This document shows, one piece after another, positions 1 through 64,000 of a stretch of 64,000 bases of DNA (positions are counted from its first letter, which is position 1; every line of letters begins with the position of its first letter). The stretch is from Candidatus Nomurabacteria bacterium (GTDB taxonomy: Bacteria > Patescibacteriota > Minisyncoccia > Phycocordibacterales > UBA9973). The stretch covers positions 684-64,683 of the forward strand of contig JAHFNJ010000006.1 in NCBI GenBank assembly GCA_023267375.1, read 5' to 3'. Under the pieces are notes generated by a model. The model saw nothing but the letters and a program-made list of their open reading frames with translations. It ran no database searches and had not been told where the DNA came from. The translations under genes were made by a program, and so were the position numbers.

Positions 1-1292
1 TCCCTATTTGGGGAAAGCTTGGCGACACTATCGGCAGAAAAAAAGTCTACATCTTAGGCTTCGGTATTTTCATTGTAGGGAGCGTGCTTGCCGGCTTTGC
101 ATGGAATCTACCGTCCATGATCGTTTTCCGCGTTATTCAAGCTATTGCAGGTTCTGCTGACTACCCTACTGCCATGGCGATTCTGGCAGTAACCTTCAAA
201 GAAGGAAAAGAGCGTGCGCAAGCGCTCGGCATTTGGTCATCGTCATTTGCGGCGGCATCAGTCTTCGGCCCACTATTAGGTGGCCCACTGATCGACAACT
301 TCGGCTGGCGTTCTGTATTCCTCATCAATCTTCCTATTGGTATTGTGGGAACGCTCATGGCACTGCGTTTCATTAATGAATCAAAATCTGAAATCAAAAC
401 AAAATTCTTCGACTGGTGGGGTGCAATCACCTTGGGTGTCTCACTCTCAGCGCTCGTACTTGTGCTCGATAAAGGTGCAGACTGGGGCTGGCTCTCGCTG
501 ACCAGCACTCTCTTGTACACAGCAATCGTCGGATTTATGTATATTTTTATACAAATAGAAAAAAGAGTGCCTGAGCCGATTGTTGATTTGAAATTCTTCA
601 AAATTCCAGCATTCGTCAATACGCTCGGCAACAACTTCATTGTCTTCATGGGTATGATGGGCGGAATTTTCCTCATTCCGATTTTTGCTCAAGTGTTTTT
701 GGGATACGATGCGCAACAATCTGGATACCTATTCATGCCGATGGCCGCAGCCTTTATGCTCGCTGCACCACTTGGAGGAAAACTCTTTGGCCGCGTTGAA
801 GCACGATATGTTATTTTTGCTAGTACCTTCGTCGCAGCCATCGGTATTTTCTTTTTCTCATTCCTTGATCCAAAATCTGGACCGTGGGCAATTATGATCC
901 CACTCTTCATCATGGCCTTCGGAATGGGCTTCGGCATGGCACAGCGTACAAACGTGATTGCATCTGTGGTTGATCCACACGAGATTGGCATCGCCTCATC
1001 AGTGCTTGCACTGATACGAAACATTTCTGGTGCGTTTGGTATTGCCCTCTTTGCAACAATTTTAAATCTTCGTACTGAACGAAATATTCTTCACATCAAC
1101 AGCTTGAGTACACTCACGAGCCACAATCCAATCGATATTCAAAAATACACCTCGCTCGTCATTTTGAAATCACAGGTAAATGCGTATGATTACGTCTTCA
1201 TTCTCGCCAGCATCTTGGTGGCGGTCGGCGCGTTTGCTATTTTGTGGCTCAAAGTAAAAGAACGCACAGGAGTGACCGTACACGTGGAGTAG
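1..1292 (+). CDS. MFS transporter, DHA2/EmrB-QacA-like drug:H+ antiporter family (5' end outside window)
   Basis: The reading frame is open from the window edge. The in-frame translation upstream of the first Met (..LFGKLGDTIGRKKVYILGFGIFIVGSVLAGFAW..) and the rest of the ORF is a run of hydrophobic helices with MFS-typical loop motifs (GPLLGGPLIDNFGWR). Confidence 0.8.
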   Translation, partial: PIWGKLGDTIGRKKVYILGFGIFIVGSVLAGFAWNLPSMIVFRVIQAIAGSADYPTAMAILAVTFKEGKERAQALGIWSSSFAAASVFGPLLGGPLIDNFGWRSVFLINLPIGIVGTLMALRFINESKSEIKTKFFDWWGAITLGVSLSALVLVLDKGADWGWLSLTSTLLYTAIVGFMYIFIQIEKRVPEPIVDLKFFKIPAFVNTLGNNFIVFMGMMGGIFLIPIFAQVFLGYDAQQSGYLFMPMAAAFMLAAPLGGKLFGRVEARYVIFASTFVAAIGIFFFSFLDPKSGPWAIMIPLFIMAFGMGFGMAQRTNVIASVVDPHEIGIASSVLALIRNISGAFGIALFATILNLRTERNILHINSLSTLTSHNPIDIQKYTSLVILKSQVNAYDYVFILASILVAVGAFAILWLKVKERTGVTVHVE

Positions 1293-1811
1293 CTAGTCCA
1301 TTGCCTCATCACCGCAGTCAGTCTGGGAAAGGTTTGATTCGTAGTTTACATGATCTTTGTCCACATAAACATACACTCCATCTCCTCGATCTTTCATTTC
1401 ACCAAAACCAACATTCGCTATTCCTTCGCCAAACGTAATAATAAGTTCTTCTTTATTAGTCACACCTTCGGCAGATGCATCCCAGAGTGCATTCACGGTA
1501 CGTTTTAGAGTTGTTGTATCTCCTCCTGATACCGTACCCCGAAAAATACCAGTCTTTGAATCTTTCTCCGCTGGTCGCCAATTAAATTCTCCGATAACTT
1601 GGTTCGCACGTATATCCATAGAAAGCTGCGCCTGATCGCCTGCTTCGGTGTTCCAGATATAACAAAGCTGGGTAGCATTTATGTTTGGGTCTTGAAAAAC
1701 ACTATCGTCAACAGATACATGAGTAGGTTGTTCTGATTTTTTATTTTGAGCGATCAAAAAAACCGCAATAATCATAAAGACAACTGTTATAATTTTCCAA
1801 AAGGTTTTCAT
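1293..1811 (-). CDS. hypothetical protein with N-terminal signal/TM anchor
   Basis: 172-aa ORF with a hydrophobic N-terminus (MKTFWKIITVVFMIIAVFLIA). No recognizable family. Confidence 0.4.
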   Translation of the reverse strand: MKTFWKIITVVFMIIAVFLIAQNKKSEQPTHVSVDDSVFQDPNINATQLCYIWNTEAGDQAQLSMDIRANQVIGEFNWRPAEKDSKTGIFRGTVSGGDTTTLKRTVNALWDASAEGVTNKEELIITFGEGIANVGFGEMKDRGDGVYVYVDKDHVNYESNLSQTDCGDEAMD

Positions 1812-1954
1812 GGGATTTCTGACTCAACAGGGAATCTTTCCTTACAGGAACAGTATACCTTTTGCATTTTCTCAGAGCAAAGATCTTGGTAAAGAAGTAA
1901 AAGCTTTTCGACCTCCGACACAAACCAAACAGTTGGCTTGATTGTAGCCACACA

Positions 1955-1984
1955 AGAAAAAACCGCCTAAAGGCGGTTTTTTCT
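1955..1984. terminator. bidirectional intrinsic terminator (A-run / CCGCC-TAAA-GGCGG hairpin / T-run)
   Basis: aaaaaaCCGCCtaaaGGCGGttttttc lies between the convergent hypothetical gene and tRNA-Glu. Confidence 0.6.
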
Positions 1985-1992
1985 TTTACGCG

Positions 1993-2064
1993 TGACTCCA
2001 CGGGGAATCGAACCCCGATTAGCGGATTGAGAACCCGCTGTCCTAACCGTTAGACGATGGAGCC
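1993..2064 (-). tRNA. tRNA-Glu (anticodon CUC)
   Basis: On the minus strand: GGCTCCATCGTCTAACGGTTAGGACAGCGGGTTCTCAATCCGCTAATCGGGGTTCGATTCCCCGTGGAGTCA. It folds as a cloverleaf with acceptor stem GGCTCCA/TGGAGTC (one G-U), anticodon stem GCGGG/TCCGC and loop TTCTCAA (U33, CUC, A37). The D-arm TCGTCTAACGGTTAGGAC is Glu/Gln-like. Confidence 0.75.
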
Positions 2065-2103
2065 AAAACTATTCTAGTAACACCTTTTAATTAGCGCCTT
2101 ATC

Positions 2104-2161
2104 TCACCAGATTGAGAACCCGCTGTCCGCGATATTCCCAGCCTGGTTAGACGATGGAGCC
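2104..2161 (-). pseudogene. truncated tRNA-Glu-like copy: 5' half with an 18-nt D-loop insertion and no T-arm or acceptor 3' half
   Basis: The minus strand reads GGCTCCATCGTCTAAC[CAGGCTGGGAATATCGCG]GACAGCGGGTTCTCAATC, then diverges. It is identical to the first 16 nt and to the anticodon stem-loop 5' part of the intact tRNA about 45 nt downstream. Confidence 0.55.
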
Positions 2162-2190
2162 AGAATGGCTTCCCTATTTAGCCATTTTTT

Positions 2191-3495
2191 TTACTTTTTT
2201 GCAATCCACTCCTTCTCTTGTCGCACCAAGAGTTCCCCTTTCTTTTCAGGATGCGCCATCACTTTTTCAACCACTCGCTCCATACGCACACCCTGCGAAC
2301 CCTTAATGAGAATAAGGTCACGTGTCGATAGCATTTTTTCTAGTTCAACACCTGCAATAGTAGCATCAGCATATTCAAAAATATTCTTTGCATTAAAACC
2401 TGCGCTCTTAGCACCTTCTGCAATCATTTTCGATCGAGGGCCGACAACAACGAGAATGTCTGCCTTATCTACAGCAAATTCGCCAATTTTCTTATGAGCT
2501 TCAACTGAAATCTTTCCAAGTTCAAGCATATCGCCCAATACTGCAATACGACGATTGAATCCTTCTATTTTTTTGAGCAGCTCAAGTGCTGCTTCGGCTG
2601 CCGCTGGTGACGCATTGTACGTATCGTCGATAAGCAGACTATTTTTTATGCCCTCAATAAGAGAGAGGCGTCCTGGCGGTGTGTGGTACTTTTTTATAGC
2701 CTCAACAGCTTCAAGAAGATTGCAGCCATTTTCTACCGCAATAGAAAGTGCGGCAAGCGCGGCATAGATATGATTCACGCTGATGCTGTCATTGAGTGTT
2801 ACTGGAATACTATTTCCTCCATAGTCTAGGCGAAACGTGATACCTATTGGTACACTATTTCCCTCTCGATCTTCGTAGGCAATAGAATCATGTGATGCCT
2901 TGAGCATTGCATCATTACCGAAACCAAACGTAACGGTTTTTGCTTTTGATTTTTGTTTGAGCTCGAGGACTTTTGGATCGTCAGCATTAATAACAAGAAG
3001 ACCGTCATGGGCAATAGCTTCAACGAGATATGTCTTCTCTCGAATAACAGCCTGCGATGTTCCAAAAAATTCTACGTGAACAGGCATATCAGGGAAACGA
3101 GTGATCACTACTACATTTGGATGGAGCCACGATGCGGTATTTTTAATATCTCCTGGTTTACCAGCACCAACTTCAAGTACCAACCACTTCGGATACTTGT
3201 GCGGAGCGATGATAAGCCACAGTCCCTGAAAAATATTTGAAAGCCAAGTCAGTGGGTTATACCAACCATTCGGACAACCCAAAATGGTAAGTGGCACCCC
3301 AAATTCACTATTGAAACTTTTTTCACTTTTTCGTACAAAAAAGAATTGGGAGAGGACGGTATAGATGGCGTCCTTAGTAGATGTTTTACCCACACTACCG
3401 GTAATAGCCACGATTGTTGGCTTGTATTTCTTGAGCACGAGACGTGCTTCAATTTCGAGTATTTTTATAATTGTTTTTTTAAATGTTGATTTCAT
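2191..3495 (-). CDS. murF: UDP-N-acetylmuramoyl-tripeptide--D-alanyl-D-alanine ligase (short form)
   Basis: Mur ligase P-loop ITGSVGKTSTKD, LIDDTYNASP motif and the MurF-type GDMLELG motif. It sits in dcw context immediately downstream of ftsI. Confidence 0.8.
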   Translation of the reverse strand: MKSTFKKTIIKILEIEARLVLKKYKPTIVAITGSVGKTSTKDAIYTVLSQFFFVRKSEKSFNSEFGVPLTILGCPNGWYNPLTWLSNIFQGLWLIIAPHKYPKWLVLEVGAGKPGDIKNTASWLHPNVVVITRFPDMPVHVEFFGTSQAVIREKTYLVEAIAHDGLLVINADDPKVLELKQKSKAKTVTFGFGNDAMLKASHDSIAYEDREGNSVPIGITFRLDYGGNSIPVTLNDSISVNHIYAALAALSIAVENGCNLLEAVEAIKKYHTPPGRLSLIEGIKNSLLIDDTYNASPAAAEAALELLKKIEGFNRRIAVLGDMLELGKISVEAHKKIGEFAVDKADILVVVGPRSKMIAEGAKSAGFNAKNIFEYADATIAGVELEKMLSTRDLILIKGSQGVRMERVVEKVMAHPEKKGELLVRQEKEWIAKK

Positions 3496-3600
3496 GTTGT
3501 TTGAGTATACTAGTAAGCTGGTAAGTTAGTATATTAGACAATGCCGATAATTTTCTGAATTTTCTAGTTTACTAGCTTACTAAATTACTAACTTACTTTT

Positions 3601-5313
3601 TCACCTATCTGGCGGAATATTATAATAATCGATTAAGAATTTTACCGTATGAACAAATGGGTCAGAAAGCGAGTACGCGGCATATTTGACCCCTTTTGGA
3701 TTGACTGTATACAGGAAGATAGCAAACTGCGGATTGTATGCGGGGAAATACCCGAAAAATGAGTGCAGATGCCGGTCCGTATAATACCCGCCATCCGACA
3801 GATTAGCAATCTGTGCCGTACCGGTCTTGGCTGCTACACTATAGTGCTCCATTTGGAATTTCCCGCCCTGCAAGGCTTTATCAAACACGGTCACCAGCAT
3901 TTGTGTAATGCGGTCTGCCGTCTCCGGAGAAATCTTTGACTGCTCAGTTCCATATTCAAGTTTTTTTGAACCACCTCCTTTATACTGAATACTTGTTGCC
4001 AAATGGGGTGTAACTAGTGTGCCGCCGTTTGCGAGCGACGAAAGTGCGCGAATCGTTTCCACGGGAGTCACCGCGATACCTTGACCGAACGCCGCGGTCG
4101 CATACTCCACGTCGCGATTACTTTCGAGATTTTTGACGAGGCCGTATGTTTCTCCCGGCAAATCAATTCCTGTTTTCTTACCAAGACCATATCCAAGCAA
4201 ATAGTCGCGCACTTTTTGATTTCCTAATTGTTGTGCGACAAACACCATACCGGTGTTCAAGGATTGATTGAGTACATCCTGCATAGTTGTCCCTGGTCCA
4301 CGGCCACGTAAGTCGAAGTTGTTGATCTTTTTATTATCAACCATCACAAACCCCTTGTCGTTGTATGTCGTGGTTGGAGCAACAACCCCTGCATCAAGCC
4401 CAGCTGCCATCGTCAACGGCTTCATAATAGAACCCATTTCATAAACATTTTCAACTAATGGATTACCAAAAATGAGCGGATTGGTCACATTTTTAAAATC
4501 ATTGAGATCAAAATCTGGCAGATGCGCCATTGCATACATTTCACCTGTCCTTGGGTTCATCACAATACCTCCGATAGAATCTGAATGGTATGTCTCAAGC
4601 ACTGTTCGCAATTCATTTTCAAGGAAGCGCTCGACTGATGGCTCCATAGAAGTCACTACATCCCCCTCTTTATTCTCACTCTGAAAAACGCCGTCTCTTA
4701 AGTTTGAAAAAACTTCTGCAAAAAAGTTGACGCTGAGGTTTTCTTCAGTTCGAGACAAGATATCATTATAAAAACGCTCAAGACCGTATCGTCCTGAAAA
4801 ATCATCGCCTTTATAGGCCGTAAAACCAATGATAGGCGACGCAATATCACCTCCAGGATAATAGCGCCAATTTTCTTTATAGAGATTCACACCCGGAAGA
4901 TAGAGGGCTTTAATAGCGTCTGCCTGCTCTTTAGTAAGCTTGGTTGCCACCTCTTCGTAGGGATCAGCTTTCTTTGCTGCCTTGGCGATAAAAACATCAT
5001 GATCAAGAGGAACTATGCTGTTTAACGACTGATACACTGACTCTGGATTGATAGTATCTCTCGGCACAATAGCCACCTTAAAACCAGATTTCAGCGTTGC
5101 CGCGGAAACCAGAGACCCATCTTTGCCTGAAAAAAGAATGTTGCCACGGTCAAACATATCTCCTGACGGAGTTACGTACTGGCGATCAGCAGCCCGCGCA
5201 TAGGCATTGCCATGTATGATTTGTACATAAAAGAGCTTCGCTATAATGAGTAACGAAATCAGGACAATAAGACCCGAGATTACTCGTATGCGTGATAAGG
5301 CAAATGAAGTCAT
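3601..5313 (-). CDS. ftsI: peptidoglycan D,D-transpeptidase, class B PBP (FtsI/PBP3-like)
   Basis: N-terminal TM anchor, PBP dimerisation region and transpeptidase domain. Positioned after rsmH-ftsL as in the canonical dcw order. Confidence 0.8.
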   Translation of the reverse strand: MTSFALSRIRVISGLIVLISLLIIAKLFYVQIIHGNAYARAADRQYVTPSGDMFDRGNILFSGKDGSLVSAATLKSGFKVAIVPRDTINPESVYQSLNSIVPLDHDVFIAKAAKKADPYEEVATKLTKEQADAIKALYLPGVNLYKENWRYYPGGDIASPIIGFTAYKGDDFSGRYGLERFYNDILSRTEENLSVNFFAEVFSNLRDGVFQSENKEGDVVTSMEPSVERFLENELRTVLETYHSDSIGGIVMNPRTGEMYAMAHLPDFDLNDFKNVTNPLIFGNPLVENVYEMGSIMKPLTMAAGLDAGVVAPTTTYNDKGFVMVDNKKINNFDLRGRGPGTTMQDVLNQSLNTGMVFVAQQLGNQKVRDYLLGYGLGKKTGIDLPGETYGLVKNLESNRDVEYATAAFGQGIAVTPVETIRALSSLANGGTLVTPHLATSIQYKGGGSKKLEYGTEQSKISPETADRITQMLVTVFDKALQGGKFQMEHYSVAAKTGTAQIANLSDGGYYTDRHLHSFFGYFPAYNPQFAIFLYTVNPKGVKYAAYSLSDPFVHTVKFLIDYYNIPPDR

Positions 5314-5325
5314 ACCTTTTTAGGA

Positions 5326-5658
5326 TTAACGCAACGACACACTCGCTCCAGCGTTCGCACGACTTGCAAAAAGTGCACTCTTCGCTTCATTAAAACCCAA
5401 GCTTTCCGCAAGCGATAGATTGATACCATTGTCTTTTGCTAGATATTGTATCTCAAGTTCATTGACTGCCTCAGCAACCACTTTTGTCTGAGATTCAACA
5501 GTTTTTCGCTCAAGCACAGAAAAAACAATATTTCCTAAAAAGTAAAGATAGAGTCCACCAACCACAAGAAAGAGAGAAAAGATTGTGAAAAAGATTCGGC
5601 GATTGAAATCGTTTTGTGCGAGGGCCATCGTATTTTTTTGTACAGTTGTGGTTCTCAT
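5326..5658 (-). CDS. ftsL: FtsL-like cell division protein (small bitopic membrane protein)
   Basis: 110 aa with a single TM (IFFTIFSLFLVVGGLYLYFLG) followed by a coiled-coil-like tail. Sits between rsmH and ftsI. Confidence 0.55.
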   Translation of the reverse strand: MRTTTVQKNTMALAQNDFNRRIFFTIFSLFLVVGGLYLYFLGNIVFSVLERKTVESQTKVVAEAVNELEIQYLAKDNGINLSLAESLGFNEAKSALFASRANAGASVSLR

Positions 5659-5659
5659 T

Positions 5660-6550
5660 TTATATTTTTTCGATAATTCGCAATTTTGCGCTTCGTGAAC
5701 GAGGATTCATGGTAATTTCTTCGTCTGAAGGAATAATGGGTTTTTTTGTGATTGCACGCGCTAGGCCGTCCGAAACCTTTTGCCTAAAAAAATGTTTGAT
5801 GATGCGGTCTTCTAAACTATGAAATGAAATGACTGCAATGCGACCGCCTGATGAAAGCCTGGTAAATCCTTCGCTGATGGCTTTCTCGATGCTCTGCAAT
5901 TCGTCGTTGACTGCGATGCGAATGGCTTGGAATGTTTTTGTGGCTGGATGCAACTTGCCGTGACGATAACTACCGGGAACTGCGTGAAAAATAATCTCTG
6001 CAAGCTCGGTTGTGGTTTCAATTAGCTTTGTTTCGCGAGCGAGGACGATAGCTTTTGCGATGCGTCGTGAGTAGCGTTCTTCGCCGTATCCGAAAATAAT
6101 GTTTGCGAGATTTTCCTCTCCCCAACTGTTTACGACGTCATACGCAGTTACCTCGTCTTCTTTTGATTCCTTTCGCATGGTCATCAAGAGCGGTTCCTCA
6201 CGTTTGAATGAAAACCCGCGCCCTGATTCTTCAAGCTGGAAAGAAGAAAGCCCGAGGTCAAACAGCAATCGGTCAATCGTAGGAACCTTGAGCGTATCGA
6301 GCATCTTTCCTAATTCACTAAAATTGGTGCATGCTGATTGGAATTTACATTTTCCGCTCAATCGTTTTTCAGTGCGAGCAATCGCATCTTGATCAGCATC
6401 AATGCCGATAATTTGCACATCCTTCCCGAATGTCTCGCAGACGAGCGCACTGTGTCCGCCGCCGCCTAATGTCGCGTCAACAAAGACATCGCCTTTGTGT
6501 ATCTCTAAACCCGTTATTGCTTCATGTAAAAGAACGGTAATGTGCTCCAT
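5660..6550 (-). CDS. rsmH: 16S rRNA (cytosine1402-N4)-methyltransferase RsmH/MraW
   Basis: MEHITVLLHEAI..VDATLGGGGHS SAM-binding motif. The ORF in the track extends to 6652, but a start at the MEHITVLL Met avoids the overlap with mraZ. Confidence 0.8.
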   Translation of the reverse strand: MEHITVLLHEAITGLEIHKGDVFVDATLGGGGHSALVCETFGKDVQIIGIDADQDAIARTEKRLSGKCKFQSACTNFSELGKMLDTLKVPTIDRLLFDLGLSSFQLEESGRGFSFKREEPLLMTMRKESKEDEVTAYDVVNSWGEENLANIIFGYGEERYSRRIAKAIVLARETKLIETTTELAEIIFHAVPGSYRHGKLHPATKTFQAIRIAVNDELQSIEKAISEGFTRLSSGGRIAVISFHSLEDRIIKHFFRQKVSDGLARAITKKPIIPSDEEITMNPRSRSAKLRIIEKI

Positions 6551-6563
6551 CGAATATAAATTG

Positions 6564-6998
6564 TTACAGCACGCCGATACCTCCCAATCGTTCTGCCAAT
6601 GTGTCTGCCTGTTTCTCCACGACCTGCTTGTACTCACTCCATGCCTTTTCATTCCAGATTTCTAAACGGTTCTGTACGCCGATCCAGACTACTTTGCTTT
6701 TCAGATTTGCACGATCTTTCAGAAAGTCTGGAAGGAGAATACGACCAATTGAATCAACTTCTACTTGTACTGCGCCACCGAACATAAAACGGTTGAAGCT
6801 TCGGTTGTCAGACTGTAAGAGTGATGACTCAGAAAGTCGTGCCGCAATCTTCTCCCATTCCTTCATGGTGAACACGAAGAGACAGTTGTCGAGACCAGGA
6901 GTGATCACCATTGATTTCCCGAGCTCTTTACGAAATTTAACCGGCAGCGAAACGCGGTTTTTATCATCGAGTGTGTGAATGTATTCGCCGATTAACAT
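6564..6998 (-). CDS. mraZ: transcriptional regulator MraZ
   Basis: MLIGEYIHTLDDKNRVSLPVKFRKEL... shows the duplicated MraZ/SpoVT-AbrB-like fold signature. It is the first gene of the dcw cluster. Confidence 0.85.
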   Translation of the reverse strand: MLIGEYIHTLDDKNRVSLPVKFRKELGKSMVITPGLDNCLFVFTMKEWEKIAARLSESSLLQSDNRSFNRFMFGGAVQVEVDSIGRILLPDFLKDRANLKSKVVWIGVQNRLEIWNEKAWSEYKQVVEKQADTLAERLGGIGVL

Positions 6999-7026
6999 AT
7001 TTCGTTTTGGTGAGAAATGAGTGTTT

Positions 7027-7093
7027 TTTGATTATCCCACTCCTTCCCACTTGTCTCTAATTATAAACCACTTTATCCCACACACCAAAACAA
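7027..7093 (-). promoter_or_regulatory. candidate MraZ operator: CCCAC (GTGGG on the mraZ strand) direct repeats upstream of mraZ
   Basis: CCCAC at 7027, 7038, 7068 and 7089, plus CCAC at 7059. Spacings are 11, 30 and 21 bp, roughly helical multiples. They lie 30-95 bp upstream of the mraZ start. Confidence 0.5.
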
Positions 7094-7196
7094 AAAACCC
7101 ACTTTTATGTGGATAACTACCAAGTGAGTACTACTGGACAATCTATATTGAAAGTTGTATAGTAAAAAGAAAAATTAACCTTTAAATTTAAATACG

Positions 7197-7448
7197 ATGA
7201 AAGCAATCGATATCACTCGACTCGTAACAGGAATTGATATGAGTATAGTAGCTGAGGTAAAAAAATCCTTAAAGTTAAACGCTGCATTCGATCTCCTTGT
7301 GGCAGAAAATAAAAGGCAAGAAACCTTCTCTGAACAAGCGTTATGGAACGTTAACTTACCAGGACTTGATTCCTTTGAAGATTTGTATGTGAAAACAAAT
7401 TTTATTTCATTAAACAGATCCGTAAGAGTAACACAAGGATTGGCTTAG
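7197..7448 (+). CDS. hypothetical small protein
   Basis: 83-aa ORF in an otherwise intergenic space, followed by a terminator hairpin. No family recognised. Confidence 0.3.
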   Translation: MKAIDITRLVTGIDMSIVAEVKKSLKLNAAFDLLVAENKRQETFSEQALWNVNLPGLDSFEDLYVKTNFISLNRSVRVTQGLA

Positions 7449-7464
7449 AGATTGACTCAGAAAA

Positions 7465-7512
7465 AATAAAAGAACCCTACTATATTGGAAAATGTAGTAG
7501 GGTTCTTTTAAT
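7465..7512. terminator. bidirectional intrinsic terminator
   Basis: aaaaaataaaaGAACCCTACTAtattggaaaatgTAGTAGGGTTCttttaa lies between the convergent small ORF and lysS. Confidence 0.6.
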
Positions 7513-7533
7513 TCATTTTTAAATTTTAAAAAT

Positions 7534-9003
7534 CTATTCTCTTTTCTTCATCGTTGGGAAATAGATCACTTCTTTGATATTTTTTGTGTCGGTCAAAAAC
7601 ATGACAAGACGATCAATACCGATACCCACACCACCGGCTGGCGGCATGCCATATTCCATCGCTTCAATAAAGTCATCATCTTTTGGCTGTGCATCCACTT
7701 CCCCGCCTGCTTTATTTTTCTCTTGTGCAGCAAAACGTTCTGCCTGATCAATCGGATCATTCAATTCTGAAAACGCTTTGACGAGCTCGATACCGCCAGC
7801 GACAAGTTGGAATGCATCAACAAATGCCGGTTGTTTCGGATTTTGCTTGGCAAGTGGCAAATATTCAATCGGATAATCAATGATGAACGTCGGCTGAATT
7901 ATTTTTGGGCGAGCAGTTTTTTTGTAAATAACATCAAGCAGCTTAGGGATCGAATCGCCAGGAGCAATAGACACACCGAGTTGCGTTGCTTGAAGCGCTA
8001 ATTCTTCACGAGTGATCGATTCTGGATTTGGGATGAGTGCGTAGCGACGAAGTAAATCAAAATATGAAACGACTTGGAATTTATTAGAAAAATCAATTTC
8101 ATGTTCGTTATACTTGAGTATTTTTGTCTTGAACACTTTTGCAACGATACCCTTCAGCATTTTTTCAACAAACGCCATCTGCTTCGAAGCGTCGCTGTAT
8201 GCTTCATAGAATTCAACCATAGTGAATTCTGGATTGTGTGTTACATCAATACCTTCATTGCGAAAATCACGGGCAATTTCATATACTTTCGGGAACCCGC
8301 CGACTAACATGCGCTTTAAATATAGCTCATCAGAGATACGAAGATACATATCCATATCAAGCGCATTGTGATGTGTCATAAACGGCTCAGCAGAAGCACC
8401 GCCATAGAGCGGCTGAAGTGCTGGCGTTTCAACTTCAAGATACCCAGCTTTGTCTAGAATAGAGCGCAGTTCAGTTATTACTTTTGAACGGATAATGAAA
8501 CGATCTCGTACCTCTTTTGACATCAAACTATCGAGATACCGTCGACGAAAACGCTCTTCCACATCTTTGAGCCCTTCCCATTTTTCTGGAAGCGGACGCA
8601 GACTCTTCGAAAGCATTGTCCATGCGCTTATTTCAATTGTTTTTTCATTACGCTTCGTAACAAAAAGTGTTCCGGTAAGTTGTATAAAATCGCCGATATC
8701 GACAACTTCATTAAAAAACGAAAATGGTTCTTCGCCGATCGAATCACGCTTGAGCAATGCTTGGAATATTCCTGTTCCATCATCGAGCGTCATGAAAACA
8801 AGCGCTCCATGAGGACGAAGCGACATGACACGCCCTGCAACAGATATTGGTTTTCCTTTTTTCTCAATTGCAGTAAAATCTTCCGCCAACTCCGAAAAAT
8901 CGAAGTCTTTCTTCGACACAATCGGATACGGCTCCATGCCTCGCTCTTTTATTTTTTGGAGTTTTTCAAGCCGCGTAGTGCGGATTTCTTCAAGTGAAGC
9001 CAT
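7534..9003 (-). CDS. lysS: lysine--tRNA ligase (class II)
   Basis: N-terminal OB-fold anticodon-binding region and class II core motifs. The C-terminal GGVGIGIDRLVMFLTD is the class II motif 3 region. Confidence 0.9.
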   Translation of the reverse strand: MASLEEIRTTRLEKLQKIKERGMEPYPIVSKKDFDFSELAEDFTAIEKKGKPISVAGRVMSLRPHGALVFMTLDDGTGIFQALLKRDSIGEEPFSFFNEVVDIGDFIQLTGTLFVTKRNEKTIEISAWTMLSKSLRPLPEKWEGLKDVEERFRRRYLDSLMSKEVRDRFIIRSKVITELRSILDKAGYLEVETPALQPLYGGASAEPFMTHHNALDMDMYLRISDELYLKRMLVGGFPKVYEIARDFRNEGIDVTHNPEFTMVEFYEAYSDASKQMAFVEKMLKGIVAKVFKTKILKYNEHEIDFSNKFQVVSYFDLLRRYALIPNPESITREELALQATQLGVSIAPGDSIPKLLDVIYKKTARPKIIQPTFIIDYPIEYLPLAKQNPKQPAFVDAFQLVAGGIELVKAFSELNDPIDQAERFAAQEKNKAGGEVDAQPKDDDFIEAMEYGMPPAGGVGIGIDRLVMFLTDTKNIKEVIYFPTMKKRE

Positions 9004-9117
9004 AAGTAAAAAATGTCTAAATCCTAATATCTAATGACTAAAAAAGAGAGTCTCAACACAGAATTCTCGTTTCGAATTCTTTTAGACATTAGAAATTCGT
9101 CATTAGGATTTTCTGCT

Positions 9118-9603
9118 CTATTCTATCTCGACGATAGTATATTCTATCGCGCCATTAGGACTTTGGAAAGAGGTCTTATCCCCCTTCTTGTGACCCAATA
9201 GTGCAGTACCAATAGGTGAACGGTTTGAGATCTTTCCTTGTGACATGTTTGCCTCTTCAGAACCGACGATTTGGTAACGTTTAGGCTCCTTCTCGCCTGC
9301 TTTTTTGACAATAACTGTTGAACCAACCTCTACCTTGGTACTGTGGTGTGTTTTAACAATGATCGATTCTTTAAGAATACGTTCAATTTTTGAAATACGC
9401 TCTTCAAGCTTTCCCTGCTCTTCACGGGCCTGATGGTATTCTGCGTTCTCTGAAAGATCGCCAAGTGATTTGGCAAACTCAAGACTGTCCAAAACCTCCT
9501 TACGACGGGTCGTTTGGAGCTCTTTTAATTCAATTTCCAATGCCTTACGCTTCTCTTCGGTTATATACTCTCCTTGGTGATCATCCATACCCTTTGAAAA
9601 CAC
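9118..9603 (-). CDS. greA: transcription elongation factor GreA
   Basis: 161 aa with an N-terminal coiled coil carrying the acidic tip (..LGDLSENAEYHQAREEQ..) and a C-terminal FKBP-like domain. Confidence 0.85.
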   Translation of the reverse strand: MFSKGMDDHQGEYITEEKRKALEIELKELQTTRRKEVLDSLEFAKSLGDLSENAEYHQAREEQGKLEERISKIERILKESIIVKTHHSTKVEVGSTVIVKKAGEKEPKRYQIVGSEEANMSQGKISNRSPIGTALLGHKKGDKTSFQSPNGAIEYTIVEIE

Positions 9604-9737
9604 CTCTCAATAACGAGAGTATGCTTATTATTTATAAGTTATCTTATAGATATTTACAGGCGCAATTGTACCTATTTTTGCCTTAAAAAGCAAGGTATAT
9701 CAATCCATGTTCTAATAAAAGCCTTATATACCAATAC

Positions 9738-11705
9738 TTAAACCCGCCAGACACCCTTAATAATGCCACTCGTTACCTGTACGGTGTCTGATGTGAATAC
9801 TTTTGTATATGAACCATCTTTTGGGTTCTTTTTCTCGATAGTAACAACATACCCACCATTTGGAATCAGGCAATAAAACTGACCTCTTTCTGTTGCAATC
9901 TTGCGGAGCACCTCATTACCTAAGGCTGCCGAATACACCCGAATAATGGCGTTTGCAAGAGGACGGCCGGTTGTTTTATCGACAATACTTCCTAGTTTTG
10001 AAAGTGACGGCCCTACTTCTTTCACAACAAGCATCACAATATAAATTGCAAAAATAAAAATATTGTATGGACGTGGAGCTGATAGAAAAGCAATAAGTGC
10101 CGTAATAAAACCAATCGAGAAAAGAATATCTGTTACTCGGGTCATAATAAAAGTTCGACGTGAGTAAAAATGCGTCAAGGACTGCTCCTGCTTCGCAAAT
10201 TCATTCCAACTAAAATTATTCGGATCCATTGGAATATTCTTGGTGATAACTTCTCCTTGCCTTTTTAACTCAAAATAATTACCAAAATATAAATCGAGAT
10301 AAATTTCATCCCGTGTAACATGCCCCAACAGGAGCGATGGGAATGAGTAGTCTGTTTTTTTTGCTCGAATCATATAGTACCCCGGTGGTGCCATAAACCC
10401 ATACCGACCATCAATATCAGTAATAGCGGTAGCAGCAACTTTCCCTGTTTTATCAACAAGTTCGAGAAATACCGGATCAAGTGGACGTTTTGTAACCGCA
10501 TCATATACAGTACCCCATGGTCGAGCGCGTTTTTTGAGACCTAAAGCAACCAAAAGAAGTGTCCAAATACGCAGCGGTAACAGAAAAATTTCTGAAAGAG
10601 AAAATGGTGTAGAAAATGCAATTGTCGCAATGGATCCAGCTGCTCCGAACACAAGCCCAGTCACCGCAATTGATTTTGAAATAGGATCTGCGTAAGGACT
10701 GCTGATCGTTTCTTTTATTTTAGAAATTGCTGTCTCAGTGATTGTTCCTAATTTTTTATCACAACTATTATCTGCTACACATTTTTCAATAACAACAACG
10801 GTGCGATAAACAGTAGCAGACAATGGGAGACTACTCCGGTCACTTACCGTATATTGTAATGTATACGTTCCAAGATTCTTCGTATCGACAACCCCTGTTT
10901 TTTTAATAAACAGTCTAAGATCACCATCTTCTGCATCAGTTGCTTGAGCACCTGGATCAGTAAAAATATCACCTTGAACTACCGTAATTTTGCTCTCCCC
11001 TAAAAGAGAGATCGAGGGAGGTGTATTTAATACATCTTGCGCTCGTATCACATTGATCGTGCGAATAACGCTTGCAGACAATCCTCCTTTGTCTGTTGCA
11101 GTATAAGTAATAGTATACGTACCGATAACAGCAGTATCTACTTTTTTACCACTTTTTTGGACAGAAAGAATACCATCTTCTACGTCTAATGCTGTCGCAC
11201 CCGGATCAACAAAGGGTTTTCCTTTTACGATAATAATAGGATTATCACCAAGAAGCGTAATATGGGGTGGTGTATTTTGTGGAAGCACAGAACTAACCGT
11301 CAACGAAATTGCAGCTGAAGTGCCAGTGTTCCCTGTGTTATCGATGGCTTTGGCAATAATTTTATAATCACCCTGAGCTAGAGCGTTAGTGTTCCAGTTA
11401 ACTGAATAATTACCAGTACTATCAGCGATATTGGTACTTCCAATAAAGTGCACAGTACTCCCCGTCTGATCTGGTTGAAAATAAAAATCAACTTTTTGTA
11501 TTCCATTAACATCTGTAGCAGAAGCTCTAACCAAAACACTGCCGTACACAACTGCCCCCTGGTTTGGTGAGATAACCGTAGTAATTGGTGGAGTTGCATC
11601 AACAACCGCAATTGAATAGTGAGCGGGAAGAGCAATTATAGAAACTAGTACTATAAAAAGTGCTCGAAAAAATATTCTATGGGGTGTGTTTACAAAAGAG
11701 AGCAT
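9738..11705 (-). CDS. secreted surface protein: signal peptide, Ig-like/DUF5011 domains, conserved C-terminal TM-hairpin/beta-sandwich anchor module
   Basis: Signal peptide MLSFVNTPHRIFFRALFIVLVSIIALPA and two DUF5011-like units (PPHITLLGDNPIIIVKGKPFVDPGATALDVEDG; PPSISLLGESKITVVQGDIFTDPGAQATDAEDG). The C-terminal ~270 aa are paralogous to the C-termini of the 25795-28206 and 28291-32502 genes. Confidence 0.6.
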   Translation of the reverse strand: MLSFVNTPHRIFFRALFIVLVSIIALPAHYSIAVVDATPPITTVISPNQGAVVYGSVLVRASATDVNGIQKVDFYFQPDQTGSTVHFIGSTNIADSTGNYSVNWNTNALAQGDYKIIAKAIDNTGNTGTSAAISLTVSSVLPQNTPPHITLLGDNPIIIVKGKPFVDPGATALDVEDGILSVQKSGKKVDTAVIGTYTITYTATDKGGLSASVIRTINVIRAQDVLNTPPSISLLGESKITVVQGDIFTDPGAQATDAEDGDLRLFIKKTGVVDTKNLGTYTLQYTVSDRSSLPLSATVYRTVVVIEKCVADNSCDKKLGTITETAISKIKETISSPYADPISKSIAVTGLVFGAAGSIATIAFSTPFSLSEIFLLPLRIWTLLLVALGLKKRARPWGTVYDAVTKRPLDPVFLELVDKTGKVAATAITDIDGRYGFMAPPGYYMIRAKKTDYSFPSLLLGHVTRDEIYLDLYFGNYFELKRQGEVITKNIPMDPNNFSWNEFAKQEQSLTHFYSRRTFIMTRVTDILFSIGFITALIAFLSAPRPYNIFIFAIYIVMLVVKEVGPSLSKLGSIVDKTTGRPLANAIIRVYSAALGNEVLRKIATERGQFYCLIPNGGYVVTIEKKNPKDGSYTKVFTSDTVQVTSGIIKGVWRV

Positions 11706-11815
11706 ACTAGAAAATGCTGTGGGATATTTTTAATTTGTACTAACGAAAATCCCTTTTCATAGTATACCAGAAAGCAAGGATGAACAGGGAGAATAGATTA
11801 TGTACTATTACGAAT

Positions 11816-14800
11816 TTAAGACTGTGAGATACTCTGCGCAAGGGCATCTGCGTATTCTTTTACTGAAGAAAGAGTAAAGAGTGATGGATTGATAGGAATA
11901 AAACCAATACTCGCACCATCATGGTTGGCACCGTAAACATACTGGGAACTTAAATCATACGCAGTATTCCAGAGTGAACCTCCGGTAGATTGAGATGTGA
12001 CAGAAATATTTAGAATATCATCATAAGTAACTTTCTTTGCCTGAGTAACATCTCCAGGGACCGAGAGGTATGCAATTTTTTCTGAACCCCCAACAGTTAT
12101 GTCATATATGGTGTTACTTGTAACTGAGGTGCCCCCAGAATTTTGAAGTGAAGTACTTCCACTTGAAGGATCAATTGCATAAATATAAAGGTCTCCACTA
12201 GAAGCCGTAAGGAGTGTGGCATTGCTTGGACTAGCATAGGCCGTAAATTCTTGGATTCGTGTATTGTCCTGATCTGTTACATACACGTGCCCAGAAGAAT
12301 CAATTGTGACACCATTTGAACCCCCTATTTGGCCATTACCTGTACCATATGTCCCAAACTGTGTAAGATACATACCTGCCGGACTGAATATTTCAATTCG
12401 ACTATTATTGTAGTCAGCAACATAGACATTCCCTGTAGTATCAGTTGTCATGTAACGAGCACTGGAAACACCAAACTGTCCTGCACCACTACCGCTAAGC
12501 CCAGCAAGACACGTCGCTGGCGCTACGCAGATTTCAAACTGACTGGCGCCAGTAGAAACTCCCCAGCCGAAAGTATAGAGAAACGCACCCGAAGAAGAAA
12601 ACTTCTGCACACGACGATCTTGTCCGCTGGTCACATAGACATTTCCATTAGAATCAACAGTAACATCCATTGGATTCCAGAATTGCCCACTACCATTGCC
12701 ATAAATACCCTTTTGACAAGTTGATGGAGGGCTACATGTTTCAAGCTGCGCGGTACCAGTGGCAACACCCCAGCCAAACATTGAGAGAAATGTTCCTGAA
12801 GAATTGAATAACTGTACCCTCTGGTTATCAGCATCAACAACGTAAATTGTATCTGCTGGTCCAACAGCAACACCCCTAACACTACCGAATTGCCCGTTTC
12901 CAATACCAGGTGTTCCCCATTGGAAAAGGAAATTTCCCGAAGAATCAAATTTTTCGACACGAGTTAAATCACCAACATACAGATTACCCTGAGAATCGAC
13001 ATCGAAATAACTAGGTGAATTAAATTGACCAGGGCCATTCCCGGGAATCCCCGCACGACACGTCGCTGGCGCTACGCAGATTTCAAACTGACTGGCGCCA
13101 GTAGAAACTCCCCAGCCGAACATACGGAGGAAAGTCCCGTCCGAACTAAATTTCTCAATGCGAGCGCCTGATAAATCTGCAACATATATGTTGTTTGATG
13201 AATCAATCGCAATATCATATGGGTTTGTAAACTGCCCATTCCCAGTACCATCTGATCCCCATTTATTCAAGAATGTTGGTGTTGCGGGAGGAAGTGATGC
13301 TCCTTGAGAAACATCAAGCGCTGTTACCGCATTCCCAAGCCGTGTAGCGGCACTGAAAGATCCAGAAGAAAACGGAATTGCAAATAAACCTGTATTGGAA
13401 GATATGTACGCATATCCAGCATTTGCGGTGGTAGTATATACAGCCAGATCATCTCCAATAGTAGTGATATTTGTTTCTTGGCTAATAACAGGAGGAATAG
13501 TTGGCGCAAATATTGGATTACTATTTTTTACAAGCAATACCAGTCCACCAAATGCACCATCTGATACTGCAACAATAATTTGCCCAGAACTACCGACCCA
13601 TACAGCATTACCTCGTAGTGTGCCAATAGGACGAACAAGGTTGCCAACATTCATAGTCCAAGCAGCAAAAGGATTATCTGGTATTGAAATATCAAAGGCC
13701 TGAATTCCAGCAGAAGGATTAGTTGATGTTACATACGCTATGGTACCATCGACAAATAAATCTGTAGCCGCCCCCGCAATACTAACGTAATTTGGACTCT
13801 TACTAGGTACTGCAGGATTACTTACATCATAGACCTCCAATCTGCCATTTGCAGTAATCATGTACGCATACCCATTACCAGGAGCAACTGTCTTAATACC
13901 ACCGGACTGTAAAACAATAGCTGTCGTAAACGAGAGAATAGCGCCACAATTAGTACCAGTACTATTTGTTGCACATGCTTGGAATTCATAATTAGTACCT
14001 GCTGTTAAACCTCCTGATACTGATTGAGAAAAGGTTCCCGGTGCAAGGTACGTACCTGCAGTAACAATGTTTATAAGATTCCCGGGAGTTCCCCACTTAA
14101 AGAATACATCTGCAGAAACATCATTTACTGCATCGAGTATACCGTTGAGTGTCACCGCACTCTGTCCAATATTGGTAGCAGTATCTGTTGTAACCTCAGG
14201 AGCTACTGCCACAACCGTATCAGTTGTGAATGAAATGATATCCCCACAAACTTGTGCCGGCACCCCAGAGGCACCTTCAGCACATGCGCGATAATAATAT
14301 GTAGTATTTTGAGTTAAACCATTTATGTCAGCATTGAATTCTCCTTGGGCACTTATGTTTGTTGTATTGAGTGGCGTCTGTGTGGCAGATGCAAGTCCTG
14401 GATCTATACTATACTCCATCCATGTATTTGTTTGATTACTCCCCCAAGAAAAACCACTGATAATTTTCCCTGTCAGAAAAGCAGAGGTTGCATCATGAGT
14501 CATTTGGTAACCGGCAGGATTTGTTTCAACAACAGGCGCAGCACTTGGCGCGAATGAATACGGCCTACCATTTGTGAGAGCTGACCCAAACATATAATTT
14601 ACTGTTGGATCATATACGAGTCCCGTCATTTCAAACGAAAGATTTCGAGAAGCAAATGTTGTGAGATTTGATGAATCGGTAAAATCTGTTTCGTATAAAG
14701 TACCTGTTTGTCCACTATCTGGAATAAAAGTATATACAATATTTTTATTCCCCTGACGAGCAATCGCAATGTCTGGTGTCACTCCACAACACCCACCACT

Positions 14801-17800
14801 ATTAGCAAATTGATAGATACTCTTGTTAGTCAACTGATCAGCTACATTTGGTTGAGCAACATCAACAGTAGCGACAGCTAGTTGGTTCCCACTATACACC
14901 CCGACAAGATTAAATACATTAGTACTTTGATCATAATAGAGAGCCATTGATCCATTCTGAGGTAAATTACTCCCTGAAGGAATCACAAATGGGCTCATAC
15001 TTCCTCCGGCAGAAAAATCATACGGAATAATAATGAATCCTTTTTCATATGTCGACAAGTAAATATACCCACTCGTATCATCTTGATAGACAGCCATACC
15101 AGAAATAACACCAAGATCTGTTTCCGAAACCTGTCGTAATACTGGGTTCCACGAAGCATCACCATCGATCATAAAGACTGCTCCATTTGATGTAGTCTGA
15201 GAACTATCTGATACCGCAAGTAAAATATTCCCTCTTGCATCTGCGTAAACATTTTTTCCAGTAAGGAATGTATTACCACTAATTGCCGCGTCAAATGTTC
15301 CCATTACAACAGGATTGGTTTTAGTAGCCACATCAACAATAGCAAGTTCAGCTTGTGCATTATCAGAAATCACATACACAGTATTATCAACTACGTATAA
15401 ATCAATCGGCTGCACATCAGTATACAAACCAGGAAGACGGACTACACCAATTGGTTGTGGTGGAGCAAAGTTCGGGCTCGTTGAATCAAAGAGTGCGGGA
15501 TTAGTTATATCGTACACTTCAAGTGTATTTCCTGTAGTAATCATGTACAGATAGTTACCATCACTGGAGGTCCTTACCTTGACCCCTCCAGGAACAAGCA
15601 AGTTCACACCGCGTGTCGTTATATCGTTATTTGTTGTATCAGTAAAGTTAACTGTTGCTGCCCAATCAGCTGGTAATGTATCTGTAATGGTATTACCTAT
15701 ACCAAACTCTGTGTCATCAATGTACGTACGAACAAGGATTGATCCATTTGCAGGAATTGATCCGGTAAACGGACCTTTACCGATCTGACACTGAGCAATG
15801 GAATCATCTTTAACGGTAATTGAGCACGTAACCGTATTTGAGAAGATGTCCACTAACCCTAATTTAGAATCACGTGCGCGAACTGAGAATGTATAGATGC
15901 CTTTCTTTGTTGGAATATTATTAGGAGCAACAGAAATCTGTCCTTGCGTACCAGACGCAGTTATTGTTGATCCAAGTCCATCTGGTAACGCCCCAGAAAC
16001 GATACTAAAGGAAACAGTACTGCCAGATCGAGAACCTGATGTTGTTAGATTTTCTGTTCCATATACTGTTCCAACAATACCATCAGGCATAAGCAAAGCT
16101 GGGCAAGAAAGGGTGAACGACTGTTTTGGAGGAAGAATTGTTACTGTACGAGTTGCTGTGGCAGTGAGTGGATTTCCTGTATCAACACCAGTATCAGTTT
16201 TCCCTGAATCAGTCACACTGTAGGTAATAGTGTACACACCAATAACGTTGGTATCTATAAACGGCACTACTGTTCCGTTACCGTTAGTAATAACAGTAAT
16301 TAAGTTAAGGGGTATTCCCAAAAGTGCATCTTGAACATCGGTCGCAATAGCTCCAGGGTCAACAAATGTACCTACTTTCTTGGTAATGGTGACATTTTTT
16401 AATCCTGTCCCTGAATCTGGAGTAACAGTAATAACAGGAGGGGTATTGGTACCTGCGGGAGGAACCACGTTTACCGTACGAGCGATTGGATCTGCTGGAG
16501 TATTACATGAATCAAAGAAAGTGTAGCCAATGGTATATGTATCAACAACATTAGTATCAAGAGATGGAATAATTGTCCCTGAACCATTCCTAATAAAAAT
16601 ATTAGTTGTTGGTGGAATAATTGGGGAACTATTTCCTTTAGCATCGACGCCAACTGCACCAAGTTCTGTATAAGTACCGCCCTTAACAATTGTTATTGAA
16701 CTACTGCCATTGAGACTAATAGTTGGGGGATTTGCAAGAGGACAATTTCCGCCACCTGAATCAATTTGAATACTATATGTTTCCGAATTAGAATAATACA
16801 CATGAGATGCATCAACCGTCAAAACTGCACGAATAACAATACCTGTATACGCACCTGCTACTGTTGGCAAACCATTAATACCACTTGAATCTGTTGCAAC
16901 AATTGGTACTGAAGAGCGAAGATTTCCAATAGTATTTGGGAGAATGCCTGGTGGTAAGGTGCCTGAAACTAATTCGAATGAAACTGTACCAGCAGTATTT
17001 ACTGTTGTTACTAAAGATGCATCGTATGCGGTACTAAGTACTCCATCATGGAGTGGTCCAGTTGGTGTATCCAATGTAATCGCTGGGATAATAGTAATAC
17101 TACACATCTGTCCACCACCACCAGCCCCACCAATTCCACCACCACCATTTGAGATAGTGACCGTAACAGGCGAGGATGTGGTTGTATGTGAATCTGCATC
17201 ATAGGCAACAGCCGTAAGAATATAATCTCCGTCAAAAAGAACCGTTGTATCCCAGCTTACTGAGTATGTTCCTCCTGAACCTACGGTATCAGTACCGATA
17301 AGATTTGATCCGCGATAAAATTCAACCTTTGTAACACCGTTATCATCGGTTGCAGTTGCAGTAATTGTAATAATTCCTGAAACAGTCGATCCGTTTGTTG
17401 GAGAAGTAATTGTAACACTTGGACCGCAATTGCTTCCGCCGTCAGTAATAATCCAGCCATCACTACTAATCATATTTGCACGCTGCGAGGCAGACTGACA
17501 GTATTTACTGAAACCCCCACTAAACAAAACGTTTGATTTTAAGGAAAGCAGATCCCAGCCAGCCAGCAGTGCGTCGTAATTTGCGATAGAAAGGGTGTCG
17601 CCAGTGAACATACCGTCTGCAGTTGTCACTACGGCAACATCCCAACCGCCAATGTTTTGGTTGAACGCAGTATCATTGGCAAACATGAATGACATGTCAG
17701 TCACCTTTGAGGTATCCCAACCACCTATGTTTTGGTTGAAGGAGGTGGCGCCCGAGAACATTGCGTGCATCGTCGTCACTTCTCCAGTATCCCAACCACC

Positions 17801-20800
17801 GATGTTTTGATTGAAAGCAGGAGCACTATGGAACGTATGATCCATGGTCGTCACCTTTGAGGTATCCCAACCACCGATGTTTTGATTGAAGGAGGTGGCG
17901 CCATCAAACGTCGAAAGCATGTTTGTGACCTTTGAGGTATCCCAGCCTACGAGACTACTATTGAAAGAGGAAGCGCCCAAAAATGTCCCTTCCAGTGTCT
18001 GCACTTCTCCAGTATCCCAGCCACTGATGTTTTGGTTGAAGGAGGTGGCATTGGCAAACGTGTAGGCCATGTTGACTACTTTCAAAGGATCCCAAGCACC
18101 AATGTCTTGATTGAAAGAAGTAGCACCCGAGAACATCGCGAGCATCGATGTCACTTCTCTCACGTCCCAGCCGCCGATGTTTCGATTGAAGGAAGTGGCA
18201 CTATGGAACATGTGGCTCATGTCAGCAACCTTCTCTACGTTCCACGTAGTTATATCTCCATTGAACGAAGTAGCGCTAAAGAACATCCCGGACGTTGTTA
18301 TAACTTTTGAGACATCCCATAAATTTAGTGGTTGATTAAATGAAGATGCTCCCTCAAACATACTACTCATACTAGTTACATTTCCGACATTCCAAGAATT
18401 GAGAGGTTGATTGAAAGCAGCGGCTAAGGCAAATGTACTATTCATACTAGTCACATTCGAAACATCCCAAGAATTGAGTGGCTGATTGAAAATAGTTGCA
18501 CCAGAGAACAGCGATGTCATATCTGTCACATTTGATACGTCCCACGAATTGAGCGACTGATTGAGTGAAGTGGCATTTTGGAACATATGACTCATGTCTG
18601 TTACTTGTGAAAGATCGGGTGTGTCAGTTGCGTTAATCTCAACATTGCTACAACCCTGGAAAGCACCTCCCATAGAATTCCATACTTGCGGACCCCACTG
18701 TTTAACAGAAAGAAGTTTGTCTTTATCTACGCTATTACCAAAAACAATACGCGGAAATGTTCCCGTAATCGAAATGGTATGCACACCTGGAGATGTATAC
18801 GCATGAGTGATATTTCCGGTAATACCAGTGCCGGTGGAACCATCTCCCCAATCAATATCATAGTTGAAAACTCCTCCACCAGTTGGGATAGTAATTGTTT
18901 CTCCACCTGATGTTGTTTGCCATGTAGTAATAAAAGCATCACAGAGCGGAGCTTTCCCTCCATCAGTGATGGTCCACCCATCACTGCTTATCATGTTTGC
19001 GCGCTGTGGTTCTGATTGACAGTAGAGACTCAGTCCCCCACTAAATAGTACGTTTGATTGCAGTGAAAGGAGATCCCAACCAGCAAGCAAGGCATCATAG
19101 TTTGCCGTTGAGAGTGTGTCTCCAGTAAACATACCGTCTGCGTTAGTAACATTGCCAACATCCCATCCGCCGATATCCTGATCAAAAGAAGTAGCATAGG
19201 CAAACATTTGCTCCATTGTTGTCACGTGTGACACATCCCACCCCCCGATAGGTTGATTGAAAGAAGACGCATAGGAAAACATATAGAGCATTTGGGTAAC
19301 TCGTGAAATTTTTGCATCCCAATCAAGTGGCACCCCTCCATTATTGAAAGCTGTCGCGCCATAAAACATGTTATGCATATTAATAGTATTCGAAGAATTA
19401 CTATTAAAAGTCCACTCACTTATATCTTGATCAAAAGCCACAGCCTGTTGGAACATCTGGCTTAAATCAATATTGATACTAGAAAGATTTCCTCCGAGAA
19501 TAGTCCATGTAGCAATCGGCTGATTAAAATGAGTAGCGCTTTGGAACATAATGCTGAAGTCGGTAACTTTTCCTACATTCCAATCAAGAGGTCTATTCTC
19601 GTTATTCCCAGTATCACCATTATTGAAAACTGTCGCGCCATAAAACATTCCCTGCATATTCGTCACATTTGAAACATTCCAGTTACTGATATCTTGGTTG
19701 AAGGATGTTGCACCACTGAACATGTACAACGACTGAACAACATTGGAGAATTTATTATCCCAACTTAGCGGCTTACTACCATTGTTGCCGGTATCGCCAT
19801 TGTTAAAGGACGTTGCACCATAAAATGTGTTGTGCATATTTGTCACACTCGAAATATCCCAGGCAGTGAGTTCCTGATTGAAAGCTATCGCCTGCTGGAA
19901 CATCAAACTCATGTCTTGTACGCTTGAAACATCCCACCCCTCGATAGGCTGATTGAAACTAGCAGCACCGTAAAACATAGCGCTCATATCGGTAACAGTC
20001 CCCACATTCCATCCGCCGATAGGTTGATTGAATACTGATGCACTTTGAAACATTCCCTGCATTGTACTTACACTTGATACATTCCAATTAGCAATAGGCT
20101 GATTGAACGACGTAGCATACGCAAACATATACAACATGCGCGTGACATTTGAAAGTTTGTTATCCCAATCAAGCGGCTGCCCGCCGTTATTGAAAGCAGT
20201 CGCACCATAGAACATGTTCTGCATATTTGTGACATTCGAAACATCCCAATCACTAATATCGGTATTCATAGACGTAGCACCTTGAAACATGATACTCATA
20301 TCTTCCACTGAGGTTAAAACAGGATTACCTGCCGAAGCACTTATTGTAAGATTACTACATCCACGAAAAGCTTCAGTGAAGGTATCCCACTCTTGCCTTC
20401 CCCACTCTTCAACTGAAAGAATTTTATCTTTGTTTAAAATTGAAGGAAAACTATTATCCTTTATGTTGCTATTTGCAAAATAAATTGCAGGAAAATCACC
20501 ATTAATCGAAACAGTGTGTATCCCAGCGGTTGCGTATGTATGCGAAGGATTTGCACTACTCCCAGTGGTAGCGGCAGTGCCGTCTCCCCAATCGATATAG
20601 TAGTTATAGCTATACCCGCCATTTGTTGGAATGGTAATTGATTCCCCGTTGTTTGTCGTTTGCCAAGTGGTAACAAATGCGCCACAGAGCGGGTCTTCTC
20701 CGCCATCAACAAATTCATTTGTGTAATAAGGAGGTGAATACCACTGATACGTATCGCGGAGTATTGTTCGTTGTGTAGCAGAGGTACAATACATACTTGT

Positions 20801-22867
20801 GCCACCATGAAATTGGATATGAGTCTGCGGTGGCTGGAGCGACCAACCAGCAAGCAGTGCATCGTAGTTTGCCGTTGAAAGCTGTGCACCAAAAAGGAAA
20901 TTTGCCATCACTGTTACATCACGAATATCCCAACCACTAATATCTTGATCAAATGATTGCGCGTTATAAAATACTCCCTCCATGTTTGTCACATTACCCG
21001 TATTCCACCCACCAATATCACTGTTGAAAAGTAGCGCATTTGAAAACATTCCATACAACGTTGTTGCACTTGAAACATCCCATCCACTTAAATCTCCGGT
21101 AAATTGAGATGTGTATGCAAAAAGAAATGTCATATTGGTAACATTCCCTGTATCCCAAGTACTCACATCAGCATTAAATGCGTAAGCTTGAAGAAACATG
21201 GCTGCCATATTCGTCACATTTGATACATCCCAATTGAGTGCTGGAGCGCCGCCGTTATTGAAAGAAGTAGCGTTATTAAACATATTCACCATAGTTGTCA
21301 CATTTCCAGTATCCCAATTACTAATATCACTATTGAATGAAGTTGCATATACAAACATCCCTTCCATATTAGTAGCACTACCTGTATTCCAGGCACTCAA
21401 GTCTTGGTTAAAAGTTGCAGTAACAGCGAAGGTGCCAAAAAAAGTGGTCACATTATGAACATCCCAAGCACTAACGTCAGCATTGAAAACATTGGCACCA
21501 TAGAAAGTGAACGCCAGGTTAGTCACACTTGAAACATCCCAGGAGCTAATATCTGTATTAAATTGATTTGCTTCCATGAACATTTCTTGCATATTTGTCA
21601 CACTCGAAACATCCCAATTGAGTACTGGAGCGCCGCCGTTATTGAAAGCATACGCATCATGGAACATGCTTATCATTGACGTCACATTTCCAGTATCCCA
21701 GTTGCTGATATCTTGGTTAAAAGCATATGCTTGTGCAAACACACCAATCATATTAGTCACGCTACTGGTATCCCAACCGCCAATTGGACTATTGAAAGAC
21801 TCTGCCCCCTGAAACATCCCATACATATCAACAACACTATGGACGTCCCAAGCACTTAAATCTTGATCAAACGATGGGATTTTACTGAGGGCATACCTCA
21901 TATTAGTAACATTGCCAACATTCCAAGAACTAATATCTACATCAAACACTGTAGCAGTCTCAAACATGCTTTGCATCGTTGTCACACTCGAAACATTCCA
22001 ATTGAGTGCTGGAGCACCACCGTTATCAAAGGCAGTAGCATGATAAAACATTTGCTGCATAGTAGTCACACTCGACGTATCCCAATTACTGATATCTGCA
22101 TTAAAATTGCTAGCCTCTGAGAATAACCCTTGCATCTGCGTCACACTACTGGTATCCCATGGAAGCGGCTGTCCATCATTATTAAAGGAAGTAGCAGCAA
22201 CAAACATACCAGCGAGACTTGTGACATTCCCAATATCCCAGCCACTTAAATCTTGATCAAAAGCAGTGGCATACGTAAACATATAAGTCATATCGGTAAC
22301 GTTTGATGTGTCCCAAAAACCGATATCTTCATTCATTACCGTTGCATGGGCAAACATATAATTCATTTTCATACCTCCTGCAATTGAAAGATCGGGCGCA
22401 TCAGTTGCATTAATGTGCAGGTTGGAACAGCCATAAAAAGAACTCTCCATGGATTTCCATTGGGTTGAACCCCATTGATCAACAGAAATAATTTTGTCTT
22501 TATCCCCTGCACCATTCGCAGTACCATTACTGAAAAGCATCCATGGATAGGTACCTGTAATCGAGACCGTGTAAGTACCAGGAGAGGGATACGTATGTGT
22601 AACACTACCAGTAACACCGACATCATCTACAACTCCGTCATTCTCCCAATCAATATTGTAGTTATAAACTGTGCCGAAGCCGTCTAGTTCAGCTGGAATC
22701 GTAATTTGGTTCGAACCTGATGTTCCCGGGTTAGTAGTTGTCCATGTCGTCACAAAAGCTCCTGGCACATAGGTAGCGCTCGTACTACTTAGTGCAAAAA
22801 TCAAGCCACCAACAACAATGATGATTCCGAGAATGATGTAAGAAATTGTGCGTTTTGTATATGACAT
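11816..22867 (-). CDS. giant surface protein (3,683 aa): three PKD-like + DUF285 26-residue repeat arrays, DUF5011/Ig-like domains, He_PIG-like domain, C-terminal NHL beta-propeller repeats
   Basis: N-terminal signal anchor MSYTKRTISYIILGIIIVVGGLIFALSS and a single uninterrupted 11 kb ORF. Dozens of F..A.SFNQDIS.WDVSNVTNM..MF units (DUF285-type repeat). There are three FVTTWQT...YNYNIDWGDG PKD-like heads. The NHL units are of the type NIYVADLSGARIEKFSSDGTF. Confidence 0.8.
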   Translation of the reverse strand: MSYTKRTISYIILGIIIVVGGLIFALSSTSATYVPGAFVTTWTTTNPGTSGSNQITIPAELDGFGTVYNYNIDWENDGVVDDVGVTGSVTHTYPSPGTYTVSITGTYPWMLFSNGTANGAGDKDKIISVDQWGSTQWKSMESSFYGCSNLHINATDAPDLSIAGGMKMNYMFAHATVMNEDIGFWDTSNVTDMTYMFTYATAFDQDLSGWDIGNVTSLAGMFVAATSFNNDGQPLPWDTSSVTQMQGLFSEASNFNADISNWDTSSVTTMQQMFYHATAFDNGGAPALNWNVSSVTTMQSMFETATVFDVDISSWNVGNVTNMRYALSKIPSFDQDLSAWDVHSVVDMYGMFQGAESFNSPIGGWDTSSVTNMIGVFAQAYAFNQDISNWDTGNVTSMISMFHDAYAFNNGGAPVLNWDVSSVTNMQEMFMEANQFNTDISSWDVSSVTNLAFTFYGANVFNADVSAWDVHNVTTFFGTFAVTATFNQDLSAWNTGSATNMEGMFVYATSFNSDISNWDTGNVTTMVNMFNNATSFNNGGAPALNWDVSNVTNMAAMFLQAYAFNADVSTWDTGNVTNMTFLFAYTSQFTGDLSGWDVSSATTLYGMFSNALLFNSDIGGWNTGNVTNMEGVFYNAQSFDQDISGWDIRDVTVMANFLFGAQLSTANYDALLAGWSLQPPQTHIQFHGGTSMYCTSATQRTILRDTYQWYSPPYYTNEFVDGGEDPLCGAFVTTWQTTNNGESITIPTNGGYSYNYYIDWGDGTAATTGSSANPSHTYATAGIHTVSINGDFPAIYFANSNIKDNSFPSILNKDKILSVEEWGRQEWDTFTEAFRGCSNLTISASAGNPVLTSVEDMSIMFQGATSMNTDISDWDVSNVTNMQNMFYGATAFNNGGQPLDWDNKLSNVTRMLYMFAYATSFNQPIANWNVSSVSTMQGMFQSASVFNQPIGGWNVGTVTDMSAMFYGAASFNQPIEGWDVSSVQDMSLMFQQAIAFNQELTAWDISSVTNMHNTFYGATSFNNGDTGNNGSKPLSWDNKFSNVVQSLYMFSGATSFNQDISNWNVSNVTNMQGMFYGATVFNNGDTGNNENRPLDWNVGKVTDFSIMFQSATHFNQPIATWTILGGNLSSINIDLSQMFQQAVAFDQDISEWTFNSNSSNTINMHNMFYGATAFNNGGVPLDWDAKISRVTQMLYMFSYASSFNQPIGGWDVSHVTTMEQMFAYATSFDQDIGGWDVGNVTNADGMFTGDTLSTANYDALLAGWDLLSLQSNVLFSGGLSLYCQSEPQRANMISSDGWTITDGGKAPLCDAFITTWQTTSGGETITIPTGGGVFNYDIDWGDGSTGTGITGNITHAYTSPGVHTISITGTFPRIVFGNSVDKDKLLSVKQWGPQVWNSMGGAFQGCSNVEINATDTPDLSQVTDMSHMFQNATSLNQSLNSWDVSNVTDMTSLFSGATIFNQPLNSWDVSNVTSMNSTFALAAAFNQPLNSWNVGNVTSMSSMFEGASSFNQPLNLWDVSKVITTSGMFFSATSFNGDITTWNVEKVADMSHMFHSATSFNRNIGGWDVREVTSMLAMFSGATSFNQDIGAWDPLKVVNMAYTFANATSFNQNISGWDTGEVQTLEGTFLGASSFNSSLVGWDTSKVTNMLSTFDGATSFNQNIGGWDTSKVTTMDHTFHSAPAFNQNIGGWDTGEVTTMHAMFSGATSFNQNIGGWDTSKVTDMSFMFANDTAFNQNIGGWDVAVVTTADGMFTGDTLSIANYDALLAGWDLLSLKSNVLFSGGFSKYCQSASQRANMISSDGWIITDGGSNCGPSVTITSPTNGSTVSGIITITATATDDNGVTKVEFYRGSNLIGTDTVGSGGTYSVSWDTTVLFDGDYILTAVAYDADSHTTTSSPVTVTISNGGGGIGGAGGGGQMCSITIIPAITLDTPTGPLHDGVLSTAYDASLVTTVNTAGTVSFELVSGTLPPGILPNTIGNLRSSVPIVATDSSGINGLPTVAGAYTGIVIRAVLTVDASHVYYSNSETYSIQIDSGGGNCPLANPPTISLNGSSSITIVKGGTYTELGAVGVDAKGNSSPIIPPTTNIFIRNGSGTIIPSLDTNVVDTYTIGYTFFDSCNTPADPIARTVNVVPPAGTNTPPVITVTPDSGTGLKNVTITKKVGTFVDPGAIATDVQDALLGIPLNLITVITNGNGTVVPFIDTNVIGVYTITYSVTDSGKTDTGVDTGNPLTATATRTVTILPPKQSFTLSCPALLMPDGIVGTVYGTENLTTSGSRSGSTVSFSIVSGALPDGLGSTITASGTQGQISVAPNNIPTKKGIYTFSVRARDSKLGLVDIFSNTVTCSITVKDDSIAQCQIGKGPFTGSIPANGSILVRTYIDDTEFGIGNTITDTLPADWAATVNFTDTTNNDITTRGVNLLVPGGVKVRTSSDGNYLYMITTGNTLEVYDITNPALFDSTSPNFAPPQPIGVVRLPGLYTDVQPIDLYVVDNTVYVISDNAQAELAIVDVATKTNPVVMGTFDAAISGNTFLTGKNVYADARGNILLAVSDSSQTTSNGAVFMIDGDASWNPVLRQVSETDLGVISGMAVYQDDTSGYIYLSTYEKGFIIIPYDFSAGGSMSPFVIPSGSNLPQNGSMALYYDQSTNVFNLVGVYSGNQLAVATVDVAQPNVADQLTNKSIYQFANSGGCCGVTPDIAIARQGNKNIVYTFIPDSGQTGTLYETDFTDSSNLTTFASRNLSFEMTGLVYDPTVNYMFGSALTNGRPYSFAPSAAPVVETNPAGYQMTHDATSAFLTGKIISGFSWGSNQTNTWMEYSIDPGLASATQTPLNTTNISAQGEFNADINGLTQNTTYYYRACAEGASGVPAQVCGDIISFTTDTVVAVAPEVTTDTATNIGQSAVTLNGILDAVNDVSADVFFKWGTPGNLINIVTAGTYLAPGTFSQSVSGGLTAGTNYEFQACATNSTGTNCGAILSFTTAIVLQSGGIKTVAPGNGYAYMITANGRLEVYDVSNPAVPSKSPNYVSIAGAATDLFVDGTIAYVTSTNPSAGIQAFDISIPDNPFAAWTMNVGNLVRPIGTLRGNAVWVGSSGQIIVAVSDGAFGGLVLLVKNSNPIFAPTIPPVISQETNITTIGDDLAVYTTTANAGYAYISSNTGLFAIPFSSGSFSAATRLGNAVTALDVSQGASLPPATPTFLNKWGSDGTGNGQFTNPYDIAIDSSNNIYVADLSGARIEKFSSDGTFLRMFGWGVSTGASQFEICVAPATCRAGIPGNGPGQFNSPSYFDVDSQGNLYVGDLTRVEKFDSSGNFLFQWGTPGIGNGQFGSVRGVAVGPADTIYVVDADNQRVQLFNSSGTFLSMFGWGVATGTAQLETCSPPSTCQKGIYGNGSGQFWNPMDVTVDSNGNVYVTSGQDRRVQKFSSSGAFLYTFGWGVSTGASQFEICVAPATCLAGLSGSGAGQFGVSSARYMTTDTTGNVYVADYNNSRIEIFSPAGMYLTQFGTYGTGNGQIGGSNGVTIDSSGHVYVTDQDNTRIQEFTAYASPSNATLLTASSGDLYIYAIDPSSGSTSLQNSGGTSVTSNTIYDITVGGSEKIAYLSVPGDVTQAKKVTYDDILNISVTSQSTGGSLWNTAYDLSSQYVYGANHDGASIGFIPINPSLFTLSSVKEYADALAQSISQS

Positions 22868-22884
22868 GGATTATATAATGTTGA

Positions 22885-25782
22885 TCAATAATAGAAATAA
22901 AATACTTCAGATCCGGTATCAAACGTGGTGACCGCTCGTATAACAATATCTAGGAAGTCGCCAGCAGTTGAAGGTATTCCAGAAATTTCACCTGTGTCAG
23001 GATCTAAAGTCAGGCCATCAGGTAATATTCCCGAGACAACTTCAAAGGTAGTTGTTCCTTGAGCGGTATTTTGAGCAACAAGCGTCTTACTATATGGAGT
23101 ACCTTGAATGCCAGGATCACAGGTGAATGGTTCAAGATACACAAAATCATACATCATTACACGATTATTCGATCTATCCACAACATAAAGACGGTTGTTG
23201 TCTGGATCTACCGCCATCTGTGTTGGTATCGCAAGCGTATCTTGGTCGGGATCAGTGAGTCCCATGTTTGGATCGCTTGAATCAAAATCAAGTTGCCCTA
23301 AAATAGCGTGGGCATCCTGACCGTTCACAAATGCTGTCGTACTAAAAACAGACACGCGATTATTTACTGTATCGGCGACATATAAAGTTCTACCACTAAC
23401 CGCAAGACCAATAGGGCCCGAGAGTCCTGCCTGACTTGTCGTAGCAGCATCATTCGTAAACGCACTCGCATTTGGTTGACCAAGTTCATTTGCCGCAGAC
23501 ATTGCTACACCATGATCCCCTTTTGCTCCCAATGTATTGTCATCAATCAATGTTTTATCAAAAATCATCACACGATTATTTGCTGTATCAGCAATATACA
23601 CATGATCAGTATCAGTAGTAATTCCTCGAGGAGCAGAGAGTCCTGAGATACTGGTCGTTGCAGTACTGCCATTATAATCCGCTTGCCCAAAAACGTACGT
23701 CGCGCTTTCCCCATTAGCAGCAATAGTACCTGAAAATCCGAGTACACGATTATTGTCAGTATCAGCTACGTACAGGATGTTGCCATCTTCATCAAAGAAC
23801 AGGCCACTTGGACCAGAGAGTCCAGTAACACTCGTATCAGGGTCACTTGAAGAAGTATCTGCCTGCCCAACAACATATGAAGCAGCCATACCGTCAGTAA
23901 TAGTTGCAGTACTATATACGAGGATACGATTATTTCCTGCGTCTGAGACAAAAAGACGGTCAGTCATAGAATCATAGGCCAATCCTTGAGGACCTGACAG
24001 AGCATCGGCCCCAACAGGAGCACCACGATTTGCAGTGGTATCTTCAAAGTTTATTTGGCCGAGTACATTGTCAGCAAAGTGGTCGTACGTTCCACTGTCA
24101 GTAATTGTATTTGTTGTCGGGTCAAGATAGAACACAAGTACACGATTGTTATTTGTATCAGAAATAAAGAGACGATGGTGCACGGTATCTATCGCAACAC
24201 CACTTGAAGCACTTCCTGCACCAAGATCAAAACCTGCATTATTTACATACCCAGACTTGGTATTTATATCAGGCTGACTCCAAACCACAGGAATATGAAT
24301 AGGATTCGTTGTGATGTACTGCCCTACTTCGTGAACAGCATATTTATTAGCATCTTTAAAAACATAATCAGGGCTACCACTATCCATATCAAACATCATA
24401 AGTCTATTATTTTGACCATCAAGCAAGTAGAGATACTTGGTCGATGCTTCAAAAACAATCTCTCCGAAGGTTAGGAATGATGCTTGGTTAGTAGGATTGG
24501 TTGCTCCTGTCGTAAAATCTGGCTGGCCAATAACACTCGTTGCAGTTTTATAGTCATTGGTAGCACCACTCATATCAGTGACATTAAATGTTAGTACTCG
24601 ATGGTTACTCGCATCAAAAACATAGAGCGAGGATGTTGCACTATCAAACGAAACACCATTTGGCCCCTGCAAACCTGTGGCAGACTGACCTACTTGATCT
24701 TGGGGATCAACCCCATTCCAGTTAAGAAATCGACTATCAAGATCTGGTTGGCCAATAACGCATGATGCATCCATCATACTAGCAAGACCCTGAGTAACCG
24801 TATTGCATAATGTTTCGTCAGGAAGCGGATTCAGTATTGGATCAGGATTAAAATTTGGTCGTACATCATACATAACGACACGATTATTTCCGTTATCGGC
24901 AATGTAAAGACGCTCATGGGAAGGAGTAAGATCAAGAGAAAGGCTCTCTGGTGTATCAAACTTATGCGGAGCAACACCCTGTCTATCAACATCATTAGGA
25001 TCATTTAAAACGCAAGTAATCGGAGCAATCGTAACCCCAGAAGAAAGTCCTGTTGTACTGACACCACAGAGCGTACGTGCAGAAGAAGGATTACCACCGT
25101 CTGTTCGAACATCAAAAACATTAATAACATGGTTACCAGAGTCACTCACATAGAGAAGATAATTGTTTGTATCAAGTGCCATACCATAACTATTACCATA
25201 TGCTTGTGTCCTATACAGCGGAGCTGGGTTGTCATATGTCTGACTATTTATTTTTGTTGACAGATCAGCTGTATCAAAAATACTAACAGTTCCACCACCA
25301 TAGTTTGCAACGTACAGATAATTTGTAACTGGATCAAACACAAGAGCTTCAGGTATATTTATCGCTCCACCAGACCCCTGAGAAGTAAAATCACTTGCTC
25401 CGAACACATACGCAGCATGTGGATCAGTGAGTGTTTTGTTGTTGTTGTTGTCCAGCTGAAAAACAAGCACTCGATTGTTGTCAGAATCAGAAGCAAAAAG
25501 GTAATGTCTTACGGTATCGATAGCAACACCAGCACCAGCACCATAGGTTGTAAGGGCGAAACCTAAGTCATTGATCGTTCCTAAACTATCAGGACTATTA
25601 TTTTTTCCAGCCTGCTCAAACGATTCTTCAAAATTTGTGCCGACCGTAAGCTGCCCAACAGCATCTGCTGCCAAATATCCTCCTGAAGTCGCACGTGTCA
25701 CCAACAACACCGTTATCGTGATGTAGAAAAGTGCAGCAGCGGCAAGTATGAGATGATAGGTTTTACGATTTTTATACAGCAT
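22885..25782 (-). CDS. secreted NHL-repeat beta-propeller protein with C-terminal He_PIG-like Ig domain
   Basis: Signal anchor, then at least 10 NHL-type repeats (LYVSDSGNHVINVFDV, RLYIADNGNNRVVMYDV, LYVADTVNNRVSVFS ...). The C-terminus (TTFEVVSGILPDGLTLDPDTGEISG) is typical of the putative Ig (He_PIG) domain. Confidence 0.65.
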   Translation of the reverse strand: MLYKNRKTYHLILAAAALFYITITVLLVTRATSGGYLAADAVGQLTVGTNFEESFEQAGKNNSPDSLGTINDLGFALTTYGAGAGVAIDTVRHYLFASDSDNNRVLVFQLDNNNNKTLTDPHAAYVFGASDFTSQGSGGAINIPEALVFDPVTNYLYVANYGGGTVSIFDTADLSTKINSQTYDNPAPLYRTQAYGNSYGMALDTNNYLLYVSDSGNHVINVFDVRTDGGNPSSARTLCGVSTTGLSSGVTIAPITCVLNDPNDVDRQGVAPHKFDTPESLSLDLTPSHERLYIADNGNNRVVMYDVRPNFNPDPILNPLPDETLCNTVTQGLASMMDASCVIGQPDLDSRFLNWNGVDPQDQVGQSATGLQGPNGVSFDSATSSLYVFDASNHRVLTFNVTDMSGATNDYKTATSVIGQPDFTTGATNPTNQASFLTFGEIVFEASTKYLYLLDGQNNRLMMFDMDSGSPDYVFKDANKYAVHEVGQYITTNPIHIPVVWSQPDINTKSGYVNNAGFDLGAGSASSGVAIDTVHHRLFISDTNNNRVLVFYLDPTTNTITDSGTYDHFADNVLGQINFEDTTANRGAPVGADALSGPQGLAYDSMTDRLFVSDAGNNRILVYSTATITDGMAASYVVGQADTSSSDPDTSVTGLSGPSGLFFDEDGNILYVADTDNNRVLGFSGTIAANGESATYVFGQADYNGSTATTSISGLSAPRGITTDTDHVYIADTANNRVMIFDKTLIDDNTLGAKGDHGVAMSAANELGQPNASAFTNDAATTSQAGLSGPIGLAVSGRTLYVADTVNNRVSVFSTTAFVNGQDAHAILGQLDFDSSDPNMGLTDPDQDTLAIPTQMAVDPDNNRLYVVDRSNNRVMMYDFVYLEPFTCDPGIQGTPYSKTLVAQNTAQGTTTFEVVSGILPDGLTLDPDTGEISGIPSTAGDFLDIVIRAVTTFDTGSEVFYFYY

Positions 25783-25794
25783 ATGCGTTGGTTA

Positions 25795-28206
25795 TTACTT
25801 TGATTTGATTACTTTGTTTGTTAATGGATCATCTACTTTCCAGACACCGTTGATTCGTTCGTTCTTCACAACAACTTTTGGTGATGTCAGTAACCGTGTA
25901 TAGGTACCATTTGGATTTTTCTTTTCAATTGCAATGAAGTATTCACCGTTTGGGATCAAGCAGTAGAAACGCCCATACTCAGTTGTGATTTTTCGCACTA
26001 CTTCATTACCAAGCGATGCAGAGTAGACACGAACAACAGCGTATGCGAGCGGTCGGCCAGTTTTTTTATCAATCACCGTGCCCAATTTTGAGAGTGAAAT
26101 ACCCATTTCGCGAATAATCAAAATCGCAATGTATACACCAAGGATAACGATATTCCAAGTGTTTGGCAAAATGATGAACGCGAGAACAGAGATGATAAGA
26201 CCTAAGATAAAGAGAACATCTGCACTTCTTGAAAGGAACTTTGAATTCTTCGAAAGCAGTTTTGCAATCCGTTCTTCGTGTTTTTCAAAATCCTGTTGAT
26301 CAAAGTGCTCACGATCAAGCGGAATATTCATTGTAATGAGCTGCTCATGTTTTTTCAATTCAAAGTAATTACCGAAGTAGAGATGGTCATACATTTCATC
26401 CCGTGTTACATGTGCAAGAACAATTGATGGAAATACGTAGTGTGCAAAGCGTGGGCGAATCATATAGGTTCCAGGTGGTACCAGGAAACCATAGCGTCCT
26501 TGGCTATCAGTAATTGATGTAGCAACTTGTTTACCTTCTTGATCGACAAGTTCAAGGAACACTGGATCAAGCGGTTTTTTTGTAACCGAGTCATACACAA
26601 TACCCCAGGTTGGCTCTTTTCTTTTTACAATACCAAAGAGTAATAACACAAGCGACCAGAGACGCAGGTTCGGCATTGTCATGGCAAATGCGATTGCTGT
26701 CACAAGAGCACCAGTTGCCAATCCAACAACCTGAATTGCTTTTACCGCATTATTCTCATTCAAAAAATTCTGTCCATCGTCAATCCCGTCGTCGACTCCT
26801 TTCGTGCAAGGCAAAATAGTACAGATTGTTGGGTCTATCGTAAATGAAAGAATGTTTTCACAACTTTCACCGAAACTATTTTTTGCAAAGGCACTGTAGT
26901 AATACGTACCAGGATCGAGCGTTGAAATATTTTCTGAAAAATTACCTGTAGTATTCATTGTACGTGTGGCTAGTGGCACCGTACTATTTAAAGAATTACG
27001 ACTCTTGCCAAACCTAAAATAAATTGAAACAACAGGATCACCGAGGCTAGTAACAACACCATTTAAAGTGGCTGAGTCTACGGTTACAGCCGTTGCTCCT
27101 CGAGTAGTAACTACAGGACTCCCGTCGTTTGAGCAATCTATTATAGGAGGACCCACATCCTCTTTACACAAACCAGTTCCTATCCCGTCAGGAATCAAAC
27201 CTGTTGGACAGGCGGTCGTAAAATTAAGAACCACTCCACACCCCGTCTTTTTTGATTGATCATCTGCACATGCTTTAAAGAAATACGTAGTGTTCTTTAC
27301 TAAATTTGACATAGTAACTCTAAATGCCGAGTTTCCCTGTGTCCCTGGAATGTCGAGTGCTGAATCTTTGTTTAGCGAAAGTGGGCTCAGACCAATCCAA
27401 AAATATGTATGGTAACAATCTCCAGTACTACACTTTGGTCCGACCACCGCACCATTAACCGTCGCAATAGTAACACCTACCGCAGTCGCATCATTTGTGA
27501 CAACTACCGGTTTATTATTAGGAGGATTACTACCACAAGTTCTTGGTGTTGCAAATGTTACCCAGTCACCGTAAAAAGTTCCTGAACCATTTTCAGTAGC
27601 AATACGATATATATATGTTGTATTCAATGTAGCCCCACTTCCAAGTGAAAAAGATACTGTTTGGTTCCCAGATAAAGCGGAAAGATTTGTTACCCCAAAT
27701 GGACCAGTAGGATTGCCATTCTTGTCTTGTATCTCAAACCACGCAGTAGCAACACTACCCTCTGTATCAACGGTACCATGGAACGTTGTCGAGGAAACAG
27801 GACAACTATTATCCGCAGAATTTGTGACAGGAGCGAGTGGAACATTGGTTATCGCAGAACAGATTTGTAGACCAACCCATGAGTCAGAAGTTTCAACACT
27901 ATAATCAATCGGAGCTGCATCATTGTTGGTAAAAAGATAATCTTGTGTCCCATTTGTCACCACATTACTCCCTGTATCTTGAGACATGAGACCATATATG
28001 TTATCGAGTGGAGTAACTGTACTTGTCCCAGCCGCATGGACAATTTTGCCAGAAAGATCTTTTAGAGAAAATGGACCAACAGAAAAAGCATCAACAGGAG
28101 CGGGAAACGCGATGAAAAATGCGAGCGCAATAAGAGCAAAGAAAGAAAAACGTATACCGCTTCTTTGTATGATTTCTTGTAACGATGTCATAGTAATACA
28201 CCTCAA
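25795..28206 (-). CDS. secreted surface protein with Ig/FN3-like domains and conserved C-terminal TM-hairpin/beta-sandwich anchor module
   Basis: Signal peptide and a Thr/Ser/Asn-rich beta-rich extracellular region. The C-terminal module (WGIVYDSVTKKPLDPVFLELVDQEGKQVATSITDSQGRYGF...) is paralogous to those at 9738-10560 and 28291-29110. Confidence 0.6.
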   Translation of the reverse strand: MRCITMTSLQEIIQRSGIRFSFFALIALAFFIAFPAPVDAFSVGPFSLKDLSGKIVHAAGTSTVTPLDNIYGLMSQDTGSNVVTNGTQDYLFTNNDAAPIDYSVETSDSWVGLQICSAITNVPLAPVTNSADNSCPVSSTTFHGTVDTEGSVATAWFEIQDKNGNPTGPFGVTNLSALSGNQTVSFSLGSGATLNTTYIYRIATENGSGTFYGDWVTFATPRTCGSNPPNNKPVVVTNDATAVGVTIATVNGAVVGPKCSTGDCYHTYFWIGLSPLSLNKDSALDIPGTQGNSAFRVTMSNLVKNTTYFFKACADDQSKKTGCGVVLNFTTACPTGLIPDGIGTGLCKEDVGPPIIDCSNDGSPVVTTRGATAVTVDSATLNGVVTSLGDPVVSIYFRFGKSRNSLNSTVPLATRTMNTTGNFSENISTLDPGTYYYSAFAKNSFGESCENILSFTIDPTICTILPCTKGVDDGIDDGQNFLNENNAVKAIQVVGLATGALVTAIAFAMTMPNLRLWSLVLLLFGIVKRKEPTWGIVYDSVTKKPLDPVFLELVDQEGKQVATSITDSQGRYGFLVPPGTYMIRPRFAHYVFPSIVLAHVTRDEMYDHLYFGNYFELKKHEQLITMNIPLDREHFDQQDFEKHEERIAKLLSKNSKFLSRSADVLFILGLIISVLAFIILPNTWNIVILGVYIAILIIREMGISLSKLGTVIDKKTGRPLAYAVVRVYSASLGNEVVRKITTEYGRFYCLIPNGEYFIAIEKKNPNGTYTRLLTSPKVVVKNERINGVWKVDDPLTNKVIKSK

Positions 28207-28290
28207 GCCTCTGCTTTATTTTTTAGTACACTACAAGTATACAACGCGCAAAAGCATTTGCCTACCTTTTCTTGTGTATTTCAGAGAAAA

Positions 28291-31200
28291 CTACACTTTC
28301 CATTCACCTTTAATAATCCCCTTCTTTACCTCTATTTTTTGGGAAGTGAAAATTCTGACATAACCACCCTCTGGGGACTTCTTTTCAATCGTAACTATAT
28401 ATGAGCCATTTGGCACAAGACAATAGAACTGTCCATATTCATTTGCGACCTTATGAATAACTTCATTACTAAGGGTTGCTGAATAAACACGGATAATAGT
28501 ATATGGAATTGGGCGTCCCGTTTTTTTATCGACAACAGTACCAAGCTTGGCGAGAGATATACCAACCTCCTTCACAACAAGCAATACTATATAGAGCCCA
28601 AGTGTGATGATCGTGAGTGTTGTTGGGTGTGTGATAAACGTAATGATGGCCAAGATAAAACCAGCGGCAAAAAGAATATTCGCAATACGATTAAGCCAAA
28701 TAATACGGCGTGAATACATTGTTGCAAACCCCTGCTCTTTCTTTTCAAATTCATTCCAATCGAAACGTACAGGATCGAGGGGAATATTTTTTGTAATTAC
28801 TTCTCCTTCTTTTTTTATTTCGAAATAATTGCCAAAATAAAGATTGTCATAAATTTCATCGCGAGTCACGTGACCTAAAATAATTGACGGAAATACATAA
28901 TTTGTTTTCTTGGCACGAATCATATACATTCCCGGCGGCACCAAGAAACCGTAACGACCGTTAATGTCTGAAATAGCAGTGGCAACTTGCTTTCCATCTT
29001 GATCAATAAGCTCAAGATATACGGGATCAAGTGGACGCTTTGTTGCCGCGTCATATACCACGCCCCACGGTGCTCGTTTTCTAAAACCAAAGAATGAAAG
29101 TAGTAACGACCAGAGGTGTGACGGAAAGAGAGAAGAAACAAGACCAGCAAGAAGACCTGCCGCTGCCACTACCTGAGCCGTTGCAGCTACGTAAATATTA
29201 TTTGTAAGATCACAGAGATGCTGCATCCCCAACCCAATGCTCCCCGAGAATAATGAGGCTACTGCACATTTTTGACCTTCATCTTTTGGTGGAAGTGGAG
29301 GAGGTGGTGGCAGAGTATTTATTTTGATTGCATATGATTCATACACGGTGCTCTTTGTATCGAAAGCACGAACTGAAAAATGATACGTCCCTTCTTTGGT
29401 AGGAACACCCGAAAGTATCCCTGATAAAGAATCTAGTGTAATTCCTGGCGGTAGTATTCCTGAAAAGAGGCCAAAAGAAACGACACCTTTGGCATTTTGG
29501 GTGGTGAGCGTTTGCGGTATATATGTCGCAGACACCATACCGTCAGGAAGTGTTGCGGGGTTTAATATAAAAACAGGGCCACCATTACAAGGAAGAATGT
29601 CACAACCTTTATTGGTTACATACAAATTATAAAGTTGCGTATCAGTTGCACTAAGAGCATCAACAGCTTGGATAACAAATTGGTAGTGACATTTTGGATA
29701 ACCAGAGCAAGTTGGATCTTCAGCTGTTGTCCCATGGAGTATGCCGTACTTGTTATTATTTTTATCAGTTTCCAGAGAAAGACCTTCTGGGAGATCCCCT
29801 GAAAGAATCGAAAAAGTAACTGGACCACTAGACGCTGCGCTTTCTGTTGCAATTAATTGAGTATATGGTTTTTCTACATCAGTATCTTTTATGTGGGTCG
29901 TCGTTATATGAAAGATATCAGGAACGATTTGTGCTGTATGAAAAAGGACTGGGGAACCAACAGCTGTCTGCCCTTTCCCTTCTGCGTATGCACAATACAC
30001 ATAATCAGTATCTGGAAGAAGATTAGTGATACTTGTTGCAAAGATACCATACTTAGACCATGGCAAATGAACTGTTTCAGAAGATCCATTTGGTGGACAC
30101 GAAGAATTATTTGCGGATTGATAGTAAGAAAACCACACACGTGGAGAAAGAGTTGCCCCAGAAATGAGCGCTCCTTGAAGAATTGCTCCTTTTCCAGAAA
30201 CATCGGGAATTCCCCCTTTTGTTTCAACAATCAGAACCTCATCCTGCTGATGACAGCTATTGCAAATGGTAACACTACTCGTATCAGAAACTTGTCCACC
30301 ATTATAAAATGCAGTTGCTTCAATTGTATACGTACCATCCGGAACCCCTACTGTATTCCAGTTCACCGAGTAATCATTCCCAGAAACAGTATATGTATCA
30401 GTAATTTGTCCGTTTTGTGAACCTGTATATGAAAATGAAACACTTGTAATCGTTTTACTCTTCGGTGTTACCTGTGCAGCAACAGAAACAAAACTAGAAA
30501 CCTTCGCCCCATTTGATGGAGTGGTGATCTGTATTGTGGGAGTCGTAGAACTGCAACACGTAGACGGCTTTGTAATCGTAATCGGATATGTGTGGGTAGT
30601 TGTACGGAACACTGCTGTCGGCGGTGATGGCAACGGCTGGAATCTATCCATTCCAAAAACTGTCATATTGTATGTGCAGGGATACCCTCCACTACAATTA
30701 ACTGGATCATCTATTGGGGTCCCCGAAAGAAGACCCTGTGTTGGAAACATCGGGTCTGTAACAAAAGTAAGGCCAGCCGGGACATTTGTTGTAAAAAAAA
30801 GTACAGTACCTTGGCTCCCTGATGTATAAATTGGCTGACTGTATGCTGTGCTAATTTTCCCTGAAGGCAACGATGCAGTAATGATATCGATAAAATTGTA
30901 AATCATGATACGGTGCGGTTCAATATCAATCGTATACAACCGAGATGACGACGCATCGATCGTTATCCCATAGGGCACACTAAATTTTTTATCACTCGTG
31001 CCCGCTGTTTGATTGAAAAAATCAGGCTGTCCAAGCACCGCTTCAGCATCGATTGCTCCACAAAAAGAAGGGATCGTCGCGAGTGTGTTGTACACAAGAA
31101 TTCTCCCAGCAACTTCATCGGATACAAACAAGCGATTATGGATGGCGTCATATTCAATAGCACGTGGCGTCCACATCTTACACTGAGAAACCCCAGGAGT

Positions 31201-32502
31201 ACCTGATAGAACATCTGCTTGCCCAAATGGCAACCATGAGCCCGGAGAATATACAGTATTGCCGGTACTCAAACTTATGTTCCACCTCATAACACGAGAA
31301 TTGCCTGCATCAGAAACATACAAGGTACCATTAATAACCCCCGGGAAAGATGCGCTCGCTTCAAATGCAACATCCCATGGATTTTTGAGAAGATACCCAG
31401 TAGTACCATTATCCCCTTTAGTAAAATCATCATGAGTAGTCGGGTATGAAGCATCGCCTCCCAAAACCCACGAAGCATCAATTCCTAATCCACCGTTATC
31501 AAAAGGCGTAAACCCTCGCGCCTTTGCATTAAGTGTTGCTGTACTTACATCAAAAACAAGTACGCGATGATTATGTAATTCGGTCACAAAAAGAATATTA
31601 TTTTCTTCGTTGTATTCAAGACCTTCTGGTTCATCAAAACCTTCCGCAATAGGATTCGCTGCACCAGCATTGGCAACATTACTTGTAAAATTTGGCTGTC
31701 CTAAAACATACAGTGCATCCTCTCCATTTGTAATAGTGCTTACATCAAAAACAAGTACGCGATGACTACGCGTGTCCGAAACAAAGAGTCGATTATTGAA
31801 ACCATCATATGCAAGTCCTCCGATATCGCCCCCAAGAGTACCTGCAGGGTTAACATTATGAGTAATGTCCTTAAAGTTATCACTCCCCAGCACGTAGTCA
31901 GCAACATGATCAAAAGTACCAGTATCAGGAATATTATTATTGCCATCTAGATTAAACACGAGCACCCGATGATTATTATCATCCGAAACGAACAATCGAT
32001 GATGGACTGTATCTATGGCGAGTGTTTGCGGAGAATTAAAACCAACATCATTCGGAAAAGCTGCGGTACTATTTGGGGAACTGACACCCTGTGTCCAGTT
32101 CAAAGTACTCATATCAAAGGTATACGTGAGATCAGAGGTTGCTGTCGCAATCGGATTGAGTAATGTATCAGTAATGGTCTCACCATTAATAAATGCAATT
32201 GAGCCAATTGGCTGAATAGAGAGCGTGGATCCGTTATCAGCAGAGACAACCCCTGTCGCATTGCTTGAACTTCCTTGTATTGATTGACCAACAGAAAATG
32301 TTGGGGCTCCAAGCAAGGTGTAATTTATATGTCCTGTTGGTTCGAATTGTCCCAACATATCAGATGCTCGATAAGAATCTCCTGTTGCCTTTGCAGTTAA
32401 GATAAAAGCGCTCGTAATAAAAAGCATCGCCAGTACGATCGTGAGCGCATGATATATTTTGCGATATTTATAAAGCATATAAGTCGTCTTTGACGTGTAC
32501 AC
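28291..32502 (-). CDS. secreted NHL-repeat surface protein (1,403 aa) with He_PIG/Ig-like domains and conserved C-terminal anchor module
   Basis: Signal anchor, NHL repeats (RLFVSDDNNHRVLVFNL, RLFVSDTRSHRVLVFDV, ILFVTELHNHRVLVFDV ...) and He_PIG-like segments. A PPPPPLPP linker precedes the same C-terminal module as the other two paralogs. Confidence 0.65.
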   Translation of the reverse strand: MYTSKTTYMLYKYRKIYHALTIVLAMLFITSAFILTAKATGDSYRASDMLGQFEPTGHINYTLLGAPTFSVGQSIQGSSSNATGVVSADNGSTLSIQPIGSIAFINGETITDTLLNPIATATSDLTYTFDMSTLNWTQGVSSPNSTAAFPNDVGFNSPQTLAIDTVHHRLFVSDDNNHRVLVFNLDGNNNIPDTGTFDHVADYVLGSDNFKDITHNVNPAGTLGGDIGGLAYDGFNNRLFVSDTRSHRVLVFDVSTITNGEDALYVLGQPNFTSNVANAGAANPIAEGFDEPEGLEYNEENNILFVTELHNHRVLVFDVSTATLNAKARGFTPFDNGGLGIDASWVLGGDASYPTTHDDFTKGDNGTTGYLLKNPWDVAFEASASFPGVINGTLYVSDAGNSRVMRWNISLSTGNTVYSPGSWLPFGQADVLSGTPGVSQCKMWTPRAIEYDAIHNRLFVSDEVAGRILVYNTLATIPSFCGAIDAEAVLGQPDFFNQTAGTSDKKFSVPYGITIDASSSRLYTIDIEPHRIMIYNFIDIITASLPSGKISTAYSQPIYTSGSQGTVLFFTTNVPAGLTFVTDPMFPTQGLLSGTPIDDPVNCSGGYPCTYNMTVFGMDRFQPLPSPPTAVFRTTTHTYPITITKPSTCCSSTTPTIQITTPSNGAKVSSFVSVAAQVTPKSKTITSVSFSYTGSQNGQITDTYTVSGNDYSVNWNTVGVPDGTYTIEATAFYNGGQVSDTSSVTICNSCHQQDEVLIVETKGGIPDVSGKGAILQGALISGATLSPRVWFSYYQSANNSSCPPNGSSETVHLPWSKYGIFATSITNLLPDTDYVYCAYAEGKGQTAVGSPVLFHTAQIVPDIFHITTTHIKDTDVEKPYTQLIATESAASSGPVTFSILSGDLPEGLSLETDKNNNKYGILHGTTAEDPTCSGYPKCHYQFVIQAVDALSATDTQLYNLYVTNKGCDILPCNGGPVFILNPATLPDGMVSATYIPQTLTTQNAKGVVSFGLFSGILPPGITLDSLSGILSGVPTKEGTYHFSVRAFDTKSTVYESYAIKINTLPPPPPLPPKDEGQKCAVASLFSGSIGLGMQHLCDLTNNIYVAATAQVVAAAGLLAGLVSSLFPSHLWSLLLSFFGFRKRAPWGVVYDAATKRPLDPVYLELIDQDGKQVATAISDINGRYGFLVPPGMYMIRAKKTNYVFPSIILGHVTRDEIYDNLYFGNYFEIKKEGEVITKNIPLDPVRFDWNEFEKKEQGFATMYSRRIIWLNRIANILFAAGFILAIITFITHPTTLTIITLGLYIVLLVVKEVGISLAKLGTVVDKKTGRPIPYTIIRVYSATLSNEVIHKVANEYGQFYCLVPNGSYIVTIEKKSPEGGYVRIFTSQKIEVKKGIIKGEWKV

Positions 32503-32597
32503 TATATATAGTATAGCAAGAAAAAATGACTATTTACCACTAAAAACAGAAACGCTTACATTTATTATCCATAAGGTCATACTTATTCAGTCATTAT

Positions 32598-34292
32598 TTA
32601 TTTTAAATACTCGGGAGTCTCAACGGACATAAAATCAAAGAGTTGGCGCATTACCGTTGAAGCACTAACAGCATTTGCTTTCGGCGCTGCTTCCATAAGA
32701 ATCACGAAGGCGTACTTTGGATTTTCATACGGGAAAAATCCCATACTCCAAGAATTCACAAATTCATTATGCAACCCCACCTGGGCGGTACCAGTTTTTG
32801 CCGCAACTTTTACTTGCGGAACATTCATAGATCCTGCTGTACCCGAAGTCACCGCTTGACGCATACCTTCACGGGCTACCTGAAAATAATCTGGATTGAT
32901 ATCAATTTTTTCGGCTGGCACAATCGCAACCTCATCGTTCTTATCTTTTTTTAAAATAGTTGGGGTATAGAGCATCCCATTATTTGCAACAGCTGCTGCG
33001 GCACGAACCATTTGAATTGGCGTTACCTGAAACCCATACTGACCAATGGCAGTATGGTACGTATCACCAATACGCCATGGATCACCTTTGAACACTTTTA
33101 ATTTCCACTCTGGTGTTGGCAGTACTCCCTGCGCTTCAGATGGTAAATCAATACCTGTTTTTTTAGTTATTCCAAACATTTCTGTATATTTATCAATGTT
33201 GGCAATCCCCAATCCTTTTTGATCTTGATACCCCCCACCAATTGCATAGAAGTAAACGTCCGAAGAAACAGCGATGGCTTCACGCATGTCTGTCCACCCG
33301 TTCACACGCCAGTCCTTAAAAACTGTTTTCTGGTCAGGGAAATATGGATTGGGAATTGAAATTGATCCTGTACTTAAAATTTGCTTTTCGGGTGTAATAA
33401 TTCCTTCGTTAAGTGCCCCAATGGCAAGTGGTATTTTTTCAATCGAACCAGGTGAATAGAGACCTGCGATGGCACGATTAATGAATGGTTTATTTTTGTT
33501 TGAAAGATAACCATTTATTTTTTCTCTATCACTTCCATCGGACAATACATCTGAATTGTATTCAGGCACACTAGTAATCGCTAAAAGTTCACCGGTATAA
33601 ACATCCATGAGTATTCCCGCACCGCCAGTGAACGAACCCTCATTCACATATGAAGCAATTGTTTGTGACAGTTTTTGTTGCACCCTTGAATCTACGGATA
33701 GCACTAAATTTGCACCATCTTGTGGTGGATTTTCAAGATTTTCTGATACAACCTTACCTTGCACATCAGTTTCAATCATTCGCAAACCATTTTTACCTGC
33801 AAGCAGTACATTGTACTGTTTTTCAACACCATCACGACCAATAAATTCCTCTTGCCAATAATTTCCTGATTTATCTTTTGTCGGATAGCTAACATACCCA
33901 AGCAAGTGTCCGAAACCATCAAGTTTTGTATACGCGCGATGCGGTAATGTCGTTTCGTCAGTACTTTCAGTATTCCATGCAAGCGGCACATTGTTGCGAT
34001 CATAAATAATGCCACGATTTGCAATGATGGGTTCACGATCAAGAGTATTGTTTACACTTCTATTATAGTAAGCCTCTCCGTTCACAACCGAAAGCATCCC
34101 AACTCGCCAGCAAAAAATAATAACAATAACAAAAAAAACTCCACCTACGAAACGAAGTGTTCCTTTACTAATCGGTGTCACCATACGTCCCTCAAACTGC
34201 TGCGTATCAAACTCCGGCAAATTACGCGCATCGAGAAATATCTCATCTGGCTCAACTTCAGCAAATATTCTTTTGGTTTTTCTAAATCGCAT
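32598..34292 (-). CDS. mrdA: peptidoglycan D,D-transpeptidase, class B PBP (PBP2/MrdA-like)
   Basis: N-terminal TM anchor, PBP dimerisation domain and transpeptidase domain. It is a second class B PBP, distinct from the dcw-linked ftsI. An MreD-like small membrane gene lies upstream. Confidence 0.7.
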   Translation of the reverse strand: MRFRKTKRIFAEVEPDEIFLDARNLPEFDTQQFEGRMVTPISKGTLRFVGGVFFVIVIIFCWRVGMLSVVNGEAYYNRSVNNTLDREPIIANRGIIYDRNNVPLAWNTESTDETTLPHRAYTKLDGFGHLLGYVSYPTKDKSGNYWQEEFIGRDGVEKQYNVLLAGKNGLRMIETDVQGKVVSENLENPPQDGANLVLSVDSRVQQKLSQTIASYVNEGSFTGGAGILMDVYTGELLAITSVPEYNSDVLSDGSDREKINGYLSNKNKPFINRAIAGLYSPGSIEKIPLAIGALNEGIITPEKQILSTGSISIPNPYFPDQKTVFKDWRVNGWTDMREAIAVSSDVYFYAIGGGYQDQKGLGIANIDKYTEMFGITKKTGIDLPSEAQGVLPTPEWKLKVFKGDPWRIGDTYHTAIGQYGFQVTPIQMVRAAAAVANNGMLYTPTILKKDKNDEVAIVPAEKIDINPDYFQVAREGMRQAVTSGTAGSMNVPQVKVAAKTGTAQVGLHNEFVNSWSMGFFPYENPKYAFVILMEAAPKANAVSASTVMRQLFDFMSVETPEYLK

Positions 34293-34295
34293 AGG

Positions 34296-34580
34296 TTATT
34301 CGTATTTAGGATACTGTATCATTTTTTTCTTTAGTTGTTCGACTACTATAAAAATAATGAGAGCTCCCCCAGTAGCAAGAAAAAGAAAATTGTGGAACCG
34401 CAGAAGTGGTGTCCCATAAAGTAAGTCACTCAAGAAAAAAAAGACAATGTACTCATAGTATGATCGAAATAGAAAAAGGCAGACTGTTCCTAAAATAATA
34501 CTCACCCAAAAAGGTAAAAAAAGTATTGAAACAAAAAGACAAGCGTCCGCCAAAAGACGATATGACATTTTACTATTCAT
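34296..34580 (-). CDS. small polytopic membrane protein (possibly MreD-like)
   Basis: 94 aa with 3 hydrophobic helices. It sits immediately upstream of and co-directional with mrdA, 4-nt gap. Confidence 0.35.
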   Translation of the reverse strand: MNSKMSYRLLADACLFVSILFLPFWVSIILGTVCLFLFRSYYEYIVFFFLSDLLYGTPLLRFHNFLFLATGGALIIFIVVEQLKKKMIQYPKYE

Positions 34581-34607
34581 ATATCTATTATATGTATCTT
34601 AGTTAAA

Positions 34608-34636
34608 AAACCTAATTTTGACAATTATATTTTTAC
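34608..34636 (+). promoter_or_regulatory. sigma-70-type promoter, near-consensus (TTGACA-17-TATTAT)
   Basis: TTGACA at 34608-34613, a 17-nt spacer, and TATTAT at 34631-34636, upstream of the sigma factor gene. Confidence 0.55.
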
Positions 34637-34680
34637 ATGTTATTATCGTAATGAATTTTAAACCTTTAAAAGAAAAAACG

Positions 34681-35553
34681 ATGAGACAGTTAAAAATTAC
34701 CAAGAGCATCACGAACCGTGAATCCCAATCGCTCGAAAAGTATCTGCAGGAAATCGGCAGAGAAAGTTTACTTACATCAGAAGACGAAGTGCATTATGCG
34801 CGACTTATTAGAACTGGTGACCAAAATGCACTGGATAAGCTTACCAAAGCAAACCTGCGCTTCGTTGTTTCCGTTGCGAAACAGTATCAAAATCAAGGGT
34901 TAAGCTTGCCTGACTTGATTAATGAAGGAAACCTGGGGCTCATTAAAGCAGCAAAACGCTTTGACGAATCTCGTGGTTTCAAATTCATTTCATATGCAGT
35001 CTGGTGGATCCGCCAATCGATCCTACAAGCGATCGCTGAACAATCAAGAATCGTTCGTCTACCCTTGAACCAAGTTGGGTCTTTAAACAAAATTAGTAAG
35101 GCCCACTCAAAACTTGAGCAAGAATACGAGCGTGAACCAACCGCTGAAGAAATTTCAAAATTACTCGAAATTTCAACGGAAAAGATTAAGGACACCATGC
35201 GCGTAAGCGGAAAACATGTTTCTTTTGATGCCCCCCTCTTTCATGGTGACTTCACGAGTGACACAACCCTGGGAGATACTATCGAGAATATCGATAGCCC
35301 TTCACCAGAGAAAAGTATCATGAACGAGTCGTTACAGAAAGAAATCGATCGTTCGCTCAATACACTCAGTGAAAGAGAAAGAGAGATCGTGAAATTGTAC
35401 TTTGGTATCGGAATGCAGCACGGCCTAACATTGGAAGAAATCGGTGCTCAGTTTGATTTAACACGAGAACGAGTCCGTCAAATCAAAGAGAAAGCAATCC
35501 GCAGGCTACGCCACAAATCACGCAGTAAACTATTAAAAGTGTACCTGGGCTAA
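34681..35553 (+). CDS. RNA polymerase sigma factor, sigma-70 family (regions 1.2-4 present, no region 1.1)
   Basis: [27 protein letters not shown] is the region 1.2 motif. Region 2 is ..[29 protein letters not shown]. Region 4 is the [26 protein letters not shown]. The start is placed at MRQLK because the track start (34618) lies within the promoter. Confidence 0.8.
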
Positions 35554-35570
35554 CAACGGAACGGGTATAA

Positions 35571-35612
35571 AAACAAAAAAAAAGGTTCCCCTTATCAGGG
35601 GAACCTTTTTAC
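35571..35612. terminator. bidirectional intrinsic terminator
   Basis: aaaaaaaaaAGGTTCCCCttatcaGGGGAACCTttttac lies between the convergent sigma factor gene and the 35617-36495 gene. Confidence 0.65.
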
Positions 35613-35616
35613 TTTT

Positions 35617-36495
35617 TTAGCGAATCAATCGAAACAACCAACGAAAGATGAGAAATGCAACCAATATAATACATCCGTAAAAAATAGCTGCATGATGGAA
35701 AATAAATGCAAAAAGCGAATAGAAGAAGAGTGATACATAATCAAGTGGTCGGCGAAATTGCTCTGGAATACTTGTCTTGGTCTGTACTTCTCCTTTATCA
35801 GTAAGAGTCACTGAAGTACCCTTCTTAACCTCTTCTGGATTATCGAGTCGTGTTTTTACACGTATTTGATCATCAGTAAATGTCTCAGCATTATCAGCCC
35901 GAAAATTGTCTACGGACTGAAAAAACGGGGTACTTTTTGTTTTCTCTACAACATAATCATCTGCACGAGTAATTACCTTATCTGCAGAATCACCTAAAGA
36001 AGGCGCTTCATTTTTTGAATCAGAAGTCGCTGCTGTCTTTCCTGAAGGCTGCACGACAACTTTCTTCTGAATAAAACGCTTATCAACATCTGTCGTAGCG
36101 TTTACGAGAACGACTGGCTGGGTTTTACCATCAAGAGCCATCTTTGGACTAATAATTTTTGCTGAAATCTTATGATCCCCTGCTGTCACTTTCCAACTGA
36201 TTGAAATATCTGAAGCCGCCCCTTTTGCAAGCGAAAATGTCTTGGTGCCCAAAACAACACTTTCATCATAAAAATCAACCGTACCTGAAAATACACCAGG
36301 ACCAGGGTTAAAAAGAAATGTATAGATACGCACCGTGTCTCCTTCAACAAACGGATCTTTAGAATACCAGATTGGGTTTTGAACAAAACCGATATTTACC
36401 GGAGTAGCCTCTGTTGCGCCCACAGAGAATGGAGACATAAAAAGCGCTAGAAAAAAAGTAGTGATAAAAAAACAATGCACCCTCTTCATGGGCAT
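35617..36495 (-). CDS. hypothetical secreted protein with C-terminal TM anchor
   Basis: Signal peptide, a beta-rich middle and a C-terminal hydrophobic helix (IFYGCIILVAFLIFRWLF). Confidence 0.4.
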   Translation of the reverse strand: MPMKRVHCFFITTFFLALFMSPFSVGATEATPVNIGFVQNPIWYSKDPFVEGDTVRIYTFLFNPGPGVFSGTVDFYDESVVLGTKTFSLAKGAASDISISWKVTAGDHKISAKIISPKMALDGKTQPVVLVNATTDVDKRFIQKKVVVQPSGKTAATSDSKNEAPSLGDSADKVITRADDYVVEKTKSTPFFQSVDNFRADNAETFTDDQIRVKTRLDNPEEVKKGTSVTLTDKGEVQTKTSIPEQFRRPLDYVSLFFYSLFAFIFHHAAIFYGCIILVAFLIFRWLFRLIR

Positions 36496-36521
36496 ATTAT
36501 AACACAGCTTTTTTAAATAAC

Positions 36522-37133
36522 TTACTCTGTCGTGGGACGTTCTCCTAAAAGAAAACGCTTGACGACACGCGAGATCGAAATGAGCAGCAGTACCCCGACA
36601 ACAATGAGTATTATATTTCTAATAGTGCCGATGCCTTCCCCAATAAACTCAACTCTATTTCTAAAATACCAACCAATCAAAACATAAAGCGGTACATAGA
36701 CGACAAGCGCTGCCAAGTCATACGTGATAAATTTTCGAAAAGGAACCTTCGTTTGCCCAGCCATAAAAGGCCCTAAAAAACGAAGCTGTACGAGAAACCG
36801 CGAGAAAAAAATAACTTTCTCAATATGTGATTCGAGAAATACGCGCCTGCTTTCAAGACGGCGTGAAAATACTTTTTTATAAAAAAAAGTAACAAGCTTA
36901 CTTCCCTTCTTTGCAAGGAAGTACATCGCGATATCACTCACAAGGAGCGCTGAAATCACAATTGGAATAACGGTAAAACCATCAATCTTCCCAGTACCAG
37001 CCAAGTACCCGAAAGCGAGAAGAATGATTTCTTCCGGCACAGGAACAACGACATTCGCAAGAAGAGAGATGCCCCAGATGCCTACATACGAAAGATGCCC
37101 CAGCTGGCTGATGATTTCCCCTGTTTGAGTCAT
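36522..37133 (-). CDS. DedA/TVP38 family membrane protein
   Basis: About 200 aa and polytopic, with the characteristic DedA core (..LLAFGYLAG.. and the re-entrant segment). Confidence 0.6.
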   Translation of the reverse strand: MTQTGEIISQLGHLSYVGIWGISLLANVVVPVPEEIILLAFGYLAGTGKIDGFTVIPIVISALLVSDIAMYFLAKKGSKLVTFFYKKVFSRRLESRRVFLESHIEKVIFFSRFLVQLRFLGPFMAGQTKVPFRKFITYDLAALVVYVPLYVLIGWYFRNRVEFIGEGIGTIRNIILIVVGVLLLISISRVVKRFLLGERPTTE

Positions 37134-37156
37134 ATGATACGAGAGATTATACCAAA

Positions 37157-38692
37157 TTATGCGAATCCTGGGAAAAAGTCTTTTTTGATATGATTTTTAG
37201 GAATTCCTTGATTACGAAGCATGTCATTGAATGCATTCACCATACCGTGCGGTCCTGAAAGATAGAAAACGCGATCGGCAAGATCTGGCACCTTCTCGAC
37301 GACGAGCGGAGCAGTAATTTTACCGACGTATTTTGGATTTTGCTCATCAGAAAGAGCGTGGACAACCGTCAGTGGAATTTTCTTTTTTGCATCTTCAAGA
37401 AAATCAAGGTACGCAATATCACTCTCAGTCTTGTTTGCATAAAACAGCACAATATCCCGCTGGTCGTTCTTGTTGATGAGATGTTGAATCATAGAAAGGT
37501 ATGGGGTAATACCAATACCGCCCGCCATAAAAACAAGTTTTTGTTTTGGATCCTTCGGCAAAATAAAATCACCTGCAAGACTTCCCGCGGAGAGAATATC
37601 TCCTTCTTTTAAAGCAAGTAGTGCGTTTTTAAAACTACTACCATTTGGATATGTTTTTATACCTAAATACACAACTGTATCGTCTGGAGTGGAAGCGATT
37701 GTGAAGTATCGCCGATTGCCGCGGGAATCTGGTTTTTCGTGTGGAAGCGTCCATTCAAGATATTGACCAGGAGTAAAACGGAGTTGCTCAGACGGCTCAA
37801 ATATAAAATCATAGACATCTTTTGTAACCTGTATTTTTTGTTTTAGTTTCAATACTACTTTCTGCTTTGGAGAAACAAAGTACGAAAAAATATTTCCTCC
37901 AAGAAGCGCAAGTTCTGGCGTTAAGTAAAAAGAACCGAAATGCAGTGCTGGCATGAACAAGACACCGACAACTACTCCATAGAGAATCCGCAACAACCTT
38001 GAAGGAGGCATCGTGAGCGGTTCTGTAAACATGACAAACACAAAAAAGAAAAGAGGTGAATAGATGAAAAGACCACTCGCAGTTACGAGCATATTTGTGG
38101 GAGTCAGGTTATGAGAAAGAAGTGTCCCGATTGTTGCAACGATAATAAAACTAATTACTGCATCCCCGCGACGTAATTTTCGAACAAGGAGTACTCCACC
38201 AATAAAGACAAATGGGACCATGAAAAGCGTACCGACCCACCAGGTAGCAACTTGAGAGATGGTGAGTGCTGTAAGTGCCACCGCAAATGCCGCTGGGTTA
38301 AAAATATGTTTCTTGCGAATCGCCAAAATATATTTTGAGGCCATAGACCAGACCGCCGCCCAAAACACAAACATAAGGAATGTCGTATCGGTAAATGATG
38401 CAGGCGGTGAAATAATGAGCGCCAGAATAAGCGCAGTGATGTACGCTGATTCAACATTTTTTGGAGCTTTCCAAACACGGCTAAAAATTTCATTAACAGC
38501 AAGACAGAGCACGAGAATCAGTACTGTAGAGAATAGAAGATGCAGTGGTGAAACTGCAAGAACCCCGAGCACGCCGAGGACTAGAGCAACCAAAATAAGT
38601 CCTACAAGGTAGTACAAAACCAAGCGATACATCGTAATCGCATTCAAGAAATTATCTATTGGTCGTATAAGTAGCTGGAATATTTTTCTCAT
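37157..38692 (-). CDS. membrane oxidoreductase: polytopic N-terminal domain fused to FNR-like FAD-binding and NAD(P)-binding domains
   Basis: The N-terminal ~300 aa form 7-9 hydrophobic helices. The C-terminus has an FNR-type RYFTIAS (RxYS/T FAD motif) and the GGIGITP NAD(P) motif. The start is uncertain because the track ORF overlaps the ApbE gene. Confidence 0.6.
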   Translation of the reverse strand: MRKIFQLLIRPIDNFLNAITMYRLVLYYLVGLILVALVLGVLGVLAVSPLHLLFSTVLILVLCLAVNEIFSRVWKAPKNVESAYITALILALIISPPASFTDTTFLMFVFWAAVWSMASKYILAIRKKHIFNPAAFAVALTALTISQVATWWVGTLFMVPFVFIGGVLLVRKLRRGDAVISFIIVATIGTLLSHNLTPTNMLVTASGLFIYSPLFFFVFVMFTEPLTMPPSRLLRILYGVVVGVLFMPALHFGSFYLTPELALLGGNIFSYFVSPKQKVVLKLKQKIQVTKDVYDFIFEPSEQLRFTPGQYLEWTLPHEKPDSRGNRRYFTIASTPDDTVVYLGIKTYPNGSSFKNALLALKEGDILSAGSLAGDFILPKDPKQKLVFMAGGIGITPYLSMIQHLINKNDQRDIVLFYANKTESDIAYLDFLEDAKKKIPLTVVHALSDEQNPKYVGKITAPLVVEKVPDLADRVFYLSGPHGMVNAFNDMLRNQGIPKNHIKKDFFPGFA

Positions 38693-38696
38693 ATCA

Positions 38697-39473
38697 TTAT
38701 TGTACAACAAATGTACTAAAGTTAGTTGTGGCTGTCGCGATACCCTCACGATCTATCATATACCCCTCAAATCCTGGAAGTTGTTCAATAAAGTAAATCC
38801 CCTCCCGCCCCATCGCAAAAGCAGCTGTCGCAAACCGATCAGCCTCGTATACATTTGGACCAATTACCGTTAAGCTGACAACATCAGCAATTTCTCTATT
38901 GCGCTCGTGAGGATTGTATATGTGACTACCCAAAAGATACGAGCCTGAAGTAGCGACACCAATGGCACTGCCAGCAATTACTTTTACCAGTGTATCTTTT
39001 TCTTTATCGAACAAGCGATCCTTTACACCGCTCCATGGATTGCGGATTCCAACACGCCATGGCAACCCCTCGCTATTGTTTCCTGAAAGTTCAATATCTC
39101 CGCCAGCATCAATACAGAAATTCGTAAACCCCTTATCCGTAAGAAGTACTGCTGCGTTATGGATTGCCCATCCTTTTACGATCCCGGATGGATCATAAGT
39201 GCCATCAGCACGCACAATATCGAAGTATCCATCGGTCGCTTGTTTTGTTTCTTCTGCATAAGCGAATACTTCCTTCATTTCTTCGCTCCAGAGTTCTTCA
39301 GGAAGTTCCCCGTTATTGATTCGCGTTATCTCACTCGTATCTTTATAGACACTAAAGGTTTCATCAACACGCGTAAAATAGGCAAAGACATCATCAAAAT
39401 CTTTCTTCGTCGCCGATGTATCTGCGATCTCGATAGAAATCGGCATACCCATAATTGTCCGCTGTTCTTTCAT
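38697..39473 (-). CDS. apbE: FAD:protein FMN transferase (ApbE family)
   Basis: ApbE-family signatures: ..IGMPISIEIAD..DGYFDI..GIVKGWAIH.. Confidence 0.7.
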   Translation of the reverse strand: MKEQRTIMGMPISIEIADTSATKKDFDDVFAYFTRVDETFSVYKDTSEITRINNGELPEELWSEEMKEVFAYAEETKQATDGYFDIVRADGTYDPSGIVKGWAIHNAAVLLTDKGFTNFCIDAGGDIELSGNNSEGLPWRVGIRNPWSGVKDRLFDKEKDTLVKVIAGSAIGVATSGSYLLGSHIYNPHERNREIADVVSLTVIGPNVYEADRFATAAFAMGREGIYFIEQLPGFEGYMIDREGIATATTNFSTFVVQ

Positions 39474-39484
39474 AAGTATTATTA

Positions 39485-39982
39485 CTAGACCTGTGCCTGC
39501 GAAAGGGCATCTGCAAGCGATTTACGAAAACCCATACTTGTTTCAGTGGCACCTGAGACAGTATCTACTTTGTAGCTTTGCGCCGCAATCGCTTCTTGTT
39601 TGAGTATCGGCATTGCATTCATACTTTTGTAGAGCGAGGTGCTTCGATCCTTCGGATAATCCAAGAATTGAATATCAGTAATTTTTCCACCTTTAATAAC
39701 AGCCTTTACAGAAACATTTCCGTAGTACACATCAACGCTTGGACCAACATATGAGCCATCAACAAGCCCTGTTGCTGTTTTCTTGGGCGGGGGTGGTGTT
39801 GTTTTAGGAATAGTAACAGGTGGTACTGGTGTATCTTGTACTGGAGTTTTTACCGGGACAACTTCTGGAACAGACGTCGTTGTGTCAGCAACAGATACAA
39901 CAGGGTCTGTCTTTTGATTTGCGTACAGTACATAAAAACCAAAACCAGCAATAACAATAATCGAGAGAAGAATTTTTTTCAT
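39485..39982 (-). CDS. membrane-anchored FMN-binding domain protein (ApbE flavinylation target)
   Basis: N-terminal TM (MKKILLSIIVIAGFGFYVLYA), a Pro/Thr-rich linker and an FMN_bind domain ending in D-T-V-S-G-A-T (the Dxx[ST]GA[TS] motif flavinylated by ApbE). Confidence 0.6.
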   Translation of the reverse strand: MKKILLSIIVIAGFGFYVLYANQKTDPVVSVADTTTSVPEVVPVKTPVQDTPVPPVTIPKTTPPPPKKTATGLVDGSYVGPSVDVYYGNVSVKAVIKGGKITDIQFLDYPKDRSTSLYKSMNAMPILKQEAIAAQSYKVDTVSGATETSMGFRKSLADALSQAQV

Positions 39983-40082
39983 AATGTAAGTGCGTATTAT
40001 TTTAATGCTTACTCTTTTTATAAAAAGAGTAAGCATTTGTATATACGTTTTCAGAAGAATAGTGGTGCAAAAGTGGCCAATA

Positions 40083-40592
40083 CTACTGTGCATCTACTCC
40101 GAGAGTAGTAGGCATAACACGAATAAATTTTGCTTCAATTTGACCTTGATCGTTTGGGTTTCCAATGACGACAATCGGAGCATCAACCTGCAAATCAGAA
40201 GTGTCCCCCTCTCCGTCTCTACCAATTTCAATATCAGTATTATCAGCTATTAAAATGATCTTCTCTGTTCCATCGTTATCTTTCACGATAATTGTCGGGA
40301 GTGATACTTGAATGATTGATCCGACGGCGCCATGCGGGTTTGAGAAATGCCGAGAAACACTATCCAGTTTTCCGCGTGGAGGAGTGCCAAAATTTTCAAG
40401 ATAGTGTTCTCCCCACGCTCCTTCAAATGAGGCACGATGGAATCCAACAAAAACGCCGGCAGAAAAAATTGCCGATGCAACGATAACGGCAGCAAGTATA
40501 TATATAATCTTTAAAAACAATTTTGATTCAAATCCTTTCTGTATATTTTTTTTTATTTCTTCTGTTTCCATCCGGTTAGTGAAAAATGGCAT
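40083..40592 (-). CDS. hypothetical membrane-anchored protein
   Basis: 169 aa with one TM (LKIIYILAAVIVASAIFSAGVFVGF). No family recognised. Confidence 0.4.
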   Translation of the reverse strand: MPFFTNRMETEEIKKNIQKGFESKLFLKIIYILAAVIVASAIFSAGVFVGFHRASFEGAWGEHYLENFGTPPRGKLDSVSRHFSNPHGAVGSIIQVSLPTIIVKDNDGTEKIILIADNTDIEIGRDGEGDTSDLQVDAPIVVIGNPNDQGQIEAKFIRVMPTTLGVDAQ

Positions 40593-40740
40593 TATTGGTT
40601 TTTGCCATATTTTATTATGTGATAATAATTGAACATACTTTTATACTGATACTTATTTTTTACCAATGCCTTCGGCTATGCCATTTTCTACTACCGGATC
40701 CATATGGTAATTCATGATTATATCTTTTAATGGGCTTTCA

Positions 40741-41145
40741 TTATGCAAAACGCGGATGTGAAATAGTCGTCTGTACAGCACGCTTTAATGACCACAATAC
40801 GACAACCAGTAACGCAAAACAGAGAGCAACACTCATCACTGGCAAAGATTCGGCCATCGAGAGAAGGAGTTCTTTCCATGAATGTGCGAGCACACCGTTA
40901 CCAGAGAATGTAAGCGCTACATACTTTCCAAAGCCAGAGAGCGCAAAATCATTCGCCAGCCCCTTTATAGCGGGGACAAGTGCGGTAACAGAAAAAATAC
41001 TAACCAACAGAAAACCGAAGCGCTTACGGTAGGTAACCCGTCTTTGTTTCAGTACGATAGTATCCCAAATCCGCAACGAGAGGTCCGGTTCGGGTATATA
41101 GGCATCTTTTTTAAAAATTGTAGTGAGGCGCTGATCCATGTTCAT
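40741..41145 (-). CDS. putative anti-sigma factor (membrane protein co-transcribed with ECF sigma)
   Basis: Starts 8 nt after the ECF sigma stop. Has a short cytoplasmic N-terminus and 2-3 TM helices. Confidence 0.4.
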   Translation of the reverse strand: MNMDQRLTTIFKKDAYIPEPDLSLRIWDTIVLKQRRVTYRKRFGFLLVSIFSVTALVPAIKGLANDFALSGFGKYVALTFSGNGVLAHSWKELLLSMAESLPVMSVALCFALLVVVLWSLKRAVQTTISHPRFA

Positions 41146-41153
41146 ATGTACGA

Positions 41154-41768
41154 TTATACCTCCTCCTCCGGTGCATGAGGGATGGTAACCATTTTTTGTA
41201 ATTGTAATAATGCTCGACGATGATAACTTTTCACCGTATTCATTGGTTTATTGAGCACCTTCCCTATTTCTTCAAAGGTCATTTCTTCCTGGTAGTGCAA
41301 TGTAAAAATTGTACGGTAATCAAGAGAAAGCGTATCGAGAAGCGTATTTAAAAAGAGGGTATCTTCTAATTTTTCTAGCACCTTATCAGGCAAGACCGCG
41401 TCATCTACGAGCGTGTCCGAAAAGGGAGTTTCTTCCTCCATTCTTTCTAAATCAGAAAAAACAACCGACTTTTTCTTGCGCAAAAAATCAGTAACGGTGT
41501 TCCGCGCAATCGTAAAAATCCACGTCTTGAAACTCGCCTTACGCGAATCAAAGTTTTTTATATTTTTCCATGCCTTGATGAACGTGTCCTGAAGGATATC
41601 GGGAATCACTGAAATGCCGACAAACCGTCGAGAAAAATTACCGAGTGAATCGGTATATCGTTCAATCAGTATTTTGAATGCCTCTTCGTATCCTTCATTA
41701 TAGAGTGCAATGAGTTCTTCGTCGTTTTTTTCTTGCATGATACATTCACGAACTTCTGTCGTGCTCAT
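41154..41768 (-). CDS. ECF (group 4) RNA polymerase sigma factor
   Basis: Region 2 is ..YEEAFKILIERYTDSLGNFSRRFV...DILQDTFIKAWKNIKNFD. The region 4 HTH is MTFEEIGKVLNKPMNTVKSYHRRALLQL. Confidence 0.8.
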   Translation of the reverse strand: MSTTEVRECIMQEKNDEELIALYNEGYEEAFKILIERYTDSLGNFSRRFVGISVIPDILQDTFIKAWKNIKNFDSRKASFKTWIFTIARNTVTDFLRKKKSVVFSDLERMEEETPFSDTLVDDAVLPDKVLEKLEDTLFLNTLLDTLSLDYRTIFTLHYQEEMTFEEIGKVLNKPMNTVKSYHRRALLQLQKMVTIPHAPEEEV

Positions 41769-41841
41769 ATCACTATACTCTCGAGACTGCCTTTTTCAAA
41801 ACCACCCCGTATTTGTGTACGGGGTGTTTTTTCGTCTCAAC

Positions 41842-42336
41842 TTATTCAACAATAAGCATTCCTTTCATACCATTGGCACGATGGCTACCAACACTACAGT
41901 AGTATTCAAAACTACCCGCTTTGTCTGCTACAAAAGTAACTGTCGCAATAGCTCCGTCTTTAATGCGGTCAGTTTTTGCATTAAATTCATCAATGATAAA
42001 ATCATGGAATCCGCCATCATTCTTGAAATTGATCGTTACTGTATCGCCCTTCTTCACCTTCATCACCGTTGGCACAAAGTAGAAATTGCCGCCATTCACA
42101 TCAAAGGTAACAGCACTACCAGCTGCTGCACTCTCTGCCGTCGTTGCCTGAGCTTTTTGTGCATCAGTCATATCTGGCGGAGTCACCACCTTCATCGGCA
42201 TAGCATCTGCAGGTTTTTCTTGCGCAGACTGTTCTGTCGCCTCCATAGGACCTTCTGATTTTTCCTTGGCTTTAAGTAAAAAAATTCCACCAATCACAAC
42301 AATGCCGATCACAACCCAAATAATTTCTTTTTTCAT
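41842..42336 (-). CDS. membrane-anchored cupredoxin (type 1 blue copper protein-like)
   Basis: N-terminal TM MKKEIIWVVIGIVVIGGIFLL. The C-terminal domain carries His (GGFHDF) and the Cys-x4-His-x4-Met ligand set (YYCSVGSHRANGMKG). Confidence 0.65.
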   Translation of the reverse strand: MKKEIIWVVIGIVVIGGIFLLKAKEKSEGPMEATEQSAQEKPADAMPMKVVTPPDMTDAQKAQATTAESAAAGSAVTFDVNGGNFYFVPTVMKVKKGDTVTINFKNDGGFHDFIIDEFNAKTDRIKDGAIATVTFVADKAGSFEYYCSVGSHRANGMKGMLIVE

Positions 42337-42377
42337 ACAATAAAAAAAATAACTACTAATAATGTAGCACCAGTATA

Positions 42378-44057
42378 CTATTGTTGTCGCTCCAATGCAC
42401 ACTTGTTGTCCGCATCAAGACCAACCATAGTAAACAATGTCTGACAGATAGTATCCATGCTCTGGTTTTTGGCAAAAACGTGATTCTCGCCCGGAATAAT
42501 AATAAATGTACCAGGAACTTTATTTGCTTTCATTTTCTCCTGCAAAAATGTCGCTTGGATTGGCGGGACAGTCGTATCTTTCTCTGCCTGAATGATAAAA
42601 ATTTTCTTGGCAGTTACGCGCTTCAACCGACTGATGATTGAGGCCTTTTCATACAACGACGCATTATGTCCTCCCGGTACGCCACCAAAGAGCGTATTGA
42701 AAATAGAATTCTGCAAATAGGTATTGAGTGCCGCCCAATCAGTAACACCGTTTATCGAAAGCGCGCCTGCGAATAATTCTGGGTAGCCCGCAAGCGAGCG
42801 GAGCGCCAAATACCCGCCGTAACTGTTACCAACAAGATAGATGTCGCCGACACTTCTTCCTTTCTTGAGAGCACTGATGGCATTGGCGACATCAGTCATA
42901 TCATTTTTCCCAACTCCTCGTCTGATGGCCTCCGTATGTGCGCGGCTTCCACCATAACTTCCCGCATAATCAATTTTCAATACTTCAGCGCCAGCGCCTA
43001 CTGCTTCTTCAAGCATCCAGTCGTACACGCCATAACTGCTATACGGATGCCGAATAAATGAAGTCTGTCGGTATGGTCCACCGTGGAGCCACACAATAAG
43101 TGGTGATGGCGTTTCCCCTGCTTGTGGTGGCGCCTTCAGAGAAGACCTCATGAACACAGTTTCAACGCCACCAAGTTTTTGATGTATATAAAAAGTAGCA
43201 TCGTTGTAGAGCGGTGTCTTCATGGGAACATCGAACGGCGAAACAATTCCTGTCGCAAGATCATTGATAACAACCGGAGCAGTACCGAGCGGCGTCATCT
43301 GTGTAAAAAGCACAGCACTACCGGAGGGCCGAAGAACGGTATCGTACGCAACATTTTCTGCGAGTATTTTTTTTGTCTTTAGCTTTATGTTATATGAATA
43401 CAAAATCCAGTTGTATGGATTTTCTGCGGTGTTCGCTACATACAGCAATGTCTCTGGATCCGTATACAAAAAATCACCGATGGTAATACCGGAAGTAATT
43501 GCAGTCCCCCGCAATGCCTTGCTCGAGGGACTCGAAAGCGACGCAACATAGAGCGACAAGAAACCACTGCGATCGTCAACATACGCCAAGGTTGATTCAT
43601 CGGGCGCAAAACGAAAAATATGTGGCTGTTCTTGGAGTGAATCCCAGAACGTAAGCGTATTGTTAACTGCATACCGCCCCTTAGTCTTGCCATCAATCAA
43701 GCCGACCGTACGAAGCGACGAAGATTTATCGAAAGAAATGTACGCGCCATAGCGACCTGTTGGAGACAGTCGCTGGTATGATGTTTTTTTGGGAAACGTC
43801 ACCTGTGTATTTTGTGCGGCAACCGACGGTCCAGTTGCCGGAGCAGGTGGCACCACAGCAATATCTTCACATGCATGTGTTGTCACACTGCATGAAAAAT
43901 AGTGTTTCGTTTCTAAATCTTTCCATTCAATATAGGCAGTGTCTCCTTCAACACGCACAATTGATCCGTACCAAAAAGGACGCGCAGAAACTGCTTTGGG
44001 TAAACACAAAGCAAGAATGAAAAGAACAGTGAGGTATAGAATTTTATACTTTCGCAT
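42378..44057 (-). CDS. secreted S9-family serine peptidase (prolyl oligopeptidase / acylaminoacyl peptidase-like)
   Basis: Signal peptide, an N-terminal beta-propeller-like region, and a C-terminal alpha/beta hydrolase with the nucleophile elbow GNSYGG. Confidence 0.7.
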   Translation of the reverse strand: MRKYKILYLTVLFILALCLPKAVSARPFWYGSIVRVEGDTAYIEWKDLETKHYFSCSVTTHACEDIAVVPPAPATGPSVAAQNTQVTFPKKTSYQRLSPTGRYGAYISFDKSSSLRTVGLIDGKTKGRYAVNNTLTFWDSLQEQPHIFRFAPDESTLAYVDDRSGFLSLYVASLSSPSSKALRGTAITSGITIGDFLYTDPETLLYVANTAENPYNWILYSYNIKLKTKKILAENVAYDTVLRPSGSAVLFTQMTPLGTAPVVINDLATGIVSPFDVPMKTPLYNDATFYIHQKLGGVETVFMRSSLKAPPQAGETPSPLIVWLHGGPYRQTSFIRHPYSSYGVYDWMLEEAVGAGAEVLKIDYAGSYGGSRAHTEAIRRGVGKNDMTDVANAISALKKGRSVGDIYLVGNSYGGYLALRSLAGYPELFAGALSINGVTDWAALNTYLQNSIFNTLFGGVPGGHNASLYEKASIISRLKRVTAKKIFIIQAEKDTTVPPIQATFLQEKMKANKVPGTFIIIPGENHVFAKNQSMDTICQTLFTMVGLDADNKCALERQQ

Positions 44058-44100
44058 CTGCTTATAATAGCATACGCCTCAAAGCTTTCGCGGAGATCAC

Positions 44101-45117
44101 CTAGAAAAACACACTTGAACGATATATAGAAATGAGAGCGTAGAGAAAACTAACAGCGAGCGGACCGATCAAAATACCAACAGGACCCATCATAGAAACT
44201 CCACCGAGTACGGCAAAGAGAATGAGAAGTGGTGGGATCTGCATCTTTCGTCCAACAAGCACGGGATTCAGTACATTGTCGATCATTCCCACCAACACGG
44301 CAGCCCAGATAGCAAAGCCAACACCAGCACCTGTCTGTCCTGTCGCGAAGAGGTAGAGGATAATAGGTACGCAGACGATAGCTGTACCGATAGAAGGAAT
44401 GAGCGAGGCAATAGCCGCAAGCATGCCGAACAACGCCGCATTAGGCACACCAAAAACAGTGAGCCCAATTCCGACAAGCGCTCCTTGGATAAGCGCGATC
44501 AACAGGTACCCGCGAACAACGCCCGTAATGGCGCCTTCGAGTTTTGTCAGCACTTTTTCATCGTCAGCGTCAGGAAGCGGAGAAAGGAGAATGAGTGCTT
44601 TCTTCCAGCGTGCACCGTCTTTCAAAAAATAAAATGTGGCAAGGATGACCAAGAGGAATGAGAAGAGTGTATCGAGTGTCGCAGTGAAAATGTGGGCAAT
44701 CTGGTTTGAAATCGATGAGACGATCTGCGCAATCTTGTCTTCGACATTAAACGTCACACCAGTCGGCAAAAAACTTTGTATCGAGTGATTTATGTTTGCA
44801 ATATATGCTGACGGAGTAGCGCTGGTAGTAATAGAATGATAAAGCGCACTTGTCTCCTTAAATATAATGGCTCCGCCAATAAAGAGCGGCACACAGAGGA
44901 CAACAATAAAACAAAGAAGGGTTAGGATTGCAGAGAACCAGCCGTCCTGCCAAGGCATTTTCTTATTGAAGAGTTTATAGAGAGGATACAGAAGGACTGC
45001 GAGTGATGCACCAAGCACAAGTACCGTCAGAAACGGCCAGAAAATCGCTCCTGCTAAAACAATCGCAAGGATGAGCGCTCCGAAGAAAAAATATTTTGAA
45101 TTGATCTTAGTGTTCAT
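44101..45117 (-). CDS. AI-2E family transporter (PerM/UPF0118)
   Basis: 338 aa with 8 TM and the typical AI-2E arrangement and C-terminal ..GPVGILIGPLAVSFL. Confidence 0.7.
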   Translation of the reverse strand: MNTKINSKYFFFGALILAIVLAGAIFWPFLTVLVLGASLAVLLYPLYKLFNKKMPWQDGWFSAILTLLCFIVVLCVPLFIGGAIIFKETSALYHSITTSATPSAYIANINHSIQSFLPTGVTFNVEDKIAQIVSSISNQIAHIFTATLDTLFSFLLVILATFYFLKDGARWKKALILLSPLPDADDEKVLTKLEGAITGVVRGYLLIALIQGALVGIGLTVFGVPNAALFGMLAAIASLIPSIGTAIVCVPIILYLFATGQTGAGVGFAIWAAVLVGMIDNVLNPVLVGRKMQIPPLLILFAVLGGVSMMGPVGILIGPLAVSFLYALISIYRSSVFF

Positions 45118-45130
45118 CCTGTAGTGAAGT

Positions 45131-45883
45131 TTACTTTAACGTAAATGAGGCTTTAACCGTAACCATAATCTGCTTTTCGATTTGCGAAGTATCGTACGCA
45201 CCATAATCAGACACTTCGAGAGAATTTGCAGAAGTTACCTGCACCACCCCGGAAGATGCTGATTTAAGTGTTCCCACAGACTTACCCGTAGATTCAGCAA
45301 GTTTTTGGGCACGAGCTTTTGCATCAACAAGCGCATCGCCCAACAGCGCAACACGTTCTTCTGGCAATTTTGAATAATAGTACTCAAGTGACTGAGTTGA
45401 GAAGATGACTCCTTGGTCAATGAGTGTATTTGTATTCTTGGCAATGTTCGTGATGCCAGGAACATCGTCCGAATTAATGATGAAGGTCTGACGAAGCGTA
45501 TACTGCTTTTCACCGACACCATTGTTTTGGTCATAGACTTCATCCATAGAAACTGGAGAAACAACAAGCTGTGAATCTTGAATGCCTTTCTGTTTCAAAA
45601 ACGCATTAACAGCAGCAAGATCAGCATCCATCTGCGCGTAACTTGTCTTCAACATACTGACACGCGTTTGGCGCGTAATGACAGAAACCCAACGGACCTT
45701 GTCTGCGGTAACCTCCTTGGTCGCAGAACCTGTTACTGAAACCGCATTGTCGAAAGAGCGGACTCGATAGAAAGCGACTGCTCCAATGAGCGTACTTACA
45801 ATAAGCGCACAACCGATAATGATCGGAAATGAGATCGGTGGAATAATCGCAATACGTTTTGTTTCTTGAGGTGTATTTTCCAT
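45131..45883 (-). CDS. SIMPL (DUF541) domain protein, membrane-anchored
   Basis: TM anchor, then the SIMPL pattern: VSVTGSATKEVTADKV..., ..QKGIQDSQLVVSPVSMDEVY.. and the C-terminal ..ALVDAKARAQKLAESTGKSVGTLKS. Confidence 0.5.
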   Translation of the reverse strand: MENTPQETKRIAIIPPISFPIIIGCALIVSTLIGAVAFYRVRSFDNAVSVTGSATKEVTADKVRWVSVITRQTRVSMLKTSYAQMDADLAAVNAFLKQKGIQDSQLVVSPVSMDEVYDQNNGVGEKQYTLRQTFIINSDDVPGITNIAKNTNTLIDQGVIFSTQSLEYYYSKLPEERVALLGDALVDAKARAQKLAESTGKSVGTLKSASSGVVQVTSANSLEVSDYGAYDTSQIEKQIMVTVKASFTLK

Positions 45884-45901
45884 ACGTTGAGTATACCTCT
45901 T

Positions 45902-46753
45902 TTATTTCATTAACAAAAGTCCGGCAAGCGCCACCAAACTACCAACAATCTTTCTTGGTAAATCTTCCCGTTCTTTCAAAATTACCGCCGCAGCGATAAA
46001 AATAATGACAACTTTAAACGTAGTTACTGCTGAAACCAAACTGAGATTACCTACTGCAAACAACAAAATAACCCATGACAGTGATTGGAGAAATCGTAGA
46101 ACCCCCGTAATCGAAATATCTTTTTTTGTATACTGACTTTTACTATGTGTAATAAGCACAGCTATACCCAGAAAAGCGCATTGCGCCCACCAACTCAACA
46201 TTGTGCCGGCAGAAAAACCAGTCATTTTCAAAAGCGCTCGTTCAGCAGTAAGCGAAACTCCTAACATCACGCCAGAGAGCAGCATGAGCATAAAATATTT
46301 ATCAAACTTAAATCTACTAATCCGATGCTTCTTAGAGACAGTAACCATACCAATAAGCAACAACGCTGTCCCAAATCCTTGGATGGTGGTTAGTTTTTCA
46401 TTTAAAAATAGAGTAGCAAGAACAATAGTAATAGGAGTATAAATATTACTGACCAAAGTACTAACACCGGCTTCTACATGTTTTTGGGCAGTATACGAAC
46501 TCACAAAATAAGCTGCACCAAAAATGCCGCACACCAAAGAAAGCAGAATCAAATGGAGAATATTACCTTGGAGATAAAAAGGACTGAAAAGCGGTAAGAA
46601 CAAACTCAATACAACAGTAATAAGTGTTACCTGAAAAGCAAAGTGTGTCTGCCCTTCATTAGTAATATTTTTCTTTGTTGCCAACCATCGCCGCTGAAGT
46701 GGTGATGCACTGGCTGCAACAAAATAAAAAATATAACTTAGAAATACGATCAT
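45902..46753 (-). CDS. EamA/DMT-superfamily transporter
   Basis: 283 aa with 10 TM helices in two 5-TM halves. Confidence 0.6.
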   Translation of the reverse strand: MIVFLSYIFYFVAASASPLQRRWLATKKNITNEGQTHFAFQVTLITVVLSLFLPLFSPFYLQGNILHLILLSLVCGIFGAAYFVSSYTAQKHVEAGVSTLVSNIYTPITIVLATLFLNEKLTTIQGFGTALLLIGMVTVSKKHRISRFKFDKYFMLMLLSGVMLGVSLTAERALLKMTGFSAGTMLSWWAQCAFLGIAVLITHSKSQYTKKDISITGVLRFLQSLSWVILLFAVGNLSLVSAVTTFKVVIIFIAAAVILKEREDLPRKIVGSLVALAGLLLMK

Positions 46754-46762
46754 AGGGTAATT

Positions 46763-47683
46763 TTACCTGAATATAACTGACCCGCTATCAAATTTTAAAT
46801 TAAATACAAGCTCACCTTTTGAAGTGAAGAAGTAACTGCCTGCTTGCTCAAACCCTTTTCGAAAATCATTCTCCTGTGATCCTTCGCAGAACATTAAAGT
46901 ACTCATCATTTCGCTAAACGTTATGCTCTTACCTTTAACAACATACTTCCCGCCAACACCATTGCAATCAGTTGAAGCAGAAAAGGTGCCGTCACTCTTA
47001 AATGTAAGCTGGAACCGTTCTGGATCCTTTGGTACTATTTTTTTACCGTCATTGTATGTCGTCGAAACCCACTCCCAGGTTTTCATGCCAAGCGTCATTT
47101 TTGATGGATCTGCTTCACCCTCAAAATCTTTCACCCACTCGCCTATCTGTCCTGTTTTTGCATCATAGTTTACCCAAATACTCCTACCTACGGATGGTTC
47201 GGCAGTCATAGGATCGCTCGCCTTTCGCTCGGCAAAATTGTATACCGCACGTCCATCATGGATCTCAAGCGTTTGTGGAGCGATTCGATCCCCCAAGAAC
47301 ATTACCTCTGTGGCCTTTGCGCTAGTGCCGTTGTTTATAACAAGCGCTCCGTAAAAGAATTTACCAGTTCCGCCTGGATCATTTACGAGCCACACTGCCG
47401 CATCTTGATCTTTATCTCCATCTAAATCTCCATATACAGGACTTCCAAATACAACCAAAGAATTTTTTGTATCAGTATCAATCGCTGTATCTTTTTCAGC
47501 TATTCCATTTTTGAGTGTAAAAACTTCTCCTGAAATATTATAGGACATGTTCAATGGATCAACCGTATATGGAGTCGGTTGCGGAACCTCTGTTATTACA
47601 TTCTCAGCTGTCTTATTACGCATAACAAAAAATATCACAACACCGATGACAACGAGCACCAAAATATATTTAAGTAATTTCAT
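46763..47683 (-). CDS. secreted protein with C-terminal META/HslJ-like (DUF306) domain
   Basis: Signal/TM anchor. The C-terminal ..MSTLMFCEGSQENDFRKGFEQAGSYFFTSKGELVFNL matches the MMAC...E..FL..L...Y...G..L.L META motif. Confidence 0.45.
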   Translation of the reverse strand: MKLLKYILVLVVIGVVIFFVMRNKTAENVITEVPQPTPYTVDPLNMSYNISGEVFTLKNGIAEKDTAIDTDTKNSLVVFGSPVYGDLDGDKDQDAAVWLVNDPGGTGKFFYGALVINNGTSAKATEVMFLGDRIAPQTLEIHDGRAVYNFAERKASDPMTAEPSVGRSIWVNYDAKTGQIGEWVKDFEGEADPSKMTLGMKTWEWVSTTYNDGKKIVPKDPERFQLTFKSDGTFSASTDCNGVGGKYVVKGKSITFSEMMSTLMFCEGSQENDFRKGFEQAGSYFFTSKGELVFNLKFDSGSVIFR

Positions 47684-47708
47684 ATCTTAAGAGAAAAAAT
47701 AATAATAG

Positions 47709-48182
47709 TTACAGCGCACAGTTTGGGTCTGGTTTAAATGTTTGCGCATTATCAAAAGTTACTTTGCTTATATCAGTAAAGCGATCCCCGGTTGCAGTCA
47801 GGTCGCCGTATCCACGCACAAAATCGTTTCCAATTTTTTTAAATATTACCTGCATAACAGAATCCATACCTTCAGATCTAAACGCGTAATCCCCTAAGAG
47901 AATACCGTCCTTGTACGTGCCTACATATGTACCGCTTGAACTATCCTTTTGGAAGTTCTTAAACTCAAGCGTCCCGATAAAGTTTTCGCCTGTCTGCGAG
48001 AGCACCTTTAGCGTGTAAACATCTTTGGCGAGCGTTGCTACATAACACCCTTTAATGGACTCTACTTGTGAGGTAGCCGGAGGATTTGGAACCTCTACTG
48101 GCTTTTGTTTTGCCCAAAAAGCAATAAAAGTACCAATAATGGCAATGAGGACGACTGTGACGATAATTTGTGAGGTTTTCAT
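47709..48182 (-). CDS. hypothetical membrane-anchored protein
   Basis: 157 aa with an N-terminal TM. No family recognised. Confidence 0.4.
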   Translation of the reverse strand: MKTSQIIVTVVLIAIIGTFIAFWAKQKPVEVPNPPATSQVESIKGCYVATLAKDVYTLKVLSQTGENFIGTLEFKNFQKDSSSGTYVGTYKDGILLGDYAFRSEGMDSVMQVIFKKIGNDFVRGYGDLTATGDRFTDISKVTFDNAQTFKPDPNCAL

Positions 48183-48240
48183 AAAGGTTGTGACGTATAT
48201 AAAGAATGCTAATTACAATGGCTTTAGTATTTTTATAAAA

Positions 48241-48897
48241 TTATAATTTCAAATAATCACCCTCAGTAACGACCTCAATTTTTCCGTCGAGAATTTTTAA
48301 AGCAGATTGGTCATCTAGTGCATAAATTGTTTTTTGAGTTTGCTTTGCAATGTTTTCAAGATATTCTTTTCGAGCGTTGGGAAAATCGACAGAATTGTAA
48401 TGTGGACGAGTATACATATCCACGAAATTCAGAGCTTCTTCGCTTTTATAACCAAATTTCTCTTCATAATAAATTTTTCTATCCTCGCTACTCACCCCAA
48501 GATCTGGATTTGTAACTATACTTCCCGCACTAATACCAGCATATACTCTCGTCGTAAGAAGCTCTGGCAACATCTCTGCTAGTCCAGACTCTTTCAGCCA
48601 GCGCATTAGATGTGAGCTATTTCCACCCGAAAAAAATAAAACATCTCCTGCTTCTATCTTCGGCTGCCAAACATCTTTTGGAAGCGCAGAAATATCTACA
48701 ATGTCGACAAGTTTGAACCCCTGTTTATTGATATTATAAAGGTCGTTTATAAACCAACCCTTATCACCTCTTGCAACATTCATTGCGGTCGGGATAAAAA
48801 CAACGGTAGTTTCAGATGCAGGTTTCCCGACCAACTCAAAAAGTGCTTTTGCAATTGATTGATTCGAGAGTCCGTTTGATGTAAGAAGTAATTTCAT
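48241..48897 (-). CDS. peptidase S51 / dipeptidase E-like (class I glutamine amidotransferase-like fold)
   Basis: MKLLLTSNG...VVFIPTA...LFFSGGNSSHLMRW...YAGISAGSIV matches the S51 family arrangement with the nucleophile Ser in GISAGS. Confidence 0.6.
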   Translation of the reverse strand: MKLLLTSNGLSNQSIAKALFELVGKPASETTVVFIPTAMNVARGDKGWFINDLYNINKQGFKLVDIVDISALPKDVWQPKIEAGDVLFFSGGNSSHLMRWLKESGLAEMLPELLTTRVYAGISAGSIVTNPDLGVSSEDRKIYYEEKFGYKSEEALNFVDMYTRPHYNSVDFPNARKEYLENIAKQTQKTIYALDDQSALKILDGKIEVVTEGDYLKL

Positions 48898-48899
48898 AC

Positions 48900-49754
48900 T
48901 TATTCTAGATTATTAGGATCAGGAGAGAAACGGAAATTTTCATTGAGCGCATCAATCATACTCATGTCATCCTCAGTAAGCTCAAAATCAAAAACGTTGA
49001 TGTTTTCTTGTACTCGATCTTGATGAACAGACTTCGGCAAGGGCACGCAACCATGTTGCAAACTCCATCGAATCAATACTTGAGCATTAGTTTTATTGTA
49101 CTTTTTTGCAATGGTACTGATGGTATCGTTATCCATCCTTTTCCCGTTAGTCAGTGGACGATACGCCTCAAGTATAATATTGTTTTTCTTACAGTATTCC
49201 AAGAGCTCTCTCTGGTAGAGATATGGGTGAAACTCCACTTGATCCACAGAAGGAAAAACCGTTGCGTATTTTTTCATTTCTTCCAAATGCTTAATTGTGT
49301 AGTTTGATACACCAATCGATTTAGCTTTACCAGATTTGTAAATTTCTTCCATAGCTTTCCATGTTTCCTCCCTTCTGTTCATTGTGGCTTTTGCTTCCAC
49401 ATCAGCTGTTGGCCAGTGAACCATATAGAGATCAACATATGCAAGACCCAATTTCCCAAGAGATTCGTCTATTGCTTGCAAGGCACTTTCATAGCCTTGA
49501 TCTGGATTCCATAATTTTGTCGTCAAAAATATTTCTTCGCGTGGAATTCCAGACTCTCGTATTGCCCTGCCAACCCCTTCTTCGTTTTTGTAAACTTTCG
49601 CAGTATCAATAAGACGATAGCCGACATTTAGCGCCCATTGCACCTCACGTATAACATCTTCCCCTTCTGGAACTTTGTAAGTACCTAGCCCAACGACAGG
49701 CATAGGCAATCCGTTATTTAAAATTACTTTGGAATTGATATTTAGGTTTTCCAT
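48900..49754 (-). CDS. aldo/keto reductase (2,5-diketo-D-gluconate reductase-like)
   Basis: LNNGLPMPVVGLGTYK...IDTAKVYKNE...LWN...HWP are AKR catalytic tetrad motifs. The start is placed at MENLN, since the track start adds an improbable 57-aa leader. Confidence 0.8.
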   Translation of the reverse strand: MENLNINSKVILNNGLPMPVVGLGTYKVPEGEDVIREVQWALNVGYRLIDTAKVYKNEEGVGRAIRESGIPREEIFLTTKLWNPDQGYESALQAIDESLGKLGLAYVDLYMVHWPTADVEAKATMNRREETWKAMEEIYKSGKAKSIGVSNYTIKHLEEMKKYATVFPSVDQVEFHPYLYQRELLEYCKKNNIILEAYRPLTNGKRMDNDTISTIAKKYNKTNAQVLIRWSLQHGCVPLPKSVHQDRVQENINVFDFELTEDDMSMIDALNENFRFSPDPNNLE

Positions 49755-49758
49755 ATAT

Positions 49759-50190
49759 TTATTGATCAGATACAATAACCACTTTTCCTTCTGGCTTCGT
49801 CCAGTCAGTATACCGCCACCATGTAGGAATAAAAACAAAGAACACAGCGTCGGGATCAGGTGTTGTCTTCTTTTTCTCTGGAAATTTTCCCAAGAAAGTA
49901 CGCTCAAACAAATCTTTTTCATCATCGGTAATCAGTCGGACTTCTCCATCAGCTTGAAACGACTTCATAATGCTTTCGTTTACACCAACAACAAACGATG
50001 CTCGACTTGTAGGTCTTCCAAACAATGGTTCCGATTTTCGATAACTGCGGCTTGTCTTGAAAAATAACATGCCGGAAGATTCGTCATAAGCAAAATGCAA
50101 TGTCGCTGCATGAGGAGCACCATCGAGCATTTCAATTGCCAGCACGCCGATGCGTTCGTCTTTTAGAAAATTGAGGATTTCTTGGTTCAT
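49759..50190 (-). CDS. pyridoxamine 5'-phosphate oxidase-like FMN-binding protein
   Basis: 143 aa. ..ERIGVLAIEMLDGAPHAATLHF..DESSGMLFFKTS.. is a PNPOx-like split-barrel signature. Confidence 0.55.
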   Translation of the reverse strand: MNQEILNFLKDERIGVLAIEMLDGAPHAATLHFAYDESSGMLFFKTSRSYRKSEPLFGRPTSRASFVVGVNESIMKSFQADGEVRLITDDEKDLFERTFLGKFPEKKKTTPDPDAVFFVFIPTWWRYTDWTKPEGKVVIVSDQ

Positions 50191-50289
50191 ATAGCTGTTT
50201 CAAAGTGTACACGGAAGAACGCCTTTTTGCAAAAACAAAACGCCCGATATGGGGCGTTTTGTTTTTAGATCACATGAACACTAACTTTA

Positions 50290-51465
50290 TTATATTGGAT
50301 CAAAAGTCGCAGTTATGTTTTTTGCAGCAGTCATCGTAACTACGCATGTTCCCACTCCCGTACATGCTCCGGACCAGCCAGCGAACACAGAGCCTGGAGC
50401 AGCGGCGGCAGACAAAGTCACCACAGTACCATAGTCATACGCTTCAGAACAATCCACACCACAGTTTACTCCTGAAGGAGCGCTTGTTACCGTCCCGTCA
50501 CCCCCTCCTGCTTTGCTAACAGTCGCTGTATATTGAACCAAACTGAAAGTCGCCGTTACTGTAGTTGTGGCACTCATAGTAACCACGCAAGATCCAGTCC
50601 CCGCACACCCACCACCAGACCAACCGACAAATGTTGAACCGACAGATGGACTCGCAGACAGATCAACCATCGCACCTGAAGCAAAAGAAGAGGCACACGT
50701 TGCACCACAATTGATGCCCGCAGGACTACTAGTGATTATTCCACTTCCAGTGCCAGCTTTGGCAACCGTCAAAGTTTTTGAATTACTTACAGTTACTGAA
50801 ATAGAATCCGATGTCGCAGTATTTCCTACACCATCACGTGCGATAGCAGTTATGGCGTGTACCCCATCTTCCGTACTTGTACTATCCCAGCTAATTGCAT
50901 ATGGCAGAGTTGTGTCTTCAGTCCCAACATCTGAACCATCAACTTGAAACTGCACTCCCGCAACCGAGACATTATCCGTAGCATCAGCGGTGACTTCAAC
51001 CAGAGATCCTGACACAGTGTCCTCATCAACAGGTGCAGTTATTGAAACTTCAGGCGACTCCTCGTCATGTGATGAACGATGACTGATAGTACCTCCATAT
51101 ATTTTTGGCGGCATGACTGGCGGGGTTACTGGATTCGTTACACCAAGCAGTGGGAGCTCATAGAGTTTTGCACGAGTGATTGAACCGATAATGCCATCAA
51201 CGCCGATATTGTTCACTTTCTGAAAAGCCATGACTGCCACTTTAGTTATTTCGCCGAAGTAGCCAGTAATAGTCGGGTACGTAAAGTATCCTTTATTTTT
51301 CAAAATCTGCTGGAGCGCTGAAACTTCAACCCCTTGTGAACCAAGAGAAAGCGTATGCGTGATAACGACCGTTGGAGTAGTTGAAACCTCAGCATGTGAA
51401 GCTGTCGGAGCGCATAAAAGTAACAAAAGAATCGCAAGCACGAAGCCGACAACATTTTTTTTCAT
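50290..51465 (-). CDS. secreted protein with peptidoglycan-binding (PG_binding_1) domain, Ig-like domain and two divergent InlB B-repeat-like domains
   Basis: Signal peptide and the PG-binding motif ALQQILKNKGYF...GYFGEITKVAVMAFQ. Two copies of GWSG..C.G.GSC.VTM.A...VTATF. Confidence 0.6.
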   Translation of the reverse strand: MKKNVVGFVLAILLLLLCAPTASHAEVSTTPTVVITHTLSLGSQGVEVSALQQILKNKGYFTYPTITGYFGEITKVAVMAFQKVNNIGVDGIIGSITRAKLYELPLLGVTNPVTPPVMPPKIYGGTISHRSSHDEESPEVSITAPVDEDTVSGSLVEVTADATDNVSVAGVQFQVDGSDVGTEDTTLPYAISWDSTSTEDGVHAITAIARDGVGNTATSDSISVTVSNSKTLTVAKAGTGSGIITSSPAGINCGATCASSFASGAMVDLSASPSVGSTFVGWSGGGCAGTGSCVVTMSATTTVTATFSLVQYTATVSKAGGGDGTVTSAPSGVNCGVDCSEAYDYGTVVTLSAAAAPGSVFAGWSGACTGVGTCVVTMTAAKNITATFDPI

Positions 51466-51518
51466 GCCCCAATTTTAACACACAGGCCTAGCAACCAATG
51501 TGGATATCCAGACAAGAA

Positions 51519-51869
51519 CTAGTCTTTTGCGATAAGCATATGAAAATGGGCATGCGCCGGGAGAGACTTCGTTAGATACGTCGGCTCAATGATGAATTCG
51601 TAGGTCTTGTGAATATACTCATTTTTGATCTTCTCGTATTCGTCCTTCTCCTCTTTCGTCATCTCTGCGTCCGGAGCATGCCGTTTTAAGACAATCATGT
51701 CATGCACTTTGGCAATCTTATCGTATGGAAAAAGATTTTTCATTATTTTCCAATAGGTAAAATCTTTTATCGGCTCTCGCTCGCACAAAATACAGAAATT
51801 TCTTCCTGCCTCTTCAATCTGCACTTGTTTCAATTTTTCCGCTGTTTCTTTTGTTCGTAGGGTTCCCAT
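51519..51869 (-). CDS. HIT-family (histidine triad) protein
   Basis: 116 aa. The C-terminal HAHFHMLIA matches the H-phi-H-phi-H-phi-phi triad, and an upstream Cys pair (CILCE) is typical of HIT proteins. Confidence 0.45.
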   Translation of the reverse strand: MGTLRTKETAEKLKQVQIEEAGRNFCILCEREPIKDFTYWKIMKNLFPYDKIAKVHDMIVLKRHAPDAEMTKEEKDEYEKIKNEYIHKTYEFIIEPTYLTKSLPAHAHFHMLIAKD

Positions 51870-51892
51870 AAAATTAATTCACCACACAAGTC

Positions 51893-52795
51893 TTACTTAG
51901 AAGATAGTAAATCTAACATTGTCTGTGTAGCAGTATCACTAGTCAACGTAAGTTCAGTTTTAGTATTAAAAGCATTTGAACCATTAAATGAATTCCAAAC
52001 ACCAAGCGAAAGCTTTTTAAATCCTTCACTTTTCATCGGGTAGTCAGAAACTGCTCTGATTCTTCCATTTTCAAGTTCTTTTAACAATGCTTCTTCATTT
52101 ATTATGCCATCGTGCATAAAGCTGACGAGCAACGATCCATCTTTCATTTTTGCTAATTCTTTTTCAGCAATAAAATTGCTCCCTGCATTATCTGAAACAC
52201 ACAAGAAAATTACATCACTCTCAGAAAGCAAAAAATCTAGTTCTTTGTACTGGGTGTCGGTATCACTGCTATTTTTACTATAAAAAGAAATCGAAGCTGG
52301 TCTAAAAACTTTCAGCATTTCAGCAATATGTTTTCCAATTCTTCCATATCCAATAATTCCAATTTTCTGTCCTTCAAGCCCCGCTGTTGTCATGAAATCT
52401 TTCTGCCCCGTCCGACTTAAATCAAAAACGCCACGATTCATAGCCAGCGCCATAGTTATTGCCCACTCAGCCACAGCGTGTGTCGGAGCATCCGGAGTAT
52501 TTCCAATAGCAATTCCCTTTTTAGCGGCATACTCCCAAGCAGGAATAAAATCTTTGTAGCCTATCCCTGTAAAGACAATAGCTTTTAAACTATCTGCCGA
52601 ATCAATTACTTTTTCGGTTACTTTTTCAATACCGCCAAGAATATACCCCACTTTACCTTTTACAGCCTCCATAAGCTCGTCTTCGGTAGCACAAAGCTTA
52701 TTGAGCCGTTCAACCTCATAGCCTGCATCTGCAAGCACCTTCTCATGTTCAGGGAAAATGAACAGTGAATCTGTGATTAAAATTTTTCCTTTCAT
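51893..52795 (-). CDS. D-isomer-specific 2-hydroxyacid dehydrogenase, NAD-binding
   Basis: Rossmann motif GIIGYGRIGKHIA and the catalytic region ..FMHDG.... Confidence 0.7.
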   Translation of the reverse strand: MKGKILITDSLFIFPEHEKVLADAGYEVERLNKLCATEDELMEAVKGKVGYILGGIEKVTEKVIDSADSLKAIVFTGIGYKDFIPAWEYAAKKGIAIGNTPDAPTHAVAEWAITMALAMNRGVFDLSRTGQKDFMTTAGLEGQKIGIIGYGRIGKHIAEMLKVFRPASISFYSKNSSDTDTQYKELDFLLSESDVIFLCVSDNAGSNFIAEKELAKMKDGSLLVSFMHDGIINEEALLKELENGRIRAVSDYPMKSEGFKKLSLGVWNSFNGSNAFNTKTELTLTSDTATQTMLDLLSSK

Positions 52796-52802
52796 AAGTC
52801 TA

Positions 52803-53483
52803 TTATATCAGAGCGATCAATCTTATAGGTGCTTCAGTACCATCCTTAACTTTTATTGGCAATACTAAACTTTTTACACCAACTGCCGGCAATTCTTTTG
52901 CATTCGCAATATTTTCTACCAGATACTTATCTGCACCCAATATTGCCCGATGAACAGGAAAACCATTCTTCCCAGTATCAGCAGATAAAGTATCAATTCC
53001 CAATCCTGCAATATTTCTTTTCAAGAGAAACTCTGCTGTTGAAAGATCTACGCTTGGAAAGTTGTGGCTGTTGATATATTTTTCTCTGTCATTCCAATTT
53101 GCATCCCAGCCGGTGTAGAAAATGACAAAAGTATTTGGCTGTATTTCTCCATGCTCTTTCTCAAATTTTTCAATTATTTCTGGCATGATTACGTAGTCTG
53201 CATTAGCTTCAGAGCTCACATCAATCACTACACAGTCAGTTACAAGTTGCTCCATTACAAGCTTATCTATAGTTCTACCACCTTCCACAACATGGGCCGG
53301 TGCATCCATGTGTGTTCCGATACCAGCCCCACACTTTATTTTTTGTGTACGAAATGTATCTGGTGGTGTACCATCTTTATAATCCCCATCAATAGATAAT
53401 TCGAAACCACATCCTCCATCCCAGGTCGGGATTTCAGATGATAAACTGTGGGTTAAATCTATAATTTTGAATTCTGTAGTCAT
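52803..53483 (-). CDS. cyclase-family protein (arylformamidase/kynurenine formamidase-like)
   Basis: GAGIGTHMDAPAHV is the HxGTHxDAPxH motif of the putative cyclase family. Confidence 0.6.
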   Translation of the reverse strand: MTTEFKIIDLTHSLSSEIPTWDGGCGFELSIDGDYKDGTPPDTFRTQKIKCGAGIGTHMDAPAHVVEGGRTIDKLVMEQLVTDCVVIDVSSEANADYVIMPEIIEKFEKEHGEIQPNTFVIFYTGWDANWNDREKYINSHNFPSVDLSTAEFLLKRNIAGLGIDTLSADTGKNGFPVHRAILGADKYLVENIANAKELPAVGVKSLVLPIKVKDGTEAPIRLIALI

Positions 53484-53510
53484 TTCTTTTGCTAACCTTT
53501 AAAATATATC

Positions 53511-53834
53511 TTATTTTGCGTCTTTGTCTTCAGACGGAAATCCCCACTGCCAGCGAGGCTTCTCTCCTTTTTTATAGGCGACAGTAATAAGGAGAACCGT
53601 CAGCACAATAATTGGAAAAGCGAATACAAGAAAATTACTTCCTGAGTCAGGATTTCCCGGGATAGACTCTTCTCTCGAGAGTACTAGGATGAGAATCAGT
53701 GCTATGTATACAAGAATAGCGCACCACCCTTGCCATTTTGCCGGAGTCCATCCCCAACCAAATGGTTTTCGCTTGAACCAATAGCCATGCGGGTTGTCTT
53801 TCAGGTAGTTTCTATATTTTTTAAAAATATTCAT
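53511..53834 (-). CDS. hypothetical small membrane protein
   Basis: 107 aa with two TM helices. A Trp-rich N-terminus (YWFKRKPFGWGWTPAKWQGW). Confidence 0.4.
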   Translation of the reverse strand: MNIFKKYRNYLKDNPHGYWFKRKPFGWGWTPAKWQGWCAILVYIALILILVLSREESIPGNPDSGSNFLVFAFPIIVLTVLLITVAYKKGEKPRWQWGFPSEDKDAK

Positions 53835-53972
53835 GAAATTATTTTACTTTCTTTCGTTGCATACTCTACTAGACTGCTGCGATGCCTGGTCCGGTGCTAG
53901 ACCAAGACAGGCATCGTAAGGGTATTCTAACATTTTCTTCTTTAACTCACCTACCCATCTAAGTCACCCTAA

Positions 53973-54584
53973 TTAAATCACTTGTTCTAATAATTCAGGA
54001 AATTCTACGGTACCCATATGTTCTAAAATGAAGTGTCCTCGCCCTGGTAAAGTTACTAACTTTCCACCCAGAGCATCGTTATACATTTTAATACTTTCTG
54101 GACCACCTGGACCTTCATTATCTGATGTAAACATCACAATCTCCTGTACACGCGAAGGAATGGTTTCATCAATTGAGTAGTTATAAAATCTCGTCCTCAA
54201 ATCAATTGGTTCTTTATTGCCAGCAACTTTCCAAGGTGCAACTAAAATTAATTTCCTAATTTTTTTCTTAGTATCACCAAGCCATCTTACTAAAAAAGCA
54301 CATCCACAACTATGTCCTATTAGAATGGTATTTTCATCAACTTTATATTTTTCAAATTCTTTTTTAAACTTTTCGTAATCTGGCACCCAAGGTTCAGGCA
54401 TTAGCGGTGTCTGCGTTGGTACTCCCATGTCTAACAATTTTTCACGAATCCAAGGAATCCAGTGTTTATAATATGTTCTTTCGCTTATATCAATGAGTGA
54501 TTCCTTTGTACCTGGACATCCATGAACGATAATACAGTTAATTTTTTTATCCATATTTGGATTGTAACATGATTCGAATCTCAA
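53973..54584 (-). CDS. alpha/beta-fold serine hydrolase (YdeN/RBBP9-like esterase)
   Basis: 203 aa with nucleophile elbow GHSCG, plus downstream Asp/His consistent with the Ser_hydrolase family. Confidence 0.5.
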   Translation of the reverse strand: MRFESCYNPNMDKKINCIIVHGCPGTKESLIDISERTYYKHWIPWIREKLLDMGVPTQTPLMPEPWVPDYEKFKKEFEKYKVDENTILIGHSCGCAFLVRWLGDTKKKIRKLILVAPWKVAGNKEPIDLRTRFYNYSIDETIPSRVQEIVMFTSDNEGPGGPESIKMYNDALGGKLVTLPGRGHFILEHMGTVEFPELLEQVI

Positions 54585-54740
54585 ACTCCGACCTGTCTAG
54601 GTCAGGTCGTTCACTAAATTGGAGAATGGTACGCTTTTGTGGTTGATTCTAAGTGATTGTAATTATTTGACAATAATTAATTTTAATGTTAAATTATTAA
54701 AAATTTAACTGTATAACCAAAAATCTAAATAACCAATATT

Positions 54741-55466
54741 ATGCCAGCAAAGATTACTTTACTCGGAGCATTGCATGCAACCCCAGAAAAACTCATAGAT
54801 AGTAATCAGTATGGGATCTCAGATATGTTATTAGGTAACGAATCTGATACATTATTCGCGGAAAGATGGTTCAAAACATTTGATGACAATTTAACTTTGC
54901 TAATCTTAGAAAGTGCTTCATTCCATAAGAACATCATTACAATAGATAGTCCATTGTATGAAAGTGAGATCAAGCACATTAGCACATTGTTAGTTCAAAG
55001 TGATTTTGGTCCAGATATTCTGTGTGCGGATACACGTTTTAAAAATTTAAAGTCGGCAAAGAAAATCGTTAGTCTTAATTTTACGACTTTAGCGCACATG
55101 AATGGTGCATTTGGATTGGTAAGAATTCCTGAAACATTTGAGGATGCCCAGAAGTGTTACATCGACGGGAGATGGAAAAGGGATTATCGCCTGATGAGAG
55201 AAATCCCCAACAACATCAAAAGATCTGTTTTAGAGGAAGATGCTCTTAATACAGAAATGGAGAAGTACATGTTGGAACAAGCTGAGAAATATAAAAATGA
55301 TTATGACCAAATACTTATAATCACCGGTGCTTCTCATACTCTCGAAATGGCGACAACTTCTCAACTTCCCTATGAGGTGCTTGTTGAAACCAATAGCATG
55401 AATGAAATAGCTCAAAATTATGGAATGCTATTGGCAAGAAAAGCAAAAACAATTTTAAAGTGTTAA
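54741..55466 (+). CDS. hypothetical protein, possibly TraB/GumN-family
   Basis: ITLLGALHATPE near the N-terminus and LIITGASHTLEM near the C-terminus resemble the two TraB/GumN His motifs. Weak. Confidence 0.3.
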   Translation: MPAKITLLGALHATPEKLIDSNQYGISDMLLGNESDTLFAERWFKTFDDNLTLLILESASFHKNIITIDSPLYESEIKHISTLLVQSDFGPDILCADTRFKNLKSAKKIVSLNFTTLAHMNGAFGLVRIPETFEDAQKCYIDGRWKRDYRLMREIPNNIKRSVLEEDALNTEMEKYMLEQAEKYKNDYDQILIITGASHTLEMATTSQLPYEVLVETNSMNEIAQNYGMLLARKAKTILKC

Positions 55467-55487
55467 TTAAAGAAGGAGGAAAAAACA

Positions 55488-55523
55488 GCACGGAAGATAG
55501 AATTTCTATCTTCCGTGTTTTAT
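55488..55523 (+). terminator. intrinsic terminator
   Basis: GCACGGAAGATAGaatttCTATCTTCCGTGttttat lies directly after the 54741-55466 stop. Confidence 0.65.
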
Positions 55524-55563
55524 ATTAGGGTTTCGAAGAAAGGTTATAGTTAAGAAAAAAGTC

Positions 55564-55592
55564 TTGTTATTTGCTATTTTTTGTTGTAAATT
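55564..55592 (+). promoter_or_regulatory. candidate promoter for tRNA-Gln (TTGTTA-17-TAAATT)
   Basis: The -35-like and -10-like hexamers have 17-nt spacing, and the -10 lies about 18 nt upstream of the tRNA 5' end. Confidence 0.35.
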
Positions 55593-55609
55593 AAAGGCTG
55601 TTATCTGAT

Positions 55610-55683
55610 TGGGGAATCGTCTAATGGTAGGACAGCGGCCTTTGAAGCCGTTAATTGGGGTTCGAATCCCTGTTCCCCAGCCA
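55610..55683 (+). tRNA. tRNA-Gln (anticodon UUG), CCA encoded
   Basis: TGGGGAATCGTCTAATGGTAGGACAGCGGCCTTTGAAGCCGTTAATTGGGGTTCGAATCCCTGTTCCCCAGCCA. The acceptor stem is TGGGGAA/TTCCCCA, the anticodon loop is CTTTGAA (UUG) and the T-loop is GGTTCGAATCC. Confidence 0.8.
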
Positions 55684-55714
55684 ACTTGAGCTAGCTCAAA
55701 GATAGCTAGTTTCA

Positions 55715-55752
55715 AAACAAAAAACACCTTAATCAAAAAGGTGTTTTTTGTT
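55715..55752. terminator. intrinsic terminator after tRNA-Gln
   Basis: aaaaaACACCTTaatcaaaAAGGTGTtttttg. Confidence 0.6.
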
Positions 55753-55786
55753 TGAGTATTTATCGTAAATATAGTATAACTACACC

Positions 55787-56350
55787 ATGAACTTGGTTAA
55801 AGTGAATACTACTATTTTTGGCGAAGACTGCACAGTTGATCTAATGCAGTTTGATTCTTCTGATGGGAAAAAATGGAAAACTCTATTTGATCTATGGAAA
55901 GGTCTTAAAATGGGTATGCGTGATTACAAATCACGTGAGCCAAATTTTCCAGAAGGACTATCTGAAGTTGCTTTTTGTTTATGGTCTGGATCAACCAGAT
56001 TAATAAGTGCAAAAAAACTATCTAACACATCTTTTGATACATTTAATACTAAGACAAAAAGAGCTGAACAAATCAAAGCTTGTAGCGTTGAAAATGATCT
56101 TACTTCTTTTGGTCCAAAGTCTAGGTGGGATGATTTATATTTCTTGGACTTTTATGCTGATGGAAAAGTTGATGGAACTTTTAGTATTTATCTAATACCT
56201 AATAATTTTATTTACGATAATCAGGTTAATAAACTTCAGACACTCAAGCAACAACAAGAAGAAAAAAGGAGACCTAGGTTTTGTATCAAAAAAGATGTTA
56301 TTGAGAAATACAGTCTTAAGCCAGTCGCTACCAATGTAAAGGTTTGGTAA
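55787..56350 (+). CDS. hypothetical protein; candidate restriction endonuclease partner of the adjacent C5-MTase
   Basis: 187 aa, convergent and tail-to-tail with the MTase (stops 2 nt apart). It contains a possible PD-(D/E)XK-like stretch (WDDLYFLDFYADGKVDG) and has no RBS, so it may be leaderless. Confidence 0.3.
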   Translation: MNLVKVNTTIFGEDCTVDLMQFDSSDGKKWKTLFDLWKGLKMGMRDYKSREPNFPEGLSEVAFCLWSGSTRLISAKKLSNTSFDTFNTKTKRAEQIKACSVENDLTSFGPKSRWDDLYFLDFYADGKVDGTFSIYLIPNNFIYDNQVNKLQTLKQQQEEKRRPRFCIKKDVIEKYSLKPVATNVKVW

Positions 56351-56352
56351 TT

Positions 56353-57939
56353 TTACATCATCGCTTCCATCATTTTCTTTGCCACGGCTTCAATTACAGG
56401 AACACTCACTGAGTTACCAGCCTGTTTATACAGTGATGAATCTGCAATATTGGGCAGTACATAACTTTTAGGGAAACCTTGTATTCGAAAACACTCTAAT
56501 GGCGTAAGTTTTCTTATACCTTTTTTGTCTTTTATTATAGGTACATTGTGTCCACCCATTCCCATATTTGCAGTAAGTGTTGGACAAACCCCACTTTTAT
56601 TTTCACGGACATACTGTCTCCTCCATTGATATACTTTTCCTTCTTCTTTCACGTCTTTCTTTAGTTTCTCAAAAAGAGGTTTGCCGTTGTAGTAGTATTT
56701 TTCAGGAACATTTTTTTCTAATAAATCAGTAACTTTTTTTGTAAGTTTAACTGGTTCAGGAAAATTAAATTTATCCGAATAATCTTTATTTTTAAAACCC
56801 ACTATATAAATACGCTCACGATTTTGTGGAACATTACCATATTCCATAGTATTTAGTACTTTAGATTTTACATGGTAACCCAATTCTCTAAGAGTTTCTT
56901 CGATTACTTTAAAAGTATTGCCTCCGTCGTGGCTTTTCAGGTTTTTAACATTCTCAAGCATAAAACCCTCTGGATTTTTAGCTTTAATGATTTTTGCTAT
57001 ATCAAAAAATAGATTACCTCTATTTTTAGGATCGTCGAACCCTTTACGGTATCCTGCAATAGAAAACGCTTGGCAAGGGAATCCTCCTAATAAGAAATCA
57101 AATTCTGGCAAGTCATCAATCCCAATCTTTCTAATGTCCTCAACAATTAGTTTCGAGTTTCCAAAATTAAGATCGTAAGTAAGTTTACATGGAGCATCAA
57201 AATCATTTGCGAATACTGTTTTAAATCCAGCATTCTCAAATCCTGTTCTGATACCACCAACGCCTGCAAATAAATCTATGGTTTTAAAGCCATGCTTAGA
57301 CTTCTTTCTGGGTTTCGCTTCTTCTTCCAACTTAATATCTCGTATAACTTGCACAACGACACCTCTTATCTCTACATCTATTCTAAACAATGGTTTCATG
57401 TCTGGATTTCGCGGTTGCAATCTAATTTTCTTGTCTTCTTTATATAGTTTTTTAAGAGTTGCTTGATTATCATCAATAATTGCAACAACTGTTTGTCCGT
57501 TTTCTGCTACAGATTGTTTTTTAATAACAACAATGTCGCCATTAAAGATACCTTCATCTATCATACTGTCTCCAACAACACGCAGAGCATAGTGGTCTTT
57601 AGCAGTTTTGATAGCTGGATTTATTATAGATATGGTGTCTTGAGCATCTTCAATTGCTTCTATTGGTTGACCAGCGGCAATTTTACCAACAATAGGAATT
57701 TCAATGATTGATTTAATTTCTTTTTTTGGTGTCATACCACGATCGGTATCATCTGATTTTGAAAGGTAACCTTTCTCTCTTAGGGAAGCTATATGTTCGT
57801 GAACCGTTGAAACTGCCTTTAGATTTAAATTTTTACGAATCTCATCAATTGTAGGAGGAATGCCATTCTCAGCTGTATAAGTATTGATAAAATCGAATAT
57901 CTCTTTTTGTTTTTTTGTTAGTGTTTGCATATTACTCAT
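56353..57939 (-). CDS. LexA repressor (wHTH + S24 autopeptidase) fused to DNA (cytosine-5)-methyltransferase
   Basis: Residues 1-200 align motif-for-motif with E. coli LexA: LTKKQKEIFDFI, GIPPTIDEI, cleavage-site VGKIAAGQPIEA, catalytic Ser in RVVGDSMIDEGIFNGD and Lys in ATLKKL. Residues ~215-528 carry C5-MTase motifs I (DLFAGVGG), IV (GGFPCQAFS), VI (ENV) and X (QAGNSVSVPV). Confidence 0.8.
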   Translation of the reverse strand: MSNMQTLTKKQKEIFDFINTYTAENGIPPTIDEIRKNLNLKAVSTVHEHIASLREKGYLSKSDDTDRGMTPKKEIKSIIEIPIVGKIAAGQPIEAIEDAQDTISIINPAIKTAKDHYALRVVGDSMIDEGIFNGDIVVIKKQSVAENGQTVVAIIDDNQATLKKLYKEDKKIRLQPRNPDMKPLFRIDVEIRGVVVQVIRDIKLEEEAKPRKKSKHGFKTIDLFAGVGGIRTGFENAGFKTVFANDFDAPCKLTYDLNFGNSKLIVEDIRKIGIDDLPEFDFLLGGFPCQAFSIAGYRKGFDDPKNRGNLFFDIAKIIKAKNPEGFMLENVKNLKSHDGGNTFKVIEETLRELGYHVKSKVLNTMEYGNVPQNRERIYIVGFKNKDYSDKFNFPEPVKLTKKVTDLLEKNVPEKYYYNGKPLFEKLKKDVKEEGKVYQWRRQYVRENKSGVCPTLTANMGMGGHNVPIIKDKKGIRKLTPLECFRIQGFPKSYVLPNIADSSLYKQAGNSVSVPVIEAVAKKMMEAMM

Positions 57940-57947
57940 AATTTACA

Positions 57948-57975
57948 TTTTGCTACATTTACATTATATCCGAAA
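57948..57975 (-). promoter_or_regulatory. candidate operator: direct repeats ATGTAAAT-N8-ATGTAAAT (minus-strand sense) immediately upstream of the LexA-MTase start
   Basis: The plus strand reads atTTACATTTtgcTACATTTACATtat, 10-35 nt upstream of the start codon. Confidence 0.3.
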
Positions 57976-58010
57976 TAAAACCGAAAGTCTAAGCTTTAAT
58001 TAAAATACTG

Positions 58011-59357
58011 TTAATAACTCAAGCCAATAAGCTTATTTTTTAATGAAATATTACTTTTAAAACAAGTAAGCAATTCTCGCTTTTCTTCAACTGTACCGTC
58101 TTTCAGTATAAACTTGGCATAGTCTCTAATGTCTACGTCTTTTATTTGTATCTGCTGTTTAATATTTAGTACGGAATGATTAAATCTCTTAATCCGTTCA
58201 ACTTCACTTCTAATTTTTTCTTTCATGCCAATTTCACTAATGCTGATTTGATCTATAAGCTTTTCAAATTGTTGTATTAGCTCAATTTCATTTATGTATC
58301 CACATTTGCAAAATCTGTCTTTTGATTTTGCACAACCGTAGTACACATGTCGGTTTACACTACCGTCTTTAAGTTTCTTGAATTTTTCTTCTGCCGTTAT
58401 ACCTGATCCGCAAAGACCGCAATTCATCATCTTTATGAAAGCGAATTCTTTTGGTTCTTGAGTGCGAAGTGTCTGTGATTTTACCTGTGTTTGAACTTGA
58501 TCAAACAGTTCTTTGGAAATTATTGGTTCGTGTCTTCCTGTATAAAAGTTTCCACTTTTTCTAGGGTATTCAAAAACCCCATAATAAAATGGAGTTTCTA
58601 AAATCATGTATATATTACTCAAGGTCAATCCTTTGTTTCCATTACGCGTCTTTAGGTTTAATTCAAATTTAAGCCAATGATATATTTTTCTTCCACTCCA
58701 TCTTTCGTAAGCGACTTTTTCAAATATTTGTTTAACAATAGGTGCTCGTTCTGGATCTATAACTACCTGACATTTTTTATCGACATGCTTTTCGTTCAGG
58801 TATCCAAATATTGCAGGACCAGGTCGTAGTCCCATCTCACACCTTGTTCTTAATCCTCGTTTTACATTGATACTTTTATTGTCGTTTTCGAGCTTTGCCT
58901 GAGAACACAAGATCATTAGCAGGAATTTCTCGTTTGGAGAATTTTTGAAGTGTTGCCCATATGTTCTAATCTCAATAAGTTTGTTTTCATCCATTAAGTC
59001 GACAACTGATCCAAGATCTCCTGCGTTACGAGAAAGGCGATCGGGTGCCCAAGTAAGAATTCCTGTATATCTACCTCTGCGGATATCTTCAAGTAATTCT
59101 TTAAAGACTGGTCGCTGTCCTGATTCCTTTGCAGAATGTGATTCACGCCTAATCTCTACAACAGTTAGTCCGTCACGATCTGCAATCGTCAACATCTCTT
59201 TTACTTGTGACTCAATCGAGAGTGCTTGCTTTTCATCTGATTCGGTCGACTTCCTGGCATATAGGACGTAACGAACCTTTGCTTGTATGATCTCTGTCTT
59301 AACACCAAGGTTGCTTATGTATTGGGTTTCCATACATATATTGATGACGCAGATCAC
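58011..59357 (-). CDS. large serine recombinase (resolvase N-terminal domain + recombinase domain + zinc ribbon)
   Basis: N-terminal YARKSTESDEKQALSIESQ carries the catalytic Ser, the R..R motif is present, and the C-terminal Cys cluster is CGLCGS...YYGC. 448 aa. Confidence 0.8.
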   Translation of the reverse strand: MICVINICMETQYISNLGVKTEIIQAKVRYVLYARKSTESDEKQALSIESQVKEMLTIADRDGLTVVEIRRESHSAKESGQRPVFKELLEDIRRGRYTGILTWAPDRLSRNAGDLGSVVDLMDENKLIEIRTYGQHFKNSPNEKFLLMILCSQAKLENDNKSINVKRGLRTRCEMGLRPGPAIFGYLNEKHVDKKCQVVIDPERAPIVKQIFEKVAYERWSGRKIYHWLKFELNLKTRNGNKGLTLSNIYMILETPFYYGVFEYPRKSGNFYTGRHEPIISKELFDQVQTQVKSQTLRTQEPKEFAFIKMMNCGLCGSGITAEEKFKKLKDGSVNRHVYYGCAKSKDRFCKCGYINEIELIQQFEKLIDQISISEIGMKEKIRSEVERIKRFNHSVLNIKQQIQIKDVDIRDYAKFILKDGTVEEKRELLTCFKSNISLKNKLIGLSY

Positions 59358-59537
59358 TAGTTTTGCTAAGACTATGCAGACTAAGAAATACGTCGCATAC
59401 TCGCGATCAACGCCTTAGCAAAACCATATATCAGCGATACAATCAATCTAGAGTAATAGCAGTGAAAATGTTATTATTCTTTTACAACTGAATATCAGTC
59501 GACCTAACCCCTTTGGGAAACTAAAGGATATGGTCGC

Positions 59538-59690
59538 AAGTCCTATCAAGCATAAAGAACCCGTCATGGGGTGGCTTGATAGGCCGTATCGGGAAACTGG
59601 TACGAGAGGGTTCGCCCTCTACCCGTGGCGGGCTTTTTGTGTCTCAAGAAGCTCGATACGGAATTATTAAGTAATAAGTCCTATCAAGCG
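59538..59690 (+). ncRNA. structured intergenic element: three copies of a 12-mer (AGTCCTATCAAGC direct x2, inverted x1) flanking a GC-rich hairpin + T-run; candidate small RNA or operator/att region
   Basis: GTCCTATCAAGC occurs at 59539 and 59678, and GCTTGATAGG at 59573. The hairpin is AGAGGG-TTCG-CCCTCT, followed by CCCGTGGCGGGCTTTTT. No plus-strand CDS precedes the terminator-like structure. Confidence 0.3.
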
Positions 59691-59692
59691 TT

Positions 59693-60197
59693 TATGAATA
59701 CAACCAAAAAGTGCCCTGCGTGCCAGAAAGAGGTCGATGCGAAAGCAACCAAGTGTCCGTATTGTCAGTCAGACATGCGGAACTGGATTAGAAAACATCC
59801 AATAGGATCACTCATTCTAGTTCTGTTAGTAGTACCATTCTTTGTCAGTCAGATTATTGCAGAGCCGACACCTGAACAAACTCCCGCTCAACAAATTGCA
59901 GGAGTGAAGTACCAGAGCGCAAGAATCCTTGCAAAGTCATATATCGAGAAGGTGCCATTGAAGTCACCATCGACAGCAAAGTATAATCCTCCGACAACAA
60001 AGGTTGATCCAACAAATCCAAATCTCTTTGAAGTCTCATCGTACATCGACAGCCAGAACGGATTCGGAGCAATGATCAGAACATACTGGTCAATGAAGCT
60101 CGAATACATCGGAGGAGAAGACAATCAAGAGTCAGTCGAAACTGATGCAAACTGGAAAGTCGTAGAGTTCATCTTCGACGGAGAAAAGATTAAGTAG
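59693..60197 (+). CDS. zinc-ribbon membrane protein (hypothetical)
   Basis: MNTTKKCPACQKEVDAKATKCPYCQS is a CxxC...CxxC ribbon. It is followed by a TM helix and an extracytoplasmic domain. The start is placed at MNTTKK rather than the track's upstream Met. Confidence 0.45.
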
Positions 60198-60705
60198 TCT
60201 CAGGAGGTTTCTTCTTTCGTTTCTTTGGTTCTGGGATATCGTCCTTGATAACTCCCCAACGCTTGAAGAAGACCTCAGCATCCTTGCGAGCCTGCTCCAT
60301 ATCTTCTCTTTTGGAAGCAGACATCTCACCTAGTGCCTTGTCTTCAATTTCAAGTTTCTTTGAAATTTCAGCGAGGTAGCGGAATTGAGCAAAAGGATCT
60401 TCAGAATCAATTCTGTGGATGTACGGTCGTCTGAAATCATAGTGATTACGATCGAGCCAGTACATTGTGTACCTCACGTCTTTTGCTTTGATTCCTGCTA
60501 GCACGTTGCTTACTGCGATATCGTTCACGCGTCCTTTGCCGAGAGATAGTGCGTAGTTTGCTTGCGCCAAGAACGCAGGGTCTTCTTTCATCCAACGATA
60601 GAATGTGTTGCGAGAGATGCCGACCTTTTCACATGCGATCTGGAGCAGTGGGGTGTTCTCAAGCTCTGTCAGCAACTTATTTATGAGAGCTTTTGTCTTT
60701 TTCAT
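60190..60705 (-). CDS. phage terminase small subunit-like HTH DNA-binding protein
   Basis: The N-terminal LLQIACEKVGISRNTFYRWMKEDPAFLAQANYALS is the HTH typical of phage TerS/packaging proteins. The C-terminus is basic. Confidence 0.4.
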   Translation of the reverse strand: MKKTKALINKLLTELENTPLLQIACEKVGISRNTFYRWMKEDPAFLAQANYALSLGKGRVNDIAVSNVLAGIKAKDVRYTMYWLDRNHYDFRRPYIHRIDSEDPFAQFRYLAEISKKLEIEDKALGEMSASKREDMEQARKDAEVFFKRWGVIKDDIPEPKKRKKKPPETT

Positions 60706-61972
60706 ATACAGCTTTTTTACCAGTGAGCTTTTCCCAACGACGGATGATGAGGTCTACAAACACTGGCTCCAGTTCCATTCCGTACACTCTTCGACCAAGA
60801 GCTTCTCCTGCGATTAAAGTGCTACCTGACCCAAGAAAGCTATCAAGAATGATGTCGTTAATTTTCGTACATCGCTTGATTGCTTTCTCATGAAGACAAG
60901 GAGGCTTGGAAGTCGCATGCGTGTATTCTTTTGCAGAGAGCCTTTTCGCTGTCCATATCTCAAGGAAATCATCAACTTGTTGCATTAGTTCATTTCCAGT
61001 ACCGAACTCGTTGTTCAGTACTTCAGTAAGATCAGTCATTGATTTGGTTAGATATGGTTTGCCACGAATACCATAGACCGCAGGTTCGTATGCTTTGTTG
61101 CAGAAGACCTTAGGGACGCAGTTCTGACTGTTTTTTAGCCATAGGCACACACGCTTATTTTCAATACTAAGTGAGCGATACAGTTCTTGCACTACGCCGA
61201 TATAAATCTGATCACAGTAATAGAAGACGTGTGTATCCTCATGACACACAGCAAGTCCTGCTTCCATACTGTCTTTGAGAAACTTCTTGTATTCGTCGTA
61301 CGTTCTAGTATCGTTTACATTTCCTCCATAGTCCTGTGCGCCTCCAATTCCTGTGTTGTAGTCCACACCACCCTGTAGATTATATAAGGGGTCACTATAG
61401 ATGATTGATGCTCTCTCATCTCCAAACAATCTCTTTAGATTTTCTTTATCTGTCGAGTCGCCACACAAAATTTTGTGTGAGCCTAGGGTGATTAGGTCGC
61501 CGAGTTTTGTTTTTGGATTCTTGATCTTTTTCAGCTCCTTTTTTTCATCGAAGTTATCGTCGGTGGCTTCCTTGTCTTTGTCGAATATTTCAGAAAGTTC
61601 GATCGGATCGAACCCTGCGAACTCGAGGGTTTCGAAATCAAACTCCTTCAAAAGATCTATGTCCCATTCTCCAGATATTTTGTTTGAAGCGATTAAGTAC
61701 TCTTTTACTTCCTTTTCTGAGAGTTTTCGATTGGGGATGCGAACATCAATTAACTCTTCTCCGCGACCGAGCATTTTCAATGCTTTTATTCTTTGGTGGC
61801 CTGCCAGAATTTTTCCATCTAAATCCACGGCAGGTATTTCGACCAAATTATATTTCTTAATGCATTTCGTTAGGTCTGACATTTGTTTGTCAGGCATTTT
61901 TCTTGGGATGATCTCCTGGGGAATGAGATCATCCACTGTTTTTGGGACCGTAGTCCAGGCTAGTTTTTTCAT
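60677..61972 (-). CDS. ParB-like nuclease domain fused to beta-class DNA methyltransferase (N6A/N4C type)
   Basis: The N-terminal ParB/Srx fold motif is ..LAGHQRIKAL... The MTase motif IV SDPLYN precedes motif I DSFLGSGST, which is the beta-class order. Confidence 0.7.
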   Translation of the reverse strand: MKKLAWTTVPKTVDDLIPQEIIPRKMPDKQMSDLTKCIKKYNLVEIPAVDLDGKILAGHQRIKALKMLGRGEELIDVRIPNRKLSEKEVKEYLIASNKISGEWDIDLLKEFDFETLEFAGFDPIELSEIFDKDKEATDDNFDEKKELKKIKNPKTKLGDLITLGSHKILCGDSTDKENLKRLFGDERASIIYSDPLYNLQGGVDYNTGIGGAQDYGGNVNDTRTYDEYKKFLKDSMEAGLAVCHEDTHVFYYCDQIYIGVVQELYRSLSIENKRVCLWLKNSQNCVPKVFCNKAYEPAVYGIRGKPYLTKSMTDLTEVLNNEFGTGNELMQQVDDFLEIWTAKRLSAKEYTHATSKPPCLHEKAIKRCTKINDIILDSFLGSGSTLIAGEALGRRVYGMELEPVFVDLIIRRWEKLTGKKAVYEKDKSSHK

Positions 61973-62316
61973 AGGATTCTATAAAAATTATTTTGATAAT
62001 TGTCATAATTTTTATAGATACGCTCCGTTTACATATCTATACGATGCTTATGTAGGAGTGTCATAAACCTCCGTGCATAAATCGTAGCAATATAAGGCAA
62101 GCTATTTGTAGTTCCAAAAAAGCAGAAGTTGTAGAATGCTGTATTTGAAGGCTTTATTTGAAATATAAGAAAAAAGGTTCTTCGAGAATACCTGACAGTG
62201 TTCCGATCAATTACACATATAAAGTCATACAACACAAGCTCGAAAAATCAAGAGGAAAATGATATAATCGTTGAAGTTGTGTATGTAAACCTACAGCCAG
62301 CTAATATAAACAAGGT

Positions 62317-64000
62317 ATGAAAGTTTCACTTCTTAAGATAAACAATTTCAGATGTATTAAAACAGCGGAACTCTTTCTGGAGGAGCATACTTTATTAGTG
62401 GGTAAAAATAATGTTGGCAAATCTACTGTATGTGAAGCTCTCGATTTATTGCTAGGACCAGAGAGACTTAGTAGAACATCTCCAATCGATGAATATGATT
62501 TTTATAATGGGAAGTATTTAAGTGAAGCGGGTGAACCTATTCAAATTTTGATTGAAGCAGTACTCATTGATTTATCCGAAAAAGCAAAGAATACTTTTGG
62601 TGGACATCTAGAGTTTTGGCACAAGGGAGAAAAACGAGTATTGGAACTTGGTGAGATAGATACTGTTGATGCTGCAGATGTAGAGACATGCTTGAGATTG
62701 CAATTGAAAGGTCAATACGATCCAGAAGAAGATGAGTTTTGGGCAAAAACTTTTTACTCTCGAAGCCCTGGAGAAGAAGATGACGGTAATTTAACTGAAG
62801 TTTATCGTTCGGCAAAAAGAGAGATCGGTTTTCTTTATTTAAGAGCAATCAGAACTGGTAGTAGAGCGTTAAGTCTTGAGCGAGGTTCTTTGTTAGACAT
62901 TCTATTACGACTTGGACAAGTTCGTCCTCAGTTGTGGGAAAATACCCGAAATAAATTAATGGAGCTAGACCCTCCTCTAGATGATTCTATAGGTGCATTA
63001 CGCCCGATACTTGATAACATCGAAGCGAGAATTAAACAGTATGTTCCTCTTGATTCAGCAGATAAACCTACGCGCCTTTTCGTGTCACAGCTTACTCGGG
63101 AACATTTGCGAAAAACAGTTTCTTTTTTCATGTCGACAAGTCCAGATCAGGCTCCTGTACCTTTTCAAGAATTAGGTACGGGAACGCTGAATACTCTTGT
63201 ATTTGCGCTTTTGTCTGCAATCGCAGATCTTAAAAAGGAAAACGTCATATTCGCAATGGAAGAGCCCGAAATTGCTGTGTCGCCACATACCCAGAGAAGA
63301 ATTGTTGATTATCTACTCAAAAACACATCACAGTCGTTTATAACATCTCATTCACCATATGTAATTGAGAAGTTTTCTCCAGAACAAATAAAAATATTGA
63401 AGCGAGATAACAATGCAAATGTTACCAGTACATCCGTCACTTTGACTGCAGGATTAAAACCGAAGTTGTTTTATAGAAAATTAAGACCATCTATTGCTGA
63501 AGCAATTTTGGGGCAGGCTGTTTTGGTTGGAGAGGGGTTGGTAGAATTTCAAGTTCTTCGTGCTGCAGTTGATGTAATGGAAACTGAAAATCCTGATAAT
63601 TATCCATTTGATTTATCTGGTATTACTTTTTTCGATGCTGATGGTGATGGCAACTTATCTGAATACGGGGCGTTTTTTAAATCACTAGGTCTAAAGACTT
63701 TTGCTTTTTACGATAATGGAACTCGAACTCCTGCAGAGGTTGCTTCTATTGCTAGTAATTTTGACATAAACAAGCAGACCGCCTATTCCGATATTGAAAA
63801 GTTGTTAGCCGAGGAATTACCAATAGATATTCAGTGGAGTTATTTGCAGAGTTTAGTAGCTGATGGTTTGTTGCCTACCACTGTTCTTGTGTTACCAGCA
63901 GTTAAACCTTCGGATGCTGAAGTAAAGAATTTTACTAAGCAAGCACTTCTCTATAAGAAGGGTGATGGTAGATGTGCTGAGGTAATTAAGTTATGTACTA
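62317..64000 (+). CDS. OLD-family ATP-dependent endonuclease (ABC-type ATPase + TOPRIM), 3' end outside window
   Basis: AAGG RBS 2 nt upstream. MKVSLLKINNFRCIK...LLVGKNNVGKST is the Walker A and OLD N-terminus. VIFAMEEPEIAVSPH is the Walker B/D-loop and H-loop. TOPRIM Glu is in VLVGEGLVEFQVL and DxD in ITFFDADGDGNL. The frame is open to the window end. Confidence 0.7.
   Translation, partial: MKVSLLKINNFRCIKTAELFLEEHTLLVGKNNVGKSTVCEALDLLLGPERLSRTSPIDEYDFYNGKYLSEAGEPIQILIEAVLIDLSEKAKNTFGGHLEFWHKGEKRVLELGEIDTVDAADVETCLRLQLKGQYDPEEDEFWAKTFYSRSPGEEDDGNLTEVYRSAKREIGFLYLRAIRTGSRALSLERGSLLDILLRLGQVRPQLWENTRNKLMELDPPLDDSIGALRPILDNIEARIKQYVPLDSADKPTRLFVSQLTREHLRKTVSFFMSTSPDQAPVPFQELGTGTLNTLVFALLSAIADLKKENVIFAMEEPEIAVSPHTQRRIVDYLLKNTSQSFITSHSPYVIEKFSPEQIKILKRDNNANVTSTSVTLTAGLKPKLFYRKLRPSIAEAILGQAVLVGEGLVEFQVLRAAVDVMETENPDNYPFDLSGITFFDADGDGNLSEYGAFFKSLGLKTFAFYDNGTRTPAEVASIASNFDINKQTAYSDIEKLLAEELPIDIQWSYLQSLVADGLLPTTVLVLPAVKPSDAEVKNFTKQALLYKKGDGRCAEVIKLCT

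What the first reader, a model, noticed from the sequence alone, without database searches (positions are those of the whole stretch)
55684..64000. AT-rich accessory island inserted next to tRNA-Gln with recombinase, phage-like and DNA-modification/defence genes
Right after a standalone tRNA-Gln unit, which has its own promoter and terminator, the gene content switches from housekeeping to the LexA-MTase, a large serine recombinase, a TerS-like HTH protein, a ParB-MTase fusion and an OLD-family nuclease. By eye the composition becomes more A+T-rich. This is typical of an integrated element or defence island (prophage remnant or ICE-like). The far boundary and any tyrosine integrase or att repeat of the tRNA 3' end lie outside the window.
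Basis: partly seen in the sequence, partly recalled or inferred. Interest (0 to 1): 0.55.

Follow-up and report, generated by a model that had tools for sequence, protein, structure and literature searches.

The report
Serine-recombinase defence island at tRNA-Gln
The segment after tRNA-Gln is a real mobile island from a family widespread in tiny CPR bacteria, which carries anti-phage systems and also gives the orphan LOOT RNA a genomic home and a likely regulatory role.

Summary
The finding holds. tRNA-Gln(UUG) lies at 55610-55683. An accessory island begins immediately after its CCA end, at 55684. It carries a Bsp6I-like type II restriction-modification pair whose C5 methylase is fused to a complete LexA module, a large serine recombinase, a TerS-like protein, a ParB-methylase and Gabija GajA.

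The same core occurs in 80+ metagenome loci. It faces the 3' end of tRNA-Gln, Trp, Asn or Ser. A conserved terminal motif (ACTTGAGCTAGCTCAAAG) follows the tRNA only on the island side. Relatives carry a conserved ~95-nt distal end that mimics the tRNA 3' end.

Relatives also have TerL and a LexA-like repressor, but no capsid, tail, tyrosine-integrase or conjugation genes. The element is therefore phage-derived and satellite-like, with three cargo slots.

AT-richness is only partly right. It covers 54.2-58.8 kb, so it starts before the tRNA, and the core is not AT-rich. The distal end lies beyond the source contig.

Unexpectedly, the orphan Rfam RNA LOOT (59501-59620) is a standard island part. 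It sits 130-222 nt upstream of the recombinase in 40 of 73 loci. One hypervariable helix strand is copied over the start region of the downstream membrane-protein gene, which suggests regulation by RNA pairing.

The parts
55610..55683 (+). tRNA-Gln(UUG). Its 3'-terminal ...CAGCCA is the inferred attB core.
   Evidence: ARAGORN and Rfam. Island-facing tRNAs in about 26 related loci all end in GCCA.
55684..55705 (+). tRNA-proximal island terminus (P' arm): ACTTGAGCTAGCTCAAAGATAG, containing the 14-nt palindrome TTGAGCTAGCTCAA.
   Evidence: The same or a covarying motif directly follows island-facing tRNA-Gln/Trp/Asn/Ser. It is absent after 14 other tRNAs in the same loci and after 20 tRNAs in control loci.
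55715..55753 (.). Perfect 16-bp hairpin with flanking A/T runs (terminator-like on both strands), lying inside the island end.
   Evidence: A similar hairpin sits at the same place in islands L096 and L109.
55787..56350 (+). Cargo slot 1: Bsp6I-like type II restriction endonuclease.
   Evidence: Pfam RE_Bsp6I 44.2 bits (cut-off 25). PADLOC REase_II 90 bits.
56353..57939 (-). Cargo slot 1: C5 DNA methyltransferase fused to a complete LexA module. It has the HTH, the AAG cleavage site at residue 88, GDSM at 123 and TLKKL at 161.
   Evidence: Pfam hits and motif positions. The three-domain architecture is conserved in at least 120 protein clusters.
58011..59333 (-). Large serine recombinase (440 aa from the ATG; YARKST catalytic motif). 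It is the inferred island integrase.
   Evidence: Pfam Resolvase + Recombinase + Zn_ribbon_recom. phrog_95 integrase, 1e-61. At least 495 relatives in metagenomes.
59334..59500 (.). Divergent control region between the recombinase and LOOT. The edge of variable slot 2 lies at about 59396-59409.
   Evidence: LOOT-less relatives lose homology to the window at 59373-59409.
59501..59641 (+). LOOT RNA (Rfam RF03000, 59501-59620) plus a conserved 3' extension, ACCCGTGGCGGGCTTTTTGTG (59621-59641). The extension can pair with UAAAGAACCCG (59553-59563). Helix 3 strands lie at 59541-59552 and 59573-59584.
   Evidence: Rfam 81.6 bits against a 46.4-bit gathering score. Covariation: 93% of cells paired, 38 of 41 pairs with double changes. 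The extension pairing covaries.
59679..59689 (+). Exact copy (TCCTATCAAGC) of the 5' strand of LOOT helix 3, 4 nt before the payload start codon. It is the predicted pairing target of the helix-3 3' strand.
   Evidence: Copies of 8-12 nt occur in 25 of 42 loci, against 2% for mismatched locus pairs.
59694..60197 (+). Cargo slot 2 payload: a 167-aa protein with a zinc ribbon, one TM helix and an outer domain.
   Evidence: Zn-ribbon Pfam hits and phrog_13160. The same family follows LOOT in 22 of 41 loci.
60190..60705 (-). Core: TerS-like HTH protein.
   Evidence: phrog_4102 terminase small subunit, 8.8e-10. In relatives it is followed by TerL (phrog_38, 1e-76).
60677..61972 (-). Core: ParB-like domain fused to an N6/N4 DNA methyltransferase.
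   Evidence: Pfam N6_N4_Mtase. phrog_498 and phrog_620. It is syntenic with TerS in about 50 loci.
62319..64000 (+). Cargo slot 3: Gabija GajA (OLD-type ATPase + Toprim). The gene is cut by the window end; the full protein is 613 aa. gajB starts 3 nt after its stop codon.
   Evidence: PADLOC GajA 732 bits. The full gene and the gajB start are seen in L001. GajB (576 aa, 579 bits) is present in 95%-identical relatives.

Best explanation
Window 55684 to the end is the tRNA-proximal ~8.3 kb of an integrative island of about 10.5 kb. The island belongs to a family common in CPR/Patescibacteria.

Integration (inferred). The island's own large serine recombinase integrates it at the 3' end of a tRNA gene that ends in ...GCCA, here tRNA-Gln(UUG). 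The crossover lies inside ...CAGCCA. The island therefore begins with the conserved arm ACTTGAGCTAGCTCAAAG. Beyond this contig it should end with a conserved ~95-nt arm whose last bases mimic the tRNA 3' end.

Core (shown). The conserved core is the recombinase, the TerS-like protein and the ParB-methylase. Relatives add TerL and a LexA-like repressor. The core is phage-derived, and no structural genes are present. The element is therefore a defective-prophage or satellite-like island.

Cargo (shown). Three variable slots carry cargo:
- Slot 1: a Bsp6I-like R-M pair whose methylase carries a self-cleaving LexA module. This suggests SOS-responsive control, which is inferred.
- Slot 2: a LOOT RNA leader in front of a small membrane protein.
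- Slot 3: Gabija (GajA/GajB).

LOOT (inferred). LOOT probably controls its downstream gene. The 3' strand of its hypervariable helix can pair either with its normal partner or with an identical copy placed over the gene's translation start region.
For: Same core in different places:
- GajA relatives at 94-95% identity sit in the same order (recombinase, LOOT, small ORF, TerS-like, methylase, GajA, GajB).
- Their chromosomal flanks are unrelated: an ABC cassette with gmk/CTP synthase on a 346-kb contig, and an RHS cassette with RNase J on a 633-kb contig.

A large family:
- 80 of at least 495 recombinase relatives were inspected.
- The order methylase, TerS, variable region, recombinase, variable cargo, then a convergent tRNA recurs. 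The tRNA is Gln in about 19 loci, Trp in about 7, and Asn or Ser in others.

Island ends:
- The motif A[C/G]T[T/C]G[A/T]G..TAG directly follows ...GCCA of island-facing tRNAs in about 26 loci.
- It follows none of 14 other tRNAs in those loci and none of 20 control tRNAs.
- A conserved distal arm ending ...GCCAGC[A/C]A occurs in 13 loci. The tRNA-Trp-type island ends ...CCTGCAA.
- The reconstructed attP, TAGCTCAAG-GAC-GC-CA-GC-AAA-CTTGAGCTA, has 11/14 dyad symmetry around an asymmetric CA. This is read from the sequences.

Only one recombinase:
- Two complete islands (L086, L094) contain no other recombinase.

Phage origin:
- TerL phrog_38 at 1e-76, TerS phrog_4102 and integrase phrog_95.

Defence cargo:
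- PADLOC GajA 732 bits, GajB 579 bits and REase_II 90 bits.
- Relatives carry type I R-M and Cap15/nucleotidyltransferase genes.

LOOT:
- Rfam 81.6 bits.
- It lies 130-222 nt upstream of the recombinase in 40 of 73 loci.
- There are 0 hits in 1.23 Mb of control loci.
- Covariation, the helix-strand copy at the ORF start and the covarying 3' extension all support a regulatory role.
Against: - No island-free allele of this species was found, so presence/absence among close relatives is untested.
- The distal end of this very island is not available. Three assemblies all stop at the gajB start.
- The recombinase sits 2.3 kb from the proximal end rather than next to it. To my knowledge tRNA targets are unusual for large serine recombinases.
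- In L094 a perfect 40-nt tRNA fragment lies near the distal end, which is more typical of tyrosine integrases.
- Dyad symmetry of the inferred attP is weak in some variants and absent in the tRNA-Trp type.
- GCNGC sites are not depleted, so R-M specificity and activity are unsupported.
- No replication module was seen.
- LOOT regulation is inferred from sequence alone.
Confidence: 0.75

Rival explanations
1. This is a passive defence-gene hotspot. The tRNA-Gln flank is a recombination hotspot where unrelated small modules (the R-M pair, the recombinase module and Gabija) accumulated independently. The serine recombinase would be an invertase/resolvase or would serve only a sub-module, not the whole island.
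For: - Composition is mosaic: 0.33 GC for the R-M pair against 0.41-0.45 for the core.
- Cargo on both sides of the core is highly variable.
- The recombinase is internal to the island.
- The tRNA fragments in L094 point to several layers of events.
- The position of LOOT varies (L120, L131, L151).
Against: - Both island termini are conserved across islands with different cargo, different tRNA targets and different chromosomal flanks.
- The distal terminus matches the identity of the target tRNA (Gln against Trp).
- The whole recombinase-to-GajB block moves as a unit between three contexts.
Confidence: 0.12
2. This is a phage satellite. The island would be induced, through cleavage of a LexA-type repressor or by a helper phage. 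It would excise, and its own TerS (and TerL in relatives) would direct its packaging into helper capsids. It would spread defence cargo in the manner of PICI or P4-like satellites.
For: - TerS and TerL are present in canonical order, with no capsid or tail genes, in all islands inspected, including contigs in IMG/VR.
- Relatives encode a LexA-like S24 repressor.
- Cargo slots flank the integrase.
- The recombinase is strongly conserved (67-91% identity) across hundreds of loci, which suggests ongoing function.
Against: - No replication/primase module or helper-interference genes were recognised.
- No helper phage was identified.
- The window's own island lacks TerL and a free-standing repressor.
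- Packaging is untestable with these tools.
Confidence: 0.3
3. This is a dead prophage remnant. The element would be an immobile relic kept only for its defence genes.
For: - There are no structural genes, and TerL is missing in the window.
- The recombinase is frameshifted in L089.
Against: - The window's recombinase is intact and highly conserved.
- The family occupies several tRNA species and forms tandem junctions, with a distal arm joined to another island's proximal arm in L096, L097 and L105.
Confidence: 0.15

Closest known systems
tRNA-associated integrative genomic islands and phage satellites with defence hotspots (PICI, P4-like satellites); comparison from general knowledge
   Same: - Insertion at the 3' end of a tRNA gene.
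- Own integrase and conserved ends.
- A small phage-derived core with packaging genes but no virion genes.
- Variable anti-phage cargo next to the integrase.
   Different: - The integrase is a large serine recombinase, not a tyrosine recombinase.
- The att identity is only about 6 bp, plus conserved arms.
- The core is ParB-methylase + TerS (± TerL).
- The hosts are CPR bacteria.
- No replication or helper-interference module was recognised.
Large serine integrases of temperate phages (phiC31, Bxb1, TP901-1, A118 class)
   Same: - Resolvase + Recombinase + zinc-ribbon domain architecture.
- The inferred attP has inverted half-sites around an asymmetric dinucleotide.
   Different: - Only 25-28% identity to any integrase in 50,697 deposited phage records.
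- The inferred targets are tRNA 3' ends of four tRNA species, rather than sites in protein-coding genes.
- The gene is not adjacent to the att site.
Gabija (GajA/GajB)
   Same: GajA full-length match at 732 bits. GajB follows immediately.
   Different: Nothing unusual was seen. GajB of this strain is not in the window.
Type II R-M systems whose C5 methylase has an N-terminal regulatory HTH (SsoII/EcoRII type; from memory)
   Same: A DNA-binding domain is fused N-terminally to a C5 methylase, next to a divergent or convergent REase gene.
   Different: The fused module here is a whole LexA (HTH + S24 self-cleaving peptidase with its catalytic motifs). This implies cleavage-dependent control. The fusion is common in CPR MAGs. 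No paper search was run for the fusion itself.
Phage and satellite immunity RNAs (P1/P7 c4 RNA, P4 CI RNA; from memory)
   Same: - A structured RNA is encoded just upstream of its target on the same strand.
- A short segment is complementary to the target's translation start region.
- Matched hypervariation of RNA and target is consistent with element-specific immunity.
   Different: - LOOT is larger (about 120-140 nt, six helices) and has a different fold.
- Its complementary segment is itself held in a helix.
- The target is usually a small membrane protein.
- None of this has been tested experimentally.

Membership tests
tRNA-integrated genomic island | Lies directly at the 3' end of a tRNA gene | tested here: met
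   The island motif starts at 55684, the base after the tRNA-Gln CCA.
tRNA-integrated genomic island | Encodes its own site-specific recombinase | tested here: met
   Large serine recombinase at 58011-59333.
tRNA-integrated genomic island | Defined att ends on both sides | tested here: inconclusive
   The proximal end is present in the window. The distal end was seen only in relatives (13 loci). This strain's contigs stop at gajB.
tRNA-integrated genomic island | Same element in different chromosomal contexts, or absent from close relatives | tested here: met
   The core occurs in three unrelated contexts. An empty site in the same species could not be found.
tRNA-integrated genomic island | Composition deviating from the backbone | tested here: inconclusive
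   Only 55.7-58.8 kb deviates, and the deviation begins before the tRNA.
Large serine recombinase | Resolvase catalytic domain + Recombinase domain + zinc ribbon | tested here: met
   Pfam scores of 76, 61 and 25.5 bits, all above their cut-offs. The YARKST motif is present in the translation.
Large serine recombinase | Catalyses attP x attB integration at the inferred sites | not testable with these tools
   Inferred from junction comparisons only.
Gabija | GajA: ABC-type ATPase + Toprim (OLD family) | tested here: met
   PADLOC PDLC00086, 731.8 bits over residues 1-585.
Gabija | GajB: UvrD-like helicase encoded immediately downstream | tested here: inconclusive
   Only 22 codons are seen for this strain (MAIVIGEEHEIILNATDHLLVT). 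Relatives with 95%-identical GajA carry the full 576-aa GajB at 579 bits.
Type II restriction-modification (Bsp6I-like) | REase and cognate methylase genes adjacent | tested here: met
   RE_Bsp6I at 55787-56350 abuts the C5 methylase at 56353-57939. The same pair occurs in L160.
Type II restriction-modification (Bsp6I-like) | GCNGC specificity or activity | tested here: inconclusive
   GCNGC occurs 141 times against 130±11 expected, so there is no avoidance. Specificity itself was not tested.
LOOT RNA (Rfam RF03000) | Scores above the family gathering threshold, with its structure | tested here: met
   81.6 bits against 46.4, over the full model 1-121. Across 46 homologues, 93% of pair cells are paired.
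Prophage | Virion structural and lysis genes | tested here: not met
   None in the window island or in the complete relatives L086 and L094.
Integrative conjugative element | Relaxase, coupling protein and type IV secretion genes | tested here: not met
   No such Pfam families in the window island, L086 or L094.
Phage satellite (PICI/P4-like) | Integrase plus packaging-redirection genes, without virion genes | tested here: met
   Recombinase, TerS-like and (in relatives) TerL, with no structural genes.
Phage satellite (PICI/P4-like) | Replication module and helper-dependent induction and packaging | not testable with these tools
   No primase/rep gene was recognised and no helper is known.

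The most novel reading that the evidence does not exclude
Two linked readings remain open.

- LOOT, an orphan metagenomic RNA family, would be the specificity-bearing regulatory RNA of a widespread family of CPR islands. Its hypervariable helix 3, which has almost no G-U pairs, and the matched copy at the payload gene's start site would form an element-specific RNA switch or immunity system. This would be analogous to c4 of P1/P7 or CI of P4, and would control a superinfection-exclusion-like membrane protein.
- The islands themselves would be moved by a large serine recombinase that targets the ...GCCA 3' ends of several tRNA species.
Probability: 0.4. Interest if true: 0.75.

Novelty: new variant of a known kind. 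Interest (0 to 1): 0.6.

Why it matters
- **Island family.** tRNA-adjacent defence islands are ordinary. This one defines a coherent, abundant island family in CPR/Patescibacteria, whose mobile elements are poorly described.
- **Integrase.** The island uses a large serine recombinase that appears to target tRNA 3' ends. That is of interest for integrase biology and for tool development.
- **LOOT.** LOOT has had no known organism, context or function. This work gives it a precise genomic address and a testable mechanism.
- **LexA fusion.** The LexA-methylase fusion suggests that restriction-modification may be coupled to the SOS response.

Tried and rejected
- **tRNA repeat in the window.** I searched for a repeat of the 27-nt tRNA 3' end, allowing up to 3 mismatches. 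None was found.
- **Synteny with relatives.** The nearest GTDB representatives have a cyclase at most 77% identical. No synteny remains, so the comparison is uninformative.
- **Empty-site search.** Exact-protein look-ups of left-flank genes returned only contigs of the same strain. The 241-aa gene is nearly an orphan.
- **Distal end of this strain.** The 64,951-bp source contig, L001 and the 40-kb L181 all stop at the gajB start.
- **R-M activity.** I tested GCNGC avoidance as a sign of R-M activity and saw none.
- **LOOT as a DNA guide for the recombinase (bridge-RNA-like).** Rejected for helix 3. The window and L094 share the same att core but have different helix sequences, and no loop is complementary to the core.
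- **The break in homology at about 59.4 kb as an att site.** Rejected. LOOT-less loci keep methylase and TerS upstream, so this is only the edge of a variable slot.
- **The hairpin after the tRNA as a generic tRNA trailer.** Rejected by the controls.
- **Literature on LOOT.** Only Rfam and method papers turned up, with nothing on function or context.
- **Literature on serine-recombinase islands at tRNA genes or in Patescibacteria.** Nothing matching was found.

Full report
**Observation**

ARAGORN and Rfam place tRNA-Gln(UUG) at 55610-55683 on the + strand. A perfect 16-bp hairpin with a T-run follows at 55715-55753. No sigma-70-like promoter was detected for the tRNA.

- A LexA_DNA_bind + Peptidase_S24 + C5 DNA_methylase fusion (56353-57939, -).
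- A large serine recombinase (58011-59333, -; Resolvase + Recombinase + Zn_ribbon_recom).
- A TerS-like protein (60190-60705, -; phrog_4102, 8.8e-10).
- A ParB-like/N6_N4 methylase fusion (60677-61972, -).
- An OLD-family ATPase/Toprim from 62319 to the window end.

- The ORF at 55787-56350 is a Bsp6I-like restriction endonuclease (Pfam 44 bits; PADLOC REase_II 90 bits). It forms a type II R-M pair with the fused methylase.
- The 360-nt gap between the recombinase and the next ORF contains a full-length LOOT RNA (Rfam RF03000; 81.6 bits against a gathering score of 46.4).

**Composition**

- The backbone (1-53500) has 0.416 GC. Windows of 2.26 kb have sd 0.017 and a minimum of 0.382.
- The R-M segment has 0.334 and the recombinase gene 0.358.
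- The LOOT-to-methylase core has 0.41-0.45 and GajA has 0.38.
- The low-GC tract begins near 54.2 kb, before the tRNA. It covers a 241-aa ORF with only two distant homologues in 5.8 billion proteins.

The AT-rich description is therefore only partly right, and composition does not mark the boundary.

**Host**

- The best GTDB-representative matches to a flanking cyclase are Minisyncoccia/Paceibacterota MAGs at no more than 77% identity. They share no synteny with the window.
- The window also contains Mur ligase and PBP genes.
- The source is a CPR/Patescibacteria chromosome.
- Its contig is 64,951 bp, so less than 1 kb lies beyond the window.

**The element moves as a unit**

The full GajA (613 aa) was recovered from a metagenome contig identical to the window. 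It scores 732 bits on the PADLOC GajA model. The next gene starts 3 nt after its stop codon.

In relatives with 94-95% identical GajA, that next gene is a 576-aa UvrD helicase scoring 579 bits as GajB. Those relatives carry the same order: recombinase, LOOT, small ORF, TerS-like, methylase, GajA, GajB. Their flanks are unrelated:
- L086 lies on a 346-kb contig. An ABC cassette and tRNA-Gln(CUG) are on one side. DUF1801, gmk and CTP synthase are on the other.
- L089 lies on a 633-kb contig, between an RHS toxin cassette and HhH-GPD, MFS and RNase J genes.

DNA homology to the window starts at the recombinase stop codon and ends just after gajB.

**A large family**

A metagenome scan with the recombinase returned at least 495 relatives. 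The best 80 are 67-91% identical. Mapping the window's proteins, tRNAs and LOOT on these loci gives a recurrent architecture:
- The order is ParB-methylase, TerS-like, a variable region of 0.2-3 kb, the recombinase, then 1.2-9 kb of variable cargo.
- A tRNA gene follows, convergent with the recombinase.
- The tRNA is Gln(CUG or UUG) in about 19 loci and Trp in about 7. Asn and Ser occur once each.

**Island ends**

The proximal end:
- In about 26 distinct loci the island-facing tRNA ends in ...GCCA. It is followed at once by A[C/G]T[T/C]G[A/T]G[C/A](G)TAG.
- In the window this is ACTTGAGCTAGCTCAAAGATAG at 55684-55705.
- Variants keep the palindrome through changes on both sides, for example CTTGAGCT/AGCTCAAG against CTCGTGCT/AGCACGAG.
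- The motif is absent after 14 other tRNAs in the same loci, after the window's tRNA-Glu, and after 20 tRNAs in unrelated loci. The latter include four CPR tRNA-Gln genes.

The distal end:
- Thirteen loci carry a conserved ~95-nt element ending ...GGTTCTAGCTCnAG....GCCAGC[A/C]A. After it the sequences diverge.
- In L086 it lies 270 nt after gajB, behind a conserved 56-aa ORF.
- In a tRNA-Trp-type island it ends ...CCTGCAA, which matches the tRNA-Trp 3' end.

What follows from this:
- I infer that the crossover lies within ...C(A/T)GCCA.
- Joining the two arms gives TAGCTCAAG-GAC-GC-CA-GC-AAA-CTTGAGCTA. This is an 11/14 inverted repeat around an asymmetric CA, the layout expected of a serine-recombinase site. 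The inference rests on my reading of the junction sequences. The symmetry is weaker in other variants.
- Junctions that join a distal arm to another island's proximal arm (L096, L097, L105) indicate tandem accretion.
- By homology with L086 (11.05 kb), the window's island should be about 10.5 kb long and should end about 2.2 kb past the window.

**Nature of the element**

- In L094, L174 and L178 a 478-495-aa gene follows TerS. It is a terminase large subunit (phrog_38, 1e-76 and 8e-75 for L094 and L174; L178 found by 81% tblastn identity to L094 TerL).
- L094 carries a free-standing LexA-like S24 repressor. L178 has an ORF of the same size and position that was not scored.
- L094 is a 17.6-kb island. 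Besides those genes it holds Cap15 and a nucleotidyltransferase (CBASS-like), a T5orf172 protein and a type I R-M system.
- No island, including those filed in IMG/VR, shows capsid, tail, lysis, conjugation or tyrosine-integrase genes.
- The recombinase is at most 28% identical to any integrase in 50,697 deposited phage records.

The element is therefore a phage-derived, satellite-like or defective island with three cargo slots. In the window these hold the R-M pair, LOOT with a membrane protein, and Gabija. TerL has been lost here.

**The LexA-methylase fusion**

- It retains the LexA cleavage site (AAG at residue 88), the nucleophile motif (GDSM at 123) and the lysine region (TLKKL at 161). 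These are interpreted from established LexA biochemistry.
- The fusion is not peculiar to this window. At least 120 protein clusters at 77-100% identity share the three domains. All come from CPR MAGs.
- SOS-triggered separation of the DNA-binding domain from the methylase is a reasonable reading, but it is untested.
- GCNGC sites are not depleted in the window (141 against 130±11).

**LOOT**

Association with the island:
- A covariance model built from the hits finds LOOT in 45 of the 80 recombinase loci.
- In 40 of the 73 loci with enough upstream sequence it lies 130-222 nt upstream of the recombinase, transcribed divergently. The distance in the window is 168 nt.
- The model finds none in 1.23 Mb of unrelated loci.

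Structure:
- Covariation is strong: 93% of cells are paired, 38 of 41 pairs show changes on both sides, and slid controls give 31-42%.

New observations:
- *Helix-3 copy.* The 5' strand of the long helix 3 is repeated exactly (8-12 nt) about 40-70 nt downstream of LOOT. The copy ends a few bases before the start codon of the next ORF. This holds in 25 of 42 distinct loci, against 2% when LOOTs and downstream regions are mismatched. In the window the copy is TCCTATCAAGC at 59679-59689 and the ATG is at 59694.
- *Helix-3 composition.* Helix 3 is hypervariable yet nearly free of G-U pairs.
- *3' extension.* A conserved extension just beyond the Rfam model (59621-59641...CGGGCUUUUUG) can pair with the conserved internal loop and the 5' strand of helix 4 (UAAAGAACCCG). 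The pairing shows compensatory changes: 9.45 pairs against 8.24±0.11 for shuffled partners. It competes with helix 4 and with a small terminator-like hairpin.
- *Downstream gene.* In 22 of 41 loci the next gene belongs to one family of small single-pass membrane proteins. Most of the others also begin with a TM helix.

I infer that LOOT is a leader or adjacent antisense-type RNA that gates translation of this payload. The sequence-specific, element-matched pairing resembles the c4 and CI immunity RNAs of P1/P7 and P4 (comparison from memory).

A DNA-guide role for the recombinase was considered. It was rejected for helix 3, because islands with the same att core have different helix sequences.

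The searchable literature describes LOOT only as a metagenomic RNA candidate.

**Limits**

- No island-free allele of this species was found.
- The distal end of this island is not available.
- The assignment of the serine recombinase as the integrase acting at tRNA ends is inferred. The support is that it is the sole recombinase, its orientation is constant, and the junction structure fits.
- A perfect 40-nt tRNA-Gln fragment lies 42 nt beyond the distal arm in L094. It remains unexplained and may reflect older events.

**Verdict**

The finding is real and its interpretation is essentially correct. As a tRNA-adjacent defence island it is an ordinary kind of thing. The serine-recombinase/tRNA-end mechanism, the CPR-wide family and the placement of LOOT make it a new variant worth following up.

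Noticed in passing
window 59501-59641 and 59679-59689: LOOT RNA (an Rfam orphan family) sits between the recombinase and a membrane-protein gene. It has a conserved 3' extension that is not in the Rfam model. A copy of its helix-3 5' strand lies at the downstream start codon.
   Followed up: yes
window 59541-59552 / 59573-59584 (LOOT helix 3): The helix is hypervariable between loci but has almost no G-U pairs (about 1% of cells, against about 10% in the other helices). This is unexplained. It may reflect selection for exact, element-specific pairing.
   Followed up: partly
window 54741-55466: A low-GC (0.358) 241-aa ORF lies just upstream of the tRNA. It has only two distant homologues in 5.8 billion proteins. 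The region before the tRNA therefore also looks accessory.
   Followed up: partly
window 52803-53483; L006-L013: Homologues of this cyclase gene lie directly downstream of a tRNA gene (Gln, Arg, Thr or Val) in 7 of 10 CPR relatives. This suggests the cyclase is itself tRNA-associated cargo elsewhere.
   Followed up: no
L094 1536-1575 and 1297-1315: A perfect 40-nt copy and a 19-nt copy of the tRNA-Gln 3' part lie just outside the island's distal arm. They may be relics of earlier integrations.
   Followed up: partly
L001, L004, L181 and the source contig end: Short-read assemblies of this strain break at LOOT and at the start of gajB. This suggests that these segments are repeated among co-existing islands or strains.
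   Followed up: partly
L131 8683-8805, L151 17825-17941, L120 11411-11528: In tRNA-Trp-type islands LOOT lies 112 nt after the tRNA and 6.5 kb from the recombinase. In L120, LOOT and its payload follow the recombinase stop codon. LOOT placement within the island is therefore not fixed.
   Followed up: partly
L089 5312-6629: The recombinase is split into 324-aa and 120-aa ORFs (a frameshift) in an island that also lacks the tRNA-proximal end. This copy is probably immobilised.
   Followed up: no
window 11816-32502: Four very large ORFs (3683, 965, 803 and 1403 aa) lie on the minus strand. They were not analysed.
   Followed up: no
L086 2996-5567: Cargo slot 1 of the closest relative holds an ABC ATPase with PADLOC mad3/mad8 similarity and an ABC-2 membrane protein, in place of the R-M pair.
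   Followed up: no

What the first reader, a model, noticed from the sequence alone, without database searches (positions are those of the whole stretch)
56353..57939. Complete LexA (HTH + S24 autopeptidase) fused in-frame to a C5-cytosine DNA methyltransferase
The sequence shows one 528-aa ORF. Its first ~200 residues carry every functional element of LexA: the winged-HTH, the Ala-Gly autocleavage site (KIAAGQP), and the Ser (GDSM) and Lys (LKKL) catalytic dyad. The remaining ~315 residues form a canonical Dcm-type MTase with motifs I, IV, VI and X in order. Some MTases of R-M systems carry short N-terminal HTH autoregulatory extensions (for example the SsoII type), but I do not know of one fused to a full self-cleaving LexA module. 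By inference, the MTase (and a linked nuclease, if there is one) would autorepress via the LexA domain, and RecA*-stimulated self-cleavage during DNA damage would detach the DNA-binding domain. That would couple methylation or restriction balance to the SOS state. The location, in an AT-rich island next to a serine recombinase, suggests a mobile regulatory R-M or epigenetic module.
Basis: partly seen in the sequence, partly recalled or inferred. Interest (0 to 1): 0.85.

Follow-up and report, generated by a model that had tools for sequence, protein, structure and literature searches.

The report
LexA repressor fused to restriction methylase
The protective DNA methylase of a small mobile restriction-modification system carries a complete, apparently self-cleaving DNA-damage sensor (LexA) at its front end. 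This design is widespread in the ultra-small Patescibacteria and probably lets the system adjust self-protection when the chromosome is damaged.

Summary
Window 56353-57930(-) encodes one 525-aa protein (the ORF reaches 57939, but the conserved start is its codon 4). It consists of a full-length LexA (NCBIfam lexA equivalog, 191 bits against a cut-off of 111), an 18-residue linker and an M.Bsp6I-like C5 DNA methyltransferase. It abuts a convergent Bsp6I-family restriction endonuclease tail-to-tail.

It is not an assembly artefact. At least 120 protein clusters and 80 species-representative genomes, all Patescibacteria, carry the intact fusion. The Ala-Gly cleavage site, the Ser/Lys dyad and all methyltransferase motifs are invariant.

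New here:
- Its promoter holds a period-11 direct repeat (TTCGG-N6-TTCGG) that fills the -35/-10 spacer.
- The repeat co-varies with the LexA recognition helix and also sits at native stand-alone lexA promoters.
- The same LexA module is fused to at least four unrelated methyltransferase classes.
- Host lineages also have a separate native LexA.

Best reading: an autorepressed methyltransferase of a mobile Type II restriction-modification module that is probably released from repression by RecA-stimulated self-cleavage. Binding and cleavage are inferred, not shown.

I found no description in the searchable literature. Interest is high.

The parts
56353..57930 (-). Coding sequence of the LexA-C5 methyltransferase fusion. 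It is 525 aa, with the stop codon at 56353-56355. The ORF extends to 57939, but the conserved start is 57930.
57736..57930 (-). LexA winged-helix DNA-binding domain (residues 1-65). The predicted recognition helix KAVSTVHEHIASLRE lies at 57775-57819.
   Evidence: Pfam PF01726; alignment to LexA structures; helix/operator covariation
57352..57696 (-). S24 autopeptidase domain (residues 79-193). Cleavage site A86-G87 is at 57670-57675, the nucleophile S122 at 57565-57567 and the general base K160 at 57451-57453.
   Evidence: Pfam PF00717. Invariance: A86 77/77, G87 76/77, S122 77/77, K160 77/77. The same positions are invariant in 51 other-cargo fusions. Coordinates.
57289..57342 (-). Linker RDIKLEEEAKPRKKSKHG (residues 197-214). 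It is variable in sequence and length across the family and contains no internal Met.
56368..57288 (-). C5 cytosine DNA methyltransferase domain (residues 215-521). Motif I DLFAGVGG is at 57253-57276, the catalytic PCQ at 57070-57078 and ENV at 56947-56955. It is 56% identical over its whole length to the plain 315-aa MTase that partners a Bsp6I-family REase on a Bacillus plasmid.
57963..57991 (-). Promoter of the fusion gene: -35 TAGACT (57986-57991), a 17-nt spacer, and -10 TATAAT (57963-57968). It is the best sigma-70-like site in the 4.1-kb module.
   Evidence: conserved across loci
57970..57985 (-). Predicted LexA operator TTCGGTTTTATTTCGG, a direct repeat of period 11 that occupies the promoter spacer. 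It is the only exact copy in the 64-kb window.
55787..56350 (+). Bsp6I-family Type II restriction endonuclease (187 aa), convergent with the MTase gene. The two stop codons are 2 bp apart and no terminator lies between them.
   Evidence: Pfam PF09504, 2e-11; PADLOC REase_II, 3e-26; plasmid homologues named Bsp6I family
58011..59357 (-). Large serine recombinase (Resolvase + Recombinase + Zn_ribbon_recom), upstream on the same strand. It is part of the shared 3.9-kb island.
55659..59543 (.). The extent of the block shared with L001, a different Paceibacteria MAG, at 83% nucleotide identity. This is the mobile island holding the REase, the LexA-MTase and the recombinase.
55610..55683 (+). tRNA-Gln(TTG) flanking the island. 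It is followed by a bidirectional terminator-like hairpin at 55715-55753.
59501..59620 (+). LOOT RNA (Rfam RF03000, 81.6 bits) at the other edge of the island.

Best explanation
This is the modification enzyme of a mobile Type II restriction-modification module. The nuclease is Bsp6I-like and the presumed target is GCNGC. The methyltransferase carries its own complete LexA repressor as an N-terminal domain.

Proposed mechanism:
1. The fusion dimerises through the S24 domain.
2. It binds the TTCGG-N6-TTCGG direct repeat in the spacer of its own promoter. Methyltransferase abundance thereby represses its own synthesis.
3. When RecA filaments form on single-stranded DNA, for example after chromosome damage or self-restriction at unmethylated sites, the S24 domain cuts at Ala86-Gly87.
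4. The DNA-binding domain is lost and the promoter is derepressed. The remaining S24-methyltransferase fragment keeps an intact catalytic domain.
5. The net effect is more methylation. Because the two genes collide tail-to-tail with no terminator, restriction enzyme expression probably also falls. This would be a Type II analogue of restriction alleviation.

Shown here by computation: the architecture, the conservation of both catalytic sets, the operator's position, its covariation with the recognition helix and its exclusivity, the pairing with nucleases, the module's mobility, and the existence of a separate native LexA in the host lineages.

Inferred, not shown: DNA binding, autorepression, RecA dependence, and the direction of the response.
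For: Architecture and domain identity.

The fusion is intact in the best 120 clusters and in 80 species-representative loci.

In 77 diverged members (62-90% identity) the following are invariant or nearly so: Ala-Gly, Ser and Lys of LexA, and MTase motifs I, IV, VI, VIII and X.

Promoter: the best promoter-like site in the module is TAGACT-17-TATAAT, with the repeat filling the spacer.

Helix/half-site covariation across two independent cargo families:
- HEH with TTCGG, 52 of 55.
- HKH with TTCGC, 5 of 7.
- YQH with TTCTG/TTCGG, 4 of 4.
- H[HY][HY] with TTCTA, 7 of 10.

Operator distribution:
- The exact repeat is found at 60 fusion promoters and once elsewhere in 807 kb.
- A position-weight-matrix scan of 1.32 Mb finds strong boxes essentially only at LexA or LexA-fusion promoters.
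- There is one box in the 64-kb window.
- Native stand-alone lexA genes with the same recognition helix carry the same box abutting their -10.

Generality: the same LexA module is fused to N6/N4, D12, gamma-class N6 and C5 MTases. All 51 representatives scanned have both LexA domains and invariant A-G, S and K. A second fusion family has the same promoter layout.

Partners:
- 69 of 72 loci have an abutting convergent partner ORF.
- The partners fall into 8 unrelated clusters, 4 of them recognisable as Type II REases or PD-(D/E)XK nucleases.
- The stop-to-stop gap is 0-5 bp in most of the 24 Bsp6I-type loci measured, and no terminator-like site lies between the two genes in the window.

The MTase half is 56% identical to the plain MTase of a Bsp6I-family system.

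The host lineages possess a distinct native LexA (31% identity, different recognition helix), so the fused module is an accessory, self-contained regulator.
Against: No experiment or direct measurement supports binding or cleavage.

No recA or other SOS gene lies in the window, so RecA availability in this genome was not checked here.

No LexA box or other shared control element was found upstream of the REase gene. About 10 of the 24 Bsp6I-type loci use a separate C-protein-like gene for the REase, which the window lacks.

From my own knowledge, both E. coli LexA cleavage fragments are rapidly degraded. The S24-MTase fragment could therefore be unstable, which would reverse the predicted outcome.

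GCNGC is not depleted in the window: 141 sites against 130 +/- 11 expected. There is thus no footprint of long residence or activity.

The AlphaFold model was too poor (mean pLDDT 64) to say anything about domain arrangement.
Confidence: 0.6

Rival explanations
1. The fusion is the cell's principal SOS repressor. The LexA half governs a genome-wide DNA-damage regulon, and the methyltransferase is a passenger or serves a housekeeping epigenetic role.
For: NCBI's lexA equivalog model scores it above its cut-off, and NCBI names many members 'transcriptional repressor LexA'. The box is also the autoregulatory box of native stand-alone LexAs in Dojkabacteria. The fused protein could therefore act on any such box in a genome.
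Against: Genomic context is not syntenic and the gene travels in a 3.9-kb island. Almost every copy is paired with a nuclease. Strong boxes in 1.32 Mb of flanking DNA and in the 64-kb window occur only at LexA or LexA-fusion promoters. Paceibacteria and Nomurabacteria, which host the fusions, have an abundant, highly conserved separate LexA. One locus (L047) holds both genes 2.6 kb apart.
Confidence: 0.12
2. It is a damage-triggered suicide switch. RecA-stimulated cleavage inactivates or destabilises the methyltransferase, so the partner nuclease destroys the chromosome of a damaged or phage-infected cell, in an abortive-infection-like outcome.
For: It rests on the same conserved cleavage machinery and the obligatory nuclease partner. 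From my own knowledge, LexA cleavage products are degraded in E. coli. The predicted N-terminal fragment here ends in ...I-A-A, which resembles the E. coli fragment's V-A-A end.
Against: Cleavage removes only residues 1-86 and leaves the whole methyltransferase domain and its linker intact. Loss of the repressor should raise transcription of the gene. Nothing in the sequence marks the C-terminal fragment for degradation.
Confidence: 0.13
3. The LexA module works only as an autoregulatory DNA-binding and dimerisation domain, as in SsoII-type methyltransferases. Self-cleavage is vestigial or not RecA-linked.
For: Operator position and covariation support autoregulation whether or not cleavage happens.
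Against: A vestigial protease would not keep Ala-Gly, Ser and Lys invariant in 77 members down to 62% identity, and again in 51 representatives fused to other cargo classes. A short HTH would be enough for autoregulation alone.
Confidence: 0.1
4. It is an assembly or sequencing artefact, or a pseudogene that joins two separate genes.
For: None found.
Against: The same uninterrupted reading frame occurs in hundreds of independent assemblies from different samples and lineages, with conserved length and junction.
Confidence: 0.01

Closest known systems
Bsp6I-family Type II restriction-modification systems (for example Bacillus altitudinis plasmid pTM1, NZ_AP025263.1)
   Same: The REase is homologous (33-37% identity; Pfam RE_Bsp6I). 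The C5 MTase is 56% identical over its full 315 residues, including the target-recognition region. The same target (GCNGC, from my own knowledge of Bsp6I) is therefore likely.
   Different: The plasmid MTase is a plain 315-aa enzyme with no N-terminal domain, and its genes are in tandem. Here the MTase carries a 214-residue LexA-plus-linker extension and the genes are convergent.
C5 methyltransferases with an N-terminal autoregulatory HTH region (SsoII, EcoRII, MspI type; from my own knowledge)
   Same: A DNA-binding domain fused to the N-terminus of a C5 MTase binds an operator in its own promoter, so the enzyme level controls its own transcription.
   Different: Those extensions are short HTH regions without a protease and are not related to LexA. 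Here the extension is a full LexA with a conserved self-cleavage site and catalytic dyad, which adds a signal-responsive off-switch. SsoII-type control acts on divergent promoters, whereas this system is convergent.
LexA SOS repressors (E. coli 1JHH/3JSO, T. maritima 3K2Z)
   Same: Residues 1-197 align over their full length. The protein scores above the NCBIfam equivalog cut-off. It has the same cleavage site and the same Ser/Lys dyad, and an autoregulatory box in its own promoter.
   Different: It is fused to an enzyme and carried on a mobile R-M module. Its operator is a direct repeat of period 11 rather than a palindrome. From my own knowledge this geometry resembles the alphaproteobacterial GTTC-N7-GTTC box. 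No wider regulon was detected.
S24-family repressors of mobile elements (lambda CI, SXT SetR; from my own knowledge)
   Same: A mobile element brings its own RecA-sensitive, self-cleaving repressor, so its genes respond to host DNA damage independently of host LexA.
   Different: Those are stand-alone repressors that control lysis-lysogeny or transfer. Here the repressor is covalently joined to the protein it regulates, and the element is an R-M system.
Restriction alleviation in Type I systems (ClpXP-dependent loss of HsdR after DNA damage; from my own knowledge)
   Same: It has the same proposed physiological logic: protecting a damaged chromosome, with its newly synthesised and unmethylated DNA, from the cell's own restriction enzyme.
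   Different: The mechanism is entirely different, being proteolysis of the restriction subunit. No equivalent is established for Type II systems.
C-protein-controlled Type II systems
   Same: A dedicated small regulator times R against M expression. About 10 of the 24 Bsp6I-type loci in this family also carry a C-protein-like HTH gene directly upstream of the REase.
   Different: The window's copy lacks a C gene. The LexA domain acts on the MTase promoter and adds damage sensing.

Membership tests
LexA (TIGR00498 / PF01726 + PF00717) | N-terminal LexA-type winged-helix DNA-binding domain | tested here: met
   PF01726 at 2e-17, covering the full model. Residues 1-197 align with solved LexA structures.
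LexA (TIGR00498 / PF01726 + PF00717) | S24 domain with an Ala-Gly cleavage site and a Ser/Lys catalytic dyad | tested here: met
   A86-G87, S122 and K160 align to E. coli A84-G85, S119 and K156. They are invariant in 77 family members and in 51 other-cargo fusions.
LexA (TIGR00498 / PF01726 + PF00717) | Score above the curated equivalog cut-off | tested here: met
   191.1 bits against a cut-off of 110.95, covering model positions 1-202 of 203.
LexA (TIGR00498 / PF01726 + PF00717) | Autoregulation through a LexA box in its own promoter | tested here: met
   By sequence only. The direct repeat fills the -35/-10 spacer, co-varies with the recognition helix, and is shared with native lexA promoters.
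LexA (TIGR00498 / PF01726 + PF00717) | RecA-stimulated self-cleavage | not testable with these tools
   Needs biochemistry.
LexA (TIGR00498 / PF01726 + PF00717) | Control of a multi-gene SOS regulon | tested here: not met
   There are no further boxes in the 64-kb window and essentially none outside LexA or LexA-fusion promoters in 1.32 Mb of related loci. Whole genomes could not be scanned.
C5 cytosine DNA methyltransferase (PF00145 / TIGR00675) | Conserved motifs I (FxGxG), IV (PCQ), VI (ENV), VIII (QxRxR) and X (GN) in order | tested here: met
   All are present and invariant in 76-77 of 77 members. PF00145 scores 2e-92 and TIGR00675 scores 345 bits.
C5 cytosine DNA methyltransferase (PF00145 / TIGR00675) | Methylation of a defined target (expected GCNGC) | not testable with these tools
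   Inferred from 56% identity to the partner MTase of a Bsp6I-family REase, and from NgoFVII-type partners in sister loci.
Type II restriction-modification system | A separate REase gene adjacent to the MTase gene | tested here: met
   PF09504 RE_Bsp6I at 2e-11 and PADLOC REase_II at 3e-26, with a 2-bp stop-to-stop gap. 69 of 72 sister loci have an abutting partner.
SsoII-type autoregulating C5 methyltransferases | An N-terminal DNA-binding extension that binds its own promoter | tested here: met
   Architecture and operator position. Function is inferred.
SsoII-type autoregulating C5 methyltransferases | Homology of the N-terminal region to the SsoII/EcoRII-type short HTH | tested here: not met
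   The extension is a full LexA (wHTH + S24), not a short HTH. It works like this family but is not a member.
Integrative island with a large serine recombinase | A recombinase with Resolvase + Recombinase + zinc-ribbon domains inside the mobile block | tested here: met
   block shared with L001.
Integrative island with a large serine recombinase | Identifiable attachment sites or an empty site | tested here: inconclusive
   The block's ends fall inside tRNA-Gln and LOOT RNA in both genomes. No att repeats or empty site were identified.

The most novel reading that the evidence does not exclude
In Patescibacteria, a self-cleaving LexA module with its own orthogonal direct-repeat operator has been fused repeatedly to the methyltransferases of restriction-modification systems from at least four unrelated enzyme classes. 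These fusions would form a general, portable circuit by which Type II systems sense RecA activation, including damage they cause themselves, and shift the methylation/restriction balance. That would be the first Type II restriction-alleviation mechanism. The same promoters also carry a near-invariant DnaA-box-like site, so methyltransferase synthesis may integrate replication and damage signals.
Probability: 0.35. Interest if true: 0.9.

Novelty: new variant of a known kind. Interest (0 to 1): 0.78.

Why it matters
Three reasons:

1. How Type II restriction-modification systems avoid killing their host when repair or recombination creates unmethylated DNA is an old open question. Damage-linked restriction alleviation is known only for Type I systems. 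A methyltransferase that carries its own RecA-sensitive repressor gives a concrete, directly testable mechanism. Its recurrence on four methyltransferase classes argues that it is selected for rather than accidental.

2. It gives a readable repressor-operator code (recognition-helix residue against half-site base) for a LexA lineage that binds direct repeats.

3. It sheds light on gene regulation and defence in Patescibacteria, which are mostly uncultured and rely heavily on restriction-modification.

Practically, automated pipelines name these proteins either 'LexA' or 'DNA methyltransferase'. That misleads SOS-regulon and defence-system censuses alike.

Tried and rejected
1. Artefact or frameshift: rejected by cross-sample conservation.

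2. Orphan methyltransferase: my first tblastn found the Bsp6I-like REase in only 24 of 80 loci. A proper ORF analysis then showed an abutting convergent partner in 69 of 72 loci, from 8 unrelated families. The orphan idea was dropped.

3. Methylation-sensitive promoter: there is no conserved GCNGC in the promoter region. A GCGC in the conserved ATTGTAGCGCAAA element of many loci is absent from the window's copy. Not pursued.

4. Target-site avoidance: GCNGC is not depleted in the window, so this is uninformative.

5. Phage carriage: no phage record (INPHARED) or IMG/VR viral contig has the fusion. They carry only plain MTase homologues, up to 73% identical.

6. Internal translation start giving a free MTase: the linker has no Met.

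7. Second LexA box in the window: the weak hit at 9542 lies inside a greA-like coding sequence and is chance.

8. Structure prediction: mean pLDDT was 64 from a shallow alignment, so the model was not used and no fold search was run.

9. Literature: ten full-text searches found no description of the fusion. The key paper on the Patescibacteria SOS network (Sanchez-Osuna et al. 2017, doi 10.1111/1462-2920.13826) is not held. I cannot exclude that it mentions these fusions or reports this box. A later paper from the same group lists that work among cases of LexA recognising direct repeats (PMC7739468).

10. Whole-genome census of LexA paralogues and boxes in a complete host genome: not possible, because only about 13-kb loci could be fetched.
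Full report
**Observation.** The window holds a single ORF at 56353..57939 on the minus strand (528 aa).
- Pfam finds LexA_DNA_bind (4-68), Peptidase_S24 (82-196) and C-5 DNA_methylase (218-524) in that order.
- NCBIfam's lexA equivalog model scores 191 bits (cut-off 111) over essentially its whole length. The dcm model scores 345 bits.
- Against solved structures, residues 1-197 align end to end with E. coli and T. maritima LexA, and residues 209-518 align with M.HhaI.
- Homologues in 77 loci begin at the ATG at 57930, which is codon 4 of the ORF. The protein is therefore most likely 525 aa, and all residue numbers below use that start.
- In that numbering the cleavage site is A86-G87, the dyad is S122/K160, the linker is 197-214, and the methyltransferase is 215-521 (coordinates checked).

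**Not an artefact, and not rare.**
- The best 120 clusters from a 5.8-billion-protein search are 77-100% identical. All carry the three domains in proteins of 523-551 aa. Where sources name them, they are Paceibacterota, Parcubacteria, Moranbacteria or Yanofskybacteria.
I did not check that all of them are fusions.
- All 80 retained loci show one uninterrupted match across the junction wherever the contig allows. They span Paceibacteria, Nomura-, Uhr-, Moran-, Magasanik- and Saccharibacteria, including complete chromosomes.
- In an alignment of 77 full-length members (62-90% identical to the window protein), A86 (77/77), G87 (76/77), S122 and K160 (77/77) are kept. So are methyltransferase motifs I, IV (PCQ), VI (ENV), VIII and X.
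- Both enzymatic activities are thus under purifying selection. The LexA half is otherwise more variable (45-90% identity) than the methyltransferase half (69-92%).

**A restriction-modification module.**
- The convergent neighbour at 55787-56350(+) is a Bsp6I-family Type II restriction endonuclease: Pfam 2e-11 and PADLOC REase_II 3e-26, with plasmid homologues so named by NCBI.
- The two stop codons are 2 bp apart, and no terminator-like site lies between the genes.
- On a Bacillus plasmid the Bsp6I-family nuclease partners a plain 315-aa methyltransferase. The window's methyltransferase half is 56% identical to it over the full length, including the variable target-recognition region. The same specificity (GCNGC, from my own knowledge of Bsp6I) is therefore likely.
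- Across the family, 69 of 72 loci with enough downstream sequence have an abutting convergent ORF of at least 140 aa.
- These partners fall into eight mutually unrelated clusters: Bsp6I-like (23), an NgoFVII-type (9; PADLOC REase_II 2e-105), another REase_II type (9), a PD-(D/E)XK type (4), and four with no profile match.
- One conserved methyltransferase paired with non-homologous nucleases is the usual pattern for isospecific restriction systems. It shows the fusion is almost never an orphan.
- Several loci add a divergent Vsr mismatch endonuclease gene. About 10 of the 24 Bsp6I-type loci have a C-protein-like HTH gene upstream of the nuclease. The window has neither.

**Mobility.**
- Genomic contexts are not syntenic.
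- The window and a different Paceibacteria MAG (L001) share only window 55659-59543 (83% nucleotide identity). That block holds the nuclease, the fusion and a large serine recombinase. In both genomes it is bounded by a tRNA-Gln gene and a LOOT RNA.
- GC content is 0.34 in the island against 0.415 elsewhere.
- No phage record or viral contig carries the fusion. Viruses carry only plain methyltransferase homologues.

**The operator.**
- Upstream regions of the fusion genes are strikingly conserved. The layout is a -35 element, a direct repeat TTCGG-N6-TTCGG (period 11) that fills the spacer, then TATAAT.
- In the window this is TAGACT (57991-57986), TTCGGTTTTATTTCGG (57985-57970) and TATAAT (57968-57963). 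It is the best promoter-like site in the 4.1-kb module.
- Four lines of evidence argue that the repeat is the binding site of the fused LexA domain:
  1. It sits where a repressor blocks RNA polymerase.
  2. It is almost exclusive to these promoters. There are 60 exact copies at fusion promoters against one elsewhere in 807 kb. A matrix scan of 1.32 Mb finds strong sites essentially only at LexA or LexA-fusion promoters. The 64-kb window has a single site.
  3. The half-site co-varies with the predicted recognition helix. H-E-H goes with TTCGG (52/55), H-K-H with TTCGC (5/7), Y-Q-H with TTCTG/TTCGG (4/4), and H-[HY]-[HY] with TTCTA (7/10). The same pairings recur independently in a second fusion family with a different enzyme cargo.
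  4. Stand-alone LexA genes of Dojkabacteria, the closest free relatives of the fused module, share its recognition helix. They carry TTTCGG-N5-TT(T/A)CGG abutting the -10 of their own promoters.
- A paper from the Erill group lists Patescibacteria among lineages whose LexA recognises a direct repeat (PMC7739468).

**A general design.**
- I searched 1.84 billion cluster representatives with the LexA half alone. The nearest relatives are mostly longer proteins with the LexA module at residues 1-198. Free LexAs of about 200 aa appear only at 50% identity or below.
- All 51 long representatives scanned have both LexA domains. Their cargo hits are N6_N4_Mtase (29), Eco57I, N6_Mtase, MmeI or TaqI-type gamma-class enzymes (up to 7), D12/Dam-class (5) and C5 (3). 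A few have no recognisable cargo.
- The cleavage-site A-G and the S and K of the dyad are invariant across all 51.
- Named members are again Patescibacteria (Nealsonbacteria).
- One such family, LexA plus a gamma-class N6 enzyme, has at least 285 metagenomic loci. It shows the same promoter layout and an abutting partner ORF. One locus holds two LexA-methyltransferase genes side by side.

**Relation to the host's SOS system.**
- Paceibacteria and Nomurabacteria, which host the fusions, possess an abundant and highly conserved stand-alone LexA of 188-192 aa. More than 5,000 proteins match, the top 120 at 81-99% identity, and NCBI names them LexA.
- That native LexA is only 31% identical to the fused module and has a different recognition helix. 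In L047 both genes lie 2.6 kb apart.
- The fused module therefore looks like a self-contained, orthogonal repressor-operator pair that travels with the restriction system, not the cell's master regulator. The window itself contains no native LexA, recA or uvr gene, so this could not be checked for this genome.

**Mechanism.**
- Best-supported reading: the fusion represses its own promoter, so enzyme level sets its own synthesis, as in SsoII-type methyltransferases. It retains LexA's RecA-triggered self-cleavage, which would remove residues 1-86 and derepress the gene. A complete methyltransferase domain would remain.
- The convergent nuclease gene has no intervening terminator, so stronger methyltransferase transcription may also lower nuclease expression.
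- The outcome would be extra protection when repair synthesis or self-restriction threatens the chromosome.
- Binding, cleavage, RecA dependence and the fate of the cleaved enzyme are all inferences.
- The main alternative outcome is that cleavage destabilises the enzyme and unleashes the nuclease. Sequence alone cannot exclude this.

**Novelty.** The proteins have been in public databases for years under the names 'LexA' or 'DNA methyltransferase'. Ten full-text searches found no description of the architecture or its logic. Autoregulating methyltransferases and self-cleaving repressors on mobile elements are both known kinds, and this combines them. I therefore rate it a new variant of a known kind. 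The caveat is that the 2017 Patescibacteria SOS paper could not be read.

Noticed in passing
L004-L080 and L081-L160 upstream regions (for example L005:5890-6006). Absent from the window's copy, where the recombinase gene ends about 70 bp upstream (58011).: A near-invariant TGTGGATAA(C), the exact DnaA-box consensus TTATCCACA on the other strand, sits 10-13 nt upstream of the operator repeat in the C5 family. In the N6 family it abuts the repeat or the -35 in either orientation, often with a second copy just before the ATG. Allowing one mismatch, it is present in 66 of 77 and 42 of 49 upstream regions, against 0.047 expected per region. It stays constant while the LexA helix and operator vary, so it looks like the site of a conserved host factor. 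One-mismatch versions also occur at native lexA promoters (L161, L162).
   Followed up: partly
window 59501-59620 (+); also L001:4303-4431, L002:1464-1582, L050:2859-2984, L080:2248-2365: A LOOT RNA (Rfam RF03000, 72-91 bits) lies at the edge of the island in the window. It recurs next to four of the other loci I scanned that pair the fusion with a serine recombinase, usually with a tRNA gene at the other side. The block shared with L001 ends inside it. It may mark the integration site or belong to the element.
   Followed up: partly
window 59625-61972: Just beyond the island lie three genes: a zinc-ribbon protein (59625-60197 +), an HTH protein with weak terminase-small-subunit-like hits (60190-60705 -), and a 431-aa protein with an N6_N4 DNA methylase domain (60677-61972 -). 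This may be a remnant of a second mobile element or prophage.
   Followed up: no
L110:1690-3051 (+) and L110:4001-5854 (+): Two different LexA/S24-methyltransferase fusions lie side by side, each with its own abutting convergent partner ORF. One has a D12/Dam-class cargo and the other a gamma-class N6 cargo.
   Followed up: partly
L037:5509-5910 (-), L041:5506-5949 (-), L058:5517-5918 (-): A Vsr T:G mismatch endonuclease gene is transcribed divergently from the fusion gene. It shares the roughly 95-bp control region that holds the DnaA-box-like site and the LexA operator. The window's copy has no vsr.
   Followed up: partly
L047:2811-3386 (-) and relatives P0396-P0515: The native stand-alone LexA of Paceibacteria and Nomurabacteria has an N-terminal domain that does not hit the LexA_DNA_bind profile (only Peptidase_S24 is recorded), and its recognition helix is unlike the fused module's. 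Its operator is unknown. In L047 the gene start is flanked by an inverted repeat (TCCCGTTTAGAAG ... CTTCTAACGGGA).
   Followed up: no
L166:5001-5930 (IMG/VR viral contig): A viral contig encodes a plain C5 methyltransferase that is 73% identical to the methyltransferase half and has no LexA module. It may be a phage counter-defence against this restriction specificity.
   Followed up: no
window 57931-57962 (-): Between the -10 and the start codon, the window's copy has a 9-nt direct repeat (AATGTAAAT ... AATGTAAAT). Sister loci carry a conserved ATTGTAGCGCAAA there instead. Its significance is unknown and it may be chance.
   Followed up: no
window 54000-55500: The low-GC stretch (0.34) begins before the tRNA-Gln. 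It includes a 241-aa ORF (54741-55466 +) with no Pfam match, so the AT-rich region is larger than the 3.9-kb shared island.
   Followed up: no

What the first reader, a model, noticed from the sequence alone, without database searches (positions are those of the whole stretch)
62317..64000. OLD-family ABC-ATPase/TOPRIM nuclease (Gabija GajA / P2 Old-like) running off the window end
The sequence shows Walker A (GKNNVGKST), the OLD-type Walker B/D-loop (FAMEEPE) and H-loop (SPH), and a C-terminal TOPRIM with the conserved Glu (GEGLVEF) and DxD (DADGDG), all in one polypeptide. This is the architecture of OLD-family nucleases, which act in anti-phage defence (P2 Old; Gabija GajA, paired with a UvrD-like GajB). 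The partner gene, if any, lies beyond 64000. The gene sits in an AT-rich island with recombinase, methyltransferase and phage-like genes, which looks like a defence island.
Basis: partly seen in the sequence, partly recalled or inferred. Interest (0 to 1): 0.6.

Follow-up and report, generated by a model that had tools for sequence, protein, structure and literature searches.

The report
Gabija anti-phage nuclease gene gajA
The open reading frame at the window's end is the nuclease half (GajA) of Gabija, a very common two-gene bacterial anti-phage system, here in a candidate-phyla (Patescibacteria) bacterium; the finding is correct but ordinary.

Summary
Window 62317-64000 (+) is a real ORF, 561 codons open to the window end. 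A public contig identical over these 1,684 nt extends it to a complete 613-aa protein. Its stop is followed 3 nt later by the start of a UvrD-like helicase gene. PADLOC matches GajA over the full length (708 bits, E=3e-213). Pfam finds AAA_15, AAA_21 and OLD-like TOPRIM. An AlphaFold model's best PDB matches are GajA and Thermus OLD. In all 13 related loci with a full-length GajA (37-100% identity), a GajB gene follows immediately. It is class 2 OLD, not class 1.

Two motif calls were wrong. The H-loop is H345 (TSHSP), not 'SPH'. 'DADGDG' is the TOPRIM glycine loop, not the DxD. The canonical DxD slot is D466-N-G468, and the second aspartate is absent in all 62 clade members aligned. Six of the seven class 2 catalytic positions are conserved.

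The gene is under strong purifying selection (dN/dS about 0.03). It lies in a serine-recombinase module next to a type II R-M pair and tRNA-Gln, in a Paceibacterota-like host. Verdict: new member of a known kind, low interest.

The parts
62240..62268 (+). Promoter-like site (TCGAAA, 17 nt, TG-n-TATAAT) 48 nt upstream of the gajA start codon
   Evidence: 10 of 12 consensus matches with an extended -10. DNA similarity to L001 begins at 62236. This is a consensus match only; function was not tested.
62317..64000 (+). gajA, codons 1-561 of 613. Class 2 OLD nuclease made of an ABC-type ATPase and a TOPRIM domain, cut by the window end.
   Evidence: open frame. (PADLOC GajA, 708 bits). (Pfam domains). 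(identical contig gives the 613-aa full length). (P0001, 100% identical, 613 aa). (model and fold matches to GajA and OLD). (dN/dS 0.03).
62401..62427 (+). Walker A, GKNNVGKST (K35)
   Evidence: coordinates. G29, N31, N32, G34, K35 and S36 are invariant in 62 homologues. K35 aligns with B. cereus GajA K35.
63244..63270 (+). Walker B region, VIFAMEEPE (E315, E316)
   Evidence: Aligns with B. cereus 'VIYLIEEPE'. E316, P317 and E318 are invariant.
63343..63357 (+). H-loop, TSHSP (H345)
Evidence: Aligns with B. cereus H320 in 'STHSP'. H345 is invariant.
63523..63549 (+). TOPRIM beta1 and the catalytic glutamates E406 and E410 (LVGEGLVEF)
   Evidence: E406 = Bc E379. By the ExxxE pattern, E410 = Bc E383 / Bp E404 (PMC10822852, PMC6755086). 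Both are in 62 of 62 sequences. Strand 401-405 in the model.
63634..63651 (+). TOPRIM glycine loop after beta2, DADGDG (D440-G445).
   Evidence: Model: beta2 is 436-440 and the next helix starts at 444. hhalign pairs this stretch with B. cereus 'LEVGGT', which holds G409. Conservation: G443 in 61/62, D444 in 57/62 (plus 4 E), G445 in 61/62, D442 in 38/62.
63712..63720 (+). Canonical DxD slot after beta3: D466-N467-G468. The first Asp is kept and the second is absent.
   Evidence: hhalign gives D466 = Bc D432 and N467 = Bc N433. D466 is in 62/62. Column 468 reads K41 M7 G5 R5 L4, with no Asp. Strand 460-465 in the model. The Pfam OLD-like_TOPRIM match ends at residue 467.
63790..63798 (+). D492-I493-E494 at the start of the first helix of the helical domain; probable metal-B ligand
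   Evidence: E494 is invariant and helix 493-500 directly follows beta4. Equivalence to Bp T506/E508 and Bc D511/513 is inferred from position and pattern (PMC6755086, PMC10822852). It is not covered by hhalign.
63958..63960 (+). K548 (KKGDG), probable catalytic lysine
   Evidence: K548 and G549 are invariant in 62/62. K548 lies 54 residues after E494, the same spacing as Bp E508 to K562 (PMC6755086). The equivalence is inferred.
60677..61972 (-). N6/N4 DNA methyltransferase, transcribed divergently from gajA; part of the shared module
   Evidence: Pfam N6_N4_Mtase E=4e-22. PADLOC MTase_II PDLC03229, residues 14-426. 74% identical to its L001 counterpart.
60190..60705 (-). Small HTH protein (weak similarity to Sf6 terminase small subunit and to a transposase HTH, both below Pfam cut-offs)
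   Evidence: 53% identical to its L001 counterpart.
59625..60197 (+). Zn-ribbon protein with a hydrophobic segment
   Evidence: Weak Pfam Zn_ribbon_3 and DZR hits. 78% identical to its L001 counterpart.
58011..59333 (-). Large serine recombinase; left end of the module shared with L001, L003 and L004
   Evidence: Pfam Resolvase, Recombinase and Zn_ribbon_recom. Identity to counterparts: 85% in L001, 71% in L003, 61% in L004. The 440-aa product is called as a gene on public contigs.
55787..57939 (.). Type II R-M pair: Bsp6I-like endonuclease (55787-56350, +) and a C5 cytosine methyltransferase fused to a LexA-like N-terminus (56353-57939, -)
   Evidence: Pfam RE_Bsp6I; LexA_DNA_bind, Peptidase_S24 and DNA_methylase. 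PADLOC REase_II and MTase_II. GC 0.336.
55610..55683 (+). tRNA-Gln (TTG) flanking the island
   Evidence: 90% identical to the tRNA region of L001.

Best explanation
This is gajA, the nuclease subunit of a Gabija anti-phage system (a class 2 OLD nuclease). It is cut at codon 561 of 613 by the window end, and gajB, a UvrD-like SF1 helicase gene, starts 3 nt after its stop.

Mechanism, inferred by homology to B. cereus Gabija:
1. GajA and GajB assemble into a 4:4 complex.
2. The N-terminal ABC-type ATPase domain of GajA (K35, E315/E316, H345) binds NTP or dNTP. At normal nucleotide levels this keeps the C-terminal TOPRIM nuclease off.
3. During infection the block is lifted. Proposed triggers are nucleotide depletion, or linear DNA ends not occupied by RecBCD.
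4. The TOPRIM site then nicks or cleaves DNA by two-metal catalysis, using E406, E410, D466, E494 and K548.
5. GajB engages the resulting DNA ends and hydrolyses (d)ATP/(d)GTP, which reinforces activation.

The operon is cargo of a small serine-recombinase module. The module lies beside a type II R-M pair and tRNA-Gln in the chromosome of a Patescibacteria (Paceibacterota-like) bacterium.

Shown here: the ORF, its domain architecture, conservation of catalytic residues, the fold, the start of gajB, conserved gajA-gajB pairing, and purifying selection. Inferred: all biochemistry and the anti-phage phenotype.
For: - Family match: PADLOC GajA PDLC00086, E=3e-213, 708 bits, near full length. The next-best non-GajA models score 99 bits or less.
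- Domains: Pfam AAA_15, AAA_21 and OLD-like_TOPRIM, all above their cut-offs.
- Solved structures by sequence: family profile against the PDB gives B. cereus GajA at 7e-16 and T. scotoductus OLD at 9e-14.
- Profile comparison: hhalign against a full-length B. cereus-type GajA gives 97.6% probability over residues 1-467.
- Fold: AlphaFold2 model with pLDDT 84-95 across the TOPRIM and helical domains. Foldseek top PDB hits are GajA (8x5i, 8u7i, 8sm3) and OLD (6p74), E about 1e-19.
- Extension: L015 is identical over window 62317-64000 and gives the full 613-aa protein plus the gajB start. The exact protein, P0001, is on a 64,951-bp contig.
- Partner: the L001 orthologue (about 95% aa identity) is followed by a full-length GajB, PADLOC 578.6 bits. 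gajB lies directly downstream in 13 of 13 loci.
- Selection: dN/dS = 0.03 at dS about 1 against L001.
- Catalytic residues: E406, E410, D466, E494 and K548 are present in 62 of 62 homologues.
- Mechanistic background: PMC8136825, PMC10781630, PMC10822852, PMC6755086, PMC10568477, PMC12407980 and bioRxiv 10.1101/2023.05.02.539174.
Against: - Only the first 22 codons of this lineage's own gajB could be recovered. Longer contigs were not retrievable, so an intact gajB in this genome is not proven.
- The second Asp of the TOPRIM DxD (Bc D434, Bp D457) is missing. It is G468 here and mostly K in the clade. Schiltz et al. 2019 describe this residue as absolutely conserved in class 2 OLDs.
- Identity to the characterised B. 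cereus GajA is low (12-16% in the Foldseek alignments to GajA chains). A TOPRIM-only profile found no PDB sequence match even at E<=10.
- No member of this clade is known to me to have been tested experimentally.
- The dimerisation insert (residues 178-293) is modelled at pLDDT below 50.
Confidence: 0.92

Rival explanations
1. It is a genuine GajA homologue, but its TOPRIM chemistry is altered. With D-x-G/K in place of DxD, the clade might only nick DNA, might use a different metal-A second shell (for example D444 from the DGDG loop), or might act mainly as a sensor or scaffold.
For: The second DxD Asp is absent in 62 of 62 clade members and in the 37-38% identical L010-L012 at the aligned column. 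D444 in the adjacent loop is conserved in 57 of 62, plus 4 Glu. R470 is almost invariant just after the slot. A TOPRIM-only profile finds no PDB relative by sequence.
Against: In B. pseudomallei OLD the second Asp only hydrogen-bonds waters on metal A, and single substitutions there had no discernible effect on cleavage (PMC6755086). The five other metal or catalytic positions are invariant here, and dN/dS is 0.03. That pattern fits an active enzyme. No coordinates were available to test whether D444 reaches the metal site.
Confidence: 0.1
2. It is a stand-alone class 1 OLD nuclease (P2 Old-like) with no helicase partner.
For: PADLOC Old and T. scotoductus OLD (6p74) also match. The window itself contains no partner gene.
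Against: Old scores 80 bits against 708 for GajA. An ORF with a GajB N-terminus starts 3 nt after the stop on an identical contig. GajB is present in 13 of 13 related loci. A helical domain follows beta4, as described for class 2 (PMC6755086).
Confidence: 0.02
3. It is the ABC-ATPase component of another defence system: PARIS AriA, Septu PtuA, retron Eco8-type class 3 OLD, or MADS MAD3.
For: There are weak hits to AriA (99 bits), PtuA, the retron Eco8 effector and MAD3. Foldseek also finds retron Eco8 and PtuA structures. An unexplained structured RNA (LOOT) lies 2.7 kb upstream.
Against: All NCBIfam scores are far below their cut-offs: MAD3 54 vs 420, PtuA 41 vs 500, Eco8 18.5 vs 250. AriA and PtuA lack a fused TOPRIM domain. 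None of the neighbouring ORFs scanned has a reverse-transcriptase, AriB or PtuB match. The downstream gene is GajB.
Confidence: 0.02
4. It is a housekeeping RecF/SMC/Rad50-type repair ATPase.
For: The N-terminal 50 residues match SMC_N, RecF and Rad50.
Against: The matches cover only the Walker A region. RecF scores 26.7 bits against a cut-off of 172, and SMC_N 33.9 against 40. The protein has a C-terminal TOPRIM domain and sits in a mobile module.
Confidence: 0.005

Closest known systems
Bacillus cereus VD045 Gabija GajA (class 2 OLD; PDB 8SM3, 8U7I, 8JQ9, 8X5I) with GajB
   Same: It has the same two-domain architecture: an ABC-type ATPase with a helical insert, then a TOPRIM and helical domain. 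Aligned residues are Walker A K35, Walker B EEPE, H-loop (H345 = H320), TOPRIM E406/E410 (= E379/E383), D466 (= D432) and a conserved Lys (K548, about K541). The gajB helicase gene is directly downstream with near-abutting reading frames. GajA structures are the top Foldseek matches.
   Different: Identity is only 12-16% in the Foldseek alignments to GajA chains. The second DxD Asp (D434) is Gly here and Lys in most of the clade. The glycine loop carries conserved acidic residues (DGDG), where B. cereus has EVGG. The segment between the DxD slot and the metal-B helix is much shorter (24 residues against 77). Spacing from the metal-B Glu to the Lys is 54, as in BpOLD, against 28 in B. cereus. 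There is an acidic, disordered C-terminal tail (residues 580-613, ending EEDF). The host is a Patescibacteria bacterium.
Burkholderia pseudomallei class 2 OLD (PDB 6NK8, TOPRIM region)
   Same: It shows the ExxxE pattern (E400/E404 = E406/E410) and the first DxD Asp. An acidic residue sits on the first helix of the helical domain (E508, about E494). The catalytic Lys lies 54 residues after it (K562, about K548). It is also paired with a UvrD-like helicase (PMC6755086).
   Different: BpOLD has D455-x-D457, while this protein has D466-N-G468. The T506 equivalent is D492 here and Gly in most of the clade. The equivalences beyond D466 are inferred from spacing and the model, not from an alignment.
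Class 1 OLD nucleases (phage P2 Old; Thermus scotoductus OLD, PDB 6P74)
   Same: The overall ATPase-TOPRIM fold is shared. 6p74 is Foldseek rank 3 (E=4e-19) and has the best single-sequence PDB match over the Walker A region.
   Different: Class 1 genes stand alone, whereas this gene has a helicase partner. PADLOC Old scores 80 bits against 708 for GajA.
PADLOC GajA subfamily model PDLC00086
   Same: The match is near end to end (residues 1-561 to profile 1-556 of 600; the L001 orthologue covers 1-580 of 600). The window protein is therefore an ordinary member of a clade already catalogued as GajA.
   Different: Nothing notable. The window copy is simply truncated by the window end.

Membership tests
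OLD-family nucleases (ABC ATPase + TOPRIM) | N-terminal ABC-type ATPase with Walker A, Walker B and H-loop | tested here: met
   Pfam AAA_15 (101.6 bits, cut-off 32.1) and AAA_21 (63.2 bits, cut-off 27). K35, E315/E316 and H345 align with B. cereus K35, the EEPE motif and H320.
OLD-family nucleases (ABC ATPase + TOPRIM) | C-terminal TOPRIM fold carrying the invariant glutamate and the first Asp of the DxD (the direct metal-A ligands) | tested here: met
   PF20469 at 26.1 bits, cut-off 23.2. The four-strand core is modelled at pLDDT 84-95. E406 = Bc E379 and D466 = Bc D432. Both are present in 62 of 62 sequences.
OLD-family nucleases (ABC ATPase + TOPRIM) | Second Asp of the DxD (Bc D434, Bp D457). 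This is a characteristic residue reported as absolutely conserved in class 2. It is a water-mediated ligand and is individually dispensable in BpOLD, so I treat it as a descriptor rather than a membership criterion. | tested here: not met
G468 occupies the slot. The clade column reads K41 M7 G5 R5 L4 of 62, with no Asp.
Class 2 OLD / Gabija GajA | Homology to GajA profiles over the full length | tested here: met
   PADLOC PDLC00086 at E=3e-213, plus more than 20 other GajA subfamily models. hhalign to B. cereus-type GajA at 97.6% probability. Foldseek top hits are GajA.
Class 2 OLD / Gabija GajA | UvrD/PcrA/Rep-like helicase gene (gajB) immediately adjacent | tested here: met
   On L015, identical to the window over 62317-64000, an ORF starts 3 nt after the gajA stop. 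Its first 22 residues match L001 GajB in 19 positions. L001 GajB is full length (PADLOC 578.6 bits; Pfam UvrD-helicase and UvrD_C). gajB is adjacent in 13 of 13 loci. Caveat: only 22 codons of this lineage's own gajB were seen.
Class 2 OLD / Gabija GajA | Helical domain attached to the TOPRIM core, carrying a metal-B acidic residue and a catalytic Lys | tested here: met
   The model has five helices at 493-579 after beta4. E494 and K548 are invariant. Their equivalence to Bp E508 and K562 is inferred from position and spacing.
Class 2 OLD / Gabija GajA | GajA:GajB 4:4 complex; nuclease inhibited by nucleotides; anti-phage activity | not testable with these tools
   These need expression, biochemistry and phage challenge. 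They are known only for B. cereus and a few other Gabija systems (PMC8136825, PMC10781630, PMC12407980).
Class 1 OLD (P2 Old-like) | Single gene with no helicase partner | tested here: not met
   gajB start seen downstream. 13 of 13 related loci are paired. PADLOC Old scores 79.6 bits against 708 for GajA.
Class 3 OLD (retron Eco8-type effector) | Adjacent reverse transcriptase and msr/msd ncRNA; NCBIfam retron_eff_Eco8 above its cut-off | tested here: not met
   NF038234 scores 18.5 bits against a cut-off of 250. None of the neighbouring ORFs scanned matches a reverse transcriptase. Rfam finds only LOOT and tRNAs.
PARIS AriA / Septu PtuA / MADS MAD3 | Score above the curated cut-off, and the system's partner gene present | tested here: not met
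   PtuA 41.1 against 500 and MAD3 54.4 against 420. AriA 99 bits against 708 for GajA. No AriB or PtuB match among the neighbouring ORFs scanned.
RecF / SMC / Rad50 housekeeping ATPases | Full-length match above the curated cut-off | tested here: not met
   RecF 26.7 against 172, RecN 12.6 against 408, SMC_N 33.9 against 40. Only residues 1-50 match.

The most novel reading that the evidence does not exclude
This large, cross-phylum GajA clade (PADLOC PDLC00086; 4,930 proteins at E<=1e-20 among the 8,000 candidates scored) may run a rewired TOPRIM active site. The second DxD aspartate is replaced by Lys or Gly. The conserved Asp of the neighbouring DGDG loop (D444), or the nearly invariant R470, may take over a role at metal A. 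This could change cleavage chemistry or regulation relative to B. cereus GajA. Separately, a Patescibacteria host may lack RecBCD (not checked here). Self versus non-self discrimination would then need a route other than the RecBCD-exclusion model.
Probability: 0.15. Interest if true: 0.4.

Novelty: new member of a known kind. Interest (0 to 1): 0.18.

Why it matters
It matters little on its own. [quoted passage not shown]

Three modest points of value:
- It documents an apparently intact Gabija operon in a candidate-phyla-radiation (Paceibacterota-like) bacterium. The operon is carried on a small serine-recombinase module beside an R-M system.
- A whole GajA clade lacks the second DxD aspartate. 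[quoted passage not shown]
- It corrects two motif assignments (H-loop and DxD) that are easy to get wrong when reading the sequence by eye.

Tried and rejected
1. Recovering this genome's own gajB. Look-ups by the methyltransferase, by P0001 and by the recombinase returned only 2-5 kb contigs. The GajB homologue search showed no partial protein from the 64,951-bp contig among the 120 listed rows, and none of the four closest proteins inspected has the exact N-terminus. Only 22 codons were obtained.

2. TOPRIM-only profile (A3) against PDB sequences. There were no hits at E<=10. Residue mapping instead used a B. cereus-type GajA recovered from a plasmid-collection record and hhalign.

3. Attachment-site repeats flanking the module in L001. 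No convincing direct repeat was found. This is uninformative, because serine recombinases use very short crossover cores.

4. A defence 'hotspot' between tRNA-Gln and the recombinase. In L001 that space holds an ABC-2 transporter, not defence genes, so the idea has no support beyond the window.

5. Literature on LOOT RNA. No description was found in the searchable library.

6. Antisense ORFs inside gajA (62564-62848 and 62928-63131, minus strand). I consider them spurious. Their similarity to L001 simply mirrors gajA conservation.

7. Class 1 OLD, retron OLD, PARIS, Septu, MADS and RecF/SMC. All were rejected on scores and gene context.
Full report
**Observation.** Window 62317-64000 on the + strand translates without a stop for 561 codons and runs off the window end. 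A promoter-like site with an extended -10 lies at 62240-62268, 48 nt before the ATG. DNA similarity to the closest related locus begins at 62236.

**Family assignment.**
- PADLOC model GajA PDLC00086 matches residues 1-561 to profile positions 1-556 of 600 (E=3e-213, 708 bits). The best non-GajA models are far lower: AriA 99 bits and P2 Old 80 bits.
- Pfam gives AAA_15, AAA_21 and OLD-like_TOPRIM, all above their gathering scores.
- NCBIfam models for MAD3, PtuA, the retron Eco8 effector, RecF, RecN and Rad50 all score far below their cut-offs.
- A 24-sequence family profile hits B. cereus GajA chains (7e-16) and Thermus scotoductus OLD (9e-14) in the PDB.
- An AlphaFold2 model built on 62 homologues has pLDDT 84-95 across residues 400-580. 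It is below 50 in the helical insert at 178-293 and in the C-terminal tail.
- The best Foldseek matches of that model in the PDB are GajA (8x5i, 8u7i, 8sm3) and OLD (6p74) at E about 1e-19. Retron Eco8 OLD and PtuA follow.

**Extending the gene and finding the partner.**
- The neighbouring methyltransferase led to a Logan contig, L015. Its reverse complement is identical to window 59487-64000, with 0 mismatches over 62317-64000, and it continues for 228 nt.
- The protein ends at residue 613 with a TAA stop. Three nt later an ORF begins 'MAIVIGEEHEIILNATDHLLVT'.
- The exact 613-aa protein (P0001) is on record from a 64,951-bp contig. The window's lysyl-tRNA synthetase is on a contig of the same length, so only about 950 bp of that contig lie outside the window.
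- In L001 the orthologue is 94.6% identical in protein and 84% in DNA. It is followed after 3 nt by a 576-aa ORF starting 'MAIVISEEHEIVLNATGHLLVTGGPGSGKTT'.
- That ORF matches PADLOC GajB end to end (E=3.7e-174, 578.6 bits) and Pfam UvrD-helicase and UvrD_C.
- tblastn shows a GajB homologue directly downstream of GajA on the same strand in all 13 loci with a full-length GajA (37-100% GajA identity).
[quoted passage not shown] This is therefore class 2 OLD, that is Gabija.
- Attempts to retrieve more than 22 codons of this lineage's own gajB failed.

**Catalytic residues and two corrections.** Published catalytic sets are as follows. For B. cereus GajA: K35 and H320 in the ATPase-like domain, and E379, E383, D432, D434, D511, D513 and K541 in the TOPRIM domain (PMC8136825, PMC10781630, PMC10822852). 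For B. pseudomallei OLD: E400, E404, D455, D457, T506, E508 and K562 (PMC6755086).

I recovered a full-length B. cereus-type GajA (L019, 578 aa). It was found with a tblastn query identical to the PDB GajA fragment, and its residues match the published numbering. I compared it with the 62-sequence profile by hhalign: 97.6% probability, covering residues 1-467 here and 1-433 in B. cereus. The mapping is:

| Role | B. cereus GajA | This protein | Basis |
|---|---|---|---|
| Walker A Lys | K35 | K35 | hhalign |
| H-loop His | H320 | H345 | hhalign |
| TOPRIM Glu | E379 | E406 | hhalign |
| Second Glu of ExxxE | E383 | E410 | hhalign |
| Conserved glycine loop | LEVGGT (G409) | DADGDG (440-445) | hhalign |
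| First DxD Asp | D432 | D466 | hhalign |
| Middle DxD residue | N433 | N467 | hhalign |
| Second DxD Asp | D434 | G468 | next residue after the alignment end |

In the model beta2 is 436-440 and beta3 is 460-465.
- The true DxD slot reads D-N-G. Column 468 has no Asp in any of 62 clade members (K41, M7, G5, R5, L4), while D466 is invariant. The three 37-38% identical relatives also lack Asp at that column.
- Beyond the hhalign range, E494 (invariant, at the start of the first helix after beta4) and K548 (invariant, 54 residues later) fit Bp E508 and K562 by position and spacing. This is inference.
- Six of the seven class 2 catalytic positions are thus occupied by conserved residues, and all of them lie inside the window.
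- In BpOLD the second Asp only hydrogen-bonds waters on metal A, and single substitutions there had no discernible effect on cleavage (PMC6755086). I therefore do not read its absence as inactivation.
- D444 in the DGDG loop (57 of 62 Asp, 4 Glu) is a candidate substitute. I could not measure distances in the model.

**Selection.** Against L001, gajA has dN = 0.031, dS = 0.97 and dN/dS = 0.03 over 613 codons. The other module genes have saturated synonymous differences (pS 0.77-0.87) and 4-14 times higher dN. The gene is under strong purifying selection. It is also less diverged than its neighbours, which suggests the Gabija cassette was exchanged more recently than the rest of the module.

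**Context.**
- The host is a Patescibacteria bacterium. The window's lysyl-tRNA synthetase (on a contig of the same 64,951-bp length) has as nearest named relatives Candidatus Paceibacterota (73%), Patescibacteria group (67%) and Candidatus Nomurabacteria (65%). Cell-wall and housekeeping genes fill the rest of the window.
- Gene order after tRNA-Gln(TTG) at 55610-55683:
  - a Bsp6I-like type II endonuclease;
  - a C5 methyltransferase fused to a LexA-like N-terminus;
  - a large serine recombinase;
  - a LOOT RNA;
  - a Zn-ribbon protein;
  - a small HTH protein;
  - an N6/N4 methyltransferase;
  - gajA.
- Only the stretch from the recombinase to gajAB is shared with L001. The chromosomal flanks differ apart from the tRNA.
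- L003 and L004 also pair this Gabija clade with a related serine recombinase.
- The 'defence island on a mobile element' reading is therefore reasonable. 'AT-rich' applies mainly to the R-M pair (GC 0.336), less to gajA (0.38) against the chromosomal 0.416.

**Mechanism (inferred by homology).** GajA and GajB form a 4:4 complex (PMC10781630, PMC10822852). [quoted passage not shown] After infection the block is relieved and DNA is nicked or cleaved by two-metal catalysis (PMC6755086). GajB senses the resulting DNA termini and hydrolyses (d)ATP/(d)GTP (bioRxiv 10.1101/2023.05.02.539174). Recent work proposes that Gabija targets linear DNA ends not occupied by RecBCD (PMC12407980). None of this was tested here.

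**Verdict.** It is a new member of a known kind, namely Gabija GajA of an already catalogued clade. Interest is low. The only mildly unusual points are the clade-wide loss of the second DxD aspartate and the Patescibacteria host.

Noticed in passing
window 59501-59620 (+); also L001 7079-7197 (+): A full-length Rfam LOOT RNA (RF03000) scores 81.6 bits against a gathering score of 46.4. It lies in the gap between the serine recombinase and the Zn-ribbon ORF, inside the module that carries Gabija. It is at the same position in L001 (82 bits) and absent from L003 and L004. I found no published function.
   Followed up: partly
window 56353-57939 (-), with 55787-56350 (+): A C5 cytosine DNA methyltransferase is fused to a complete LexA-like N-terminus (LexA DNA-binding domain plus S24 peptidase). 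The LexA-type self-cleavage elements look intact by eye: AAG at 88-90, GDSM at 123-126 and LKK at 162-164. It sits next to a Bsp6I-like restriction endonuclease. This could couple R-M control to the SOS response. The same arrangement occurs on ENA contig L021.
   Followed up: partly
window 58011-64000 compared with L001 5596-11842: gajA has clearly lower synonymous divergence (pS 0.54) than the recombinase, Zn-ribbon, HTH and methyltransferase genes of the same module (pS 0.77-0.87). This suggests the Gabija cassette was exchanged between lineages more recently than the rest of the module.
   Followed up: partly
GajA residues 580-613 (beyond the window; L015 70-171, minus strand): The C-terminus is an acidic, proline-rich tail modelled at pLDDT below 50 and ending in EEDF. 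Many clade members also end in acidic tails, while B. cereus GajA does not. Its function is unknown.
   Followed up: no
window 62830-62913 (GajA residues 172-199): The segment FLYLRAIRTGSRALSLERGSLLDILLRL is among the most conserved in the family, with many invariant positions. Even so, from about residue 178 onward it is modelled at pLDDT below 50. It may be an oligomerisation or DNA-contact element that a monomer model cannot place.
   Followed up: no
window 11816-22867 (-): There is a giant ORF of 3,683 aa, followed by further large ORFs of 965, 803 and 1,403 aa on the same strand. These were not examined.
   Followed up: no
L014 10001-10504: In a proteobacterial MAG only GajA residues 181-348 are matched (68% identity), and no GajB hit follows. 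This may be a gene remnant.
   Followed up: no
L003 8580-13711: A related serine recombinase (71% identical) lies directly upstream of gajAB, and a tRNA gene lies about 110 nt after gajB. This is a second case of the cassette sitting beside a tRNA.
   Followed up: no
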